Shown: positions 1 through 64,000, counted from the first letter of the stretch. The stretch: DNA of 64,000 nucleotides from an uncultured virus (IMG/VR IMGVR_UViG_3300017655_000263) (IMGVR_UViG_3300017655_000263:1-64000); one strand, 5' to 3'. Notes: generated from the sequence alone by a model not told the origin. Numbers and translations: made by a program.

Positions 1-234
1 ATGTCACCAAAATCTGTGCACGTAACGAAGGATCCGAAAGGTGGTTGGAAAGTGGTTCCAGCCAAAGGCAAATCGATTGGCACGCTCGAAACCCAAAAAG
101 AAGCACAAAACGTGGGGAGGGACCTTCTCAGGAATACAGGAGGTGGAGAACTCGTGATCCACAATCGAGAAAACCTCATCCGCCAGAAAGATACGATCGC
201 CCCGGCAAAAGATCCGTATCCACCTAAGGGTTAG
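1..234 (+). CDS. DUF2188-family small protein (start at window edge)
   Basis: HV..(D)PKGGWKV, TQKEA...GR, GELVIHNREN.IR and C-terminal DPYPPKG match the DUF2188 pattern. Confidence 0.75.
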   Translation: MSPKSVHVTKDPKGGWKVVPAKGKSIGTLETQKEAQNVGRDLLRNTGGGELVIHNRENLIRQKDTIAPAKDPYPPKG

Positions 235-380
235 TTAGCTGTCCCCCTTCGCTTAGCGGCCCTGGCGTTCGCAACCTGCGCCATCACCGATGTGGGAGAG
301 ACGCTAATTCTCGTGTAACCACTCTAAGCGATTCGCCTGTCTACACCTCCCTCTTAGTCAATTCTTCAACTTCCACATTT

Positions 381-398
381 ATAGAATATTTGTTCTAT
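381..398. promoter_or_regulatory. Palindromic operator resembling a Gram-positive/Chloroflexi-type LexA box, upstream of CBASS
   Basis: ATAGAATATTTGTTCTAT; core AGAAT-ATTT-GTTCT is one mismatch from AGAAC-N4-GTTCT and sits in an AT-rich promoter-like stretch. Confidence 0.5.
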
Positions 399-501
399 TA
401 TCATGTATAGTCAGTTATCATCCTGTCCCCGCGCTTCCAGGCAGCCCCGCCCTGTTTCCGGGTGCCGACGTTACCGGCGCAAGTAGCTCACAGGAGTAAA
501 A

Positions 502-1560
502 ATGGCCGACGTCCAGAAGCATTTTGAGCAGTTCAACGACACGATCAAGCTCAAGAGATTTGATCAGAACCAAACTCTCCGTGAAAAGAGAGACATTGTT
601 CAAAGTAAGTTGAAAGATCGGCTTCCTCAAGTTTTCGCTGACCACAAGGAAGAATATCGCGTGCCCCGCTTTAGAGATCAGGGTAGCTATGAGATGGGGA
701 CTGGAATCAAACCCCTCCATGGTGACTACGACATAGACCAAGGCGTGTATTTCGATGTCAGCACTGAAGACTATGAGGACCCTGTCACGCTGAAGAAGCG
801 TGTCCACGAAGCACTTGATGGTCACACAAAACGCGTTGAGATTCGCAGATCGTGCGTCACCGTCTTCTACCAGCAGGATGATGAACCAATCTATCACGTC
901 GACCTAGCGGTGTATTCCAATGGGTCCGCTAACGCAGATGGTAAGAGCAAGCTCGCTAAAGGGAAAGTCGGCTCCTTAGAGGAGAACAAGTTCTGGGAAA
1001 TATCCAACCCCCAAAAGCTCTCCGAGGCCATTCTTGGCATGTTTCCCGATTCAGTCGAACGTGCTCAATTCCGCAGGCTCGTCCGCTACCTAAAGCGCTG
1101 GAGAGACAAAAAATTCTCCTTGGATGGTAACGGTAAGCCGTCTGGGATCGCTCTCACCGTGGCCGTCTCTAATCTCCTGCAGCCTGTCATCACAGATACA
1201 TTCTCCGGGAGAGCGGACGACCTCACTGCCATCACCAACGTAGTAAGAAGCATGATCAACAGCTTCTCCTACACGATAAGCGAGGAGACTGGGAACATCG
1301 TCGAGCGGTTCGTAACCAAGCTTCCCATTGACCCATACGGCGATCTCTTCGAGCGCATGACAGATAATCAGATGTCTGTGTTTAAGGAAAGACTAGAGAC
1401 CCTTCTGGAGACTCTTGAAGTCGCGTCCGAACTGAGTGACGAGATTGAGGCCTGCAAGGAACTGCGCCGCCAATTCGGAGACGACTTCCCGGTGCCTGAG
1501 GAGAAGGAAGCATCTAGGATTCACGGTCGCGCTATCGTTTCGTCCAGTAGTAGCGCCTAG
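502..1560 (+). CDS. CBASS cGAS/DncV-like nucleotidyltransferase (CD-NTase)
   Basis: QGSYEMGT, DYDIDQG and HVDLA pol-beta motifs, RYLKRWRD helix, FGDDFP near the C-terminus, small-residue tail ending SSSSSA; SD AGGAG; operon context. Confidence 0.93.
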   Translation: MADVQKHFEQFNDTIKLKRFDQNQTLREKRDIVQSKLKDRLPQVFADHKEEYRVPRFRDQGSYEMGTGIKPLHGDYDIDQGVYFDVSTEDYEDPVTLKKRVHEALDGHTKRVEIRRSCVTVFYQQDDEPIYHVDLAVYSNGSANADGKSKLAKGKVGSLEENKFWEISNPQKLSEAILGMFPDSVERAQFRRLVRYLKRWRDKKFSLDGNGKPSGIALTVAVSNLLQPVITDTFSGRADDLTAITNVVRSMINSFSYTISEETGNIVERFVTKLPIDPYGDLFERMTDNQMSVFKERLETLLETLEVASELSDEIEACKELRRQFGDDFPVPEEKEASRIHGRAIVSSSSSA

Positions 1561-3294
1561 ATGGATATAGAGGTAAGAGTTGGGGAAGTTGTCGAAGCCC
1601 TCGAAGAATTCCTCACAGACATCACCCCTCTTCCCAACCCCAATGGATCGCATGGATTTGAGGGGAGGCTAGAGATAGATGGCAAGTCGGTTACCCTCTC
1701 GGCGGTCTTGAGTTATGATTTTCCCTTCTCTCTCCCTCGCTATTACTTGAAGCCTTGGGATGCTCTCGGCCGATTGCCTCACATCATGGACAACGGGAAC
1801 ATCTGCTTCCTGAGCCCCGAGGGAACTGTCGCCGATGCTGACCTCCAGGGGGACATCGTGCGAGAATCACTCCAGTTAGCGGTTGATGTACTTGTCGATG
1901 GAGCATCCGGAAAGAACCGCGATGACTTCATGGATGAGTTCTACGCCCACTGGAATAGACTTGAGTCAGATCTTCAGGTCAGGACCATATTCACCCCCAC
2001 AGACCAGACCAAACTTCTCGACGTACTAGTCGATGACAAGGGGGTGAAATGGATTGGTGACTCACCAGGCGATTTCAAGCGATTCAGTCCCACCTTCACC
2101 CTGGAAGGTGCAGTCCAAGAGCGATCAGCTGTCTACCTACCGTTGAAGGAAGGGAGTGTATTTGCCCCTCCTTGGAGAGATCAACCATTCTGGTCTATTA
2201 CAGAGTTCAGGGCCAACATCCTCGAGAATCTGAACGATGATGCCAAGGGGCGACTAAGATCAATCCGTCGTAGAACCCATAATGAAGCACTGTGGGTCAT
2301 AGCTGGTATTCCCAGACCCTCCGAGGGTAAAGCCTTGGTCGGAATTAAATTCTCCGAGTTCAGCAACGCCACGCACCCACTCTCGCCTTCAGGGAATCCT
2401 CGACAGATTCAGCCTTTCAGGGTGGAGAGAGTAGACCAAGAAGTTCTGATATCCCGTGGTGGTGGTCACCACGACATCGCGGGGATACGAGCACTTGTCG
2501 TAGGGGCTGGTGCCGTTGGCGGGCGAGTTGTTTCTGAGCTCGCCCAATCAGGCATTCGCAGTATCACTGTTGTGGATCATGATGACTTCAACCCCGAAAA
2601 CACCTTCAGGCACCACCTGGGGAAATTCTACTGGGGGACGAACAAGGCTCTCGCTATGAAGTTTGCTATCGAGCTAGAGTTGCCATATGTAGAAGTTACT
2701 GCTGTCCAAAAGAGCATTCAGAATGCGATAGCGACGGGTGCTGTCTTGCTAGATGACTTTGACTTAGTGGTGATCGCTTTAGGCAGCCCAACTATCGAGC
2801 TGGCCATGAACCAAATGGTCATAAATATGACGAGTGAAAAGCATGTCATATTTACTTGGACAGAACCGCTTGGCATCGGTGGCCATGCACTTCTTGTTCG
2901 ACCTGGTACTCCAGGGTGCTTTCGATGTCTCTACAAAGACAGTGACAACCCCGAGGAGCATTTCACCAACCGAGCATCCTTCGCTGGTCCGAATCAACGC
3001 TTCGGTAAAGACCTGACTGGCTGTGGGTCGCTATACACACCTTACGGCTCGACTGATGCAGCGATGACTTCTGTGCTGGCTGTTCAGCTAGCACTGGATG
3101 CCCTTACCGGCGTTGAATCCGGCAGCCCGCTTCGGTCCTGGAAGGGGAGTGCTCGAGCATTTCTTGATCAAGGATTCCGGCTATCTAGTCGATACCATTC
3201 CTCCACTCAAGATATGGTCAACCATCAGTACAGCTATAAAAACGACGACTGTCCCGTCTGCAGTAAATTCTCCAGTGAGGATTTCATGTCTTGA
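1561..3294 (+). CDS. cap2: CBASS Cap2 (E2-like domain fused to E1/ThiF)
   Basis: N-terminal E2-like FPFSLP...LPHIMDNGNIC; C-terminal VVGAGAVGG, VVDHD, N.FRH, GCFRCL and CPVC zinc site; directly follows the CD-NTase. Confidence 0.92.
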   Translation: MDIEVRVGEVVEALEEFLTDITPLPNPNGSHGFEGRLEIDGKSVTLSAVLSYDFPFSLPRYYLKPWDALGRLPHIMDNGNICFLSPEGTVADADLQGDIVRESLQLAVDVLVDGASGKNRDDFMDEFYAHWNRLESDLQVRTIFTPTDQTKLLDVLVDDKGVKWIGDSPGDFKRFSPTFTLEGAVQERSAVYLPLKEGSVFAPPWRDQPFWSITEFRANILENLNDDAKGRLRSIRRRTHNEALWVIAGIPRPSEGKALVGIKFSEFSNATHPLSPSGNPRQIQPFRVERVDQEVLISRGGGHHDIAGIRALVVGAGAVGGRVVSELAQSGIRSITVVDHDDFNPENTFRHHLGKFYWGTNKALAMKFAIELELPYVEVTAVQKSIQNAIATGAVLLDDFDLVVIALGSPTIELAMNQMVINMTSEKHVIFTWTEPLGIGGHALLVRPGTPGCFRCLYKDSDNPEEHFTNRASFAGPNQRFGKDLTGCGSLYTPYGSTDAAMTSVLAVQLALDALTGVESGSPLRSWKGSARAFLDQGFRLSSRYHSSTQDMVNHQYSYKNDDCPVCSKFSSEDFMS

Positions 3295-3788
3295 GTAGCG
3301 ACCTTCACCCCCCCCTGGTCTTCCAGCGATCGGGAAAAGGACAGTTAATTGTCTCCAGAGAAGCTCTTGGAACTATTCTGCCCTATCGCCAATTTTCTCT
3401 TTCCAGCCATGAGGCTGGAGGCGTCATGCTCGGAAGATACTCTGCAAGCTCCGAGGACATAATTATGGAGTCGGTGACAACTCCCCAATCACGAGACAAG
3501 CGATCGAGATACCGCTTTCATCGTGCCAAGCAGCCCCATCAACTCATGATTGATGAAGCATGGAGGCGGAGTGGAGGCATTACAACTTACCTCGGCGAAT
3601 GGCACACCCACCCCGAGGAGGATCCTATTCCTTCGATGATTGACCGGATTAGCTGGACAAAAAAGTTGATGGTCGACAACTTCTCGGAGGCAATCTTCTT
3701 CATGATCCTAGGAACTGCAACAGTTCGAGTTTGGGAGGGCGCTCATCGGCATCCGGCCCAGCACTTTATCGGAGAGCGCTCAATATGA
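3291..3788 (+). CDS. cap3: CBASS Cap3 JAB/MPN isopeptidase
   Basis: EAGGVMLG and YLGEWHTHPE..P.PS..D JAMM motif; TTG start overlaps the Cap2 stop. Confidence 0.92.
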   Translation: MSSDLHPPLVFQRSGKGQLIVSREALGTILPYRQFSLSSHEAGGVMLGRYSASSEDIIMESVTTPQSRDKRSRYRFHRAKQPHQLMIDEAWRRSGGITTYLGEWHTHPEEDPIPSMIDRISWTKKLMVDNFSEAIFFMILGTATVRVWEGAHRHPAQHFIGERSI

Positions 3789-4993
3789 GTCCGAGGAAAA
3801 CCGGAAGAGGGTCCCGCCCTCCCATCCCAGAGCCTATTAAGAGAATTCTATGGGCAAAGGCTGCTGGGCGATGTGAGTTTCGAGGCTGTAACAAACTGGT
3901 CTACAGGGACAGTCTTACCCAACAGCAATCAAATCTGGCCACCATTGCCCACATAGTCAGCTACAGTCCTAATGGTCCAAGAGGTGATGAGGTTAGATCT
4001 CCCCAACTAGCAACAGACATAGCAAACCTGATGCTGACCTGCCTAGTACACGGTAAAGTAGTTGACGACGATGATAAGGTGGTCGATTACCCAGAAGAGT
4101 TGCTCTTAGAGTACAAACGCGAACATGAAGATCGCACTCGAATGCTTACTGCGATTACTGATGAGGCACAAACCCATGTGCTAATAGTCAACGCTCCGAT
4201 CGATGGACAACGTTTCGAGATCAGTCAGCAAGCTGCCTACAAGGCGATCCTGCCCAAGTACTCTGATTCAGAAAAGCCGACCACTATAGATTTGACTTCG
4301 ATAAACCTTCCGCCTAGCACGGAAAATGTATTCTCTGTCTTATCTGGACAACTCTCTGATGATATCCGCCGCTTCCGTGGCAGCCTCCCATACGGCCATG
4401 CTGATAAGTCAATCTCAGTGTTCGCCCTCGCACCAATTCCCTTACTGGTACACCTTGGGTATGAATTAGGAGATCTCGACGAAGTTGATTTATACCAGCG
4501 GCATCGCGGGAGCCAGTCATGGACTTGGAAAGAATCTGACGAAAGCGATAGCGATATTGACATAGCTCAGCTCTATACCGTCGATTTTCCGACCAACGTT
4601 GATTCAGATGCAGAGGTCGTCCTCGCCATTTCTATAAGCGCATCTGTCCGTCAGCAGCAAATCGATGCAACTGTCGGGCAGAATGCAGCGGTATTCTCCA
4701 TTCGAGCTAACGAACCGGGGCCGGATTTTCTTCGGTCTAAAAGGCGTCTGGAGTTCTTTGGCTATGAGTTTCGACGACTATTAGAGAGTATTCGATTGCG
4801 ATATGGCAGGGGCAAAACGGTGCATCTGGTAGGCGCTATTCCCTCTCCTGTAGCAATCGAAGCTGGCCGCAGCATAGAACGCCATCACCCACCGTTCAAG
4901 GTCTATGAGTATGACAAGCCAGCTGAATCCTATTTTGCAGGACTGATCATTAATGAAAGAGGAAAAGATGAGCAACGAACCACGACTCTTTAG
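3785..4993 (+). CDS. CBASS effector, HNH-SAVED (Cap5-like)
   Basis: N-terminal LWAKAAGRCEFRGC...AHIVSYSPNGPRG...NLMLTC..H HNH; C-terminal SAVED (VFALAPIPLL..LG, YQRHR..W.W, VHLVGAIP). ATG at 3785 overlaps the Cap3 stop (ATGA). Confidence 0.9.
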   Translation: MSPRKTGRGSRPPIPEPIKRILWAKAAGRCEFRGCNKLVYRDSLTQQQSNLATIAHIVSYSPNGPRGDEVRSPQLATDIANLMLTCLVHGKVVDDDDKVVDYPEELLLEYKREHEDRTRMLTAITDEAQTHVLIVNAPIDGQRFEISQQAAYKAILPKYSDSEKPTTIDLTSINLPPSTENVFSVLSGQLSDDIRRFRGSLPYGHADKSISVFALAPIPLLVHLGYELGDLDEVDLYQRHRGSQSWTWKESDESDSDIDIAQLYTVDFPTNVDSDAEVVLAISISASVRQQQIDATVGQNAAVFSIRANEPGPDFLRSKRRLEFFGYEFRRLLESIRLRYGRGKTVHLVGAIPSPVAIEAGRSIERHHPPFKVYEYDKPAESYFAGLIINERGKDEQRTTTL

Positions 4994-5219
4994 CCTCCAT
5001 CGCAACTTTGACGAGAGTGGAATCAGCGGTAAGGGACGTGTGCTTGACGGCATCGTATTCCACAATGGCCAAGTAGTCGTTTGCTGGCGGTCAGACATCA
5101 ACGAAGACAAGCCGGGCTTTTCCAGTCTGGGTATTTACCCAACATGGGAAGCCTTCATGTTTGTTCATGTTGATCCTCATCCAAATAATAAAACTGAAAT
5201 CAGATTCAAGGACGAGTAG
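4968..5219 (+). CDS. Small conserved phage-type hypothetical protein
   Basis: RLFSLHR..DESG.SG.GRV.DG..F.NGQVVV.W resembles a common phage family; SD GAGG; overlaps the effector 3' end. Confidence 0.6.
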   Translation: MSNEPRLFSLHRNFDESGISGKGRVLDGIVFHNGQVVVCWRSDINEDKPGFSSLGIYPTWEAFMFVHVDPHPNNKTEIRFKDE

Positions 5220-5236
5220 TTGCTCGTGGAGGCTCT

Positions 5237-5701
5237 ATGGCTTGGCGGGAGGTTGTGGATGTTGCAACGCTGATCTCTGGATCGGCGGCATTTGGTGCTC
5301 TGGTAGTAGCTATTCGTTCGAACCAAATGACATCAAAGGCAATCGAGGCAGATGTACTTCTCAGGCTAGAAGGGGTAGTGGCTGCTCATGCCAGGGCATA
5401 TTCCCTACTTCGACCGTCAGGAGCGTGGGGCGACGCTAAAGCCGGCCCCAATACCGGCGAAGAATGGGAGATGGTGGATGAGTATATGGGATTCTTCGAG
5501 ATCCTAAATACGTTGGTCGAGCAGAAAATCCTTTCGGTTCAGCATGTCAAAGACTTCTACGAATATAGATATGACAATATCATCTCAAACGATTTAATCC
5601 GAAGAGAAAAACTAGTTCACGAGAGGAATGATTGGGGAGGCTTCTTGCGGTTAGGGGAAAAACTGGGGCTTATCGTAGATGAAGATGGAAATGTGTTCTA
5701 G
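5237..5701 (+). CDS. Hypothetical protein with N-terminal transmembrane helix
   Basis: Hydrophobic N-terminus (ATLISGSAAFGALVVAI); SD GGAGG. Confidence 0.6.
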   Translation: MAWREVVDVATLISGSAAFGALVVAIRSNQMTSKAIEADVLLRLEGVVAAHARAYSLLRPSGAWGDAKAGPNTGEEWEMVDEYMGFFEILNTLVEQKILSVQHVKDFYEYRYDNIISNDLIRREKLVHERNDWGGFLRLGEKLGLIVDEDGNVF

Positions 5702-5710
5702 CCAGAAGGC

Positions 5711-6187
5711 CTAAACCGCCACCCTCTCCAACTCACCCAGACTTCTATCCCGCTGCTCTTTGAGATCCGCCAATTCCTGGGTCGTCAGCTCCCGCATCTT
5801 CTGCTCGAAGATGGGGACTAGCTCGGAATACACAGCGCCTGTCTGCTGATTGACTCGAAGCTCGTACCTCTCACCAGTCTGAATCATGATGGGCTGGCCA
5901 TGTTCGTCTACGTCTAACGCTTGCTGCGATTCCAGCACTCCGTCGGCTATCACTGTGATTGATGACATCTCATCTGGATCTATAGATAATCCTAGAGGAC
6001 TCGACAGCCCCTTGAGGTGGCAATTAGGACATTTGCCAGCCTGAAGCCCCACAAATTGCGGTTCTGGGAACTGTTCCAGGATTTGAGCGGTCGTGAGGTC
6101 ATAAGGTGTAGAGTCTACTGCCTCACCTGAGAACTGCCAGCGATAGGGGCAGTTACCACAGATCCATGTTTTGACAGCAGCTTCCAT
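5711..6187 (-). CDS. Phage protein with zinc ribbon (CGNC...CPNC)
   Basis: Two CxxC pairs; coupled to the upstream fibre gene by a TAATG overlap. Confidence 0.6.
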   Translation of the reverse strand: MEAAVKTWICGNCPYRWQFSGEAVDSTPYDLTTAQILEQFPEPQFVGLQAGKCPNCHLKGLSSPLGLSIDPDEMSSITVIADGVLESQQALDVDEHGQPIMIQTGERYELRVNQQTGAVYSELVPIFEQKMRELTTQELADLKEQRDRSLGELERVAV

Positions 6188-8949
6188 TAGTATTCTCCTT
6201 CAAAAATATAAGTGGCAACATATGATCCGGGATTTCCATCGCCTCTCTCTATTCGAACAGTGACGCCATCTGGAAACACACCTGTCGGAAGATTATTTGT
6301 GTGGGTAGCAGCCAGGACACCCTTCATATAGTACTTAACATTAACTCCTGGGTTATAGACCATTGCTACATTCTCAGATTGATATGCTTGAGTAAGTGAT
6401 GCCTTAATATCGGTTTTGGTCGTCGATGATCCATTACCATTATGGGCATAGAACATATTTTCAAATACCGTGTAGCAGCCCACCCCCTTAGCGTTTTTGA
6501 TGCTAGCGGTAGTATGGGAACTCAACAAACCAAGAGACATCTTTACTCCCGAGCCCAGTCCGTAAGTCAGGGCGAAATCAAATGCCATACTGAATTTATT
6601 ACTGTATGAAATCCCGGATCTTGATCCAGGATACAAATCCCACTGAGCATAATCCCCCGAATTTTCCCCCTGAAACCCCATGCCATAATTGGGAGAATAT
6701 GTCACCGATTTAGATGAATCAACCAAGAGTCCACCATCAGACCGCTTGAGCCCATCAAATTGAAAGTGGTTGAAGAGCCTATTTTGATAGGCAGTACCTC
6801 CTTCCCCGCCACCAGCATTGGCAGCCACATATGCCTTGATCGCCTTCTGACTTGGCACCTTGGTATCCGAGTCAGCGGCTAACGTGGCGTCTGTATCAAG
6901 ATCAGCCGCGGCCGCGGTACCCAACGTTGGCTTATTGAGAATCTGCCCCAGACCAGAGGTGGCATCCCAGTCACTTTGTACCTGAGCTGAGGGAATAGAC
7001 GGCCTATTTGTCAGGTCGTCATATGAGCCTGAAGTGGCAACAGTCGCCAGATCTTCCGGCTGTACTGCACTGGCAGCCAAGCCTCCTTGGGTAGCGGTGG
7101 CAAAATCGGCTGTATCCGCACTCGACGCACTACCTAGCGTCGGCTTGTTGGAGAGGCTGTCGTAGTCGCCATCAAACAGCGCTGGTTTGTTGAGGATCCG
7201 AGCATCTCCAGAAGAAGCATTCCAGTCAGACGGCACATTCTTCTGAGCGTCGGCTTCAATATCAGCCAGTTTCGATCTCTCGGATGGCGACAAGATTTTA
7301 TTGGTGTCGCCCTCCACCATGTTGTCCATGTCGAAGGCATCGGCCGCGACACTATTCGGGTCATAGGTCGCCCTGACCATGTCTCCCCCACCAGGCAACT
7401 CAGCCCAAGAAGGGTCGGCACCATCAGTAGTCAGCCACTTCCCGGAATTCCCGGCTTGGTCGGGCAGACTGTCCCCCACCTCAATCTCAGCCCATGAACC
7501 ATCACCCTTGTAATACGTCGTCGAACTTGGGGTTCCAGTGGCATCTATATCGGCCACAGCTACCTTGTCTTTGGCGGCCAACTCTCCCAATTCATCGGGT
7601 TGGATGGCCGACTCGGCCAAAGCACCTTGTTCGGCAGTGGCGAAGTCAGTAGTGCTGGCCGCGGCAGCGCTGCCAAGGGTCGGCTTGTTCTTTATGAAGG
7701 CATCGGATGATGAGTTGGATTCGTTGAAGTCGGCCTGCACATTGACCTCAGCCCCGGCAGCAATCCCGTCTACCTTGTTCTTGAGTGCGGTAGTGAAGCT
7801 GGCAGTCGTTGAATCCAGCACAGATTTGTTGGTGTGGGAGTGACGAGCAGCGGTGTTGGCGGCCACATCACTATTGGCCTCAACCAGCTCATCAGAGAAA
7901 TAGAGATTGGCATCGCCTTCGGGCACATCATCAGAGGAATCGGGCCCTGGTGAAAGCTCTGTATAGGCGGATCCATCCCAGCGATACACCCTGTTGGTGT
8001 CCCGGGCGACATAGATGGTGCCGGTACTGCCGGTTGAGGGGAAGGCATCAGTGTCATCGAACTCCAGTACCTCAGATACAGCAGAAGGCAGCTGCGAGCT
8101 TGGAACCTTGCCGGATCCATCGAGCGTGGCCAGACCATTGTTCTGTCCCTTCTGGGCGGTAATCCGGGCGTCTGCGGCGGTGTTGAAGTTGGATATCGTG
8201 CTGGCGGTTTGGGTACCGGTATGGTTGGCCCTGTTTTTCAAATTGGCATCGGTATCATTGGCTGTCGCGCCATCTTGCAAGCTAGACAGCTTGCTGTCTT
8301 TACTCTCGGTATAGCTGGCGGTGGTACCATCCAGAATTGCCTTGTTGTTGTGAGAGTGAGAGGCAGCTTTACTGGCCGCAACATCACTATTGGCCGAAAC
8401 GGCAGTCTGGAAGTCAGAGATAGTGGATGCAGCCTGGGAGCCAGTGTGTGTCGAGCGACTGCGTAGTTGGGCATCGGTAGCATTCTTGGTAGCCTGGGCT
8501 GCTATCCCATCGAGCTTGGACTCATCGGCAGTGGTGAAGGAAGCGGTGGTTGCATCCAAGACCTCCTTGTTGTCATGGTCATGCCGGACGGCAGTATTGG
8601 CAGAGACATCATCGTTGGCCGAGACAGTCGCCTGGAAGTTCGAGATGGTATTGGCGGTCTGGGTACCGGTGTGATTGGCACGCTTGGTGGCGTCAGTATT
8701 TGGGACTGAGCCGAGGCCAACGTCTGCCTTGGTAGTACCCTCCCAGCCAGTAGTGCCATCGGACTTCTTCTTCAGCGAGTGACCAGTAGTTGCATCGGCA
8801 GCAGCGGCCGCCCCAACTCCTACCTTGGTTTCAAGCTGAATAATGGCGGCGTTCTTGTCGTTGTTGTCTGTGGTAGGGATGAGATCGCCCGTGGCTCTGT
8901 CTGGCAGAGAGGTGGTCGTATCAATAGCGTCGGGGAAGAGTGAAGGCAT
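6187..8949 (-). CDS. Fibre-like virion protein with internal repeats and a distinct C-terminal domain
   Basis: Three copies each of RANHTGTQ/RSTHTGSQ, HxHxNK..LD and (Q/P)xD(W/F)...I.NKP; GLATLDGSGKVPSSQLP; last about 200 aa differ in composition (possible receptor-binding tip). Confidence 0.7.
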   Translation of the reverse strand: MPSLFPDAIDTTTSLPDRATGDLIPTTDNNDKNAAIIQLETKVGVGAAAAADATTGHSLKKKSDGTTGWEGTTKADVGLGSVPNTDATKRANHTGTQTANTISNFQATVSANDDVSANTAVRHDHDNKEVLDATTASFTTADESKLDGIAAQATKNATDAQLRSRSTHTGSQAASTISDFQTAVSANSDVAASKAASHSHNNKAILDGTTASYTESKDSKLSSLQDGATANDTDANLKNRANHTGTQTASTISNFNTAADARITAQKGQNNGLATLDGSGKVPSSQLPSAVSEVLEFDDTDAFPSTGSTGTIYVARDTNRVYRWDGSAYTELSPGPDSSDDVPEGDANLYFSDELVEANSDVAANTAARHSHTNKSVLDSTTASFTTALKNKVDGIAAGAEVNVQADFNESNSSSDAFIKNKPTLGSAAAASTTDFATAEQGALAESAIQPDELGELAAKDKVAVADIDATGTPSSTTYYKGDGSWAEIEVGDSLPDQAGNSGKWLTTDGADPSWAELPGGGDMVRATYDPNSVAADAFDMDNMVEGDTNKILSPSERSKLADIEADAQKNVPSDWNASSGDARILNKPALFDGDYDSLSNKPTLGSASSADTADFATATQGGLAASAVQPEDLATVATSGSYDDLTNRPSIPSAQVQSDWDATSGLGQILNKPTLGTAAAADLDTDATLAADSDTKVPSQKAIKAYVAANAGGGEGGTAYQNRLFNHFQFDGLKRSDGGLLVDSSKSVTYSPNYGMGFQGENSGDYAQWDLYPGSRSGISYSNKFSMAFDFALTYGLGSGVKMSLGLLSSHTTASIKNAKGVGCYTVFENMFYAHNGNGSSTTKTDIKASLTQAYQSENVAMVYNPGVNVKYYMKGVLAATHTNNLPTGVFPDGVTVRIERGDGNPGSYVATYIFEGEY

Positions 8950-8992
8950 AGGGAATTACGGAGGAGTTTGTATCCCTATTATACCAGTGCGC

Positions 8993-11900
8993 CTAGTTGT
9001 ACACGGATAATTCATAGAGAGTTTGACCGTAGATGCCAGGGGTTGTGGTGTCCTCATAGTGCGACACGTCATACCTGGCGGTGCCATAGCGGTTGTCGGC
9101 CAACGGGTAGCAGTAGCCAGGAGTAAAGAGCGGAGTTTTCCCGGCCATCATCGGCATCTTGGCCGTGAACAGCCCTCCCCTATTGCCAAACAAGCGTCCA
9201 CGAGAGCCAAAGATGGAACGTCGAGGGACAAATATGCGGGTTTCACACGCTGGATCTAGGACAATGTCGTCCACACTCTGCATCTGGTACGTTCCCACCA
9301 CAGCCAATACCAGCGCTTCAGAAACGTCCAATGCTTCCAGCGATTGCGACTGACTGGTGTCATCAACAGCCAGATCCGATTGCTGGTTGAATGTGATGGA
9401 ATCAAGGGTTTGCGACTGCTCAAGACCGGCTGTTGAGAGGGTGTGAGATTGGCCAAGCTCGATCGAGTCAGTCACCTGAGCCTGGGAACTATTTGCCACA
9501 TCCAGAGCATTCGCCTGACGGATCTCTACTGCCTCAAGCGTCTGAGATTGAGACGTGCCAGAGACCTCCAGTGTGTGGTCCTGGTGGAGAGACACGCCAG
9601 AGAGAGATTGTGATTGAGAGGTGTTGGCAGGGGTCAGCCAGTAGTCCTGTCCCAGTTCCACCGTCTCAGTCCATTGCTGCTGTGTGAGTCCGGTCACTGC
9701 CAGCATCTGCTCCTGGGTCAGATGAATTGTCTCTATCCCCTGCTGCTGCAATAGAGAGTCGACCGCCAGTTTGTGCAGTTGGGTCAGGCTCGGCTGTTCT
9801 AGCTCTTGTGCTTGCTGTGTGTCCTCAACCATCAACTGTCCGGCTATTCCAATGGTGATGTTCTTGAGGGTTTGCGCCTGGTTGAGGCCACGAACGTCAA
9901 GAACATGTGACTGGGTGAGGTCGGGGGTATCCAGGGACTGAGTCTGATGACTGCTTTCTATATCCAGAGTTGAGTCTTCAATCAGTTTTGGACTGGTAGT
10001 GATTTGACTCTGGGCAGTGTCATCAACGGACAGATGATGCGATTGGGTGAGAACGACGCCCTGCAAGGCCTGTTGCTGGGATGTATTGGCAGTCTCCAGT
10101 GTCTTTGCCTCAATGAGATTGACGGCCTCTGTTGCCTGGCCTTGGGAGCTTCCTGCCACCACAAGCGTGTGGGCTTGAGTAAGATCCAGCGCATCGAGCG
10201 CCTGGGATTGAGTGCTGTTGTCTGTTGACAGCTGATGATTCTGCTCAATAGTGATGGCGTCGAGTGTCTGGGATTGTTCGGTTGCTGCAGGCGCAATGAT
10301 ATTGGCCTGAGACAGTGTCACACCATCGAGAGTTTGGGCTTGGGCTGTCTCGGCCGGAGCGATGGTATGTGCCTGAGTAAGGGCAACAGATGTAAGTGTC
10401 TGCCCTTGTACGGTGTCCTCTATCTCCAGGAAGTTGGCCTGAGTGATGGCCACGGAATCCGTCTCCTGAGACTGCGATGTGTTGGCTAGGGTCAGGACAT
10501 GCTTCTGACTCAGCTCCACCGCGGCCACAGACTGAGATTGCTGGGTATTGGCAGGTTTGAGCTGGAAGTCTTGCGTGAGAGCGACACCCTCCAACGCCTG
10601 GGATTGATTAGTGTTGGCGACATCAAGCGTGTGGGCCTGGGTGATATTCAAGGTTTCCAACGTCTGTGTCTGGGTGGTATTGGCAGGCGTCAGATGGAAG
10701 TCCTGGATGAGGTCGGCAGTCTCAAGTCCTTGCGCTTGAGTTGAGTCATTGACATCAAGGAAGTTGGCCTGGGTGATGGCGACACTCTCGGCCGACTGAG
10801 GTTGTGAAGTGTTGGCAATGGCAAGCTGATGCTTCTGGGTGAGCGAGATGCTTTCCAGGGATTGGGATTGGGAGGTCGCTGCCTGCTGGAGTGTGTGGGA
10901 TTGAGTCAGGGAGAGAGAGTCGAGAGATTGAGATTGGGTGGTGTTGGCGGGTTCGAGGGTGCTGCCAACGGGCGCTGGCATCATGTTTATCGATCCCACT
11001 ACTATATTGTTTGACGCGACATTTTCCTGAATATTGCTTGTCATGGCAATCCGGATAGACCTATAAAACGGTAGCTGGTCTACTGCGATGATGGCGGTCT
11101 CTATTTCAGACCAAATTCCATCCATGAGCCTATCCATACGATACTCGCCGGAGTTGCTCACCCCTATTCGGATATAACAACTAAGACTCATAGCGACAGT
11201 GCTGAGAACTGAAGTATCCCTGTAAGGTTTACAAAAAGATCGGCCGAGAGAGCTGTTAGATCCCTCCAGCAAATCGAACTCGTTAGCCACCACCCCAACC
11301 GCTGCAATTACACTTGGGTCATATGTTGTCCCGTAAAGCGCCCTAACATCCTCGCCCATGACTGATCCCAGCGCGACAACCATTCCACTACTGCTATTGT
11401 TGGGGTAAGATCCAGGTCCAAATCCTCTTGGAACTTCGAACACTAGGCTTGAATCTACAAGATTGAAAGTATTACTGGATAGTAGGACTTTTGTCCCCAA
11501 CTTATATCCACCACCACCTAAACCGCTATTTGTTAGAACAGCATCTGATTGACTTCCGGTGTTTAGCACCATCCAGTTACTATTAGCTGTGGGGGTGCTG
11601 GTCAAAGGGTCAATTAGAGTGTCTATGTTCGGCGGGTCTTGACTCATCCAGTCATTTCCCGACGCGACTGAGTTCGCTCCTATATACTTGGGGGCATCTC
11701 CAGATGGGTACTGAGAAAGCATCGCCAAATTCTGACCATAACAACTTCCATCATTGGTAAAAACCCAATTAGTCCCCTCAGCAGACGAAAAGGTTAATCT
11801 GTTGGTCGACGAGTATCCAATACCTATAAATTTAAATACTGTAACTGTTCCGCCGTCCGGCATGCTCATCAGGTGGGACTGATCGTTGGCGCTTCGCACA

Positions 11901-12400
11901 TCAAAGAGTCGGAATATTGGCGACCCAAGGATGTTCAATTCCACAGACCAGGAAGCCGAACCAAGATTGATCCTAACATCGTTAAACGTCTTGGAAAGTG
12001 TTTCAAAATAGTAATCGTAACCCTCAAGGTTCAATTCAACCAAAGACTGCCCTGCGTCAAATGTTAGATTGCTACCAAGTAGAGAGAAATTGTTGGTACA
12101 TACAAGGTGGCCTTGGCCAAGGTCTATGGTGCGTGGTGTTGATCCCTGTGATGTAAAGAACCCCCATGTACCATCCACCGTTAATTTGTATGACGAAAGA
12201 GAGAGGGTGCCATTTGTGTGATCGAGCGATCCACATACGGCATTGTCAGTTAGCGTGACCGTGTAATTCCCCGCGAGACTGACGTCATCGCTAGGTGTTG
12301 GTACCCCAGCCCCGCCAGCGCCTCCAGATGTAGAACTCCACACTGAAGCGTCATTCCAACTACCAGATTTAATCGCATATCTATTAGCCATATCAAACAA
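8993..12400 (-). CDS. Large virion-associated protein with about 26 tandem 22-aa repeats
   Basis: Repeat unit like ANTTQSQSLDSLSLTQSHTLxx over roughly aa 480-1060; N-terminus SGSWNDASVWSSTSGGAGGAGVP; located in the structural cluster. Confidence 0.7.
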   Translation of the reverse strand: MFDMANRYAIKSGSWNDASVWSSTSGGAGGAGVPTPSDDVSLAGNYTVTLTDNAVCGSLDHTNGTLSLSSYKLTVDGTWGFFTSQGSTPRTIDLGQGHLVCTNNFSLLGSNLTFDAGQSLVELNLEGYDYYFETLSKTFNDVRINLGSASWSVELNILGSPIFRLFDVRSANDQSHLMSMPDGGTVTVFKFIGIGYSSTNRLTFSSAEGTNWVFTNDGSCYGQNLAMLSQYPSGDAPKYIGANSVASGNDWMSQDPPNIDTLIDPLTSTPTANSNWMVLNTGSQSDAVLTNSGLGGGGYKLGTKVLLSSNTFNLVDSSLVFEVPRGFGPGSYPNNSSSGMVVALGSVMGEDVRALYGTTYDPSVIAAVGVVANEFDLLEGSNSSLGRSFCKPYRDTSVLSTVAMSLSCYIRIGVSNSGEYRMDRLMDGIWSEIETAIIAVDQLPFYRSIRIAMTSNIQENVASNNIVVGSINMMPAPVGSTLEPANTTQSQSLDSLSLTQSHTLQQAATSQSQSLESISLTQKHQLAIANTSQPQSAESVAITQANFLDVNDSTQAQGLETADLIQDFHLTPANTTQTQTLETLNITQAHTLDVANTNQSQALEGVALTQDFQLKPANTQQSQSVAAVELSQKHVLTLANTSQSQETDSVAITQANFLEIEDTVQGQTLTSVALTQAHTIAPAETAQAQTLDGVTLSQANIIAPAATEQSQTLDAITIEQNHQLSTDNSTQSQALDALDLTQAHTLVVAGSSQGQATEAVNLIEAKTLETANTSQQQALQGVVLTQSHHLSVDDTAQSQITTSPKLIEDSTLDIESSHQTQSLDTPDLTQSHVLDVRGLNQAQTLKNITIGIAGQLMVEDTQQAQELEQPSLTQLHKLAVDSLLQQQGIETIHLTQEQMLAVTGLTQQQWTETVELGQDYWLTPANTSQSQSLSGVSLHQDHTLEVSGTSQSQTLEAVEIRQANALDVANSSQAQVTDSIELGQSHTLSTAGLEQSQTLDSITFNQQSDLAVDDTSQSQSLEALDVSEALVLAVVGTYQMQSVDDIVLDPACETRIFVPRRSIFGSRGRLFGNRGGLFTAKMPMMAGKTPLFTPGYCYPLADNRYGTARYDVSHYEDTTTPGIYGQTLYELSVYN

Positions 12401-12458
12401 AAACGGCGGCCGCCATATGAGCAGACCGCCGAGTCCTTAGTTCTTCATTCTTGCTGTT

Positions 12459-12836
12459 CTAACTTACTGCCCCGATTTCATGTGAGAAAGCTGGGATTGT
12501 CACTGTGTTACCAGAGGTGACGGGTTGCAAGGTGCAGGTGGTCACCAGGAGAAGATTCGTCCCGTCGCAGATAGCGACGTGAGTTGCATCGTCGGTGGCA
12601 TCAACTGGAATATCGGCTTGCTGGGCAATGGTCACCTTGCGTGCGGTCCCGGAGCCAGCGGCGATCGTGAAACTGCCATTGCCATCACCTGGGGTCAGAG
12701 TGGCATCAGCCAGCTTGTAGGTGGTTACTGCTTCAGTTCGATTAGTGGGTTGGTCTGAGCAAACGGTAATGGTGGTGCCGGTAGCAATCTTTGCCAGGGC
12801 AGCATCAGGAACGATGGAATTGATGTATTTAGCCAT
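12459..12836 (-). CDS. Phage virion structural protein
   Basis: ATHVAICDG..LL.VT...VTSGNTVTIPAF pattern seen in small phage structural proteins; late-cluster position. Confidence 0.6.
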   Translation of the reverse strand: MAKYINSIVPDAALAKIATGTTITVCSDQPTNRTEAVTTYKLADATLTPGDGNGSFTIAAGSGTARKVTIAQQADIPVDATDDATHVAICDGTNLLLVTTCTLQPVTSGNTVTIPAFSHEIGAVS

Positions 12837-12838
12837 AG

Positions 12839-13105
12839 TTATTCACCTTCCCCTCTGGCCTGCAGGATAGCCTCGATCAGATCCCCGCGTGTTTCATAAG
12901 TAGCGAAGTCAAGACCGAGCTCCAAATTGGTGGCATAGGTCTCCAACGTCGTGCGATGGAGTTTGGAGAGTTCGGCTTTGTCGGCCGTCTTTCCCACAGT
13001 CACGCTGGTTGTGGTGTTGATGACAAGGTTGTCGCCTTCAGTCATGACTTCAGTTTGGCGATCATTTACTTTTAGGGTGATTTCTTCCATATATGCGGTC
13101 TCCAA
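12839..13105 (-). CDS. Small head-associated protein with HeH-like C-terminus
   Basis: LETYAT.LELG......TRGDLIEAIL helix-extension-helix pattern; start uncertain. Confidence 0.45.
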   Translation of the reverse strand: METAYMEEITLKVNDRQTEVMTEGDNLVINTTTSVTVGKTADKAELSKLHRTTLETYATNLELGLDFATYETRGDLIEAILQARGEGE

Positions 13106-13110
13106 ATGTA

Positions 13111-13611
13111 TTATTCTTCCCCATCCTCTTCAGGTGTGACTTCTGCCAGCGGAGCCACTTCAACCTTGCTCCCTACACTCAGCGGCTTCCAGATACAGAA
13201 GTACGTCAGTTCGCCGGACTCTATATCTGCTGTTCCCACCGTCTGGATGATGTCCTGATTGACTATCTTCTCGGTTAGGATGCTGGATAGTTCTATCGAG
13301 GCGTCGGGGGTGGCGTCATGCCATAGCTCATCAGAAGCCAGGTTAGTGGCGGTGGTTGAGGGGATGAGAGCAGCGTCTGAGAGGGTGGTGCCTATCTTGA
13401 TTGTGGCCGTGGCTCCTGTCAGTGCTGTGTTGCAGCGAGCAAACACTTTTACCAATACCGTGCCAGTCACTGTAAACAGGGTGGTGGGGTTACGTTGACC
13501 ATCATAGTCACCAACATCATCAACTGTCAGACCATCAAACACCACTGTCTTTTCAACTGTGGTGCCAATGTCAGCCGACAGACGATTGAGGTTGAACTCG
13601 GAGAAGGCCAC
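13111..13611 (-). CDS. Putative capsid decoration/structural protein
   Basis: Beta-rich, Thr-rich; downstream of the capsid gene. Confidence 0.45.
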   Translation of the reverse strand: MAFSEFNLNRLSADIGTTVEKTVVFDGLTVDDVGDYDGQRNPTTLFTVTGTVLVKVFARCNTALTGATATIKIGTTLSDAALIPSTTATNLASDELWHDATPDASIELSSILTEKIVNQDIIQTVGTADIESGELTYFCIWKPLSVGSKVEVAPLAEVTPEEDGEE

Positions 13612-14030
13612 TAGGCAGCCTCCTGATGGGCCTTGATGGCCTCCTGCAAGTCTTTGTTGGTCTTGTGCTCGTCAGTGACTTCAAGCCCGATTTCAGTCGC
13701 CAAGGCTTCTAATTCACCCCGGTTCATCCGGGATACAGGTTTAGATGTCTCGTCTGTCTCAACCACCTCAATCTCACCAGGCTCTGCGTCTGCAAGGGCT
13801 TCTGGCTCGTCAACCTCTACTTCGTATGTCTGCTCTTCAGAGATTGGCTGATCGGCCTGTTCGTCTTGCTGAGGCTCAATGTGTTGCGCTTCTTCAGTAG
13901 TGGTGAACCATTGAGGATAGGTGGCCAACAGGAACTCGGCTATTGTGTTGTCAATCTCGTAGGTACCTGGTTCTCTGAGGGTTAGACCTTGGGCGTTGGC
14001 ATAGGCCTCGCCAGTGAAATGCAGATTCAT
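13611..14030 (-). CDS. Acidic head-associated protein with C-terminal HeH-like motif
   Basis: MNRGELEALATEIGLEV....TNKDLQEAI. Confidence 0.5.
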   Translation of the reverse strand: MNLHFTGEAYANAQGLTLREPGTYEIDNTIAEFLLATYPQWFTTTEEAQHIEPQQDEQADQPISEEQTYEVEVDEPEALADAEPGEIEVVETDETSKPVSRMNRGELEALATEIGLEVTDEHKTNKDLQEAIKAHQEAA

Positions 14031-14034
14031 AGAA

Positions 14035-14313
14035 TTACAAGTTATCCGGGTCTACTTCCAGGGTAGAGCTGTAGTCTGTGTCAGTGACGGTGGCATCAGA
14101 GTCCAGCTTTTCAAGCAGACTGTTAAAGTTTGGTAGAAGTCCAAGATTTACTGTGCGCTTGGTTTTGGTGACATCATTTTCCATGTTGTCAATCGCCTCC
14201 TCCAGGTTTTCTACGTAGTCCTTGACCTCTTCTAACCAGGCAACAACTTCCTGACCAACGGCCTCCATGTTGTTAGCGTTTCTCTTTATGAATTCGAGTG
14301 ATGACAATTCCAT
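14035..14313 (-). CDS. Hypothetical structural protein
   Basis: SD AAGGAG; FNSLLEKLDSDATVTDTDY motif typical of small head proteins. Confidence 0.5.
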   Translation of the reverse strand: MELSSLEFIKRNANNMEAVGQEVVAWLEEVKDYVENLEEAIDNMENDVTKTKRTVNLGLLPNFNSLLEKLDSDATVTDTDYSSTLEVDPDNL

Positions 14314-14414
14314 AGTGTGTTCTCCTTAGGTAATATTTATGATGCAGCAACGTCTGTCTGGTCACTACTGCGCTGACTCCAGCCCCTCTAAAAGAGGAGC
14401 TGATGGTCAATGCA

Positions 14415-15530
14415 CTAGGCAATAGACGGGATACCGTGGATCATCGCCACAGTGTTGTGGGATGCTGGGTACCAGCTCTGGAAGTCGATACGCTCACGAG
14501 CAATCAGGAAGTCCTGGTTGTACAATGGCTCACGACCTGGTTCGAACTGAACGCCCTTTTGGACGGCAGTCACGAACGAGCTACGGTGGGCAATCAACAT
14601 GGTAGTGAAGGTATTGGTCCCACTCTCAACGTTGTAGCCAGTGGCAGATACATTCTCACGAACATATTCAGACACGATTACAGGGATGTTGAAGATACGA
14701 CCGACTTCACCAGTCAAGAGGGTTGCGAACTGACCGTACTTGTCGACAGTCTGTAGCTTGCCAGACTTCAACAGCGCAGCTTCACCGGAGACACCAGTGA
14801 TGATGACCAGGTTACTCTTGCGAGCACCGTAGGCACCCATCTTGGCGGTAGCAGTGATGACAGCATCAAGGATGTCGCCACCAGCCAAGTCAACCTTGGC
14901 ACTGCCGTTCACACGAGCACGAAGACCTTTGACAACCTTTACAGGGTCAAGTCCATCTGCGGCAGTCTCAAGGTCGAAGTCCATGTGAGTGGAACTGTTG
15001 TCGCCGTTGATGATGCCGTCTTCCTCGCCATCAACCAATCCAAACAAGCAGTTTTCCTGTACCTGAGGGCCAACAGTGACGATAGAGTCATCGTTGAACT
15101 CCTGAGAAGTCCAGATGTTGACGTTGAGATACTTGGCATCGAACTGGGTACGACCGGTACCAAACTTGGAGCTCTTGACCGCAGTTTGACTTGTCGATTC
15201 TGTGTTCTCGTTGGTGTAGTAAGCCTTTGGACGGCTACCTTGTACTGGCCAGATATATGGGCTGCGAGGGATATCTCGACGCTCGAAGAGTGAAGTCACT
15301 TTTCGTTCGCGTACAACAGCGGCGATCACATCGGGGGTGAAGGATGCCATATCGGACCATTCCTTACCGTGACCTACTTCCTGGGTGTCCATCGCACGGA
15401 TAACCGTATCGATGTCAGATGCTCCCAGGCGAGCAATCTTGTGAGAAAAAGTTAGGGCTTTAGAGACGCTTGAACCTGTATCGTTCTCGTTGAAGCTCTT
15501 GGCTAATTCATAGTTTAGACCTGAATTCAT
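14415..15530 (-). CDS. Major capsid protein (HK97-like)
   Basis: About 371 aa after the protease/scaffold; GIINGD, LLTGEVGRIFNIPVIVSE and ARERIDF motifs; SD AAAGGA. Confidence 0.88.
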   Translation of the reverse strand: MNSGLNYELAKSFNENDTGSSVSKALTFSHKIARLGASDIDTVIRAMDTQEVGHGKEWSDMASFTPDVIAAVVRERKVTSLFERRDIPRSPYIWPVQGSRPKAYYTNENTESTSQTAVKSSKFGTGRTQFDAKYLNVNIWTSQEFNDDSIVTVGPQVQENCLFGLVDGEEDGIINGDNSSTHMDFDLETAADGLDPVKVVKGLRARVNGSAKVDLAGGDILDAVITATAKMGAYGARKSNLVIITGVSGEAALLKSGKLQTVDKYGQFATLLTGEVGRIFNIPVIVSEYVRENVSATGYNVESGTNTFTTMLIAHRSSFVTAVQKGVQFEPGREPLYNQDFLIARERIDFQSWYPASHNTVAMIHGIPSIA

Positions 15531-15541
15531 AATTTCCTTTC

Positions 15542-17110
15542 TTAGGTGTTGAACCATTTGTTGAGTGTTGGTGATGGGCTGCTGACGGCAGATTTACCCA
15601 CCTCAGCGCCGGTGAACTTGTCAAAGACGATGGCCTTACGACCTTTGATCGTCTGCAACTCGGTAGTCACACTCTTCAGCTCGGTGGCAGTTGTCTCCAA
15701 CTCGCCTTCCTTGGCTGTGAGGTTTTCCCGAACCTGCTCAAGCTCAGTGGTCTTGTCCATCAAAGACTTACTGATCTCGGAGATCTCGCCGTCCTTGTCG
15801 GTCAAAGCCTTATTCAATGCTGTTACTCGCTCATCCATGGTGGTAATCGACTTGGCGACCTCTTCAGCCCGAGGGGCAACGAATTGCTTCTCGGCATCCT
15901 TGGGATCTCCGGCGATTCCGTTATCGATGAGGGCATCGGCAACACTCTGGACGATATCGCTGTATTCCTTCAAAGCCTGGGCCACAAAGGCCTTGCGCTC
16001 TTCAGGCGTTCGCTCATCGTCTTCTGCATCCTCATAGGTGTAGACAGCACGCCAGACAGCCCAACTGAGGTCTTCAGTCAAAGCACGCACGGAGATTTCT
16101 GCTACTTCTGCGGATGCATAGCCGCCCAATATGGCGGACTTTTCTACTTCCTCACTGGTGCCCTCTTCAGCTGGAGCAGGGGCGGATTCGTCGCTGGCCG
16201 GCGCTTCGTCCTTCTGTTCTGGAGCCTCGGATTCGGCAGGTGTGGTGTCAATTTCGGGAGTCGCTTCAGCTGATGCGGGTGTTTCACCTTCAGCGTCGGA
16301 CTTGGTGGTGATATCTGTTTCGGGAGCGTCAGGTGTTTCACCTTCAGCTGGTGCTGGAGTCTCTTCTTCAGTAGGAGCGTCTGGTTTGGCAGGCTCTGCA
16401 GGAGTCTCAGCTGTGGCTTCCTCGGCCGGGGTTTCGACTGTAGCTTCCTGGGTGACAGGCTCAGCTGGAGTCTCGGTTGAAGCGGGAGCGTCTACTGGTG
16501 TCTCGACAACTGCATCTACTGCAGGAGCCTCAACAACAGCTTCGTCCGCTTTGGTGATGTGTTCTGGCATAGGCGTTTCTTTCCAATCCTTCATGGATTT
16601 AGTAATAGGGGTGACCCAGGTCTCGGTAACGGCCGGGGTGCCGGTGATAGCGACGTGAAAGAGGGAGATGTCTTTGTAGGTGAGGATTTTGCGTCCAAGT
16701 TCGGCTGCAAATTCGTAGGCTGCGTCCTTGACTGTTCCGCCGATCGACAGACCGAGTTTCTTGCCCTTATCCAGGGCTCGGATCAGGGTCTTGGTGCGGT
16801 AATGATCGGGGTCGAGTTCGGCCTCCATCATCATTTCGTAGTTGTCGGTGGCCCACAGCGCAGTCACTTCACCGAAGTCGTCATCCCAATCAGAGCCATG
16901 CTCGTTGTTGAGGGTGATGGGGTCAGTTTCAATACTCTTGACCATCGCCTCGATCGCACTCTTGGCCATGCGTTGACCGTGCAGATCGATGTTGGTGTTG
17001 GAGGCTAGTCCGGTCAGGACGTACTTTTCGGTACCGTCCTCACTCTTGCGAATGGTGTAGCCAGTAATGGGAACGACGAGCTTGAAGTTTTGAGGGGTAG
17101 ATTGAGACAT
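15542..17110 (-). CDS. Prohead protease fused to acidic/coiled-coil scaffold
   Basis: GLASNTNIDLHGQ, LNNEH, GLSIGG and HVAITGTPA HK97-type protease motifs, then an E/P/A/T-rich linker and coiled coil. Confidence 0.85.
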   Translation of the reverse strand: MSQSTPQNFKLVVPITGYTIRKSEDGTEKYVLTGLASNTNIDLHGQRMAKSAIEAMVKSIETDPITLNNEHGSDWDDDFGEVTALWATDNYEMMMEAELDPDHYRTKTLIRALDKGKKLGLSIGGTVKDAAYEFAAELGRKILTYKDISLFHVAITGTPAVTETWVTPITKSMKDWKETPMPEHITKADEAVVEAPAVDAVVETPVDAPASTETPAEPVTQEATVETPAEEATAETPAEPAKPDAPTEEETPAPAEGETPDAPETDITTKSDAEGETPASAEATPEIDTTPAESEAPEQKDEAPASDESAPAPAEEGTSEEVEKSAILGGYASAEVAEISVRALTEDLSWAVWRAVYTYEDAEDDERTPEERKAFVAQALKEYSDIVQSVADALIDNGIAGDPKDAEKQFVAPRAEEVAKSITTMDERVTALNKALTDKDGEISEISKSLMDKTTELEQVRENLTAKEGELETTATELKSVTTELQTIKGRKAIVFDKFTGAEVGKSAVSSPSPTLNKWFNT

Positions 17111-17241
17111 ATAAAAAGAGCCCGCTTGGGCGCATATTTGCACACAACACGGACTCTTAGGTGGTCTCTAGGTTAGTAACTAAAGTTTATCACACAGGTA
17201 TTGAGGATTTTATTCAGGGGTGGTGATGATAGCTGAGCGGG

Positions 17242-18285
17242 TCACTCTTCTGGCGAACTCGCGGTAGGTACGGCCACACCGTCTACCGGCAGGATGGGAA
17301 CCTCCTGGTTGGCGCCACAATCCAGGCACTCCTCTTCCCCTGCTGCTGCATCTGCCTGCCCAAGTGAATCAGTGGGAGCCTCTGTCTCGGATGAGGCTCC
17401 CACTGGCACAGGATCCTGTACCTGATTGACACCGGACTGCTGCGCCGGTGCAGTGTCGGATGTGTCCTGGACCGCTGGAGACTCAGCCTGTTCTGTCTGG
17501 ACTAGCTCCACGACGCCTCGAATAGAGTCTTGCAGGCCAACACTGGGATTACTTTGATCAACGACCAGGCCCCAGATAGCCGCTCCTACGTTGGTTTTGT
17601 TGGCAAAGACCAACACCATCTCCCCACCAGGGAAGCAGTCCCCGGGTAAAAGGTAGACGCCCATCACCACTGGCCCACCGCCCCGGCTATCTGGACTGGT
17701 GGCGATTTTGCCCCTGCAGGTTTCAGGAAGATCACCGTCCAGGTACAGGGTCCAGCCATCTTCGGACTCGCCCCGCTCTACACACATCGACAGCTTGACC
17801 GCGGTGTTTGATTGCACCGGTATCCTGATGATGGTATCCGGAGTTTGAGACTGCTCCCGCTTGGTCCAGTCATTATCTCCATTCAGTCTGCATTGCCAGC
17901 CTTCTCCCAGATATTCAACGTTCTCGGCGTATTCCAGACCTTGCTGGACATACCGCTCATCCCCCTCGACACCGATATCGATGTACTGCCAGTCAGGAAT
18001 ATTCTCCTGAGGCATCGGAGGTTCTGTTGGCTCGGAAACTGGAGGGGTTTGCGTAGGTGGGGCTGTGGTCTCAACGGGAGGCAGTGTTGGAGCAACGGTA
18101 TTTGTGGCCGTAGGAGCTTCTGTCGACTCATGGGTCGGAACTGGAGTATTCATCTGGGCGACCTGATCGACTGGCTCATCCGAGAAGTAGTCGTTGGCTT
18201 GGATCCACCAGATGATGAAAAAGATGGCGATTGGTGCAAGCACGGCGATAAGCAGCTTGGGCCAGTATTGTTTCACCCAGCGCAT
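17242..18285 (-). CDS. Membrane-anchored exported protein with Pro/Thr linker (moron in the head cluster)
   Basis: N-terminal TM (LLIAVLAPIAIFFIIWWI), PT-rich linker, beta-rich domain; SD GAGGAG. Confidence 0.65.
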   Translation of the reverse strand: MRWVKQYWPKLLIAVLAPIAIFFIIWWIQANDYFSDEPVDQVAQMNTPVPTHESTEAPTATNTVAPTLPPVETTAPPTQTPPVSEPTEPPMPQENIPDWQYIDIGVEGDERYVQQGLEYAENVEYLGEGWQCRLNGDNDWTKREQSQTPDTIIRIPVQSNTAVKLSMCVERGESEDGWTLYLDGDLPETCRGKIATSPDSRGGGPVVMGVYLLPGDCFPGGEMVLVFANKTNVGAAIWGLVVDQSNPSVGLQDSIRGVVELVQTEQAESPAVQDTSDTAPAQQSGVNQVQDPVPVGASSETEAPTDSLGQADAAAGEEECLDCGANQEVPILPVDGVAVPTASSPEE

Positions 18286-18310
18286 GGCGCGCGCTCCTCA
18301 CAAGATGTAT

Positions 18311-18472
18311 CTAGGTGGTTGTCGTTGGTGGCTCGGATTCTACGGTAATTTTACCGTCAACAAGGCGGATAAGCCAGAAACAGTTACACCGCCCACGACA
18401 TTTGATGCGGATCACATTCTCTTCATATTCAAAAAACAGCTTGCCATCAGCAGGGCAACGGGCTTCGGTCAC
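18311..18472 (-). CDS. Com-like zinc-ribbon protein (53 aa, absent from the ORF track)
   Basis: Hand translation MTEARCPADGKLFFEYEENVIRIKCRGRCNCFWLIRLVDGKITVESEPPTTTT; GTG overlaps the upstream TGA and follows GGAGG. Confidence 0.6.
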   Translation of the reverse strand: MTEARCPADGKLFFEYEENVIRIKCRGRCNCFWLIRLVDGKITVESEPPTTTT

Positions 18473-18624
18473 TTGCCTCCTTTGAAGACATAGGTCTCAG
18501 GTTCGTAGTCAAAGGTGCTCCACTGACCACACTCGGCACACTGGATCTCGACATGTTTGAGTTTGCGGAGGTTGAGGCGGCGCAGAATCTGGTTGCAGTG
18601 TTGGCAATGGATGGTTTCGATCAT
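18469..18624 (-). CDS. Com-like zinc-ribbon protein (51 aa)
   Basis: IHCQHCNQIL...VEIQCAECG matches the Mu Com-type pattern. Confidence 0.6.
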   Translation of the reverse strand: MIETIHCQHCNQILRRLNLRKLKHVEIQCAECGQWSTFDYEPETYVFKGGK

Positions 18625-18628
18625 TCGA

Positions 18629-20770
18629 CTATTCCTCCTCGTCTCCGAGCAAGCCAATTTCCGTGCATCTGCATTGCGGATGAACATGTGCCGGCTCGAG
18701 TTCGTCGGGATACTTGGCATCAAAACGAATGGTGTAACCGTTCAGTGGCTGACAGATCAAACAGGTTCTGCCGTCCTCTGGAGCGGTGAGCCATTTGCGG
18801 TATTTCACCAACCCATCCTTATACAGAAGATTGAGCGCCTCGTAGTTGGCGTAGGCAAAAGCCTGGGCGGTTTCAGTGCGGGCAATCATGGTCGTGCGGT
18901 AGTTTCGGGCCGACTCAAAGACCGCGGCGATGCGATCGGAGATCTGTGTGACGTTCTCTCCCTTACGCATAGCCTCGGCAAGCGTGGCGCGGAGTTGTTC
19001 CCGGGTGGTGTGATTGATTCCCTGGACATGGGCGAAGGCATCGTTCTGGATGTACCGCTGAACCACTGGATTGACCTGATCAAACCGAAGTGACAGATCG
19101 ATCTTTAATTTCCCTTCTGGAGTGTCGCCCGACGTCTCATACATTTGCTGCTTGGCGGCAATCACACCAGCATTGAGCGGCTGGTAAAGAAGCGAGCCCA
19201 GAAGCAAGGCAAAAGCAGCGTCCAAGGCATCCTTGTTGGTATTGATATAGGTGTCCAGGGATTCCTCAGTAAGATCTTCCGGTAGATGGGTTAGATAGTC
19301 GGCTTCCTGATCTGTGAAATGAGTGGAAATAGGTTCATAGAGCTCTTGCTCCAAGTCCTCCATTCTCTGATCGCGCTCGATGGCATAAGGATCGATGTCA
19401 TCGTCAGCGGCCTTGGTAACCAGGGACTTGGTTGTATCCTCGTCTTCCAGTTCCTCAGGTGCATCCTCCGTGTCACCATCATGTTCATCAAGCTCACCCG
19501 GACTCTTGCCATCAGTGTCCGTAACAGGCTTCTTGTCCTCTATATCTTCTTCCAGAGGATCCTTGCTGAAGCTATCCTGGCGGACTTCGTCAACGGTCAG
19601 GATGCCAGCTTGCTTGGCAGCCATTTGATCCTTGCGCAGGATGTCTGGATCCGAAGAATCAGGATCGTTGAGTTCCCAGGCAAAGTCTGGATTGATGGAG
19701 TGGATAAGGTGCTCGGTAATAGCTTCACTAATAATGTCCTGGACCGGCATGAACACATTCTGGTGCATCTCTCGAACCAGGAATTTGGTTGTCGCATAGT
19801 CACCAGAGTTGTGGTTTCCAAGAAGTACCTTGGGCACACCCATCACTGCCGTTACCTTGTCGGTAGACAGGTTGCGCAGGCCAAGGAATTCCATATCCTT
19901 GAGTGTCATGGAATAGGGTTTGAAGTCCTGAACTCGTGAGAGAGCCAGGATTTTGTGACGTTTGTCGGATCCGCTGTGACTCTGCCGGATAGTCTCGGTT
20001 AATTGCCGGGCGTCTTCCTGTGTTGCCTTGTCATCGAGGAGCAAGAGAGCAGAGGGTGATAAGCCATTGATAAAGATGGCCTTGTTCGATCGAAGGGCCT
20101 GCAGGTCTATACCGGCTTCTTCAACCACCAGCTCCACCCGCCCCTCGCCATAGATGTCACTTTCGGGATTCGGTAGCTGGAAATGCACCACTTCTTCCGG
20201 CTTGAAGGTCACCTTGTCACCACCCGGTCCGTGCATCACGTATCCCAATACCTCCCCTTCTTTGGTGGCCACAATTCTCGTCAGCGCAGGATGCATGGGC
20301 CAGATTTCGAGTGGCATTCCCTTGGCATCACGAGAGACATACCAGAAGGCATCACCACAGATAGCCAGATGCTGCACCACGGTATAGAGCAGTGAAGTCA
20401 TCCCCTTATTGGGGTTAGGACGCTTGAGCCAGGTTCCTGTCTCCTTCATCTGTTTTAGTTGCTTGTCAGTCGGCGTAGCATCATCATCCATCAGCTTGAG
20501 TCGCCACTTGGGAGAGACAATGCCACCCGCCCATTTGTGAACAGAGGCAGAGATGTCAGAGTTGAAGCGGTAGAGACCATAAATAATGGTGAAGTCGTAG
20601 TCGGGGGAGTGACCAATGGCATCCTTGAGGGATGTCTCGGTAATGGCAGCGGATCCGATTGCCATTGGTTTACTGGCAGCCTTCTCAACGCTCTGTGAGA
20701 TTGATTTGAAAGGATTGCGGAAGGTGGGGACTGACTTGAGAGGGTTTAGGTTTGAGAGGGAATAATCCAT
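18629..20770 (-). CDS. Portal protein fused to MuF/SPP1 gp7-type head morphogenesis domain
   Basis: LKRPNP, GDAFW, PEEVVHF, YG.G and GVPKVLLG portal motifs; C-terminal IARTETAQA, W.TA.D.RTC..C..LNG and PAHVHPQCRC MuF motifs. Confidence 0.88.
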   Translation of the reverse strand: MDYSLSNLNPLKSVPTFRNPFKSISQSVEKAASKPMAIGSAAITETSLKDAIGHSPDYDFTIIYGLYRFNSDISASVHKWAGGIVSPKWRLKLMDDDATPTDKQLKQMKETGTWLKRPNPNKGMTSLLYTVVQHLAICGDAFWYVSRDAKGMPLEIWPMHPALTRIVATKEGEVLGYVMHGPGGDKVTFKPEEVVHFQLPNPESDIYGEGRVELVVEEAGIDLQALRSNKAIFINGLSPSALLLLDDKATQEDARQLTETIRQSHSGSDKRHKILALSRVQDFKPYSMTLKDMEFLGLRNLSTDKVTAVMGVPKVLLGNHNSGDYATTKFLVREMHQNVFMPVQDIISEAITEHLIHSINPDFAWELNDPDSSDPDILRKDQMAAKQAGILTVDEVRQDSFSKDPLEEDIEDKKPVTDTDGKSPGELDEHDGDTEDAPEELEDEDTTKSLVTKAADDDIDPYAIERDQRMEDLEQELYEPISTHFTDQEADYLTHLPEDLTEESLDTYINTNKDALDAAFALLLGSLLYQPLNAGVIAAKQQMYETSGDTPEGKLKIDLSLRFDQVNPVVQRYIQNDAFAHVQGINHTTREQLRATLAEAMRKGENVTQISDRIAAVFESARNYRTTMIARTETAQAFAYANYEALNLLYKDGLVKYRKWLTAPEDGRTCLICQPLNGYTIRFDAKYPDELEPAHVHPQCRCTEIGLLGDEEE

Positions 20771-20821
20771 AAAGGGGCGGGGGAAGTCGTACCCCTATTG
20801 TATCAAGGAAGAGTGTCAGTC

Positions 20822-22291
20822 TTAGCCAACATAGCCGAAGACCGACTGTTGTCTTTCGTACTCAGGCAGAGCCATTGCGGCCGACCAGAAGCTATCTCCG
20901 TGACCTTCAGGGCTCTCAATTGCCTGTAGATTGTTGTTGACCGCCAGCATTTGATTGGTTTGGCGCGGATCGTCAATGAGTCGCACCGTCTTGTGAGTGA
21001 CCCGGTCTGACAGCACTGTACCCATCGCCGTCATCCGCTTCTTGGTAAACGTGACACCCTCGAATTCATCTGGCAATAGCTTTGCATCCTTGAGAGTGTC
21101 CAACTCTCCCCTGGTCGCGTCATAGAGCAGTCGATCGATACCAAACGCCTGCATCGCCTCTTTGACATACTCCAGCTGGGTTGGGTGATTAGGATCGAAT
21201 TCCCCGGATTGGTTGGTATAGTCCCAGTGTTCCATCCATTTGCCGTGAATCTGACGGCTAATCCCCTCACGATCAGTTTCAAAGACGACGAAGTGGGAAG
21301 GGTGACGCTTCTTGCCCAAATCCCAGCCGGCAGTGATATTGCCGTCAAAGCGAATCCCCTCAGGCATATGAAATGGGTTGAAATTGATAAGGGTGGGATC
21401 CACACACTCCTTGAGCTCGGCCTCCTCCAGCCAGGCATCCTCGGTGTAAACCGGAGAACACATATATTCCTGGGCGAAGACCTTGTGGCCACGCTCCTCC
21501 CGACGAGCCAGGAGCTCATCAAAATCCATATGTTCTGGCCACCGGGCGATTCGCTTGGCCTCTGAAACGATCGCCGGCTGAATCACCACGGAGAAGCGCT
21601 TCATGATGTCTTTATTGAAGAAGAAGTCCTGGGGGGTTTGTACGGTACCCACCACATGCAGCTCTCCACCGACCTTCGGCATATCGAGGATCTGCTTCTT
21701 GAAGACATCATTGATTTTCAAAACGGTGGTAGGTTCGAGCTTGTTCTCTGGATCCTGAAACGGGTCGTCGACTGCTATCCACTCCGGGTGAATACCACGC
21801 TTGAACGACAGCAATGACTTGGGATCGAGGGTGACCGTGTGTTGGCCATCCCATGTCCAGGCTCCGACCGAGTCGGCCGTGGGTTTCAGATCCTTACAGG
21901 CCGCAAAGTATGGATTGGGCTTGATGAGCTTCTTGATTTTCTCGATGTGATAGCCAGACATGTCCTGGCCATAGGAAAAGTAATGCGCCTCGAAGTTGGC
22001 ATCGCGAGTGCGAAACAGGTGATACATGAATCGGGCATAGATAGAGGTGGACTTGAAGTGATCCCTTGCACCGACACGGGCCGTTCTCTTGGCGGAATCG
22101 AGAAACCGCGCCACTTCGTCGATGTAGGGGCCACCTACAAACGTATCGAAGGACGCAGCAAACACATTATTGACAAAGAAGGGGAAGTCATTGAGGGCAC
22201 GTTGCTCGATAACCCTGCGTTCAAGTTCTTGCTTAAGACTGACCTTCGCCTGAAGGTCCTGTATCAGTTGTTCCGGTGAGGAGAGATTCAT
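20822..22291 (-). CDS. terL: Terminase large subunit
   Basis: ARDHFKS Walker-A variant, RGIHP...VDDP Walker B, VVGT, FAQEYMC, GWDLG and HGDSFWS nuclease motifs. Confidence 0.9.
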   Translation of the reverse strand: MNLSSPEQLIQDLQAKVSLKQELERRVIEQRALNDFPFFVNNVFAASFDTFVGGPYIDEVARFLDSAKRTARVGARDHFKSTSIYARFMYHLFRTRDANFEAHYFSYGQDMSGYHIEKIKKLIKPNPYFAACKDLKPTADSVGAWTWDGQHTVTLDPKSLLSFKRGIHPEWIAVDDPFQDPENKLEPTTVLKINDVFKKQILDMPKVGGELHVVGTVQTPQDFFFNKDIMKRFSVVIQPAIVSEAKRIARWPEHMDFDELLARREERGHKVFAQEYMCSPVYTEDAWLEEAELKECVDPTLINFNPFHMPEGIRFDGNITAGWDLGKKRHPSHFVVFETDREGISRQIHGKWMEHWDYTNQSGEFDPNHPTQLEYVKEAMQAFGIDRLLYDATRGELDTLKDAKLLPDEFEGVTFTKKRMTAMGTVLSDRVTHKTVRLIDDPRQTNQMLAVNNNLQAIESPEGHGDSFWSAAMALPEYERQQSVFGYVG

Positions 22292-22769
22292 AGGGTGATG
22301 TGTCGAGGCCCAGACGCTTGGCCTCTGCAATCAGATTCTCAGCGGACTGACCCTCTGTGGTTGTAACGGTTGATTCCACCTCTTGCTTCGGTGGTCGGAA
22401 CTCATCTGGGTAAAGATTGGCAAGGACATTGTCTGGACGAACCCGCTTTGAGTTCTTGAGGGCCCATCTTGCCTTGGCTCTGAGAACCGACTCCTTGAAT
22501 TCCGGATCATCGCGTTGCCATGCCTGGATGGTATCAACGCTTCGGCCAATGAAGTCAGCGCCGGCACGTTGGGAGGGGAGTTGTTCGAAGAAACGGATAT
22601 ATTCATCCTTCAGTGGCTGGATCCGCTTCCAGTCGGCCTCCTTACGACTCTTGCGTTCAGCCTCAGCCTTGGCCTCTTCCTGAGCAGCTAACTCTTCAGG
22701 GGACAAAGGATTGGAGGCTTGATGGCTTTCTGTTTGGATGTCTTGCTGTTTAGATGTCTTGGTGGGCAT
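22233..22769 (-). CDS. terS: Terminase small subunit (putative)
   Basis: HTH-like GADFIGRSVDTIQAWQRDDPEF; immediately upstream of TerL. Confidence 0.7.
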   Translation of the reverse strand: MPTKTSKQQDIQTESHQASNPLSPEELAAQEEAKAEAERKSRKEADWKRIQPLKDEYIRFFEQLPSQRAGADFIGRSVDTIQAWQRDDPEFKESVLRAKARWALKNSKRVRPDNVLANLYPDEFRPPKQEVESTVTTTEGQSAENLIAEAKRLGLDTSPYESLLTGTTDTGPSGEGQS

Positions 22770-22781
22770 AGGGTTAGGTGT

Positions 22782-22973
22782 TTATGGTGCTTCTTGCAGG
22801 GTGACGAACAGTTCCGCTCCACGCAGATGCATGAGGCGCTGGACAGTATCGAGCTCATCAGGGTAGATGTCGAGAGTAAGGCGGATAGGCTCTGATTCCT
22901 GCCCTCCGACCTTGATGGCTGAAGCCAGGGGCGGAATAGCGGCACGGAAAGCAAGTGGGTCTTTGGGTTTCAT
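22782..22973 (-). CDS. Small hypothetical protein at the start of the late operon
   Basis: 63-aa ORF directly after the TATAATAGGGGTAC motif. Confidence 0.55.
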   Translation of the reverse strand: MKPKDPLAFRAAIPPLASAIKVGGQESEPIRLTLDIYPDELDTVQRLMHLRGAELFVTLQEAP

Positions 22974-23026
22974 AGAGTTCGTACCCCTATTATACCGCCT
23001 TGCCCGCGCATAAATGCGCACCACCT

Positions 23027-24262
23027 TCAATTGATCATCTGGTATCCTCTGACCACCGTCCCCATAATAAGATCAACATTCTCTACCTCTGCGTCAATCA
23101 AACTATATCCTTCGCTAAATGCCTCATCCACTACATTTCTAACATTCGTCCTTCTAATTCCTATACCATCTACACCATCAACAAGCTCAAACTCCCCTTC
23201 TCTTTTCCGAGTATAGGTATTTCTCCTCGTCTTATTTTCGCCTTTTTTTGAGTTGGAAGTAAACATGTCCATGCCGCGGCTAGACACAAACTTCGTGTGG
23301 TCTGTCCTCCAATGTCGATCGTGGTCTAATTGAGGTCCATTTTCGAATCCAACTTTCAGAATGAATTTCACATCTATCCCGTTTTTACTATTCCAAAACT
23401 CTTCTTTATTCAGACAGAACCATTTTAGTGCATATATCATTACTTCCAACCCTTCTTTACTATCTAATACCCTCCCTTCCATATCAGTATAAATACCACT
23501 GATCTCGGTCAGTATTTTTACCTCTAAGGGGTTATTGCGGTGAATTCCACATAGATAGTAGAACAGCCAGTTCAACGTTTTATCATAATTTTTCGGGTAG
23601 AAATCATAGAGCCGTTGAGGCCCATCTCGGCGACATCTATCGAGGTAACGCTGGAGATCAGGCTGATTACCTCTATTTAACCACTTTTCACGTATCGTTT
23701 TATACCCGAGTCTGCCAATATTTCTATCAAGAATCTCAAGACTCGTAGTGTGAACCAAGGCTGGGTAGAGCACTCGTTTTGCAACCCGGGCCGCTGCCTC
23801 ACCAAGTCTCACTGGCAAATCATCATCGCCACGTACCGCCAAACGAGCGTCGCAAACCTCTCTATATTCCCAAGGATTAAATACTTGAGTTTTCGGGTAC
23901 GGAGACAACTGAATGGCAGAGCAATTAACATCTCCGAGCACGACCTCGACATCAAACTGCGTGGCCAGCTCCGCGGCGAGAGTGCAAATGGAGTCATCGG
24001 AGGGCTCTATATTAGCGAGGTATTTAACTCTGTTTGATTTTTCCATCTGCTTGAGTACGGTCGTGGCTTCTTTACGATAAGGCTCTGGCCAGCGAACTAT
24101 CGACTTGGCAATTGAGTTCACTATTCGCCGCCCCTTATCACTCAACATTAGCCCCTGGGCAGCTACATCCAATAGCAATCGAAGACAATTTTTGTACTCC
24201 TTATCTCCCAACTTATCGTGGGGCATATAAGCTTCTGGCATATGAATCGAACGGACCAGCAT
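23027..24262 (-). CDS. Unknown protein with C-terminal HDR motif (possible PLD-like nuclease)
   Basis: LDHDRHWRTD...SRGMD near the C-terminus; strong SD GGAGG; paired with the ATPase. Confidence 0.55.
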   Translation of the reverse strand: MLVRSIHMPEAYMPHDKLGDKEYKNCLRLLLDVAAQGLMLSDKGRRIVNSIAKSIVRWPEPYRKEATTVLKQMEKSNRVKYLANIEPSDDSICTLAAELATQFDVEVVLGDVNCSAIQLSPYPKTQVFNPWEYREVCDARLAVRGDDDLPVRLGEAAARVAKRVLYPALVHTTSLEILDRNIGRLGYKTIREKWLNRGNQPDLQRYLDRCRRDGPQRLYDFYPKNYDKTLNWLFYYLCGIHRNNPLEVKILTEISGIYTDMEGRVLDSKEGLEVMIYALKWFCLNKEEFWNSKNGIDVKFILKVGFENGPQLDHDRHWRTDHTKFVSSRGMDMFTSNSKKGENKTRRNTYTRKREGEFELVDGVDGIGIRRTNVRNVVDEAFSEGYSLIDAEVENVDLIMGTVVRGYQMIN

Positions 24263-24276
24263 TACCCCTCCTCCCT

Positions 24277-25968
24277 TTATGTGATATCGAACATCTCATA
24301 AAAAGATTCTTCAAAGAACCCTCCAGGCCAGTTATCGATGATTTTGCCAGTCTCATCCAGGCGAAGTCGCTGGCAGTGAGAACCATTCTCATCCCGATCA
24401 ACATAGAGTACGCACACATCCTTATGAGATAATTCTTCCTTTCGGATTAGCTTCTGCAGACGGAGGATGAGTTGCTCGCTGTGGGTCTCTATGATGAACT
24501 GATTGCCCCTCTCTCGCCAACTACGCGCAAAGAGAGAACCAAGGTTCGCCTGATGCCTGGGATGAAGATGCAGTTCTGGTTGTTCCAGGGCAATTATCCC
24601 CCTTTGAGAAAGCCCGGACTGCAAGATGACAGGCAGTACTTGTCCAATCCCATAGCCTACATCCCGAATCGCATTTTCTATTCTGGTTTTAGTATCAAGA
24701 ACAGTGATTGTAAAAATATCGCTCACACCCTTAATCTTATGTGATGCGACTTTGACCTGATATGGGATATCGAGCATCTCAAGATCTTCGTTTACACTGT
24801 CTAAAGCCCTTTGGCTGTTCCTCAAGATTATTGGCCAATTAGACCTGTCGTCATGATTATGCTGCATTGACTCATCTGCAGCATAAATGATCCGGTCTGG
24901 GACTCGCCTCACTGGTCCAACATGAGACAACTTCAGGCTTAACTTATTCAGCATTCGTATTGACATGGAAGCAGCAAATTTTGTCCAGAATGACCGGAAT
25001 TTGAATATCTCCTCCGCGACCTCCCAGACTAAATCGAGCCTCTCTTCACTCTGAGTATCAATCCTTTGAGTCCCCACAATAGCATTTATCAGCAGGGAGG
25101 CTTCAGAATAAACTTGCTCTGCTGCTAAAGAGTAATCACGAATGTTTCCATGCGCAGGCTCAGGTCTTCCTTCAGCGGAATCCACCACTTCAGACTCCAT
25201 TATGGTATCTAAGCTCAAAAACCTGAGGACACTCCGATACATCATTCTCTTAGACATCAGCTCAAGATACATCTCTATATAGATATCTGGAACCTTATAT
25301 CTTCCAGGCACTTCATCATGTTTAGCAATCATATCTATTATATTTTTAAACATTTCGGATGCCATATGACCTGAGAGTCCGGATCCCCGGTAGACTTCAT
25401 CCAGAGAAAGCATCACATCGATGAATACCTCATGTGTGCCAGCACCCTCAATGTCGGCGTATATAATAGTCTCTTTACTAAACGTACAGAAAAGAGAACC
25501 ATAAGCGCTCAATGATAAGGCAGCTAGATTAGAATCCTTCACCTCATCTCCCTTTTCAAGAGCATATTCAATATGTATTGGGAGACCTTCTAACCAATGC
25601 AGAAGCGATGAATATGATATTCCAAAATGACCAATTTCACTCCTAAATGAATCAAACCCATAATCCTCATTGCTGATTTCGATTGATTCCAAACCAAGAC
25701 TAATAATCCGACCATTATCATTGCCGTAAACATATTCGGAGAACATGCCGATATCTACAGAACTACCTCGACTTGTGAGCATTCCAAGGGTGCTTTTTAC
25801 AGGATCTATGCGGTTATAATCATGAGTCTGCTTAAGTGCCAATAGGGCCTGGATGATAGAACTCTTCCCCGCACTGTTCTGTCCGTAGATAAGAGTGATC
25901 GGAGCAAGAGGAATCTCTTGGCGCTCGCCGAACGCCTTGAAATTCTCCAGAATTAACCCCTTGAGCAT
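24277..25968 (-). CDS. ABC-type ATPase (AAA_15/AAA_21-like) with DUF3696-like C-terminus
   Basis: LENFKAF, GQNSAGKS, DVGYGIGQ signature, LEQPELHLHP, ETHSE, C-terminal LDETG....WPGGFFE. Confidence 0.9.
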   Translation of the reverse strand: MLKGLILENFKAFGERQEIPLAPITLIYGQNSAGKSSIIQALLALKQTHDYNRIDPVKSTLGMLTSRGSSVDIGMFSEYVYGNDNGRIISLGLESIEISNEDYGFDSFRSEIGHFGISYSSLLHWLEGLPIHIEYALEKGDEVKDSNLAALSLSAYGSLFCTFSKETIIYADIEGAGTHEVFIDVMLSLDEVYRGSGLSGHMASEMFKNIIDMIAKHDEVPGRYKVPDIYIEMYLELMSKRMMYRSVLRFLSLDTIMESEVVDSAEGRPEPAHGNIRDYSLAAEQVYSEASLLINAIVGTQRIDTQSEERLDLVWEVAEEIFKFRSFWTKFAASMSIRMLNKLSLKLSHVGPVRRVPDRIIYAADESMQHNHDDRSNWPIILRNSQRALDSVNEDLEMLDIPYQVKVASHKIKGVSDIFTITVLDTKTRIENAIRDVGYGIGQVLPVILQSGLSQRGIIALEQPELHLHPRHQANLGSLFARSWRERGNQFIIETHSEQLILRLQKLIRKEELSHKDVCVLYVDRDENGSHCQRLRLDETGKIIDNWPGGFFEESFYEMFDIT

Positions 25969-26995
25969 GCCCTACCTCACCTACGACAAAGCCCGGGCGT
26001 GAGCCCGGACCAGCATCTATTCTTTATGTCCCCAGTAATTCTGATTCTATCAGGATACGACTGGTTTTGTCGCCTCAAACGGCATCCCTTTGCAATGTTT
26101 GCAATATGGCTTCACATCGATCTTCCCGCCCTCCTCTGCTGGTGGGAAGATCGACCATCTCACGTCTAACTCACGGTGCCGACGCATCTTCTTGACGCAC
26201 ATGGTGTAGCCAGTGTCGGTCATACCAAAGTAGAGAGGCTTCTTGGGTTTTGGGGTTGTGTGTTTCATTACTTGGTTCCTTTGTATATGAGCTTCTTCTT
26301 GAGTCCCAGCGACGAGCCGGTCAGCCGAAGCCACCAGATTGCAGGTCTTGAGCCCGAGTACTCCATGTAGTGTTTGCCATGGATGTGCCTGGTGTAGGTC
26401 ATCTGGCCGTTATTCTAGGTTTCACCGGCTTCGCTGGCTCTGATTCGCCACCCGTTTCCATCATCCAGAGGTCTTGAGCCTTCTTCCAGTCGTACTGATC
26501 GGCCGGGATGAGAGCAACCTCCTGGAGCTCGAAGTCAGTGATGGTATAGACCTCGCGGCCGAGACGCTCACTGGGTTTCATCTGCCCGTCCTTCACGATC
26601 CCACCAATTGCAAAGAGGTAATTCGGCTTGTTAGGCAGCTGGGTCTTGTCGATGCGGAGTTGGCCGATGACATGATCGGGGTTGAACTGGTTGGTCACCG
26701 GGATCTCGATGTAGTGGTCGTTAGGCATCAGTTTTAGGCCTGTCATTAACCACAATCCCTCTAGGCATGGTGTATTTCTCACGAATTTTGAGTCCGAGAT
26801 GATCCATGAGAAGACGTAGATCTGCTCTCAGGCTTGAATAATTCTCAGGGAGGGTCGGATAAATGCTATTTGCCTCCAACTCGTCAAACTCTCCAAACCG
26901 GTACCCTAGTTTGAAAGCCAAGGCACTAACTCTTCGCTCTATCACCCCTAATCTTTCTTCATAATCATCTTTCATGATTTTTTGCTCTTTCATAT

Positions 26996-27592
26996 CTATC
27001 CTCCTAATGCTTCTATTGCCTTTATCAGGCTGGTATGTACTTGCCGCTTGCTGCACTCTAGGGTCTCCATGATCTGGCTGTAGCTCCACTCCTCCACCAC
27101 AGCCAGGTACACGATCGATCGCCGCTTCAGACTCAACTGGGACATAGCCGGCGGAACATGAGCACCAAAGAGCATGAGTGGCGTCGATGGAAACCATGCC
27201 TGGCGGAACTGTTTGTCGGTGTCTGCGGGAATAGTGCGTGAATTAATAGGAAAGGGAGTGTCTGGATACCCTAAATCGCCATCCACCTCGGCGACAGGAT
27301 ACGGACCAGGGTTGATCCAAGCCGTCGGCTCTTTGAGAGCAGCGTTGAAGATGGCCAACGCGTCCTGGATCCGGTGTGAGGTACGGCGAACGTCTGTCTC
27401 TTTCGCCCAGGGATACGCTCCCTTGATGACCTCCATGGGTTGGCCGTCATATATGGCAAGCAACACAAGCCGTTCACGAATTGGAACAGCCAGGAAGGGT
27501 CTCATATCAGGGGTTGGAGGGTGGCCAGGGAGCTTGGATTGCCGTGTAAAGGCATTCTCTGACAGAATACGGATGTGTTGGGACAGATTCAT
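26996..27592 (-). CDS. Sigma-70 region-4-like HTH protein (possible late regulator)
   Basis: LSLKRRSIVYLAVVEEWSYSQIMETLECSKRQVHTSLIKAIEAL; lies upstream of the packaging module. Confidence 0.65.
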   Translation of the reverse strand: MNLSQHIRILSENAFTRQSKLPGHPPTPDMRPFLAVPIRERLVLLAIYDGQPMEVIKGAYPWAKETDVRRTSHRIQDALAIFNAALKEPTAWINPGPYPVAEVDGDLGYPDTPFPINSRTIPADTDKQFRQAWFPSTPLMLFGAHVPPAMSQLSLKRRSIVYLAVVEEWSYSQIMETLECSKRQVHTSLIKAIEALGG

Positions 27593-27664
27593 AAATAAAC
27601 GTGTAATAGGTACCTTGTATCATTTCATCAGATTGCGGTCAACAGAAGACCGTGGGGCCCAACT

Positions 27665-28210
27665 ATGAATATCCCTTTCGACAGAGATGAAGCTGAGCTG
27701 ATTCGCCAGCACCATGAGTTCTACACGGGTAAAAAGCTTCCGCCGATTGAGGACCCGGTAGATCCACCATATGTGCCACCACCACCGCCACCACGTCCGT
27801 TCAAGTGGAAGATTGACAGCGAGGGTAACTATTCCGGCGATGACATGGTGGTCATGGCTATTGTGGTGAATTCAGGGTATTTCACACCTGCCGAGGTGAC
27901 GGCAATCAGAACGCTGCCCATCCGATACGGGTTCAGTGAGCCAGAGGTCACCAACGGCTGGAACCGACTGTACACCCTTGCCATTGCCATCAGCACTAAT
28001 GGACCACAGACGGACTTGGTAGTGGAGATCAAGTTAGATGTCTCCTCAAAACATCGTCCTGACGGCACCAGGTGGTGGAAAGAGGTTACTGGCTCCTCCC
28101 AGTCCAAAGACATAGACACTCCTTGGGCCAAGGCCAGTCCAAAAGAGCTCCTGGCTATCCTGATTGCGAGTCTGGTGATTATCGTCTTTGCAACTGCTTT
28201 GATTCGCTAG
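27665..28210 (+). CDS. Hypothetical membrane protein (Pro-rich, C-terminal TM), moron
   Basis: PPPPPP tract; hydrophobic C-terminus; opposite strand to neighbours. Confidence 0.55.
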   Translation: MNIPFDRDEAELIRQHHEFYTGKKLPPIEDPVDPPYVPPPPPPRPFKWKIDSEGNYSGDDMVVMAIVVNSGYFTPAEVTAIRTLPIRYGFSEPEVTNGWNRLYTLAIAISTNGPQTDLVVEIKLDVSSKHRPDGTRWWKEVTGSSQSKDIDTPWAKASPKELLAILIASLVIIVFATALIR

Positions 28211-28946
28211 CCACTGAATGACTAAAGAAGAACCGGGGATAGATATGAGGGTTGGTTGGATCCAGCTCAACCGCGGTCAGCTTCCCTGAGTTGAGGAACA
28301 TCGTGTCTATGCCTATACACGATATGGGCTTCACTGCTTCCGGGCTCACCAGGACACGTTGCACCAGCGGCTCGTTGAATGTTGTATGACCGAAGACTAC
28401 TGGCTTACCGAAGTCGTGCCTTGAGTTGTAGAACTCTCCGCGGATCCACAGCAAGTCCTGTATCGTCTGCTCATTGAGAGGGTAGTTGGGATTCAGTCCC
28501 GCATGGACGAAGAAGAAGGTGGGATGCTCGTATATATAAGGAAGCTGCTGAATCCACTCGACATGTTTTGAGTCGATAAACTTCCAGGGTGTCGCCGTGG
28601 CTCGCTCATAGGGAGTCAGGTCTTCTGGGAGGTATGACTTGGCTGTAGATTCTCCGCCCTGGTTATACCAAAGATCGAATGTGCGCCAATTGCCTGGGTC
28701 GTTCAGAGCATCGAGCATCATCTGTCCGTGATTGCCGCGAAGGAAGACCCAATGGGGATAGGCTTCCTGCCAGGCGATGAGTTGATCGAGAACCTTCTTG
28801 CTGTCCGGACCTCCATCAATAAAATCACCAATGAAGACGAGCTGGTCGCGCTCTGGTCGCATGCCGGCATCGTCGAGTTGTTGGTAGAGGTTCATCAGCT
28901 CGGTGTGGTGGCCGTGGATGTCTCCGATCGCGAAGAGGCGCCTCAT
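28179..28946 (-). CDS. Metallophosphoesterase, Ser/Thr phosphatase (lambda NinI-like)
   Basis: GDIHG, GDFIDGG, RGNH, FVHAG, VVFGHT and IDT motifs. Confidence 0.9.
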   Translation of the reverse strand: MRRLFAIGDIHGHHTELMNLYQQLDDAGMRPERDQLVFIGDFIDGGPDSKKVLDQLIAWQEAYPHWVFLRGNHGQMMLDALNDPGNWRTFDLWYNQGGESTAKSYLPEDLTPYERATATPWKFIDSKHVEWIQQLPYIYEHPTFFFVHAGLNPNYPLNEQTIQDLLWIRGEFYNSRHDFGKPVVFGHTTFNEPLVQRVLVSPEAVKPISCIGIDTMFLNSGKLTAVELDPTNPHIYPRFFFSHSVASESKQLQRR

Positions 28947-29422
28947 GACTGTCCTAACCCTTGATTGGCCATCCAGGTGAGAAATCCAACCATAGTAGGC
29001 TCTTCATTGGCAGGACGCCGGCCGAGGTATCTTACTGTGTCGGGAAATCTCCACTCATCCCGCATACGTCTCTGGATTGATTCGTGATACTCTCGGCGAG
29101 CTGCACGACTATTTTCAATTAGCACTTCTGGGATGGTAGGTATGGGTTCATCCAGATTCCACCACGGGAAACTAAAGCTGCGCTGGGATTCCGTTTCTCG
29201 CTTGATGTGAGAGGAGAGTAGGCGCTCTGCCTCCTCATATGCTATCCGGCAACGCTCCTCCTCGTCCTTCAGCTCCTGTACCCTTTTTGCGTGATCCTCA
29301 TAGAGACTGGTAGCAGCTTCACTGTAGTTTTTCTGCTTCTCACTATTCCGAGCGGCGATTTCATCTATATATCGCTTCCACTCCCCGATCAGCTCTGGTG
29401 AAATCGCTACCTCCAGGGTCAT
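28943..29422 (-). CDS. Hypothetical coiled-coil protein, paralog family A
   Basis: EWKRY...PWW...PTMVGFLTWM. Confidence 0.6.
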   Translation of the reverse strand: MTLEVAISPELIGEWKRYIDEIAARNSEKQKNYSEAATSLYEDHAKRVQELKDEEERCRIAYEEAERLLSSHIKRETESQRSFSFPWWNLDEPIPTIPEVLIENSRAARREYHESIQRRMRDEWRFPDTVRYLGRRPANEEPTMVGFLTWMANQGLGQS

Positions 29423-29748
29423 CCAACCTCCTCAATCGGGCGCTTGAATAGGTACCGACCCGACCTGGCGACGTGGTGTTCGTCGTAGTGGCCCATATAG
29501 GTACGGTTGACAGTCACCCAGCTCATCGATGTGTCGACGTCAGAAATGATTTCCCAACCTTCCACTCCCAATCGTGCAATCAGTCTGCTCAGGACATTGA
29601 TGCCATTTGCTTCAAAGTCGAAGACTGGTCCGAAAGATTCCAGCCCCTCAGGTTCCCGACCGATGAGGAAGTGTGAAAGCTTATATACTGGGTCAAAATT
29701 CTCAATTTCTATTCGCCACTCGATGACGTAGTACTCCCAACGGCTCAT
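29419..29748 (-). CDS. Hypothetical protein (DUF4177-like)
   Basis: RWEY...LARLG.EGWE-type segment and YLFKRP end. Confidence 0.55.
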   Translation of the reverse strand: MSRWEYYVIEWRIEIENFDPVYKLSHFLIGREPEGLESFGPVFDFEANGINVLSRLIARLGVEGWEIISDVDTSMSWVTVNRTYMGHYDEHHVARSGRYLFKRPIEEVG

Positions 29749-30212
29749 TCCCCTCCTTCCGGCTGTGTATCAGCCTTCTGATCTGCCAACCACGTAAGAA
29801 AAGCTTCTACGGTCTTCTCCTCGTATTGTGGTTTGGCTGGAGGGTTTGGCCGGGTCAACTCAGAGTAGAGTGAGCTGATGTTATTAGCTACAGCCAATTT
29901 TTGAGCCCAGTAGTCCTTATACTCCTTCGATTCCGGAGACCTGGGACTATAGATAGGCTTCAGCTTCCACCATGGGAGAGCTTTGTAGGCCCGATACTGC
30001 TCTCGGTATTTGTCATCTAGTTTTCTCTCCTGCTCCCTTTCATCCTCCTCAATCTTGCGCCATTCCTCAACAGCTTGCTTCATCCTCTTTCGAAAGGTCT
30101 TTAATTCCCGTTCGTACTTGCGGGTCAACGCTTCATTTCGCTTATCAACCTCGCCGCAATATTCCGACCAGGCTGGAAGCAATTCCTTTGATAATGTGAG
30201 ATCTAGATTCAC
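29745..30212 (-). CDS. Hypothetical coiled-coil protein, paralog family A
   Basis: AWSEYC...PWW...KTVEAFLTWL. Confidence 0.6.
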   Translation of the reverse strand: MNLDLTLSKELLPAWSEYCGEVDKRNEALTRKYERELKTFRKRMKQAVEEWRKIEEDEREQERKLDDKYREQYRAYKALPWWKLKPIYSPRSPESKEYKDYWAQKLAVANNISSLYSELTRPNPPAKPQYEEKTVEAFLTWLADQKADTQPEGGE

Positions 30213-30541
30213 TCTCCTCCGTTCTGCCCTGCTGGGCTCCCTCTATGAAATCGGTTCAACACCACTGCTCGATTCAGCTTTGAAAGCTTTCTCAACGCAT
30301 CCATACACTGACGCTCACAGTCAGTCATGCGTACATGCTCGAAAACCCAGTCAATATGCTGATCCTCAATATTCTCGTCGTCTAACACCATGTGACAACT
30401 GCCACCATAAGCGCCGTTAGGCTGGTCATACACATCTCGGACAAGAGCAAGGGCCACCATGATGTCCCTCTCTTCCGATAATCTCTGTTCTTCGCTGATT
30501 AGATACATCGTCCTCCATTTCTGCCCTTGTGGGCTATTCAT
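30209..30541 (-). CDS. Conserved phage hypothetical protein
   Basis: GGSCHMVLDDENIED motif; chained by overlapping start/stop codons. Confidence 0.5.
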   Translation of the reverse strand: MNSPQGQKWRTMYLISEEQRLSEERDIMVALALVRDVYDQPNGAYGGSCHMVLDDENIEDQHIDWVFEHVRMTDCERQCMDALRKLSKLNRAVVLNRFHRGSPAGQNGGE

Positions 30542-31064
30542 TCAACCACTTCCAAATTCTCTGCCATACAGACATCTGGATGCTTAAATGCTCAGACATT
30601 TCAGCATCTATATTCCTGGGACGGAACTTCATGCGGCTCAGTTTCTCGGCCTGTGCATACAGTTCCAGGGGCGGAGCAAGGTAGCGTGGGTGTATGAGCC
30701 TGTTATCTTGTTCAAATCGCCGCAAGAAGGCTTCAAAGGGCTTCTGGGTGAGGTCGAAGATGGTCAGGCGGTAGAGTTTGACACCGAATTCATTGCACCG
30801 CTCGATCTTCAGCATGTCATGGCGCTGCTGTTTCTCGAAGGCAGCGAAATCCTTGTGGAAGCGATCTATCGGCCGACCGTGTTGGATTCCGTTTAATTCC
30901 AGCCCTGCTTGTAGGTCTGGGATAAAAATATCGATTTCAAGCGGTTTTCCAGTCTCAGGGTTCTGAAGCCAGTCGGGGCGGTAGCTGTGCCACTGGTGGA
31001 GCTCGGGGTAGTAGTGCTTCATCAGCTCACGGGCGATGCGTTCGGTATTACTGAGTTGACCCAT
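30534..31064 (-). CDS. PD-(D/E)XK-like endonuclease
   Basis: RPDWLQNPETGKPLEIDIFIP...ELNGIQH...D.LK...C pattern. Confidence 0.7.
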   Translation of the reverse strand: MGQLSNTERIARELMKHYYPELHQWHSYRPDWLQNPETGKPLEIDIFIPDLQAGLELNGIQHGRPIDRFHKDFAAFEKQQRHDMLKIERCNEFGVKLYRLTIFDLTQKPFEAFLRRFEQDNRLIHPRYLAPPLELYAQAEKLSRMKFRPRNIDAEMSEHLSIQMSVWQRIWKWLNE

Positions 31065-31443
31065 TGGCCTCCTTGAGTGTCGCGATCAGAAATTCCACAG
31101 TTTTGCCACTGGCCGTCAGTGCCGAAGTTTTGGAGACAAAGACTCCGTTAAAATGTATTACTGCCCGTATAGTCATATATAGAGAGATTGGGATTATATC
31201 TTACTTATACGCCAGTTGATACAATATATCAATAGATAACACACGGTATAAAATCAATCTCCATCTGGAGTAGAAAGTTTTATATCGGACATTGGTTGGG
31301 ATATGCTCCCCAAGAAACGAGGACAAACCCCACAAGGGTATGCATGTAGACGGCTGGAAGCTGTCGAGATAGCCGATGGGTAGGTGAAAGTCGACAAAAG
31401 TAGACTTAGTCGGATCAACGTCAGCACTATACAATAACTTTAC

Positions 31444-32193
31444 TTAGTTGTAGTGAAAACTTACAAACCCTCGTGGCCATCGTATCTGCCCGTTCGTCTT
31501 TACGAAGTTGGTCAGTGCCGCGCTGGTATCACGTCCATCTTCAGCATACGGTTTAGTACGATGGCGCTTTTCTTCAAAGCGTATGCCATTTATATAGAAT
31601 TTGAGTCCTTGAGAACTATAGTCTGACTTAGGATTCCTCCGCCACATCCCTCGATTACTCCAACCCCAATCTTCACTTTTGAATGAAATCAATGGTCTAC
31701 GGATATCGTTAAACCCAATGTCCATCATGCGATTGTCGACACCGCCGCCGTTCCTTATCAAACAACCAGAAGCATCCGCTACACACAAGACTCCAGAACT
31801 GGTGAGTAAGAGTGATTCTCCATGAAACCATCCGAAGAATTCACCCTTTTGAAGTGGCGGTGGATACCCTGCATCCGAGTTTTTCGTACCAAAGAGAGGA
31901 TGCGCTACCCAAACTCTTTCAGCCACTTCGACGTTGCACGCGATCAACCAAAATGCATCACGGTAATTTCCTTTGCCTCCCTTGGGCCACTGGGATTGAA
32001 ACAAAGGCACACCAGACTCCTTGAGTTGGCGAGCACATTTTTCTGAATAGTTGTTGAGGCGACGTTCCCATTCTTCAGTGGGTGGCGCCACAACAGGATC
32101 CCTCCACGTCGCAAAATTAGTCTCTGATATAGAGACATCCGCCTTGTCTTGGTTACTCTGCTTGCCTCTGAAGAAATCAAGTAATCCCACCAT
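31444..32193 (-). CDS. Hypothetical protein
   Basis: 249-aa ORF with SD GAGGAG; MGLLDFF-type start. Confidence 0.55.
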   Translation of the reverse strand: MVGLLDFFRGKQSNQDKADVSISETNFATWRDPVVAPPTEEWERRLNNYSEKCARQLKESGVPLFQSQWPKGGKGNYRDAFWLIACNVEVAERVWVAHPLFGTKNSDAGYPPPLQKGEFFGWFHGESLLLTSSGVLCVADASGCLIRNGGGVDNRMMDIGFNDIRRPLISFKSEDWGWSNRGMWRRNPKSDYSSQGLKFYINGIRFEEKRHRTKPYAEDGRDTSAALTNFVKTNGQIRWPRGFVSFHYN

Positions 32194-32626
32194 GAACTCC
32201 TCTCACACTAACCAATTATTGATGAGGCCCAACTCTTTCGCTGAGACTTACGAAAATGACATCATTGTGTCGGAAGTTCAGTCATAGCGGTATTAGCCAA
32301 TTACCCAGATCCCAACCACTGCTGGGGTATACGAGGGTAACGTCAACCCAGGTTCACGCCCAGCAGACACAAGCCCCTAATCATATTAAAGCTGATTAAG
32401 TATAGCGATCATCCTTGTGACTGATTCCCCACTATCCCCTGTCCAATAATTGTCCTAATGGACGTATCGGATCTCTTCCAAATTATAAACCCCGTAGTTG
32501 CATGACATAATAGACTACGTCCGAGGAATCTGATACCACCTCAAGGCGTTTTGACACGACTCTACATCTCCTGCTAGAATGCGTCTGTTCGACTTCTGAA
32601 TTGCGAATATAAAAGGAGCTTCACAG

Positions 32627-32812
32627 ATGTGGACATGTGATCGCTGCGGGACCTCCAACTCTGACGACAGATACCAGTGCTCCAAGTGCAAAAACTTCAA
32701 TGCCACAGCCCCTGAGGCGCACATTCGGTGGCTTGACTGGACCTGCTCCAAGTGCGGCACCGACAACGGCGGTGCTTTCGAGAAATGCCGCAAGTGCGAA
32801 GCGAAGCGCTAA
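32627..32812 (+). CDS. Tandem RanBP2-type zinc-finger protein
   Basis: WTCDRCGTSN......CSKC and WTCSKCGTDN......CRKC; SD AAGGAG. Confidence 0.75.
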   Translation: MWTCDRCGTSNSDDRYQCSKCKNFNATAPEAHIRWLDWTCSKCGTDNGGAFEKCRKCEAKR

Positions 32813-33190
32813 ATCACCAGTACTCTAATCAATCACTCAAAACCCGACTTCGGCCAGCTTTCCTTTTGGCGTATAGGCCAACTTCAGAGAGTCGGTTAGG
32901 TTGGGTGACTTGCCCAGCCTCATCTTCACTGCCTTCGTCTCCCCAATCTTTGATCGTGCCATTCGAGATTGGTCAGCCTCTGAATAAACTCATTATCGTC
33001 TAACCCAACGTGCGCAATTACGTCGCTATCACGCTAGTCCCACAGGTGCATCCAATATTTACCAAACAACCGGTTGGCTCGGTCTATACGCTTGCAGTAC
33101 TCAGGATCTTCCCACTTTGACCAGTCGTCCTCGATATAGCGATCCCAGCGAACCTCGGGGAAGAGGTTGAGGTATCGCTCAAGGGCTTCG

Positions 33191-33562
33191 TTACTTGGTC
33201 GCATCGGCCTCCTTCTGCGTACCCAGCCATTCGATGAACCCTTCTGTCGACGGATATAGTCTGGGCGGGAATGAGCGGAGTGCCCAGGAGGACATGAATG
33301 ACTCTACAGATCTAAGCTCTATCTCAGGCTGCAGAAGACGGCCCAAGAGTGTCTGGAGACGCTCTTCATGCAAGGTCCTCGCCCATTCGTTATATTCCTC
33401 GGCCTTTTTCTCAGCCTCGAGCCTATCCTCCCTTTTATTCTTCTCCCATTTGGCGATGAGCGCCTTCTCTTCAGATTTAACATCGGCGCAATACTTCGAC
33501 CATTCGACAGAGAACTCTTTGATCTCGTCCATGCTGTGGAAGTGGGATAGGTCAAACTCCAT
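33191..33562 (-). CDS. Hypothetical coiled-coil protein, paralog family A
   Basis: IKEFSVEWSKY...PSTEGFIEWLG. Confidence 0.6.
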   Translation of the reverse strand: MEFDLSHFHSMDEIKEFSVEWSKYCADVKSEEKALIAKWEKNKREDRLEAEKKAEEYNEWARTLHEERLQTLLGRLLQPEIELRSVESFMSSWALRSFPPRLYPSTEGFIEWLGTQKEADATK

Positions 33563-34288
33563 TTGCCTCCTTCATCCACACATCAACACTCTTCCCCGTA
33601 TCGTGAACCTTTTCGACAGAGGAGAAGGGGAAGGATTTGCTGCCAATCCTCACGATGTTACTGAAGATATCGATATCAACTGGAGTTCCGGCTGGGAATT
33701 GGATTCTGCGCTGGAGGTCAAAGTGTCGTCGAAGGAGGATAAACACCATCTCGATCAACAGGATTGTTCCGACCAAAGCCCAAATGGACACCCAGTTACC
33801 GTTGAGAGAGAAGTAGAAAGCTCCCAAAAGAAGACCTGGGATGTAGTAGAAGATGACAGGATTCATCGCCCGTTCCCCCCTTGCTCTTCCTTGTATTCAG
33901 GGGATTTGATGACGGGGTAAGCAACGGCCGGCTCAATCTCATCTATCTCGAGATTAGGGACGCCGCGGATGATACCGCCGGTAGCGAGGGGCTCATCGTT
34001 GTCAGGCAGGTGAAATGTGTCCTTCAGCTGGCTCACGAACTCGACACACCGTTTGGCATACTGTTCCTCAGTTCCACCCTCAACTGGCCATGGAATGGCT
34101 TTCATGCTTCCGAAGATGAAGCCGTAGGGGCTGAGGTTGCGGATCTGTTGCCAGACGCGGATGTCAGGTTCTGTTTTTAGTTTCTCTATAAGGGTTTCTC
34201 TATTCACCGGCCTCCTTGGTAATAACTCCCTTATACGCTGTTACCATTGGTAAGTCAATAGACCAAATTGAACTTTTGAGGGGTAGAC

Positions 34289-34318
34289 AAAAGCCCCCAG
34301 ACATGAGATCCGGGGGCT
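34289..34318 (-). terminator. Intrinsic terminator just upstream of a cassette promoter
   Basis: AGCCCCCGGA...UCUGGGGGCU stem followed by U residues on the minus strand. Confidence 0.65.
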
Positions 34319-34892
34319 GAAGAGGGTGATGAAGATCAACTCTATGGCTGGAGTTCATCTTCATCGTAGGTCATGAAGCTCGCCACCTCCTTGGCCCGTT
34401 GCCGTGCCTTCTCCCAGTCTATATTCACGTTGTCTGCCAATTGAGGCAGTAGTATATCCAATTCCGTTGAGTTAGACATCACGCCGTGACGTCGTTGCAT
34501 CAGTTCGTCGCATTGGTTGTGGACGATGTACATGTCAGAGAAGGATCCAGGTTCGCAGTTCTCATCCTTCCAGATGCAATTAACACCATCGGAATCCACG
34601 ATTCTCTTACCACAGTAGTCACACACGACCACCGGGCCAGCTCCATCCTCTGTCGTCATCATCATGATTGGCACTCTAGACTCCTGTTCGCTAGAAATGA
34701 TTGCGCCGCGTGAACAGTCTAGCAGTCACTCTATCCGACACAAAGCCAGTAGATCTGGAGCTGCCTAAGCTCTCATCGTCCGACCCTAGTAGTAGTGTGT
34801 CATGCCCGTCGACCGATAGCAGCAGCCGGTAATAGCTGTGGTCTCCGATGACTCAGACAGGTATTCGCGGATGGAGAGGCGGAAGGTGACTG

Positions 34893-35258
34893 TTATAGCT
34901 CTCCCCGTTGTTTCTTGCCGAGCCACCAGATAAAGCCCTCCATGGTGGGCTGACTGTATGTCCTTGGGATGACATCTCCCACAAATCGCGGCTGCCTAAA
35001 GCTATTCACTGATCGAGCTGAAGGAGCAGAAGAGAAGACTTTGACCCACCACGGAGAGTCCTCCCACGATCTAAGTGTTTGCTGGTTCCACTCATCAGCC
35101 CGCTGATTTGCTTCAGCCCAGTCTCTGGACCGTTCTTTTTCCCAGTCTTCTCTCCTCGATTCGGAATCTGTTTCCAAATAGTCCAGGAATTCCGCCCACT
35201 CGAGCGCAAATTCCTTGATGTCATTCATATTCTTTAACTGCGCAGGGTTAATCTCCAT
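34893..35258 (-). CDS. Hypothetical coiled-coil protein, paralog family A
   Basis: IKEFALEWAEF...PWW...PTMEGFIWWLG. Confidence 0.6.
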   Translation of the reverse strand: MEINPAQLKNMNDIKEFALEWAEFLDYLETDSESRREDWEKERSRDWAEANQRADEWNQQTLRSWEDSPWWVKVFSSAPSARSVNSFRQPRFVGDVIPRTYSQPTMEGFIWWLGKKQRGEL

Positions 35259-36379
35259 TGTCCTCCAATTCCGTAATAAGAGCCTGGTAAGCGTGTTTGA
35301 CGCCAGTGTTGTACCCAGTGATGTAGTTCGCTTCCTCGGCCGTGGTCTTGTTCCCAGTCGACTTCATCAATAGTCCGATCTTTTCGTGTCCCCACTCAGA
35401 TAGGGCGTGCCGGATAGAGAGTTCTCTGGCACCGCTGGTGTCATCAGCGATGTCTAGGAGTTGGTCGATGATGCCGTAGCTTGCTGCCTGATGAGGTTTG
35501 GTTCGCGTGCCATCGCGATCGATCACAACCGGTTCGTTAGCAGAGTCAGGGGTAGTCTCAGCCTTGTAGAGGTAGTAGTCATCGCCAGTAAACCGGCCGA
35601 CCCGAGCGAAAGGCTGTTTGACCTCAGACTGGAAGCCACACTTAGAACAGCGCCAATAGCCTGGATCTAGTTCTGGATTCAGCGCGCCACTCCCGATGAA
35701 CTCGAATTTAGCACCGCAGCATTGAGAGATGGGCTCGACACCTCTATTTGCCATCAGCCTCCATTCCTAGCTCCCGCTTGAGAGACGATCTTACATCCCT
35801 GATAGCCTTGTTCCTGATGTCCTGAGCCCAGCAGTGGTCGCAGTAGTTCCTGGTCGGGTGGCTGTGCTCTCGGGTCTCTTGGAGTTCGGGGAGGGAGAGG
35901 AGATGGTCGAGGAGGTCTTGCGAGGCTTGGATGGATAGGCGACCTACCTGACTCACCACCATCTCTGGGCTGCCAGTCATTGAGAAGGCTCCGAGTATGC
36001 CTAGCCCTTTTAGGATTGCTTCAACTTGTTCGGTCATTCGCCTCCTGGGTGTCAGATTGAGCTTGGAGTTCGGACAAGGGGACTATGTATGTCCCATTTT
36101 TGAGAAACGGATCCACAGTTTCTGGCCACTGGTCGCCAAAGAGTGATTTCCATTCAACTCTGATCCTGTCGGATGTCGCTTTTCCGAGTTCGTAATAGCT
36201 GCCAGTCCAAAGCCGGTCGAGGATCTTCGCTGCCCCACGTAGCTCAGCCACCTCTTCGCGCGCAGTCATCATTTTCTTCAATGCCTCATGAGCGTAGTCG
36301 TAGGCTCGCTGCCGCGCCTTGGTGTCGGTTTGATCGCGCATGCGCTCGAACGTGGCGAGTATTCGTTCAATCTCTTGGT

Positions 36380-36793
36380 TCATTTGCCTCCTATGAGTTC
36401 TGGGTGCTGATGGACGTTGCCGAGAACGACATAGGTGTTTGGATCGTGAGTGGAAACGTTGAATCCAGTGCCCACCTCGAAGTCTCCATCTTCACCGCCC
36501 TCAAATAAGGTTCCCCAGGACACAACGAACGTATAGCCATACTTCTTGTTACCGGTTCGCACGATGTCGCCGTCGTAGATATCAGTGCCCTCGACTGCCC
36601 TCAACCCCGTCCACTGCATTAGCACAGCCCCGTCCGGTTCAATCTCCGACCGGATCGGCACCAATACATCGTTCCCTGGCTCGTCGTATAGATGCTGATG
36701 GCTGAGATACACCGTCTGGTTCATCGGGTTCACGGCGAAGACGTCGAGCATGCGGCCGTGGTAGAAGGCACGGAAGCGGATGGGGCTAGACAT
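36380..36793 (-). CDS. YopX-family protein
   Basis: IRFRA...LMQWTGL...G.DIYDGDIV...VLGNVHQHPELI. Confidence 0.85.
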   Translation of the reverse strand: MSSPIRFRAFYHGRMLDVFAVNPMNQTVYLSHQHLYDEPGNDVLVPIRSEIEPDGAVLMQWTGLRAVEGTDIYDGDIVRTGNKKYGYTFVVSWGTLFEGGEDGDFEVGTGFNVSTHDPNTYVVLGNVHQHPELIGGK

Positions 36794-37657
36794 TGATAGG
36801 CCCCCACTCGATTTCTAGACTGTTCGCAACTGACTGGTAATCAGAATCCTGCCAGCCAGATAGGGGTTTACCGTGGCCAGTGAGTACGTTGACCAGCTTG
36901 TCGTCAACGATCTCGCCAATCAGGAAGTCGTCATGCTCGAGGTATTCCCAAGCGGATTTATAGGCCTCTTCAGGTGTGTTGAAGTCATTGTCGACGTCAA
37001 GTAGCGTGAAATCGTAGCCTGTGCGGAAGCCATCATCTGTGTTGCCATAGACGCCAGCCTTGATGACCCTAAACATCGGCCTCCTCAAATAAATGAGAGG
37101 TTAGATTGTCTAGGTCCCATTTGTACTGGACTTCCTTATATCGCAGGGATCCATCCTGGGTCCATGTCACAAGCCATCCATATTCGGATCGACGGAAGAT
37201 GATGTTGTCGATTATTGGTTTTGTCACGCTCCTCCTTCCGCCCGTAGGCGTGTAGTCAAACTAGCTGGGGCAGACATTTGCACCCGCTTGGTTCATTTAT
37301 ATGCACCTTTTGATGATAGAGATATCATACACTTGGTTTTATAATATGTCAATATACTTAACCCTGGCCATGTGATCTAGAGGCTATCCACCGCCCCTGT
37401 AGCACATGCTTGGGAGTAGTCTGAAGGCTCGTCAGATGGAGAGGGGGAATATGCCCTTCCAGGACTCTGCACGAGGTGGCATATTGAGGGGAAGACTTCA
37501 CCCCTCCTCCCCTTCAAGCTGGGGGACGATCGGGAGGGAGGGAGTGGAGTCGACACGTGGAGCGTGTCCACCAATGAAATTGGTGATGTCCCTACGATAT
37601 TCACCAATGAGCATAAATAACAGAGAGGTTTTCTACAGACTTCTCTTTGGTGGAAAG

Positions 37658-38492
37658 ATGATAGGGGCGGGTGTGAAGGACGTTTCAACTTTTGAGAATC
37701 GTGAGATTGGTGCCTTCTTACGACAACAGCGCATGAATACCAAGGCCCCTGATTTCTACAAATCCAACCGTAAGAGGCATCGCCCCTACCTCACTCAGCA
37801 GGAGCTGGCGGACAAGGCTGAAGTCTCAGTCATGCTGGTTGGCCAGGTCGAAGCGGGGCGGTATCAGAATATCAATGCTCCCATCCTGCGCCGGCTATGC
37901 CAGGCACTCGAGCTATCCGATGACATTGAGAACTACGTGATCAACCTCCTGGAGCCCCCCTACAGAGACGCCTGTTGAGCTTTACCCTGAAGTTCCAGCG
38001 TTCATCCGCGCTATCGTCGATCAAGCAGAAACAAATCCCGCGGTTATCATCACGCCACGATTCGACGTCATCTATTGGAACGACGCGATGTCCAGGATGA
38101 TGGGGGACTTCTCACTCCTTCCATTAGAGATACGCAACGTCACAGTCTCTATGTTCGCCATTCCACAGATGCGAACGATGTGGGTAGATTGGGAAAGGAA
38201 TGCCCGGAATCTCCTGGGAGGAGTGCGCATGATGATTAGCAATACACCATCCCACCGGCGGGTAATTCAGGACCTCGTTGAGGACTTACAGAAGAAGTTC
38301 CCGGAGTTCGCCAAGATGTGGCCGACGGCACTCCCGGAAATGAAGAGGATTCAAGAGAAGGATTTTATCCACCCGACGGCAGGACCCCTGCAGCTGTATG
38401 AGACTGTCAGCCAGGTGATAGGAACCCAATTCACGATTATCCAGATCACGGCACGGAACAAGGCGACAGAGGAAGCCATGCAGCGGATGTAG
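37658..38492 (+). pseudogene. XRE-HTH / MmyB-like ligand-binding regulator split by a frameshift
   Basis: EIGAFLRQQR...LTQQELA...VEAGR HTH; removing one C from C6 at 37955-37960 joins it in frame to PAVIITPRFDVIYWN...HPTAGPL. Confidence 0.75.
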
Positions 38493-38497
38493 GCATC

Positions 38498-38526
38498 AAA
38501 AGCCCCGGGGGCATTACTCTGGGGCT
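38498..38526. terminator. Hairpin terminator between convergent genes
   Basis: AGCCCCGGGG...CTCTGGGGCT stem with an A-tract on the left. Confidence 0.6.
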
Positions 38527-38549
38527 GGTCATGGCTAAGTCAGGTTGGT

Positions 38550-39056
38550 CTAATCTATTATAATTGTCTTCATTATAACCCTGTCCTGATTTCTAGACAG
38601 AATAGGAGAGAATTCACCGTGGAGGTGTATAGATGCTGAGCGATAGGACTCAGCTGCAAGTTCTACTGTCTCAAATTCTCCAAGAAATTTTTTCTTACTA
38701 TTAGACCTAATTTCAGCACGCCACTTGGCTCTCCTTTTATCAAAAGACACACCACGCTCTCCCGATGTATTGTTCTTATTGATACCTCTATTTACAACAT
38801 TGCCACTTGCACTTGCTATTCTTAAATTACACCTTCTATTATCTATCTTATCACCGTTTATATGATCTACTATTTGTCCATCATCCGCATTGAGTATGAA
38901 CCTATGCATCTTTCTCGCACCCACAGGAGATCTTTCAGCGTATCCATCTTCGGTAAGGTGCCATCGAAATAGTCTCAGATATGTATAATCAATATCATCG
39001 ACTATCGTGTATCGTCCTCGTCCGTATTTTCCAGTTAGTGCTATAAGTTGAGACAT
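38550..39056 (-). CDS. HNH homing-type endonuclease with AP2 domain
   Basis: MHRFIL...VDHINGDKIDNRRCNLR; NTSG.RGVS......WRAEI...LG.F. Confidence 0.9.
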   Translation of the reverse strand: MSQLIALTGKYGRGRYTIVDDIDYTYLRLFRWHLTEDGYAERSPVGARKMHRFILNADDGQIVDHINGDKIDNRRCNLRIASASGNVVNRGINKNNTSGERGVSFDKRRAKWRAEIRSNSKKKFLGEFETVELAAESYRSASIHLHGEFSPILSRNQDRVIMKTIIID

Positions 39057-39446
39057 ATATCATAGTATAACTGTCTTGTATAGTTATGTCAACAATGCCG
39101 TTACATTCCCGCAGTGGGTGGCTGAGAGTTATCACTGTTGTGAGGCCGATTCTATCGCATGACGCAGGATAGAGAGATATGAGAGGGCTGAGCAGAGGCT
39201 TCAGGCTATGGCGTGACCCGCTAGCGTTTTCCCTTTTGAAGCATGTTGAAGTTGCGCTTCTCAGTGACTTGAGCGAGGTGGCCACAGACGGAACAGCGGG
39301 TTCTCAAGTCTGGGCTTTCATCGGATCCCATCCCTATCCAGCGAATGTTTTTGGTATGGACTGACTGCTGGCCGAAGTGTTCGCCACATTCCCGGCAAAC
39401 CCAGTAGGCGGATGAGAGTTTGGTGGGGGTGATGTTTTGAAGTTTC

Positions 39447-39833
39447 TTAGAGAGTTCCATGGGTGGGGTTTAGGAGTTCGGGGTTCTGGTGTATATCGCC
39501 GATGACGGTATAGCTCTCCATTCCAAAGCTATTTTGACTCAGCTCCAGATAGATACGACGATCTAGGTCTGTGCAGAATGAGCCATCTCTAAAGAAGACC
39601 TCTGACGGTGAGTAGAGAGTGTGCTCGACGACATCCGACTCGTAGATCATTCTCTTGGTCGAATCCACAAGCCCTGTGTACTGCTCACGAATGAGCCCGG
39701 GAAGTGTAAAAACCCCGATCATCCAGTGAGAGCCCTCGATTCGGTATCTCCATTGGCCGTCGATCAACGCCTCATAGCCAATAACTTCATGACTGGCAAG
39801 TTCTCTGACTCTATATTTTATTGGTCTGGTCAT
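39447..39833 (-). CDS. YopX-family protein
   Basis: IKYR...EQYTGLVD....IYESDVV...VIGDIHQNPELL. Confidence 0.85.
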   Translation of the reverse strand: MTRPIKYRVRELASHEVIGYEALIDGQWRYRIEGSHWMIGVFTLPGLIREQYTGLVDSTKRMIYESDVVEHTLYSPSEVFFRDGSFCTDLDRRIYLELSQNSFGMESYTVIGDIHQNPELLNPTHGTL

Positions 39834-40035
39834 TCGCCTCTTTTCTCGCAGCCTTGGATGCTGCGCTCATCTTGCCTAGATCTCGGAATCCCTGTCTGCC
39901 GTACTTCTCCAACCAGGCGGTGCCACCCTTGGTCCCGATCCTGGAGAAGTGTTCATAGCCATGCCTCTCGGCCGTGACTTTGCCGCCCAGGCAGCCGATA
40001 CGCCGGCAAAGGTCTGCTCTCTCTTCTTTGGTCAT
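39811..40035 (-). CDS. KGG-repeat-like small protein
   Basis: IGCLGG.....HG.EHFSRIGTKGG repeats. Confidence 0.6.
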   Translation of the reverse strand: MTKEERADLCRRIGCLGGKVTAERHGYEHFSRIGTKGGTAWLEKYGRQGFRDLGKMSAASKAARKEANDQTNKI

Positions 40036-40439
40036 AGGGATATGCCACGACGGGAATGATTAGCATTAATAGATCCCAAGCGTGAGTTCTCGGAGTGTGT
40101 GATCCACTCCATGTTATCCACTGTATAACCGCGGTCCGAATTGATACGGTTAACAGATGGACAGAGCTTTCGGTCATAACCGGATCGCTCATAGGCAAGC
40201 CACAACTCATAGAACGGCCACTGGTCGATGGCCCATGCGTAAAATGCTTCTCGCGCCAGCAGTTCCTTACCCTTATAGAGGTGGTACTTGGCTTTCTGGA
40301 CCCCAGTGACTCTTGACTCCATATTGCGATAGGCACGCATCAGGAAGCCTGATCTGGTCTTTTCATACTTCTTAGTACTCAGATTTCCCGTTCGTATGCG
40401 GTACTCTCGTTGGTGTTTATTTGCCTCTTCTCTGGTCAT
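40032..40439 (-). CDS. HNH-like phage protein
   Basis: PSVNRINSDRGYTVDNMEWITHSEN. Confidence 0.65.
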   Translation of the reverse strand: MTREEANKHQREYRIRTGNLSTKKYEKTRSGFLMRAYRNMESRVTGVQKAKYHLYKGKELLAREAFYAWAIDQWPFYELWLAYERSGYDRKLCPSVNRINSDRGYTVDNMEWITHSENSRLGSINANHSRRGISL

Positions 40440-41302
40440 ATATCTCCTTGATTCGTCCTGGTTTTATAGTCTTTCTGCTTAGATTCGAATACGCCATCCT
40501 GGTTATAGAAGTACCCATCAAACATGAACTCCCCCTTTTCGACTTGGATAGAGTGAAATACATGTCGATCGGCCCCCACCTGTTGCTCAAGGTAACCAAA
40601 TGAGTGGCTCCAGTCGTTAAAGGGAAGATAGGTTGGGTTAAGACGGCACATAACACCAAGCGTGTAGAACTTGTAGTCTGTCCTGCGGTTGACAACTTGC
40701 CAGACTCGCTCGCGATGCCAGTGCCCCTGCACACCCGGCCCCCCAGCCTTCTCCGCAGCACTCTTGGAAGGGTTTTGGCCTCCACCACCTAACCCTTTGC
40801 CACCGTGCTGGATATCAAATCCAAAATGACTGTACACATCTGGGTAAGAAAACCACTCGATACCCCGCTCTTTTAGGCTGAGGGCCTCAGCCAACACAGA
40901 GTTGGGGTCCTTTGACTTAGTCATAAACGGAAGCAGCTCTGGATGTTCGAGGATTCGCTGTCTGATTCGATCAGAGTGATTTCCATAGAGAAATTTGGTA
41001 ATTGTGTTGGGAGAAGCTTCCGCCAACTCATCCAAGATTCGCTTCGCCATCCCCAACTCCTCAGCAGTCTGGCCAAGCCGGGCGGGATCCTTGTCGAACT
41101 TCGAGAGCTCATAAGCATCAATAAAATCACCATTGATTATATGGTAGTCGGGGCGCTTATGACGCATGAAATTGAGGAAGGCACGGTATGTGGGAATATC
41201 TACTTCTGGGATGTGCCAGTCGCCAGATATGATAGTACGCCGTATCTCAGGTGCATTCCTTCTAGGTCGGCCTTTAGACCGACTGGGCAATGAGAGTTTC
41301 AT
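40436..41302 (-). CDS. Calcineurin-like metallophosphoesterase
   Basis: GDWHIP, NGDFID, GNHSDR, HG and GHWH motifs. Confidence 0.85.
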   Translation of the reverse strand: MKLSLPSRSKGRPRRNAPEIRRTIISGDWHIPEVDIPTYRAFLNFMRHKRPDYHIINGDFIDAYELSKFDKDPARLGQTAEELGMAKRILDELAEASPNTITKFLYGNHSDRIRQRILEHPELLPFMTKSKDPNSVLAEALSLKERGIEWFSYPDVYSHFGFDIQHGGKGLGGGGQNPSKSAAEKAGGPGVQGHWHRERVWQVVNRRTDYKFYTLGVMCRLNPTYLPFNDWSHSFGYLEQQVGADRHVFHSIQVEKGEFMFDGYFYNQDGVFESKQKDYKTRTNQGDI

Positions 41303-41368
41303 AGATAAATATGTCCTCTAGGTAATATCTATCTTATACACACTTACTATATATCTGTCAATAACCGA

Positions 41369-42103
41369 CTATTGGTTATTCCTCATCTCTCTCCACCTAT
41401 CCCTAATCATCTGGGCATATCTCACAGACCTTAGGCCATAGGCACCCAAAGCAATACAGTCATTTACTTCCACAGGAAGGGTCTCGCCACTCGCAATCAC
41501 ACCGACGTCCAGAGAGAAGGCCACCGGTTGATCTGTGTAGGTGTCGATCATTTGCTCGATCTTCAAAACATCGGGAAAGATAGTTGGGGTTCCGAGGTAA
41601 TGGCTGATATTGACGATCTGGTGGTGGTGAATGAACACTCGCCACTCAGATCCAAACTGCACGACTTCACTACACAAGACCGGAGTGGCACTATCTGCGT
41701 GGAGAAAAACAAGGGTGTCAAATCTATTGCTTATCACTTTCCCAGGGAAGAGTTTGTGCTGATCTGGAAGAGGCTTGACGAAGATTGGCTGGAAGGACTC
41801 AGCAGAGGTCAAATCTATGACATCATCTATCGTTGACTTCCATAGCCTTCGGCCAGCAAAAGGAAGTAACTCCGCGGGAATCGCCTCTAGGCCGGAGTAT
41901 TGTATGGATAATTTCTTGAAAGCTCTCTCTACCTCAACCACACCGCCGATAACAATTGCATCAGGAGGCAAGTCAAATCTCAATTGACTGTCCTCGAAAA
42001 AGTGGATTTCATGACCTAGACTATCGAATCCCCGCCACGCCAGGTAGTGGTTCTTTGTTGGAAACTGGTTATGGAATCGGGGAATATATATAGGTTCAAG
42101 CAT
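41369..42103 (-). CDS. ATP-grasp domain protein (DUF4343-like)
   Basis: FVKP....KLF.G, SEWRVF, LDVG and VEVND...LGAYG. Confidence 0.8.
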   Translation of the reverse strand: MLEPIYIPRFHNQFPTKNHYLAWRGFDSLGHEIHFFEDSQLRFDLPPDAIVIGGVVEVERAFKKLSIQYSGLEAIPAELLPFAGRRLWKSTIDDVIDLTSAESFQPIFVKPLPDQHKLFPGKVISNRFDTLVFLHADSATPVLCSEVVQFGSEWRVFIHHHQIVNISHYLGTPTIFPDVLKIEQMIDTYTDQPVAFSLDVGVIASGETLPVEVNDCIALGAYGLRSVRYAQMIRDRWREMRNNQ

Positions 42104-42108
42104 GGCTA

Positions 42109-42702
42109 TTAGGACTGGCTAATGCCTACTTCTGATAGCAAAACAGCACACATGCGCTCGATCAAAGGTTGCTGCCATTTCAGCCTCGACTGTTTGCGCT
42201 CTGCTTCTCGCCTATTTCGTTCCTGAACATAGCCAGCATATAGCTGAGAGAAGTTCGCGGCGATTACCGCCGGATAGATAATATCTCGTTCCAAACCGAG
42301 AGCAAACAAGTCCTGCAGTCGCTGCTTCACCGTCTCATTGAGCTGGTGCCCCTTGCAGTAAGTCTCCCATGCCTGGTGACATTCCCAGCACAACACCATC
42401 AGATCCTCGTCGCACTCCTTCCATAGAATAGATTCACCACGACGGGTATAACGCAGGTGATGAAGGGTCAGTTTCCTGGCATATCCACAAGCTTCACACC
42501 CGCCACGTTCGGCAAACAAACGAGTACGAAGACCGATCCAGTGGGGCGAGTTGCAATAGACGCGGTAGTCGATCAACCGAATGGACACAGGCGTGTTAAA
42601 CGGCCTTTTCTTTACTGGCAGGTGATGTGTCCTACTTTGGAAGCCATCATCCCATCTATCGGGGCTGTAGCGTCTCGTCTTAGCCATCCCGATCACCATC
42701 AA
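42109..42702 (-). CDS. HNH-like protein
   Basis: SPHW...R...CEACG...LHHLRY...DLMVLCWECH. Confidence 0.65.
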   Translation of the reverse strand: MMVIGMAKTRRYSPDRWDDGFQSRTHHLPVKKRPFNTPVSIRLIDYRVYCNSPHWIGLRTRLFAERGGCEACGYARKLTLHHLRYTRRGESILWKECDEDLMVLCWECHQAWETYCKGHQLNETVKQRLQDLFALGLERDIIYPAVIAANFSQLYAGYVQERNRREAERKQSRLKWQQPLIERMCAVLLSEVGISQS

Positions 42703-44193
42703 GCAGCCACACCGCCAAGCTCACAAGCAAACCTGACAGTTTCAATAGGACTAAGGTGCCAATAGGCCAAAGCCAGAGGAAAGCGCCTAGCTTGCCGGCG
42801 AATTCGCTACCGAAGATCCAGCTATAGAGCAAGAGTGGGACGGATAGGGTAATGCTAAGTGTCACACAGAGTAGTAGACAGCCTAACTGGGTCGTTTGGT
42901 TATCATCTTGATTCATCTATCTCCTATTCATCACTATCCATGTGATCGGAAATTACAAAAGCTGCAATAACCAATATCGCGAGTATCAACCAAAACATAT
43001 ATCCCTTTCGCTAATAGCTCCCTTATACGCTCTTGAAATACATATGTCAACACACAGAAAAGAGGCTGGATATACATCCAACCTCCAATCCTATCTCTTC
43101 GATTTTTCGACTTCTAGCTCTTCTCACCTATCTTCTGGACATATACCTTGGACTCATCATCTTCAGCAGTCCACACCATTACCCGGATACCAAATGATGA
43201 GGCGATCCGGCCCAAGGAAACCTTAGCCCCACGTACCGTTTTCCCCTCAGGAATATCCACAACCGCAACCTTATCATCCGGAAGTGTTTGAATGACCTCG
43301 GTGTAGTACGGGTTAGTCGCAATGGTATTCGCTGGAGGCGCTGGTGCTTCACTTGGATCGATGAACTTTATAGCCATTGTCTGTATCTCCCTGGATTCTT
43401 CTCGAATATATCTGAATAGTCTATCACTCTAACGGGAATCTATTACCTGCGTTTCAAACAGTATCGAGCGTGCCTCAAAGTTCATAGCCTGGAATTCATT
43501 GGGTACTACAACAAGGGGAAATATCAGCGACGCAGACAAAGACATCCCCAGACTAGGTCTGGGGATGCGGGGCCGTCCTATCCGTACTGAAGGAGAGGCA
43601 CTCCTATGGTATCAGACTTACCCAAGGTGAGGACTTTGTCGATCAGCCAATGAGATCCAGACCACACCGAGGGGCTTGATCGGCGTGCCCCGGATCCCAT
43701 CGCTGCCTCATGCCTATTCCGGTGACGCGCGCCGTGCACAGACATGAGAACTCCCCAGTATATGGGGATGATGATCCCCCAGCGCAGGAATCCTACCAGT
43801 GTCGCCTTTATCTTGCCCAATCACAGAGAAATGGAGCACCAGGCACATTTGCTGGGGTACGCAACGATTGGCTCCGGTACTCCACACCTAAACTAATGCA
43901 AGATTAGTGCCTGTAGGCGGAGTATCACTTATGAATCTACCAGAGGGACAATATTCTCAATATCTGGGTCCCCACCCTGGTAATCACTCAGTATCTGATC
44001 AGCCGCTTCATCTACGTCCATGAACTGGATATAGGCTGCAGCGATCTCCGCCAATCCATGACGTGCCATATCTCCTGGATCGAGTGGATTGAATTGCTCT
44101 CCCGCCGACTTTGCGCCGAAGTCCAGCAGAATCAGAGCAGTAAGCTTATCCAGGATATCCCACCTGTCTTCTCTAGTTATGTGTGGAGGGATC

Positions 44194-45090
44194 TTAGAAG
44201 TCATCATCAGGATTCCCCACCCGGAACAACGGTAGTCCAAGGGAGTGCCATAGTCGGCAGACTTGTAGGCGATCGTCGAAGACGGCCATCACGTTGTATT
44301 TCCCTTTGATATGCTCGTTGTAGATGTCTCTCTTGACGTCGACGTCCTGCCGACGGTCATCTGATCCACGCATATAGAGGCGGCTGTAAAAGACACTGTG
44401 ATTCTGCAGGAATCTCTCTGTAGGCTCACGATGTGTTTCGGGTCTTCCGGACACCAGGAAGAGAGCTCGGCCGAAGTCCCCTTGAGTATTAGTTCGGGCT
44501 GCTCCAGAGACGATGTCCCAAACGGGTCTGTTGAACAAGTCTTGGTCGCAAGTCGACGCGTCGTAGGGGTTACGGCCGTTCAGTAGCGCCAAAGTCCCAT
44601 CTAAATCGCAAACGATTGCCTCTGGAAGGTCGAGATTGTATTCAACCACCTCCGCCTTCGGTGCCAGAAACTGGCTATGCATGTCCCGTATGACCTTCTC
44701 GCCCACTGACTTCTCACGCTTCAGATCGCGCTTGATACACTCCTCAAGGGGAACATCTGTGAAGTCCTGGATTCGGACACGGTGCTGCTTACCTTCCAGC
44801 TTGTTGATTTCGGAAACCAGGTGACGGATACGCGCTTCGTGCTTGCTCGCAAGATTAGTGTCGTCAATTATGAGGTGGGTATTGTTCTTCAGCGCCTGCC
44901 GAATAACTTGATCACGCAGGTCCAATACAAACCTCTCGTTGGATCGGCTCCAGCGACCACCATCTAACATGGCGCGGATATCGTCTTTTGACCAGCGTTT
45001 TGTTTGTCCGGGATTGGCTTCGACTTGCTGACGAGCGTAGGTTGTTTTTCCACTGGCAGGCAAGCCCTTTAAAATTTGTACCTCAGACAT
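44194..45090 (-). CDS. pseT: Polynucleotide 5'-kinase / 3'-phosphatase (T4 Pnk/PseT-like)
   Basis: GLPASGKT P-loop, IDDTN, HAD DLDGTLA, VSGR and FDDR; ATG 45090 follows GAGGAGG. Confidence 0.92.
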   Translation of the reverse strand: MSEVQILKGLPASGKTTYARQQVEANPGQTKRWSKDDIRAMLDGGRWSRSNERFVLDLRDQVIRQALKNNTHLIIDDTNLASKHEARIRHLVSEINKLEGKQHRVRIQDFTDVPLEECIKRDLKREKSVGEKVIRDMHSQFLAPKAEVVEYNLDLPEAIVCDLDGTLALLNGRNPYDASTCDQDLFNRPVWDIVSGAARTNTQGDFGRALFLVSGRPETHREPTERFLQNHSVFYSRLYMRGSDDRRQDVDVKRDIYNEHIKGKYNVMAVFDDRLQVCRLWHSLGLPLFRVGNPDDDF

Positions 45091-46357
45091 TGGCCTCCTC
45101 GCTTTGAGACTGCTCTGCCTCGAGATCTGTTGCTTCCTCATCCAGCATCTTCGACTCAAAACTCAAGAATTCTGGGCTCTTGGCTTTTAGAATATAAGGA
45201 GTAAGACCATCAACCCGGATACAAACACCCTCGTCAACCGTACCGTTGTCATCTAGCGGGATTGCGTGGGTGTATCCAGTCTCGGCATAGTGGCGATCCA
45301 TGAATGCCTGGACGTCGAACTCATCGATCTTGCCACGCCACAGTTCTGGTACATGCTTCAGCCCAAGCTCTTCGCAAAATAACCTCACCTGGTCCCAGGA
45401 GAGATCAGTCAGACGCCCCTGATTGTTGATGAATGCGACGCGGTAAATGTAAAGCTCATTGACTCCCATCGGTTGGCCGTAGTGATATCCCTTCTGGATG
45501 TCTCCACCATCAGGGGTGTACCCTACCAACTCACCATAGAGGATGAAGTTCTGGGGCAGAATGCCCTCCAGACGCTGGCCTGATTCAGTCCAGATGTCGG
45601 ACGAATAGAATCCACCATCGGGGTTGTGAACGTCCTTGATGACCTTTCGGGATCCAAACACATAATCGTACTCATGAGTCTCGATGCGTAGTCCTAGACG
45701 CTTCAGAGCCTTCTCTAAGATGTTTAGTTTTCGGGTGACAATCGTATGGCCGATGCGTGAGCTTGTCCCATGCAACTTTTGGGTGACCACCACCTGAGTA
45801 CCTGGCAGGATTCGGTCGACATTGCGGAAGAAGTTATCGGAGTCCAGGTGTTCGGGAAGGAACTTAGCATCTACGCGGACAAATCGGGGTTTCTTTACCA
45901 GATTAGCGTTCCCGCTCGATCGACGCTTAATTTCGTATTTCTCGCACAGCTTGTGACCATTCAGTTCATCGAAAGTATCACCAACCTGGAGTTCTTTCAC
46001 CTTTGCGCCGGTGAATTCCAGTGAGTTCAAGGGCATAAAGAGGCAGTCAGAGCGGTTGCCGCGGAACTTCATGGCTTTTACCCGGCGATTATCTTCCAGG
46101 TAGCCTTTGGCGCTCTGGTCCTTATTCTTGTCACTGTGTCGGTAAAGACTATTTTCTCGACAAAACTCATCACTTAGCTGGGTTTCCGCCGGGAAGACAA
46201 TGCCAATATCCCCTACCTGGGTGCTCTTGCCAACGATGGCCTGGAATCCGATAAGTGGAGTACCGACGATGTTGTCGGATCCCTCAAGTTGATTGATGGC
46301 AGTAATTTTCACGACGACTGCGGCGTAGTTTGCGTTCTCTGGTGCCTGTAACTTCAT
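45083..46357 (-). CDS. ATP-dependent RNA ligase with N-terminal OB-like module (DRB0094-like)
   Basis: Motif I TQKLHGTS, FGSRK, YGELVG, HVPEL, EGVCIR and LKAKSPEFL. Confidence 0.85.
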   Translation of the reverse strand: MKLQAPENANYAAVVVKITAINQLEGSDNIVGTPLIGFQAIVGKSTQVGDIGIVFPAETQLSDEFCRENSLYRHSDKNKDQSAKGYLEDNRRVKAMKFRGNRSDCLFMPLNSLEFTGAKVKELQVGDTFDELNGHKLCEKYEIKRRSSGNANLVKKPRFVRVDAKFLPEHLDSDNFFRNVDRILPGTQVVVTQKLHGTSSRIGHTIVTRKLNILEKALKRLGLRIETHEYDYVFGSRKVIKDVHNPDGGFYSSDIWTESGQRLEGILPQNFILYGELVGYTPDGGDIQKGYHYGQPMGVNELYIYRVAFINNQGRLTDLSWDQVRLFCEELGLKHVPELWRGKIDEFDVQAFMDRHYAETGYTHAIPLDDNGTVDEGVCIRVDGLTPYILKAKSPEFLSFESKMLDEEATDLEAEQSQSEEANV

Positions 46358-46420
46358 ATACCTCCTACTAAATACTGATTGCCTAATGTTTCACATGAAA
46401 CGTAAACGTACACCTTTATC

Positions 46421-47095
46421 CTACTTGGAAGTCTTACGCTTCTTCTTCTGTGTTGTCTTCTTGGCTACTTCCTTGATGCCTTCCACGGTGACTCCAGTGA
46501 TCGTTACCTGATCACCAGTCTCTTCATCTCGAAGGACCATAGTGCCCTCGGGAAGTGATGGGTCGGTGGTGACATTCACCTTGGCACCAGCATCCAGGGC
46601 TTCTGCGATACGCTTTTGAGCCGCCTTAGTGCGTCGAACCTTGGCTTTGTCCTTCTGATCGTCCTTCTCATCATCCGCCATTCGGGTCTTTACCTGGGCG
46701 ATGCGTTCCCGGGTCTTCTTGTGTTCGGCCGCAATGGCATCCCTCGTCTTCTGGCCGTCTTCCTGGATATTCGACTGGGTGGCCTCAACGACTGAAGTGG
46801 CTTCTGTGGAGATGACTCCGGCCAATTCGTCGGCCAACGGAAGTTTCTTCACCACCCCGGTTAGCATCTTCACTGCTGTCTGATTGTTCTTGGCATGACT
46901 GGATGACTGACTACGAGTCTCTTCAGCTTCGGAGGTGATGCGCTCCTGCAGATCTATGAAGGGTTTGCGTAGGTCTGGGAACTCTGGGGATTTCCGGTTG
47001 AGCAGGTGATTCTGTTTACTCTCCAGACGGTAGATATACACCCAGAGGGTGAGAATACCGGCGAAGTTGAGGAGGATAAAAGGGATGGGGTTCAT
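46421..47095 (-). CDS. N-terminally membrane-anchored coiled-coil protein
   Basis: FILLNFAGILTLWVYIY TM; charged helical body; ATGA overlap with the TROVE stop. Confidence 0.6.
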   Translation of the reverse strand: MNPIPFILLNFAGILTLWVYIYRLESKQNHLLNRKSPEFPDLRKPFIDLQERITSEAEETRSQSSSHAKNNQTAVKMLTGVVKKLPLADELAGVISTEATSVVEATQSNIQEDGQKTRDAIAAEHKKTRERIAQVKTRMADDEKDDQKDKAKVRRTKAAQKRIAEALDAGAKVNVTTDPSLPEGTMVLRDEETGDQVTITGVTVEGIKEVAKKTTQKKKRKTSK

Positions 47096-48573
47096 ACCTC
47101 CACCTCCTCAATCTCATGAACCAGCGCGTTCTTGTCAACTTCGAGCTTGGGTAATAACTCCAGCGTCTTTTCACTGAACCCTGCCAGGCAGAATACGCGA
47201 TCCTCAGGGAATTGCAGTGTGCCGTAGCCGGCCAGGTCGACTGAGAAGACTGTTGGGTTTGCCCCGGTGCGCTTCTTATACGCGTTGAAGGCTGTGGTTG
47301 GTGTGCGATAGCCCATCCAACCCTGCATATCAGAGAAGATAACGATGCGGTCGTATGCTTTGGTCGCCGTATTGAAGGCAGCTTCAAAGTTGGTGCCGTG
47401 GCCAACGCTTGTAGCACCGCCCCAGCGATTGGCCTCCTCAAGAGCCATCATGATGCTCAAGATGCTGTCGGCCGGGTTGAAGGTGAAATAGCGGGCAGTG
47501 TCACCAAAGTAAATCAGATCGGCGTCCTGAGACTTAGCCAGGGACACACCCAGCAGGGCTCCAGTCTGGAACATCGTTGCCTGGGAGTTGCCACTCATAC
47601 GGCTGTCCATTGAGCCGGAGTGATCGATCACAACCAACGTCTTTCCTGGCATCTCGGGCAGATTTCCGACGGAATGGTCGAGTGCGGTGGACAGGGCCTT
47701 CAAGACCTTATTGGCGCCGGAGACCTGACTCATCTGCTGATACGCGGTGTAGAAGCGGAATGGCAGGACACGGGAGCGACGAACCTGGTTTGGGTCGGCC
47801 AGGGTTTCTAGCGCCTGCTTGATGACGCTCTCGTCTTTTACCTGTTCAACCAAATTCCTTAGGTTACGCAATGTAGCCATGTAACCGAGCTTGCGGTTGG
47901 TAATCAGTTCAGCCCAGGCCTCAGCCTTCAGATCCGCCTTGTCCTCATCGGACTCGGCCGACTTTCCAGCCTCAGTCAGTTTGGCTTCCCAGGTGTCGGT
48001 GTTCTTTAGTGTGCCCTCAATGAGTTGTTTGAGCGCCTCAGTATTCTTGGCTGACGGAACCGGGTGGGTGATGTTAACCAGGTCAATGAGCGACAACGTT
48101 TTGTCTTCACCCCGGTATTTAGCCAGCTGGTAGCCGTCAAACTTGGTCAAACCAGCTGCCAATCCCTTCTTTAGAGAGTTCGGAATCGGCTTGCCGTATT
48201 TGGTTGTGTAGTAGGAAAGGATCTCTGTGGCGTCATCAGGGCGCTGGACAACTGCGGCGAAGAATCGCTTGGTCCATTGCTCACCCTTGACCAGTCGGGC
48301 AACCTCACCGGCGGCCACGTGGCTAATCGAGCGCAGATTGTACTTGGTTCGGGCGAAGAGAGCAGCCTGAGCAGCGAAGCGCTTATCCGGCAGGGTTTCA
48401 ATCAATTCGACGAGACGCCTCATAGTGTTGTCAGCTGATCGGTAGTATTGGTCTGTGACAAATGAATTCAGAAGAATGGAGGCTATTTCAAGCTTCGCAT
48501 CCTCCTTGTATGCGCGACCGCCTGCAAAATTTGTGGTGCGGGTGCCGACTGTTGTGGAATTGAAACGTGACAT
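47092..48573 (-). CDS. Ro60/Rsr TROVE-domain RNA-binding protein with vWA domain
   Basis: TNFAGG.AY, FAAQAALFAR...LRS, YQLAKY, TWE, ATLRNLRN, LPFRF..A and vWA DHSGSM / GT / FSD.Q MIDAS motifs. Confidence 0.93.
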   Translation of the reverse strand: MSRFNSTTVGTRTTNFAGGRAYKEDAKLEIASILLNSFVTDQYYRSADNTMRRLVELIETLPDKRFAAQAALFARTKYNLRSISHVAAGEVARLVKGEQWTKRFFAAVVQRPDDATEILSYYTTKYGKPIPNSLKKGLAAGLTKFDGYQLAKYRGEDKTLSLIDLVNITHPVPSAKNTEALKQLIEGTLKNTDTWEAKLTEAGKSAESDEDKADLKAEAWAELITNRKLGYMATLRNLRNLVEQVKDESVIKQALETLADPNQVRRSRVLPFRFYTAYQQMSQVSGANKVLKALSTALDHSVGNLPEMPGKTLVVIDHSGSMDSRMSGNSQATMFQTGALLGVSLAKSQDADLIYFGDTARYFTFNPADSILSIMMALEEANRWGGATSVGHGTNFEAAFNTATKAYDRIVIFSDMQGWMGYRTPTTAFNAYKKRTGANPTVFSVDLAGYGTLQFPEDRVFCLAGFSEKTLELLPKLEVDKNALVHEIEEVEV

Positions 48574-48605
48574 GTGCCTCCTACGAAAGGTAATAGTGAT
48601 TAGTG

Positions 48606-48696
48606 GGTATTCGATAGCTACCCCTCAACTCCTTGGGAGAAAGTTGAGAGGTATTAAGTCGCCTCATCCGAAGATGAAGGGTAGTCACCGAATATC
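48606..48696 (-). ncRNA. Structured RNA motif (element A) between the Y RNAs and ro60
   Basis: Outer stem GAUAUUCGGUGACUACCC/GGGUAGCUAUCGAAUACC, UCAUC-UUCG-GAUGA hairpin, CUCAACU/AGUUGAG stem; homolog at 60555-60701. Confidence 0.6.
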
Positions 48697-48839
48697 AGTC
48701 CAGCGGGAGAAAACCGAGGTGGGAAATGTACGTGCTCTACCACTGAGCTATGGGGCCCTAGGTGGCCCCAGTTGGATTCGAACCAACGACAACGTCGTTA
48801 AAAGCGAAGTAACCCAATCTCTCACTGCCCGCTGGGCTG
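48696..48839 (-). ncRNA. Y RNA (YrlA-like) 1: permuted tRNA mimic with Lys-UUU anticodon loop
   Basis: Terminal stem CCAGCGGG/CCCGCUGG; CUUUUAA loop, UUGUC, T-arm GUUGG-UUCGAAU-CCAAC, 7-bp acceptor UGGGGCC/GGCCCCA closed by ACCUAG, D-arm GCUC-AGUGGUA-GAGC; next to Ro60. Confidence 0.85.
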
Positions 48840-48849
48840 TGATTTCAAA

Positions 48850-48983
48850 CACTCAGGAGAAAGGTGGGGAGAGTGTAAAAGCGCTCTAACCAACTGAGCT
48901 ACTGAACTTTCGTCCAGACAGGACTCGAACCTGCGACCTCTCGGTTAACATCCGAAGTAACCCTACCCCTCACTACCTGAGTG
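48850..48983 (-). ncRNA. Y RNA (YrlA-like) 2: permuted tRNA mimic with Asn-GUU anticodon loop
   Basis: Terminal stem CACUCAGG/CCUGAGUG; UUCGG-AUGUUAA-CCGAG, AGGUC, GCAGG-UUCGAGU-CCUGU, CUGGAC-GAAA-GUUCAG, GCUC-AGUUGGUUA-GAGC. Confidence 0.85.
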
Positions 48984-48994
48984 AAGTGTTTTCA

Positions 48995-49134
48995 AATGCC
49001 TGGGAGGAAGGTGAGGAGGGTGGAAACATCCTTGCGGACATCGACTGGAATCGAACCAGTATAGGCAACATTTCAAGTGTTGTTGATCACCAAAGATCAG
49101 CGAAGTAACCCTTACCTCTCACTGCCCAAGCATT
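48995..49134 (-). ncRNA. Y RNA-like 3: non-permuted tRNA mimic with Ser-UGA anticodon loop
   Basis: Terminal stem AAUGCUUGGG/CCCAGGCAUU; same 5' GGYAGUGAGRG..GGGUUACUUCG motif; UGAUC-UUUGGU-GAUCA, CAACA-CUUGAAA-UGUUG, ACUGG-UUCGAUU-CCAGU. Confidence 0.8.
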
Positions 49135-49160
49135 CTATGTATTTTTGTATGTACATCTTA

Positions 49161-49189
49161 CTTATACATCTATTATGTATCGTTGTCAA
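49161..49189 (-). promoter_or_regulatory. Promoter of the Y RNA/Ro60 operon
   Basis: TTGACA-N17-TATAAG about 27 nt upstream of Y RNA 3. Confidence 0.75.
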
Positions 49190-49449
49190 TAGGTGAGATA
49201 TTCGCACACTCATCCAAAGAAAAAGGGCCGGGGAGTAAATTCCCCGACCCCAGTTGACCAGAATCATCACTACCGCGTAGTAGATGAAGTCCAGCTGTGG
49301 ATTGTCGATCTCTCGATGCCATCGTTGATGACATGTGTTGCACGCCAGGTGCAGGATGGTCTCTCTTCCATACCTCTTGGGCATAATGTGATGCTTGGAG
49401 GTGTTTTTGCCCTTACGCACAGACCTTCCGCAGAAGAAGCACGTATTGC

Positions 49450-49869
49450 CTAAGCGAAGTGACTGACGACAACGACGGTCTGTTCGACCATCACGCCGTC
49501 CGCGTTCACGTAGCTGTTGTCCTTCTCCTTGCCGACGACGGTGATTGTCTCTCCGCGACGCACGAGGTCTCGGGCAAGCTCTGCCGGTGATCCCCACGCT
49601 TGGATGTTGTGCCATACCGCATCAGCTCCTTGACCAACTCGAAGACCAGCGGTCCAAAGGCTCCTGCCTCTTGGTTGCTGGAATCTTGGTCGGCCTACAA
49701 CACCAGTGAGCGAAATCTCTCCTTTACCAACTACAGGTGCAGGTGGTGGAGTCGGCTCGTCTGGTGGTGAATCTGAAGGTGTGTCATCACCTACGAATTC
49801 CAGGGTATCGACCAGCAACGTCATCTCAGTGAGATGTTGTCTAAGCTGCTGGATGATCTCGTCTTGCAT
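49450..49869 (-). CDS. SSB-like OB-fold protein
   Basis: ISLTGVVGRP...WHNIQAWG..AE......RRG..ITVVG. Confidence 0.7.
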   Translation of the reverse strand: MQDEIIQQLRQHLTEMTLLVDTLEFVGDDTPSDSPPDEPTPPPAPVVGKGEISLTGVVGRPRFQQPRGRSLWTAGLRVGQGADAVWHNIQAWGSPAELARDLVRRGETITVVGKEKDNSYVNADGVMVEQTVVVVSHFA

Positions 49870-50552
49870 GGATCCTGTCTCCTAACAGCGAGTTGGCGAA
49901 GGGGTCGGGACAAAGCCCGGCTGCCCACAACACCAATGCGTGTCGAGCGGCGGTTACCACCATTCGACGTTCCAGCGTCATGCCGAGTGCCTTTTCAATC
50001 GCGTCAGCGACTTCAAAAGCCTGAGAAGGAGTGACTCCCTCCTTGAGATCCAACATGACCGGGCGGCGGGCCTTCAGTTGCTGAATAGCCTGCTCGTACA
50101 TGTCAGCGTCTCCTTTCTGGTATGGAGAAAGGGCAACCGGGGCGATCCGCCACACAGTTACCCTTTAGCCAGGCACTATTCAGTAGTTCAGTCAGCCAAC
50201 CGCGCGGTATTGGCATCAGACTGGTCACCACCGACAGCTAAAGCTTTTCCTCGCCCCTACCGGGCGCATCGACCTTGGCGGTCGTCCATCCGGTTTAGTG
50301 AGGGAGGTTTGCTCTCGATTCAGGAAGCGGAGTGATAGACTCCGCGGATTCGCTGGTGTCACTGGCCAGACCGAGGGACTCCAGGTGTTTGAGGAATAGA
50401 CTTCGCTCCCACCAGGTGTTCATGTCATAGGTGATAGAGCGTTGGCCAGTCTGAGGGTCTTCCAGAATCGAACAGCGAAAGCCGTAGCGATCCTTACCGA
50501 ACCCAACGAACGTAAAACTTGAGTCTTTCGCAGGCATGGCAAAACCCTCCTG

Positions 50553-50606
50553 GATGTTTAGACATCTAGAAGCTTAAACATCTTGACATCTAAACATCTA
50601 GACATC
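50553..50606. repeat. Tandem 8-bp repeat array T(A/T)(G/A)ACATC
   Basis: tagacatc-tagaagct-taaacatc-ttgacatc-taaacatc-tagacatc plus an inverted gatgttta copy. Confidence 0.8.
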
Positions 50607-51085
50607 ATAGAATATGAGGTTGTGAAGGGACGATTAGAGAGGGATTAAGCTCTCACGCCCCAAAGCAGAGGCTGGTCTGTCGACCTGGTACAACCAGGGG
50701 ACATCCAGCGGCAGGCACATGCTCAGGGGAGCGAAAGTTCAAACCGTTTTTGCCTATGGACCTACCCTTAGATCCCGCATCCATCAGACATTGCTGTGTT
50801 CACCGGTACTGCTGATTGCGGTCGGCCTGGGAACAAAAAAGAGCTCCCGGCAGTACTCGGAAGCTCTTGTCTGGCTTGAAGCGATTGTGTTTCAAAACGC
50901 TGGCCGGGTACTGCATGGCTGTATGCATTATATCAAGCAGTTGGCTAGGATTCTGGGCCCTCTCGCCAACCCCGAACCTGGTGTCTCAAGTCGCCTGGTG
51001 GAATAAACCACCGGACGACTGAGTGATCGGGAGACACCCCGGTCGCTCGGTTCACTTTTTGAGGTTGGCGAGAACGTTCAAACAC

Positions 51086-51590
51086 TGAAAGATGGAGAGG
51101 AATTGCCCCGAGGGACTTAGCTCCTCGGCTTGTTGCCCTAGGTGCTCACCAGAACGCCCACCGGTTGCGATGGCGGTAGCGAACCGCCTCACCGGAGTGT
51201 TGTCTAGCGACAACTCTCACTCCATCTTTCAAAATTCGGGCCAGGATGTTTCGAGCGTGTGTCGATCGCTTCCGCGGTTCCTCCCCCAGACCTCCGAAGT
51301 CTGTTTTACCCTCTGCACACGCGCATATGAGGTGGGTTTTCTTGAGTTACCTGGCTCGAATCTGGAGAGGCGTCCGGACGGCCCAACACCCTTTGACGAA
51401 GGTGAGCACTATCCCCTCCAGAGTCCAACCAGCGAACCAGTAGGCAGCCGCCGAAGCTAATCCGCCACATCCCCGCCATGAAGGCAGGTTGCTGGCTCAT
51501 CATGTCCGCTTCCCCGATCAAGGGTTCTAGGCAAGCCCGACACAGACATGGAAAATCTCGTCGGAGAGGTGCCGTTTTGACGGCAGGGAG
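51086..51590. ncRNA. Array of multi-branched structured RNA modules (candidate)
   Basis: Back-to-back closing stems: tgaaagatggag/ctccatctttca, attcgggccagg/cctggctcgaat, tctggag/ctccaga, ccagc..acc/ggttgctgg and catgtc/gacatg; no convincing ORF. Confidence 0.5.
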
Positions 51591-52884
51591 TTTTTACGTC
51601 TTAGGCAACAACCCCACGGAGTACGACCATCTCGTACCAAAACACACAACAGACCTAACACTGTGCCGTGATGACTGTGGAAGCTCTCTGGCTTCAATCC
51701 CCTCCGCTGTGCTTGCCGGCTTGGTGGAGTCCGAACAAACACAGCGCAAGAGACTGACTACTCCGTGTTCCACTCCAGTGGCGACTCTTCGTCCACAAAA
51801 TACTGATTGATTCTGCTTGGATGAAAGCCATAGGCGATGAGTAGACCGACGAAAACCTGAAGCACTTTAGCGACAGTCGCTCCGTCACTAATAGTGTGGC
51901 TCATTGATTCGTTGTTGCCCCCAATCGTGATTTTCATTCCCCTCCTCCGGACAACTCCAGTTCCGTTCCCCGCAATGCTTACATTGGTCACAGAATCGAT
52001 TGATGGGCCATTCCCACCACCGGTGACACTTCCTGCAATCTAGTCGTATTGTTTGTTCCATACCTTACTTATACGCCCCCGAATATAATATGTCAATACA
52101 TAGAAACCCCCGACCTGGATGAACCAAGCCGGGGTACATGTCTCTCTACTGGTGAAAATCGATTACCACCAGGTACTTGCGACCGATGAAATCAGGACTC
52201 ACTACATCTCCCTGGAAGTCAACACAATCGGTGTCAGCCAACGTTCTGCCCTCCCATTGCTTGAGGTGGTCGTGATAGAGCTGTGGCGTGATGAGCATAG
52301 CGTCATCATCTGAGCCACCTTCCACGTAGCCAGTCTCATCATCCCTTCCTATCAGGTAGCCAGAGAACCAACCCCCGACGGAAAAGTAGTCTGCAAGGGG
52401 CGACACGATCGAGAACAGACATCCGTCCACTCCCCCACCTATAAAGGAAGGGTCATTTTCCAGGCGAACCGTCACCTCTTCACGCACCGCGGCCGACGTT
52501 GTACTCTCCGAAGTCGTTGTAATGAGCAATAGATAATGTCCCATAACTCACCTCCGCTTCGATCGGCGCAGAAAGCCCTGATCAATCGGATTACCGGAAT
52601 ACGCCTCAATCCAGACCAACACACCAGCACCAGAATGACTAATCACCTGGGCCCTGGATAGTGTCTCTCCAGAGGACTTACCAATCTGGTCGAGCAAACG
52701 TGCCGCCAGTTCCGGGGTAAGTTCCTGGTTGTAGCCAAAGAACACTCGCTCTCCGGCTTTCAAACGGTCGACGAGATTCTGTCGCTCCTCTGCAGTCATC
52801 TCCTGCTTCCTTTCACTAAGCTCACCAGCCAATCTGATGAACTTGGTAAAAGAAGGGAGCGAGTGGTTGACCCGCTCCCGATGA

Positions 52885-53721
52885 CTAGGCGGCGATTGAT
52901 TGCTCCTGTGATGGAGCTTCAATCTCCAGCCAGCCGGATATCTTCCGCACAGCCAGGTGAATCTCACTCAGGCTCTCATGCAGAGCTTCGACGGTTCCGT
53001 TGTAGGCAATGATGTAATCCCTGCTGAAGGGGTTATCGAGGCCGAAGAGTTTGGCAAGCAGGTAACTTGTGGCTTCCGCGCACAACTCTCTCTGTTGCTT
53101 GGAGGTCTCCTCATGCCGCTCTGAATGCTTGAGTACGATATGGGCCGCTTCATGGAGGAGGCAAAGGAACTTCTCACTGTCAGACAGATTCCTGTTGATA
53201 GTGATTTTGTCGCCTGAAGCCATACCATGAATAGTTGAGGGCAGGTCATCCTCAATGACCAGGACTCCCTGGACACCGATTCCTACCCGGGCCATGGTGT
53301 ACAGACCATCGTAGTCACCCTCCAGTGGATGGGTAAACGACGGAATCTCTACATCGCCTTCGAGCTGAGACACATCAAAGATTGGCAAGGCAAGCCAGCC
53401 AATCAGACGGTTCTCAACCTCTCCAGTCTCTGGATCCGTGACATCCTTGAAGTACGGACCCCGAACCCATACAGCAGACTCACCTTTTCGCACCTGGTAG
53501 CCGAGCTTCTCCCACTGCCTGAAACCAGCACACAATGATGCATCAGGTCGCTGCATCAGGATCAACATGACGTTACCTGGGGAGTACTTGCGGAACCGAC
53601 TATAAAATTCTAAGAGGCGTAAAAACCCCTCGGTATGGCCTTCATTGAGCTGTTGTTCCAGCTCAGTGATAGCCTCGGAAAGCTGCTCCTGTAGCTGATC
53701 GCCACGCTCGCGCCTGTTCAC
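52885..53721 (-). CDS. ArdC-like ssDNA-binding protein with metallopeptidase-like domain
   Basis: FRKYSPGNVMLI..QRP.AS..AGFRQWEKLGYQVRKGE...FDVSQ; LLHEAAH...E..AE. Confidence 0.85.
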   Translation of the reverse strand: MNRRERGDQLQEQLSEAITELEQQLNEGHTEGFLRLLEFYSRFRKYSPGNVMLILMQRPDASLCAGFRQWEKLGYQVRKGESAVWVRGPYFKDVTDPETGEVENRLIGWLALPIFDVSQLEGDVEIPSFTHPLEGDYDGLYTMARVGIGVQGVLVIEDDLPSTIHGMASGDKITINRNLSDSEKFLCLLHEAAHIVLKHSERHEETSKQQRELCAEATSYLLAKLFGLDNPFSRDYIIAYNGTVEALHESLSEIHLAVRKISGWLEIEAPSQEQSIAA

Positions 53722-55253
53722 GTCTTTTCTCCCTTACTAGCCTTGGCTGTCCCGCACGATTGCGAAACACCTTCAGACCAACAAGGAGAGGAAGTTAGAC
53801 AGGCAGTTATTCATCGGCTGTATCAGCGGCGAGTTTATCGAAGTAGCCCAAGCACAATCTGAATGATGAACCAAGCCCCGGCCAGAAGCACTGTGGCGAC
53901 AAGGCAGGTGAAGAGGGCGAGGTCAGGCTTAGACATTTGGATCCTCGATCATTCCATGCCTTTCCATCTCAAGCCACTCTTCCTTTGAGAAGAATCTTTT
54001 ATCAAGGTTGGGTGTGCAGCCACATATCGAACAAACTCCATTTACAACGGTGTGGCTGCCGCATTTGGTGGGTGAAGAGGAGGCAGCTTTGGTTTCCTGA
54101 CCTCCTTCTATAGCTTTGATAAGGGCTTGTTCGTATTCCGATATGCCACTGTTCCTCCCAGCTGCCATATCAATCATTCTTGGGCCGTCTGAAATATGGT
54201 TGACAACCGGGTCTGGCTTCACACTCTTCACCAACTCAATCATCTGGGCCTTGGCTTTATCCTTCTGGGTGTAGTGAATATGGGGAGTCGTGTTTCTTGG
54301 TCTTATGCCTGTAGTTACGTCCCAGCCAAAATCATCTAGTATTTCATCCACACGCTGGGTTTTAATTCCCTCGAATTCGGGGGTTTTAGTTTTGGTGGTG
54401 ACATTAATGTCCTTAGCGAACTCATCTAGGGCTTTGTGGCAATTGCTTATCGGAGATGGGGGATATATTCGAGCCATTATTTCGCCTCCTTCTCTTGGTT
54501 CCACTTGGGCGACTGGCACTTTCGGTTAGGACATTGGGATACAAACCTCTTACGAGGATTCCACTGGTGGCCGCATTGCTGGCAGGTTAGTTTTGTAATT
54601 TCAATTGGTTTATTCATGATTATTGGAGTCAATATATTTTTAGGCAGGGCAGTTTATAGACCTGCCCAGGTCTTGATTATTAAGCCCTGGCGTACCCAAC
54701 ACCTATTGCCGGGTTATCGTTATCCCAGTAGTCATTAGGGTTATTGAAGTCGAAACTATCTGCCTCAACTTCCCATACATCTAACCAAAGATTATCTTCT
54801 GAATCATAGAACCTACCATCAAGATTATCTGTTAGCCAAATACCATTCTCTAGCTCTATCTTGTTCTGTTGATGAGATTCTTTTAACTTCACTACCACTT
54901 CAGGCTGGACCTGTTCAGCCTCTGTATCGCTTACTTGGATAATTAGGATTTTGTTGCTCATAGTTTTAATGCCTTTCTATGAAATATTTATTAATTATTT
55001 AACCTAAATTTAGTATATGACATATCATAATATATGTCAATAGGGCAATTTCTCATATATAAAACCCCATTAATTTTCCCCTCACCACAGCAATAGTTCC
55101 GCCCCAAATGCCTATATGATGCTCCAACAGCATAAAAGAATAGGGACGCCTCAACACGAGAGACGCCCCTTGACACTAGGCTGCTTGGGCCTCCTCATCA
55201 AGCTCCAACCACCCGTAGATGGTCTGCGCACCTCTCGATAAGGCGAGACTGGT

Positions 55254-55670
55254 TCACTTGGGGTTCAGTTCAAGCCAAAGGAGGGCTGCGGCTTCGACAA
55301 TGTTGTCTCTGGACTCTTGGGGACAACTCATCGGCTCTTCTAGCTGCCTTTCAGAATTAGCAATTCTCAAAGTCCAATCGGTGTCGATTACGTCCCAAAA
55401 AACGCTTAGGTCAAAGCCGGACCAACCGTTATCCCATTCGTCAAGATGAGCGTAGGGCTTCAACTGATCCAGAATCTCGGTCAGGATGGGGGCGGCACAC
55501 TGAGGACGGAGCGGTCGTATGGAACCATCAGTCAACATGTTGAAGTCTGTACGCAATACCCAGGTTCCAGGACGACTCAAGGGATCTATCCACTTGAAGG
55601 TACAGTGTTGAGGGAAACCAGCTTCTTTCAGCTTCTGGCACGTCTCTAGGGTTGGTACATGGTTTTTCAT
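55254..55670 (-). CDS. Conserved phage hypothetical protein
   Basis: TLETCQKLKEAGFPQ...APILTEILDQL...VEAAALLWLEL; similar layout to 62803-63204. Confidence 0.6.
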   Translation of the reverse strand: MKNHVPTLETCQKLKEAGFPQHCTFKWIDPLSRPGTWVLRTDFNMLTDGSIRPLRPQCAAPILTEILDQLKPYAHLDEWDNGWSGFDLSVFWDVIDTDWTLRIANSERQLEEPMSCPQESRDNIVEAAALLWLELNPK

Positions 55671-56355
55671 AGTAAGTAGGGTGGGGAGTCGCTTAGCGGT
55701 GGACTCCCCAATAACCGTTTGTCTCTACTTCTTGTCGCCCCAAAGCCTCTGAGCTTGCTTTATCACATCAATGCGATCTTCCAGCTCGTACTCTCGCTCC
55801 TGGATATCGGCCAAGGTTGGCGTCAGATCTTGTTGCAGGGCTTGGAGGTCCTTATCGAGTCGCTGCATAATGCGGATGGACTCGTTCAGGTTGGCACGGA
55901 TCTTACCCAGTCGAAGGACTGCTCGCTCTTGGTTGAGCATGTCAATAGTCCTCCGCAAATAAAATCGTGATCGCCACACCATCCTCTAAAACCCAGACCT
56001 GCCTGCCGTGGAAGTCGAATGTGTACATTCGCTCTTCTTCAGGCAATTCCTCAGCGGTCAGAATCCACTCCAGCCAACCATCCCAAACCTTTTGCAGGTC
56101 AGCATGAGTCAAGCTTTCCGCAATAGCTGCGGTCATCACCAGTCGCTTGGGTGGATGGGAGTTGTAACAGCGGTTATCGAACGGCTCCTGCAACACACCA
56201 TCGGCCAACGCCTGGTCTACCGAATACGAATGGATAACAAAATCCCAGTCTCCGTTTTGCTTGTCGCTCACGGATAGCTCCTAGCCTCTCTCGCTACTCA
56301 GAAAATGGTCTGAGCACCGATGAAGCCAGGAGGGATAACTAGGATCTAGTCATTT

Positions 56356-56928
56356 TCAGCTTCCGAAATTCAGCCCCTTGGTGGGCAATAGTCGGCCGCG
56401 GAGCATGGTATTTAGCTCCTCAATTACCCTGTCTCGAACTAATTCATCTTCCTTGATATAGGCCAAGGTCATATGCGCTTTATAGCCCGGGAAAGTGTTG
56501 ATGTGGGGGAGGAACTTCAGACGCTCGTTACACTCCTGGAGTTCCGGGGTGATAACAAGGTGGGCGACGATACAGTAGTAGGGTTCGTCTGCCTTGGGAC
56601 TATCAAAATAGCCAACCTCGTCGATTTGCACGGTGGGCGGACACACATTGCCGCTATTGAGCACCTGCAATATGTGCTTCTGCATCTCGGGACCACTTCG
56701 CAATAGGCCATAGAGCAAGGTTACGTGTGGTTCTCCAGCAACTATTCCCGTGGCATAGCTGGCCGGATCTTCATCAACATAGACCTCCTCCGGCTTGATG
56801 GCCTCGCTGACTCGCTTCCCCAGGTCTTCCGGGTCGATATCAAGCATGATGCAGCCGAGTCGGCCGATGTCATAACCCAAATTCTCATACATCGATATGA
56901 ATTGATACGCACTGATTTGTTTCTCCAT
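56356..56928 (-). CDS. 2H phosphodiesterase, Acb1/T4 gp57B-like
   Basis: Two HxT motifs, PHVTLLYG and FPGYKAHMTLAY; SD AAGGAGG. Confidence 0.8.
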   Translation of the reverse strand: MEKQISAYQFISMYENLGYDIGRLGCIMLDIDPEDLGKRVSEAIKPEEVYVDEDPASYATGIVAGEPHVTLLYGLLRSGPEMQKHILQVLNSGNVCPPTVQIDEVGYFDSPKADEPYYCIVAHLVITPELQECNERLKFLPHINTFPGYKAHMTLAYIKEDELVRDRVIEELNTMLRGRLLPTKGLNFGS

Positions 56929-57348
56929 CTACCTCCTTGGTGAGTACTTGTCTTTCCGGCTGCCATCTGCTGCCTCCCAGAATCGAGGGACATGAGATGA
57001 ATCCGGATATTTAGTTATCGTCCCGCCAAAATGGTCTTTCGTAGAGGTCGGGATCATATCTCACGTCATGCCGACCACAACCCGAGCATACAAAGAGGTG
57101 AAATCCGCACTCTGGCGTCCACCAAAACCACTTTCTCTTCCCATCAATCTCGCTGTAGTTGTGAGCTCCCTTGAGCTTCTTGCACCACTTGGCCGTGGAT
57201 CGGTTGACCTTGCTTGGCATAGATGTACTGGCAGATTTTTTCTCTCGTTGCTGGACGGCCTTGGGTGTACTCCAATTGATGAGTTTCTTTGACATGATCC
57301 TCCGAAATGGGTTGGGGATAGTTTTCGGCATCCCCTATGCCGTTACCT

Positions 57349-57870
57349 CTATTCTTCAGCAACGACTCCCAATGCAGTAAGAAAGTCACCAATCTGGGAC
57401 TTCTTGATTTTCGTATTGCCTCCTCGACCATAGAACTTGGCTCCACTCAGGTTGGCTCCACTCAGGTTGGCTCCACTCAGGTTGGCTCCACTCAGGTTGG
57501 CCTTACTCAGGTCGGCTTCATACAAGTTGGCTCCATACAGGTCGGCTTCACGCAGGTTGGCTCCACTCAGGTCGGCTCCACTCAGGTCGGCTTCATACAA
57601 GTTGGCTCCATACAGGTCGGCTTCACGCAAGTCGGCTTCACGCAAGTCGGCTTCATACAGGTCGGCTCCATACAGGTTGGCTTTACTGCTCAAGACCGCT
57701 TCTATCACTGTTCTTTTATCCGTCTCGGCCAGAATCGAGCCATCTCTTTTATAGAGGGTTACCCCTTTAGTCTTCTCAGAATCCTTAGCCTGAATATGCC
57801 GCTGCAACTCTTCAATTTTCCTCTTAGCTTCCTCAACACTTAGATCACTGGGTTTTGGTTGTATAAACAT
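57349..57870 (-). CDS. Pentapeptide-repeat protein
   Basis: A(D/N)LxE/G repeats encoded by near-identical 15-nt units. Confidence 0.9.
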   Translation of the reverse strand: MFIQPKPSDLSVEEAKRKIEELQRHIQAKDSEKTKGVTLYKRDGSILAETDKRTVIEAVLSSKANLYGADLYEADLREADLREADLYGANLYEADLSGADLSGANLREADLYGANLYEADLSKANLSGANLSGANLSGANLSGAKFYGRGGNTKIKKSQIGDFLTALGVVAEE

Positions 57871-58302
57871 CTTATGAGTCTCCTAAAGAAATGGAGGAGT
57901 TTAGCGGCACCCCTCAGGCCGTTGTCTCTTAATATGGTGGCATTGCCTCATCCCCAATATCGCCGTTCTGCTCGCTGTAATAGTCGTCATAGCGGCGGTC
58001 GTGGTCATCCTGCTCTTCGTCGTCCAATTCGTCGGTCATTCCAGACCAGTCTTCAGGTTCGTCGTCCCGGTAGTGCTCTTCCGCTCCGTCAAGCCAAGGC
58101 CTAGACCAGTAAGGGATGCTCATACGTCATCGCCTGCAATTCTCCTGGTATGCTCATCGATCCGGTAGCGGGTATCCCAGCGCAGGAAGCGCCAGATTGC
58201 CTTTAGTCTCTCTCGCAATCGCATAGTCTACTCCTAGCCTTTTGCCTCGATACCCAAAAGGTTGAGTACCGAAGTAGGGGCCAGGAGTCGTCATGTGGAG
58301 CA

Positions 58303-58509
58303 CTACTTCCTGGATTTAGCAGCGATAACCACAATCCCAATAATCAGAGCAACTAGAAGGACAACGATTAGGCCGCCGTAAAGAGGCAGCAGGACTAACC
58401 ACCAGGGCCAGTCAATATACCCAGTCAGCTTTAGTCCAATAAATAGAACACCTAATAGTGTAAGTAGACCTGGGCCTCCGTAAGATAGCCCTGACTTAGA
58501 TTCACCCAT
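58303..58509 (-). CDS. Small phage membrane protein
   Basis: LFIGLKLTGYIDWPWWLVLLPL, a common phage TM family. Confidence 0.7.
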   Translation of the reverse strand: MGESKSGLSYGGPGLLTLLGVLFIGLKLTGYIDWPWWLVLLPLYGGLIVVLLVALIIGIVVIAAKSRK

Positions 58510-58563
58510 ATACCTCCTGTGTAATATCTTCCTTATACGCTCATATTTACATTATGTCAATAT

Positions 58564-59094
58564 CTAATCACCTTGCAGGATGCACAATATCTTCTTGTAC
58601 GCTTCCTCGACCCGTTCCTGATGAAAAACAATATTCCTGATAAATTCATCATCATAGATGCTCTTGGAGTAATAGGAGACATCTAACGAGTATTTGGACT
58701 TCACCCCAGGGAAGAATCTCCTATATAATAACTGGGTTATCCATTCACACTCGAACTCTTTTCTCATCTCGGATATTTCACTATTCGACACTCTGTTATG
58801 ACCAAGCACGAAGTGACTCAACTCATGAAAAAGAGTCCAGGCTCTACTTTCGGCAGATACATTCTTACTAATCAGAATCGTCTCTGTAAGTATCGTTCTC
58901 TGTCCATTTGAATCCTCCTTGAATAAGGCGCTTACTGTACCGCTGGGCTTTGTAGGTGGAATGTCTGTCAATCTCACAGGGATATTTGCCTGTTTAAGTA
59001 GAGGTTCCCACTTATCCCAGAGAAGTCGCGCTCTGATATCTACATGGTCTTCTGCAATTGAACTCGCGCACATTTCTGGCACATCCTTATTCAC
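58564..59094 (-). CDS. ImmA/IrrE-like metallopeptidase (start uncertain)
   Basis: R.WTLFHELSHFVLGH...E.EC. Confidence 0.7.
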   Translation of the reverse strand: MNKDVPEMCASSIAEDHVDIRARLLWDKWEPLLKQANIPVRLTDIPPTKPSGTVSALFKEDSNGQRTILTETILISKNVSAESRAWTLFHELSHFVLGHNRVSNSEISEMRKEFECEWITQLLYRRFFPGVKSKYSLDVSYYSKSIYDDEFIRNIVFHQERVEEAYKKILCILQGD

Positions 59095-59130
59095 AATGGG
59101 TTCAAGGGATCTCCTTGCTGGAGTATACGG

Positions 59131-59166
59131 AAAGAAAGAAGGGGCGTCTCGAGTGGAAACGCCCCT
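59131..59166 (-). terminator. Intrinsic terminator after the J-domain gene
   Basis: GGGGCGUUUC...GAGACGCCCC stem followed by UUCUUUCUUU on the minus strand. Confidence 0.65.
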
Positions 59167-59170
59167 GTGT

Positions 59171-59752
59171 TTAATAAGAAGTCTTGGCCTCGTTATAAGC
59201 CTCAACCACAAGCTTGAACATGTGGGTGTTGCCACCCTTGTCGGGGTGGTAAATCTTCACCATGCGTCGATATGCCGACTCAATCTCGTCCAGCGTTGCT
59301 TCGGGTGACACATCCAGGATGGTCCACCATCCGCTAGAGACTGAACTACTATCTCCGGGAGGAAGAGCAGCAAAGCCGCGGAAAGCAGCGTCGACCATCT
59401 CTTTGGCCCCCCAACGATCCAACCCTCGTAAAGCCCCTACAGTTAACTCAAGAGCGTGGACATTGTCCTCAAGAAAAACCCACTTATCACAAGGCAGGCA
59501 CCGTTGCTCACCATGAAGAGTGAAATAAACAGCGACACCGGTGTCGTGGATTTTTGGCTGTCTGGCAGAGATTTCGCCGTTCTTATTCAGAGCGGCATTA
59601 GAGCTAATGATAATGTCACTCGCTCCAAGTCGTTCGAGTTCTCGGGTCAGACCATTCCTGGCCTGGACCAATCCAGTTTGAAACTTGGAATATTGGGGAT
59701 TCTGCTCCCGTGGCCAACCATCCGGCCACTGCAAGGGATAAGCTTCAGTCAC
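59171..59752 (-). CDS. Phage J-domain (DnaJ-like) protein
   Basis: AYPLQWP.GWPR N-terminus; C-terminal WW.ILDV...AYR......HPDKGG. Confidence 0.88.
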   Translation of the reverse strand: MTEAYPLQWPDGWPREQNPQYSKFQTGLVQARNGLTRELERLGASDIIISSNAALNKNGEISARQPKIHDTGVAVYFTLHGEQRCLPCDKWVFLEDNVHALELTVGALRGLDRWGAKEMVDAAFRGFAALPPGDSSSVSSGWWTILDVSPEATLDEIESAYRRMVKIYHPDKGGNTHMFKLVVEAYNEAKTSY

Positions 59753-60554
59753 TTGTGACCATCCTTTCTAGAGAGCTAAAAGAGGTTCTCTTTTCTGTTC
59801 TTGGAGTCAAAATAATCCAGGTTGGCTCACTTCTATTTCGGGATGCAAGATCTCTTCGAACAGCTTTTCCAGCGAGAAGATATACAGGCAGGGTACGCCA
59901 CCCACCATTGTCACAGCTACCTGCCGACTCTTGAGCTTGACACTCTCTCCGTTGAACCAGGCATAGTTGCCGACGTTGGCACTGAGGTGAAGTGATCCGA
60001 TACTCATGATGCCCGACGCTGTGTACTCGACCGTATCACCCCTGAGTGCGTATGGACTCAACCAACGCTTTACTTCCTGTTTGGCAATTGTCTCCAAAAT
60101 GCCCATTATCACCCTCCGTATTAGAACCAATCCCGATGACTAGCTCTAGGCGAAGGGTGACGTTAGAACGCCGTATATCCTTTCATCAGAATTAGAGGGA
60201 GAGCAGCCAAGTAGCCACCCTCCCTCACGTCTCTCCACGAGACCCTGCCGGATCAACGGACACGAACCGCATGGTTCAAACAACGCCCGGAGATTCTTGT
60301 CTCCTCTCCGAGTCTCGCAAGAAAACGGAGACCTCCTGGCCCAGCTGGGGGAGCAATGGCCGGAGGTCTCCTCTTGCTCACGAAACCTTCAATCGCTCAT
60401 CGAAGAGCTGGGACGCTTGGAGCATGGATAAGACCCCTTCGCCAAAAGCCAGCCTCTTCGATCAACGATCGAGGCTCAATCCGTCTCAGAAGAACAGGAG
60501 ATGTGAGAAAAATTAGCAAAAACCCACACCTAAAGGCCTGTCCTTCTGGGAAGA

Positions 60555-60701
60555 ATCGAGACTATCCCCTCAACTCATCGCAGGAAGTTTAAAACCGACG
60601 CCGAAGACGCCGACGCCAGCATATTGGGTATTTTGCTGCTTCCAACGAAGGTTGAGAGGTTAAATCGATACCCCAGCCGAAGCTGAGGGGACAATCTCGA
60701 T
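60555..60701 (-). ncRNA. Structured RNA motif (element B), homolog of element A
   Basis: 20-bp AUCGAGAUUGUCCCCUCAGC/GUUGAGGGGAUAGUCUCGAU pairing with three G-U pairs valid only on the minus strand; cUUCGg loops. Confidence 0.6.
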
Positions 60702-60706
60702 CATTT

Positions 60707-60915
60707 GTCATGAATCTCAGTGAGGGGGCAGGAGTTGCCGAGATGCCATTTACGCACATACGCTGAGAGGTACGCTATTGCAACTCGTAAAGTCACCTGC
60801 ATTACTGGATCTCCGTCCCCAGCACCGCGGCCGAAGCTTGACCTCGCCGGCTCGAGCCGGCATGAGTTGCGGCGTGTCTATCTGCTTTGCACCACCCCTC
60901 ACTTAGATTCATGAC
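60707..60915 (-). ncRNA. Structured RNA module C
   Basis: 21-bp closing inverted repeat gtcatgaatct(c/a)agtgagggg with one mismatch; internal hairpins such as gccggctcgagccggc. Confidence 0.5.
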
Positions 60916-60930
60916 TGTCATCATCAAACC

Positions 60931-61123
60931 AACCCAGGGACTCTAGGATTCGAACCTAGGTGGACATTATTGATCCAGGCAATTTCGTTTCATTTCCATC
61001 TGCCTGTAGGTTGGAACTCCCTCAGATTGGAACTCGATCTAGCCGCCCTATAGATTCTCCCTACCAATCGTTACAAAGAATCCAAAGCTCACACTCGCCA
61101 TCCCTGTGAATGTACCCCTGGGT
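60931..61123 (-). ncRNA. Structured RNA module D with a tRNA T-arm near its 3' end
   Basis: CUAGG-UUCGAAU-CCUAG then GUCCCUGGGU pairing with 5' ACCCAGGG; directly downstream of the promoter at 61165-61193. Confidence 0.55.
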
Positions 61124-61164
61124 CGGATTGATGACGTATTTGCTTGTTCATGTGCTATACATTA

Positions 61165-61193
61165 CTTATACGCCTAATGCAATACTATGTCAA
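61165..61193 (-). promoter_or_regulatory. Cassette promoter driving the 60.2-61.1 kb RNA array
   Basis: TTGACA-N17-TATAAG. Confidence 0.72.
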
Positions 61194-61250
61194 TACATCA
61201 ATTTAGGCCCTGGACAGAAGAAAACCCCACCAAGAGGTGGGGCTGTGAGC

Positions 61251-61514
61251 CTACTTATAGACTTGTCGGCGATGAGCAATCTTGATCACGGCAATAATCA
61301 GTACGTCATTCTCGAACTCGCAGATAATCCGGTAGTCACCGACGCGGTAGCGCCAAAGACCTAAAAAGTCTGCTGTTAGGGCCTTTCCTCGCACTCGCGG
61401 GTTCTCAAGGCTACTAACCTCTTCGAGATATTTGATGATTCTTTCTTGCCAGGTGCGATCGATCTTGCGCAGCGCCTTCCGGGCTGCCGGTTCAAATTCA
61501 ACTCGCCAAACCAA
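61251..61514 (-). CDS. relE: RelE/StbE-family toxin
   Basis: WRVEF...ARKALRKID...PR..GKAL....GLWRYRVGDYRIIC...HRRQVY. Confidence 0.9.
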   Translation of the reverse strand: MVWRVEFEPAARKALRKIDRTWQERIIKYLEEVSSLENPRVRGKALTADFLGLWRYRVGDYRIICEFENDVLIIAVIKIAHRRQVYK

Positions 61515-61725
61515 GCTCTCTCTTGACCTCCTCGAACGGAATCCTCTGGTTGCCTTCGGCGAGGATCGCCTGAGCATCCCTGATGTCTTCCTGGTCCTCT
61601 AGCCATTCAAGCAAGGCTTCCTGAGCAAGACTCTGCTTGTCACGACCTGTTAAGTGGGCGAGTTCAGTCAGCTCATCGTCGATTTCGCTATCGATAAGGA
61701 GGGTTACTTTTCGTGTTGTTGCCAT
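61498..61725 (-). CDS. RelB-like RHH antitoxin
   Basis: L.ELA..TGR.K...EAL.E.LED.ED...IPFEEVKRELGL; overlaps the toxin start. Confidence 0.85.
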   Translation of the reverse strand: MATTRKVTLLIDSEIDDELTELAHLTGRDKQSLAQEALLEWLEDQEDIRDAQAILAEGNQRIPFEEVKRELGLAS

Positions 61726-62802
61726 GTAGTGCCATCCTTTCGAGGTCACGCCTCCTTCTAATAGTAGCATCGGATTAGAACAGTGAAGGCTGTTGCGGCT
61801 TCTCATCCATCTCCGCCAACTGGCGGGTGTGGTAAGCAATGTGATTGCGTATCAACTGCATGGAAGTCACCAAAGCAAGCTGGTCGTCTCCACCGAAAGC
61901 GATCTCCCTGTCATAGTGACTCAAGGACTCAACACCACGCTCCTGCATGTCTGCAAGCCGCTGCCTACGTTCTTCGAGTTTGGCTACAATGTCCTCTCTG
62001 GTCTCTTTCACTGCATCACCCTTCTAGCTGTGGTCGACCGACAATCGATCAACCCCAGGCAGCGGATGACGCTGCCTACGCTTCCGTTTGCTTACCGGCT
62101 TAGGAGTCCTGCGTATCCGACTCGACTGGACTTATTATCGAGTCGATAGCCTGTATCATTTGGGCCTTGAGACGTGGGTCTTGCCTGAATGAGTTGACTG
62201 CTTTATCTACTGAGCCAGATAGCTCACCGACAAGCAGCTTGGCAACCTTATGCCTGAACTCAATCCTTAGTTGATTCTTGAACTCATCATCAAGCACCAC
62301 CTCCTTGAGAACGTCCTTCAGAACTGCCTCAAACTCTGGGGATACTTCAGCCATTACTTTATTCACGACTTCTCTTGCAGGGCTGCTATATTCGTTCGTC
62401 AGCCTATCCCTGAGAGCCGATACAAGAATGTCGCGCATATCTTCTTTACTTATCAATACTTCTTTCACTGTCCTCCATTCTGCGGCTAGGCCGCAATGTC
62501 CTTGTAATAGGCGTTTGCCTCTTCCTCCGTACTGAACAGCTTATCTGCTGGCCGAACGATCAACCCATCACTCTCGACGACGGTCACCACCCAGCGGCCC
62601 TTGAAGATATCGGAAAGATAGGGCTTGTCGACGCGCTCCACCACAAACTCTCGTGGCTGGTCTTTGTGCTCCTGGATCTTCTGGCGAAGCGCTGCGAGCT
62701 CCTCTGGCGTCTTGGGCTTTCGGTTGCGCAACGCCTCGTTGCTACGGTCGACTTCGGCCTGGCGCTGCTCGTAGAACTTCTTGGCGGAGACGTTGGGGAT
62801 GT

Positions 62803-63204
62803 TCATAAAGTCTCCTTGGTGATGATTCCTTGCTTGAATAGCTTGATGGCGAGCTTGCATGCGGCGTCTTCCGGAGCCATTGCTTCACTTCCGATACCAC
62901 AAGGGGAACCATCTAAATTGTTGTACTCCAATACCCAAGATCCATCGTCAAAAGGAATTATCTGTAGGCTCTGGTTTCCCAATATGAGCACTGGCAACTT
63001 CCTCAACAAATATCCTAGGTCATAGGCCGGGCTGTATGTGATGCAACCCATGGTGCCATAGCCAATTTTATTGAAGTGGATAGGCTTCCTGACTCCGCAA
63101 TCAGAGGCATTTCTGGAGTTCGTAATAATCACTAATTCGTGTCCAGGATCCCATCCGCTCAAGTAAAACAGCTCTTCACCTAGCTCTAGGGAGGCGTGAT
63201 TCAT
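62803..63204 (-). CDS. Conserved phage hypothetical protein
   Basis: ASLELGEEL..LSGW...PAYDLGYLLRKLP...PEDAACKLAIKL. Confidence 0.6.
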   Translation of the reverse strand: MNHASLELGEELFYLSGWDPGHELVIITNSRNASDCGVRKPIHFNKIGYGTMGCITYSPAYDLGYLLRKLPVLILGNQSLQIIPFDDGSWVLEYNNLDGSPCGIGSEAMAPEDAACKLAIKLFKQGIITKETL

Positions 63205-64000
63205 GCTTCCCCCACTCTAACCTTGCGCACCATAGGTGCGTTCTGGGTCTGCTGGAGAATGTCTTCCATCTTATTGACCGTGTCGACGTAGTCGTTACCG
63301 GTGAGCGCCTGCAGCTTCTCCAGGGCTGTTTGGGCGACCCAGGCCAGCTGATGCGCCCTGGTATTTCTGATGCGTTGTGCCTCATTTGCTGCCATGTAAT
63401 TATCCCCCTTATTGGTTATACATCTATATTATTACTATTATATTATTATGTCAATACACAAATTCATCACCTGCTGCTTCCGCCCTCGCCTTCGTCTCCA
63501 TCCGTGTCTGCCACGCCCTCACTCTAGGCAGATACACCTTCTTCAACCATTTGTAGTGCCTTCCCCGCCGCTCAAGAGCCTCGGTGAGGATCTCTCCCCA
63601 TAGTTTCCTGACTTCATCTTTTGCTTCGTCGGTTTCGGCAGCGCCATATTGCGCGTAGGCCATTTGCAAGCTGCCCATATGCAGGCGATCAAGCCAGTCC
63701 TGGCGGTGTTCTGCATCTCGTGGGGTGGTGGGTGGGGCTAGTGGTGCTGTAGCCTGGTGCTTGGCCATGATGGCCGCAACGTTGATTGTTCCGTGCATAA
63801 TCCCCCTTTACTGTGAAAGCCTCCGTCGCCGTGGGTACGGGTCGGGAGGCTTTCGTTCTATGCTGACTCTTCGGATAGTGTGCAAACGTCATAGAGCATC
63901 TTAGGAATCTCTAGGAGGAAGCCATCCTCGGAGACAAGATTATAGAAGTGTGTCTCTTTGGTTTCCGTCCGTCCTGTGCTGAGACCGTAGGAAAGAATAT

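Follow-up and report, generated by a model that had tools for sequence, protein, structure and literature searches.

A structured RNA module found twice in one phage genome and in a few unrelated phages represents a new RNA family

Genes and RNA features at the two loci

The window, i.e. the whole stretch of 64,000 nt of an uncultured virus (IMG/VR IMGVR_UViG_3300017655_000263) that was analysed, carries a ro60 gene on the minus strand (47092-48573), which encodes a protein of 493 aa with TROVE and vWA domains. It is followed by an ORF of 224 aa with unknown function, a gene for an RNA ligase (45083-46357), and a gene for a polynucleotide kinase (44194-45159); these assignments were made with Pfam and PHROGs. 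On the minus strand, an array of three Y-RNA-like units (48699-49128) was identified by sub-threshold matches to the YrlA model (42.3 and 40.5 bits, below the gathering score of 69) and by motif scans. The approximate extents of the units are 49128-48996 (Y1), 48984-48852 (Y2), and 48836-48699 (Y3). Each has a T-arm GGUUCGAnUCC, and their 5′ strands terminate in GGGUUACUUCG (at 49109, 48961, and 48813); the 5′ strand motif is also present upstream of ro60 in other phages. The first copy of the module described here, copy A, is located immediately downstream of this array, 5 nt after Y3 and 35 nt before the ATG of ro60, and the spacer between copy A and the ATG contains the sequence AGGAGG.

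The second copy, copy B, lies in a gene-free gap of 1.1 kb. Immediately upstream of it, the minus strand contains two stem-closed RNA domains (60707-61136). Domain 1 (about 61136-60917) has a T-arm, GGUUCGAAUCC, at 60956-60946, domain 2 (about 60915-60707) has a basal helix formed by AAGUGAGGGG and CCCCCUCACU, and copy B begins 4 nt after domain 2. The stretch 60540-61170 has a fold z-score of -5.0. The helix UGAGRGG:CCYCUCA is found in both copies of the module as well as in Y1, Y2, and domain 2.

Architecture of copies A and B

The initial annotation had reported one RNA motif twice on the minus strand, and the same fold was indeed found at 48609-48693 (copy A, 85 nt) and at 60554-60702 (copy B, 149 nt), based on sequence, folding, and a covariance model, R1 (76.1 and 75.1 bits, respectively). 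The common plan comprises a closing stem P1, an invariant CC, a stem P2 with a stable tetraloop, a linker of 10-11 nt, and a stem P3. In copy A, the 5′ strand of P1 (48693-48682) is followed by the CC (48681-48680), P2 (48679-48673 and 48668-48662, enclosing the loop UUCG at 48672-48669), the linker (48661-48652), P3 (48651-48643 and 48629-48621, enclosing the loop 48642-48630), and the 3′ strand of P1 (48620-48609). The corresponding elements of copy B are the 5′ strand of P1 (60702-60691), the CC (60690-60689), P2 (60688-60682 and 60677-60671, with the loop UUCG at 60681-60678), the linker (60670-60660), P3 (60659-60651 and 60574-60566, bearing a structured insert of 76 nt at 60650-60575), and the 3′ strand of P1 (60565-60554).

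The P3 strands are CCUCUCAAC and GUUGAGGGG in both copies, and the hairpin CCUCUCAAC...AGUUGAGGGG has the same letters in A and B. Alignments show that the pairing of P1 is kept although most of its positions differ, and P2 contains compensatory changes (CUUCAUC/GAUGAGG in copy A vs. CCUCAGC/GCUGGGG in copy B). As described before, the sequence contains an outer stem, a cUUCGg hairpin whose stem has compensatory changes, and an insert in the last loop of copy B. The segment GG..CGA.UUAA..CC, which had also been proposed, is common to A and B, but in the five other members (see below) only the length of the linker (11 nt) is kept, not its sequence. In the 74,944-base record, the pattern CCTCTCAAC-N(4-90)-GTTGAGGGG has two matches on the minus strand and none on the plus strand, and a reversed control pattern yielded no match. 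The folds of both copies are more stable than those of 200 of 200 shuffled sequences, with z-scores of -3.9 for A and -4.8 to -5.9 for B.

Members of the family and covariation

Pattern scans, which left P1 and the 3′ strand of P3 unspecified, revealed five further members in other viral and metagenome contigs. The seven members (A, B, G001/L134, L198, L200, G002/L206, and G003/L211) stem from six independent records. P1 and the 3′ strand of P3 are present in all seven, each member having its own P1; the sequence of P1 is free, and its length is 10-12 bp in five of the seven. In the seven-row alignment, the fraction of paired cells is 92.9%, compared with 76.6 ± 2.1% for shuffles and at most 53% when the partners were slid. 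Changes on both sides were found for 10 of the 12 pairs of P1, 2 of the 7 pairs of P2, and 2 of the 9 pairs of P3, and none of 500 shuffles reached the observed alignment values or the covariation score. The four junction-proximal pairs of P3 are always C-G, C-G, U-G, and C-G, and P2 is nearly as constant; part of the apparent conservation in P2 and P3 reflects ascertainment, since these letters were required by the search patterns. The CC before P2 is the only invariant element among the unpaired positions. The P3 spacers range from 4 to about 95 nt, the members other than A having loops of 4-5 nt or long inserts.

With model R1, the members score 67-76 bits (67.5-76.4), while the best non-members reach 27.3 bits in 510,816 bases and 21.2 bits in 539,611 bases, i.e. 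in a background set of about 1.05 Mb in total. With seven sequences, the alignment and the model have a small basis, and E-values from the model are approximate. The opposite strands of the members do not exceed 27 bits, and G-U pairs are frequent, which restricts the fold to the gene-sense strand. All seven members are intergenic and have the same orientation as both flanking ORFs.

The two window copies were searched with the 4227 models of Rfam 15 at the gathering threshold and at E ≤ 10, and no match was found, known self-cleaving ribozymes included. The loci of G001, G002, L198, and L200 had no Rfam match at E ≤ 1, and the module in G003 overlaps a weak match to SSRC38 (RF02527; 26 bits compared with a gathering score of 80, E 0.47). 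Taken together, A and B are very probably copies of a real, conserved RNA family. The module is self-contained, structured, and in none of the catalogues searched, and the earlier view that it is a new structured RNA with homologues and covariation was borne out.

Alternative folds

For both A and B, the minimum-free-energy fold is an extended rod, and the three-way junction is 1.5-2.6 kcal/mol higher, in line with the earlier suggestion that two 5′ segments compete for GUUGAGGGG. The gap between rod and junction is 0.1-2.6 kcal/mol in six of the seven members and 7.6 kcal/mol in L200. The similarity between the 5′ strands of P2 and P3 makes the near-isoenergetic rod possible. The rod helix comprises 20 bp with one mismatch in copy A and 22-23 bp in copy B, while in the junction form the 12-bp P1 abuts the 9-bp P3 with zero nucleotides between them. 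Either of the predicted forms would therefore offer about 20 bp of helix, continuous or coaxially stacked, i.e. the two turns of double-stranded RNA expected of an RNase III substrate. The inner rod helix has no both-sided changes, and in six of the seven members one column of this helix is unpaired, so that the bistability could be a by-product of two similar hairpins.

Relation to Y RNAs and to Ro60

According to two studies (PMC4201824, PMC12135203), Y RNAs (YrlA, YrlB, and Yrl1/2) carry GNCGAAN0-1G or CGAA close to the 5′ end, within a bulged stem in which the two ends pair. Neither motif is present in the 5′ strand of A or B: the only CGAA of copy A is fully paired in the 3′ strand of P1 (AUCGAAUA), and copy B contains CGAG and CGAU, while CGAA is absent. 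YrlA (RF02553) did not match 48609-48693 or 60554-60702, neither at the gathering threshold nor at E ≤ 10. YrlA RNAs are located next to ro60 and have a terminal stem that closes an internal module; the closing stem is a shared feature. The mimic of a T-arm and D-arm is not found in the module, GGTTCGANTCC occurs four times in the window and always outside A and B, and ARAGORN made no call at A or B. Proximity to ro60 within a few kb as a mark of a Y RNA applies to copy A, but neither to copy B nor to the Ro60-less G001-G003.

A second type of bacterial Y RNA is represented by YrlB of M. smegmatis and S. Typhimurium and by Yrn2 of D. radiodurans, as described by Chen et al. 2014 (PMC4201824), and M. 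smegmatis YrlB is situated between YrlA and rsr. Compared with that description, copy A likewise has the last tRNA-like Y RNA on one side and ro60 on the other, is long, paired end to end, and has a pyrimidine-rich terminal loop, and it would share the precursor of the Y RNAs. With P1 stacked on P3, it forms a long hairpin with the loop CUCCCAA plus the extra branch P2. Unlike the YrlB type as portrayed there, copy A lacks the CGAA-type motifs in its 5′ strand and a T-arm, it has the additional side hairpin, and the family also occurs in Ro60-less phages. The Thermus phage phiLo has two RNAs, Yrl1 and Yrl2, upstream of its ro60, and the complex with the phage Ro60 is 2:2. These RNAs are defined by a CGAA motif within a stem-bulge-stem, all four bases of which contribute to binding (PMC12135203). 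This stoichiometry invites comparison with the two look-alike helices of the module, which in contrast does not have the CGAA stem-bulge-stem arrangement.

The initial annotation had suggested Ro60 autoregulation, which is not supported as the meaning of the motif across the family. Copy B is 12 kb away from ro60. The provirus G001 has no match to the Pfam TROVE model, and G001-G003 have no ORF similar to the Ro60 of the window at E ≤ 1e-5. Searches with the covariance model showed that the module is absent from 29 other Ro60 loci (15 viral and 14 bacterial) and from 8 loci fetched with a Y-RNA pattern. The reported likeness of CUUUCUCCC in copy A to the 3′ strands of Y RNAs is real: the P3 strands are identical to the basal-stem strands of the neighbouring Y RNAs at 16 of 19 and 15 of 17 positions (shuffle p values 0.0015 and 0.004, uncorrected for 12 comparisons). 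A P3 of this kind was found in copy A only, and in view of the resemblance Ro60 might bind this copy.

Proposed role and alternatives

The most reasonable class for the module is a riboregulator or processing element. Our best guess, to which we give somewhat less than an even chance, is a cis-acting module for boundary formation, processing, and protection in long leaders. The module would be transcribed in the sense of the surrounding genes, within long untranslated leaders or intergenic RNA. During transcription, P2 and P3 would fold first and the ends would then close into P1. The module might form a boundary that ends an array of stem-closed small RNAs, i.e. the three Y RNAs ahead of ro60 and domains 1 and 2 at the copy B locus, and it would present a putative cutting site to a double-strand-specific endonuclease of the RNase III type. 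The downstream message would be left with a stable 5′ structure, which in some members would cover the ribosome-binding site or the start codon. The members in L200 and G003 are located inside strongly structured gene-free RNA of 600-700 nt (z-scores -11 and -6).

The RNase III hairpins of T7-type phages are among the closest known parallels. These helices of about 20 bp lie on the sense strand between genes of early transcripts, with or without a side branch, they separate the RNAs of one precursor, and they leave protective structures. The module resembles them in its intergenic position, strand, and helix length; to our knowledge, T7-type sites do not form a sequence family common to unrelated phages. 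The put RNAs of phage HK022 are cis-acting, consist of two stem-loops, and occur twice per genome downstream of promoters. The module is likewise a phage RNA with two stem-loops and two copies in one genome. Unlike the put stems, which are adjacent and not known to be surrounded by a further stem, it has a closing stem, in G003 it follows rather than precedes a terminator-like hairpin, and nothing links it to RNA polymerase.

Several observations argue against the cis-boundary role. The distance from the module to the next real start codon is inconsistent, i.e. 0-35 nt in A, G001, and L198 vs. about 180-420 nt in G002, G003, and B, and in G003 the 5′ strand of P1 overlaps the U tract of the upstream terminator-like hairpin, an arrangement not easily reconciled with a simple leader element. 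Moreover, a plain processing stem would require no pair of hairpins conserved in sequence, invariant CC, or linker of fixed length. These features suggest specific recognition and would fit better with a free trans-acting small RNA of 80-150 nt, excised like its stem-closed neighbours and bound by a protein. We regard this as doubtful, yet as almost as likely as the cis-boundary reading. In this case, copy A would serve the phage Ro60 as a second-type, YrlB-like Y RNA, in agreement with its YrlB-like position and the likeness of P3 to the stem strands of Y1 and Y2, and the family at large would act on a conserved host protein as decoy or adaptor. The module shares its architecture, with ends paired in a long terminal stem, with the neighbouring RNAs, and the look-alike helices together with the invariant U-G wobble point to recognition by a possibly dimeric protein. 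In an all-against-all blastp comparison, matches between the four carrier genomes were limited to a weak portal hit, a YopX hit, and an HNH protein common to three of them; with no candidate partner protein in common, the module would have to act alone or depend on a host factor. On the other hand, the start codon immediately follows P3, in the 3′ strand of P1, in G001 and lies 1 nt past P1 in L198, so that excision would behead the message if these starts are real. The missing CGAA-type motifs and T-arm also count against a free Y-like RNA, as does the lack of a consistent terminator or a defined 3′ end after the module.

The same two members could point to a translational switch, in which the ribosome-binding site of the next gene is hidden or exposed, either by a transition between junction and rod or when the module is opened by a bound protein or by a ribosome upstream; applied to copy A, this would correspond to the earlier Ro60 autoregulation. 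In L198, the stop codon of the upstream ORF is 5 nt ahead of P1 and a GGAGG lies within its 3′ strand; the G-rich 3′ strands (GAGGGG, GGAGG) generally resemble Shine-Dalgarno motifs and are paired with CCUC strands. The near-isoenergetic folds and the position of copy A shortly ahead of ro60, with its Y-stem-like P3, would also agree with a switch. However, the true Shine-Dalgarno motif and ATG of ro60 are outside copy A and not paired by it, no ORF starts within about 180 nt of B, L200, G002, or G003, and the inner rod helix shows no covariation. Fold energies of -23 to -66 kcal/mol are too stable for a thermometer. Conserved unpaired nucleotides in junctions or internal loops, as in riboswitches, were not found beyond the CC, which makes a ligand pocket unlikely. 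We regard a switch as improbable.

We consider it very unlikely that the module acts as DNA or is selfish, e.g. as a hairpin signal in single-stranded DNA, a site for recombination or a boundary, or a small mobile cassette inserting into existing hairpins; for such a cassette, the P1 covariation would merely reflect different landing sites. It is a discrete cassette in unrelated phages, the flanks of the members are unrelated except for one stretch that L198 and G002 have on differing sides of the module, the module is at most 7 kb from one record end in G001-G003, with an integrase nearby in two, and in a close relative of the phage the DNA just upstream of B (60801-61128) is swapped while copy B is kept. 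In contrast, linker and loops have fully diverged while P2 and P3 are kept and covary, unlike in a recently mobile element, the conserved U-G and the many G-U pairs of P1 would become A-C mismatches on the other strand, and the orientation agrees with the flanking genes throughout. P3 spacers of such variable length are incompatible with a duplex-DNA site bound by a dimeric protein. Least probable of all is a functionless leftover of tandem terminator hairpins. P2 with the U-rich linker was flagged as terminator-like in G001 and L200 (not in G002 and G003, the other two of the four additional members scanned), and a stem-loop almost identical to P2, CCCCUCAUC-GAAA-GAUGRGGGG with a U tract, is a terminator-like site at nine loci of six other phage contigs (L223-L232). 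But terminator scans flagged nothing at A or B, both of which lack a trailing U tract, and the nine sites are single hairpins without P1 and P3 that score 19-26 bits with the model. The covarying P1, the fixed linker length, and the invariant CC would also be left unexplained.

A further reading of the sequence, to which we assign a low probability, combines module and Ro60: the module could be a portable two-site mimic of the basal stem of Y RNAs. If so, the look-alike helices G.UGRGG/CCYCUCA.C, with their fixed U-G wobble, would copy the helix of the phage Y RNAs that sits beside the conserved elements AGUGAG and UUUCUC. The module would dock two Ro60/Rsr rings or one dimer, comparable to the 2:2 complex of phiLo Ro60 and Yrl2. 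The phage would then have a feedback site for Ro60 in the leader of its own gene and a second depot 12 kb away, and in phages without ro60 the module would capture the Rsr-PNPase machinery of the host. Irrespective of this reading, the presence of the module in a few unrelated phages characterizes it as a new RNA family, and not as a Ro60-specific device or a control element special to the ro60 gene.

Two copies of one RNA module in a tailed phage

Copy A (48609-48693) and copy B (60554-60702), both on the minus strand, share the same order of elements: a 12-nt 5′ strand of the closing stem P1, the dinucleotide CC, the tetraloop hairpin P2 (7 bp with a UUCG loop in both copies), a linker of 10-11 nt, a second hairpin P3 with the strands CCUCUCAAC / GUUGAGGGG, and the 3′ strand of P1. 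The P3 loop of copy B carries 76 nt. Across the 74,944-base record the P3 pattern has two matches, neither of them on the plus strand, and its reversed control has none. The folding of both copies beats 200 of 200 shuffles. When the description of the copies in the initial annotation was checked on sequence and fold, all details proved right except the likeness of the linkers, which holds between A and B and is lost beyond them in the seven-member alignment.

Copy A begins 5 nt behind the third of three Y-RNA-like units, and the ATG of ro60 (47092-48573, minus strand, TROVE plus vWA) lies 35 nt past its end. Copy B is flanked by a ParE/RelE pair and a 107-aa ORF, within a gene-free gap of 1.1 kb (60130-61250, minus strand) that follows the ParE/RelE terminator and a promoter-like site.

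The window spans bases 1-64000 of the 74,944-base IMG/VR provirus record and comes from a tailed phage that has portal, terminase and major head genes. Among 50,697 phage records no close relatives were found, and both module loci had zero matches there (megablast, blastn). The portal protein had matches of <27% identity only, and a protein atlas search with the pentapeptide protein returned viral clusters exclusively. Among sequencing runs, no RNA run was found to contain this phage. Four DNA runs were examined, and contigs of two of them, from another habitat, represent a relative that spans both module copies. Its piece containing copy A has 10 differences over 1,739 bases, and that containing copy B has 7 differences plus one inserted base over 300 bases; the insertion sits behind 60600, within the P3 insert.

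The minus strand carries an RNA-repair block of ro60, an unknown ORF, RNA ligase and polynucleotide kinase. The further repair-type enzymes beside Ro60 are polynucleotide kinase/phosphatase, RNA ligase, a 2H (LigT-like) phosphoesterase and two metallophosphoesterases, encoded as a group at 44194-46357, 56356-56928, 28179-28946 and 40436-41302. The window phage has a broad RNA-repair gene set, and sets of this kind are used by phages against host anticodon nucleases.

Further members of the family

A scan for the P3 hairpin yielded 22 stretches, mostly terminator-like hairpins, and one member, locus L134 in the provirus G001. The pattern of P2 plus the P3 5′ strand recovered the L134 contig again from the viral collection and retrieved seven stretches from the metagenome collection. 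Four of these are members with three distinct sequences, i.e. L196 (the same phage as L134), L198 and L200 (= L201), and the remaining three have no P3. Relaxing the pattern to P2 and only CCTC gave 14 stretches, including two new members whose P3 differs: L206 in G002 (CCUCCUGAC/GUCGGGGGG) and L211 in G003 (CUCUCCAGC/GCUGGGGGG, with a long insert). The homologue search in viral and metagenome contigs that had been proposed earlier therefore added five members to A and B, and the family comprises seven distinct members in six records. P1 and the P3 3′ strand, both left unspecified by the search patterns, were nonetheless found in every member; P1 has at least 10 pairs in five members and 6-7 in G002, and is interrupted in G001. 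Searches of whole records with the covariance model R1 detected two copies in the window provirus and a single copy in each of G001, G002 and G003.

Several candidates were set aside. The pattern TTCGG-N(12-20)-CCTCTCAAC was too loose, with at least 116 matching stretches. Among the matches listed, the sole one with a near-match to GTTGAGGGG behind it has neither P2 nor P1, and none was counted as a member. A pattern of the P2 hairpin alone yielded plain terminators. Locus L145 (39-111, minus strand), one of the 22 stretches of the P3 scan, has the P3 hairpin unchanged within a three-way junction that resembles the module. It scores 24.8 bits, lies inside the replicase gene of a levivirus (Pfam RNA_replicase_B, 2.9e-45) and was treated as a chance match. 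The module is absent from 17 loci found via the DnaJ-like protein downstream of copy B (blastn; R1 at E ≤ 10).

Six other phage contigs (loci L223-L232) contain a terminator-like site in which a U tract stands behind the hairpin CCCCUCAUC-GAAA-GAUGRGGGG, near-identical to P2; one of these contigs has three copies and another two. These plain terminators are not members and may mark the origin of the P2 hairpin.

Conservation of the fold

The MAFFT alignment of the seven members was scored for the three-way junction. Paired cells amount to 92.9% of 196, compared with 76.6 +/- 2.1% in shuffles and at most 53.1% with slid partners. Two-sided changes are present in 14 of the 28 pairs, a value equalled by 1 of 500 shuffles, and the covariation score of 0.534 (vs 0.206) is reached by none of 500, so that covariation, the lack of which would have counted against the initial annotation, is present. 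Most of these changes fall in P1 (10 of 12 pairs), with two of seven pairs in P2 and two of nine in P3; each hairpin has four invariant pairs. The junction-proximal pairs of P3 are C-G, C-G, U-G and C-G in all seven members, and P2 carries the same U-G in six. In part, the constancy of P2 and the P3 5′ strand is a product of the search patterns; what P1 shows, the occurrence of a 3′ strand for P3, and A compared with B are free of this effect. The members have a conserved, strand-specific fold that is closed by P1.

An alternative rod can be formed in every member. Its inner helix shows no two-sided change, and one of its columns is unpaired in six of seven members. Under constrained folding, junction and rod are separated by 0.1-2.6 kcal/mol in six members and by 7.6 kcal/mol in L200.

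Specificity and novelty

Under R1 (86 positions, 28 pairs) the members score 67.5-76.4 bits. Outside the members, 510,816 bases yielded no score above 27.3 bits, which came from the opposite strand of a member; the next were 25.0 and 24.8 bits. The top score in a further 539,611 bases was 21.2, so that the covariance model, another of the proposed checks, separates members from everything else searched. R1 would suffice as the starting point for searching entire databases. Copies A and B match no family in Rfam 15 (the window at the gathering threshold; 46000-62500 at E ≤ 10), and a hit that would speak against novelty is thus absent. At E ≤ 1, Rfam returned nothing on four of the five other member loci, and a weak SSRC38 match on the G003 module (26 bits vs a gathering score of 80, E 0.47). 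Full-text searches for two 9-mers and for work on phage Y RNAs retrieved no description of the module. HDV-like, hammerhead and other ribozyme topologies were compared by eye and rejected, as the required pairings are absent and the unpaired core is not conserved. The observation of the two copies is confirmed and now extends to a small new RNA family, and the claim of a new non-coding RNA element is borne out by seven members, covariation and the absence of an Rfam family.

Genomic setting of the members

All seven members are intergenic and have the same orientation as both neighbours. The short-loop members (A, G001, L198 and G002) are located near possible starts. The real AGGAGG of ro60 lies outside the fold of copy A. 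In G001 an ATG immediately follows P3. In L198 the upstream ORF ends 5 nt before P1, the P1 3′ strand contains GGAGG, and an ATG is found 1 nt past P1. G002 has a doubtful GTG ORF 3 nt after P1, the next large ORF being ~180 nt further on. The long-loop members B, L200 and G003 reside inside 600-1100 nt of gene-free RNA made up of successive stem-closed domains, and their surroundings are strongly structured (z -5.0, -11.1 and -6.1, respectively). Promoter-like sites were found about 80 nt upstream in G001 and about 450 nt upstream in B, and in G003 a terminator-like hairpin abuts P1.

The overlap among the four carrier genomes (GC 41-51%) is limited to a weak portal match, a YopX match and, in three of the four, an HNH gene. 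The flanks of the members are unrelated, with the sole exception of a 366-nt stretch of L198 and G002, which is placed just downstream of the module in the former and 1.6 kb upstream in the latter. Because the flanks are unrelated and the carriers share almost no genes, the module is a discrete cassette without a constant gene partner or a shared phage protein. It lies in sense orientation in untranslated RNA and is independent of Ro60 and of any shared phage protein.

Y-RNA-like units and stem-closed domains

In each of the three Y-RNA-like units upstream of ro60, the 5′ strand terminates in GGGUUACUUCG, a T-arm is present, and the 3′ strand contains UUUCUCC. Two of the three match YrlA in Rfam with 42.3 and 40.5 bits, below the gathering score of 69. 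The motif of the Y 5′ strand is also present upstream of ro60 in other phages, in loci found via the protein or via the motif. ARAGORN predicted a tRNA-Asn and an odd "tRNA-???" at 48909-48984 and 49034-49127, overlapping Y2 and Y1, for which the Rfam tRNA model gave just 20-22 bits; these calls have the appearance of Y RNA portions that mimic a tRNA, not of functional tRNA genes.

The gene-free gap at locus B, in which Rfam found no match, folds as three successive stem-closed domains. Domain 1 contains a fourth T-arm (60946-60956, minus strand), and domain 2 has a basal helix that is Y-like but lacks the hallmark GGGUUACUUCG. The promoter-like site, TTGACA-17-TATAAG near 61192-61164, is a good match. 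In the relative, 60801-61128 (domain 1 and part of domain 2) is swapped for 422 other letters while copy B and the flanking genes are retained, and the non-coding array is therefore a mosaic. The helix UGAGRGG:CCYCUCA is shared by Y1, Y2, domain 2, copy A and copy B; the genome-wide enrichment of this word is not significant (35 observed vs 26 +/- 6).

A 230-nt RNA with a 22-bp closing stem (z -7.0) directly follows the L200 member on the plus strand (1880-2110). It contains GGGCAGUGAGAG, the start of a Y-like 5′ strand, and Rfam assigned it to no family. A Y-like GAGUUACUUCG upstream of the same member was dropped, being unstructured and probably coding (z +2.5).

Ro60 and the module

The initial annotation had considered Ro60 autoregulation. 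As the meaning of the whole family this fails, since the module occurs in the Ro60-less G001-G003 and is absent from other Ro60 loci. There is no TROVE match in G001 (99% complete), and no ORF of G001-G003 resembles the window Ro60 at E ≤ 1e-5. The module was not found at 15 viral and 14 bacterial Ro60 loci (blastn; R1 at E ≤ 10, 2.5-3 kb flanks), nor at eight loci fetched by the Y RNA pattern (R1, E ≤ 10). The Ro60-guided loci possess Y RNAs and usually a plain terminator before ro60. Judged by these sequence comparisons, the module as a family is not linked to Ro60.

The noted likeness of copy A to Y RNA strands was recovered. The P3 5′ strand plus loop is identical to the Y1 3′ strand at 16 of 19 positions (shuffle p 0.0015), and the P3 3′ strand to the Y2 5′ strand at 15 of 17 (p 0.004), these alignments being the best of 12 comparisons; for copy B the p values against Y strands are 0.04-0.76. 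Judged by sequence, P3 of copy A therefore resembles the basal stem of a Y RNA that has been folded back upon itself. By position, copy A matches M. smegmatis YrlB, which sits between YrlA and rsr. Two points speak against a YrlB-like reading: the loops of the other five members are either simple ones of 4-5 nt or hold inserts of no related sequence, and the motif GNCGAAN0-1G / CGAA, a hallmark of Ro60 ligands (PMC4201824; PMC12135203), is not in place.

Several ro60 loci belong to AT-rich phages (L003, L004, L007, L008, L010, L011, L013 and L015, about 2500-2990; also L156 and L158) with a 42-51% identical Ro60. Upstream of ro60 these phages have a short Y RNA that lacks the tRNA module, then a Y-like RNA of about 250-300 nt with a conserved interior (e.g. 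GUUUCGGGAGAAUUCU...AGGCUAAAUU), and then a terminator. Rfam at E ≤ 0.01 on the AT-rich ro60 loci searched gave no family for the Y-like RNAs. In three viral contigs, L015, L016 and L017 (3001-5136), three ORFs divide the Ro60 match among them, and it extends over 2,130 nt where about 1,450 is usual, which suggests that ro60 holds an inserted element (an intron or intein).

Possible roles

Of the initial interpretation, a new non-coding RNA element, possibly in processing or regulation, stands; the tie to Ro60 does not, except possibly for copy A. We tentatively favour a cis-acting module for boundary formation, processing and protection. It would close arrays of stem-closed small RNAs and, like RNase III sites, present a helix of about 20 bp, either continuous or coaxially stacked. 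The message behind it would keep a stable structure at its 5′ end, which in some members would also cover the start region. Only slightly less likely, and doubtful in its turn, is a small RNA that is released and binds a protein; this would better account for the similarity of the two helices, the constant U-G pairs, the CC present in all members and the uniform length of the linker.

A translational toggle, including Ro60 feedback in the case of copy A, appears rather improbable. We give little credence to an element that acts at the DNA level or is mobile, and least of all to decayed terminators.

If the present picture of the module is right, this is a new phage RNA family that is compact, about 80 nt at minimum, and strongly supported by compensatory changes. 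Since its carriers share almost no genes, the module must act alone or via a host factor. It ends arrays of stem-closed RNAs, including a three-unit Y array before a phage Ro60 and RNA-repair cassette, and from this position it could reveal the way in which arrays of this type are cleaved or kept apart from downstream messages. It also provides a concrete RNA candidate for testing against phage Ro60.
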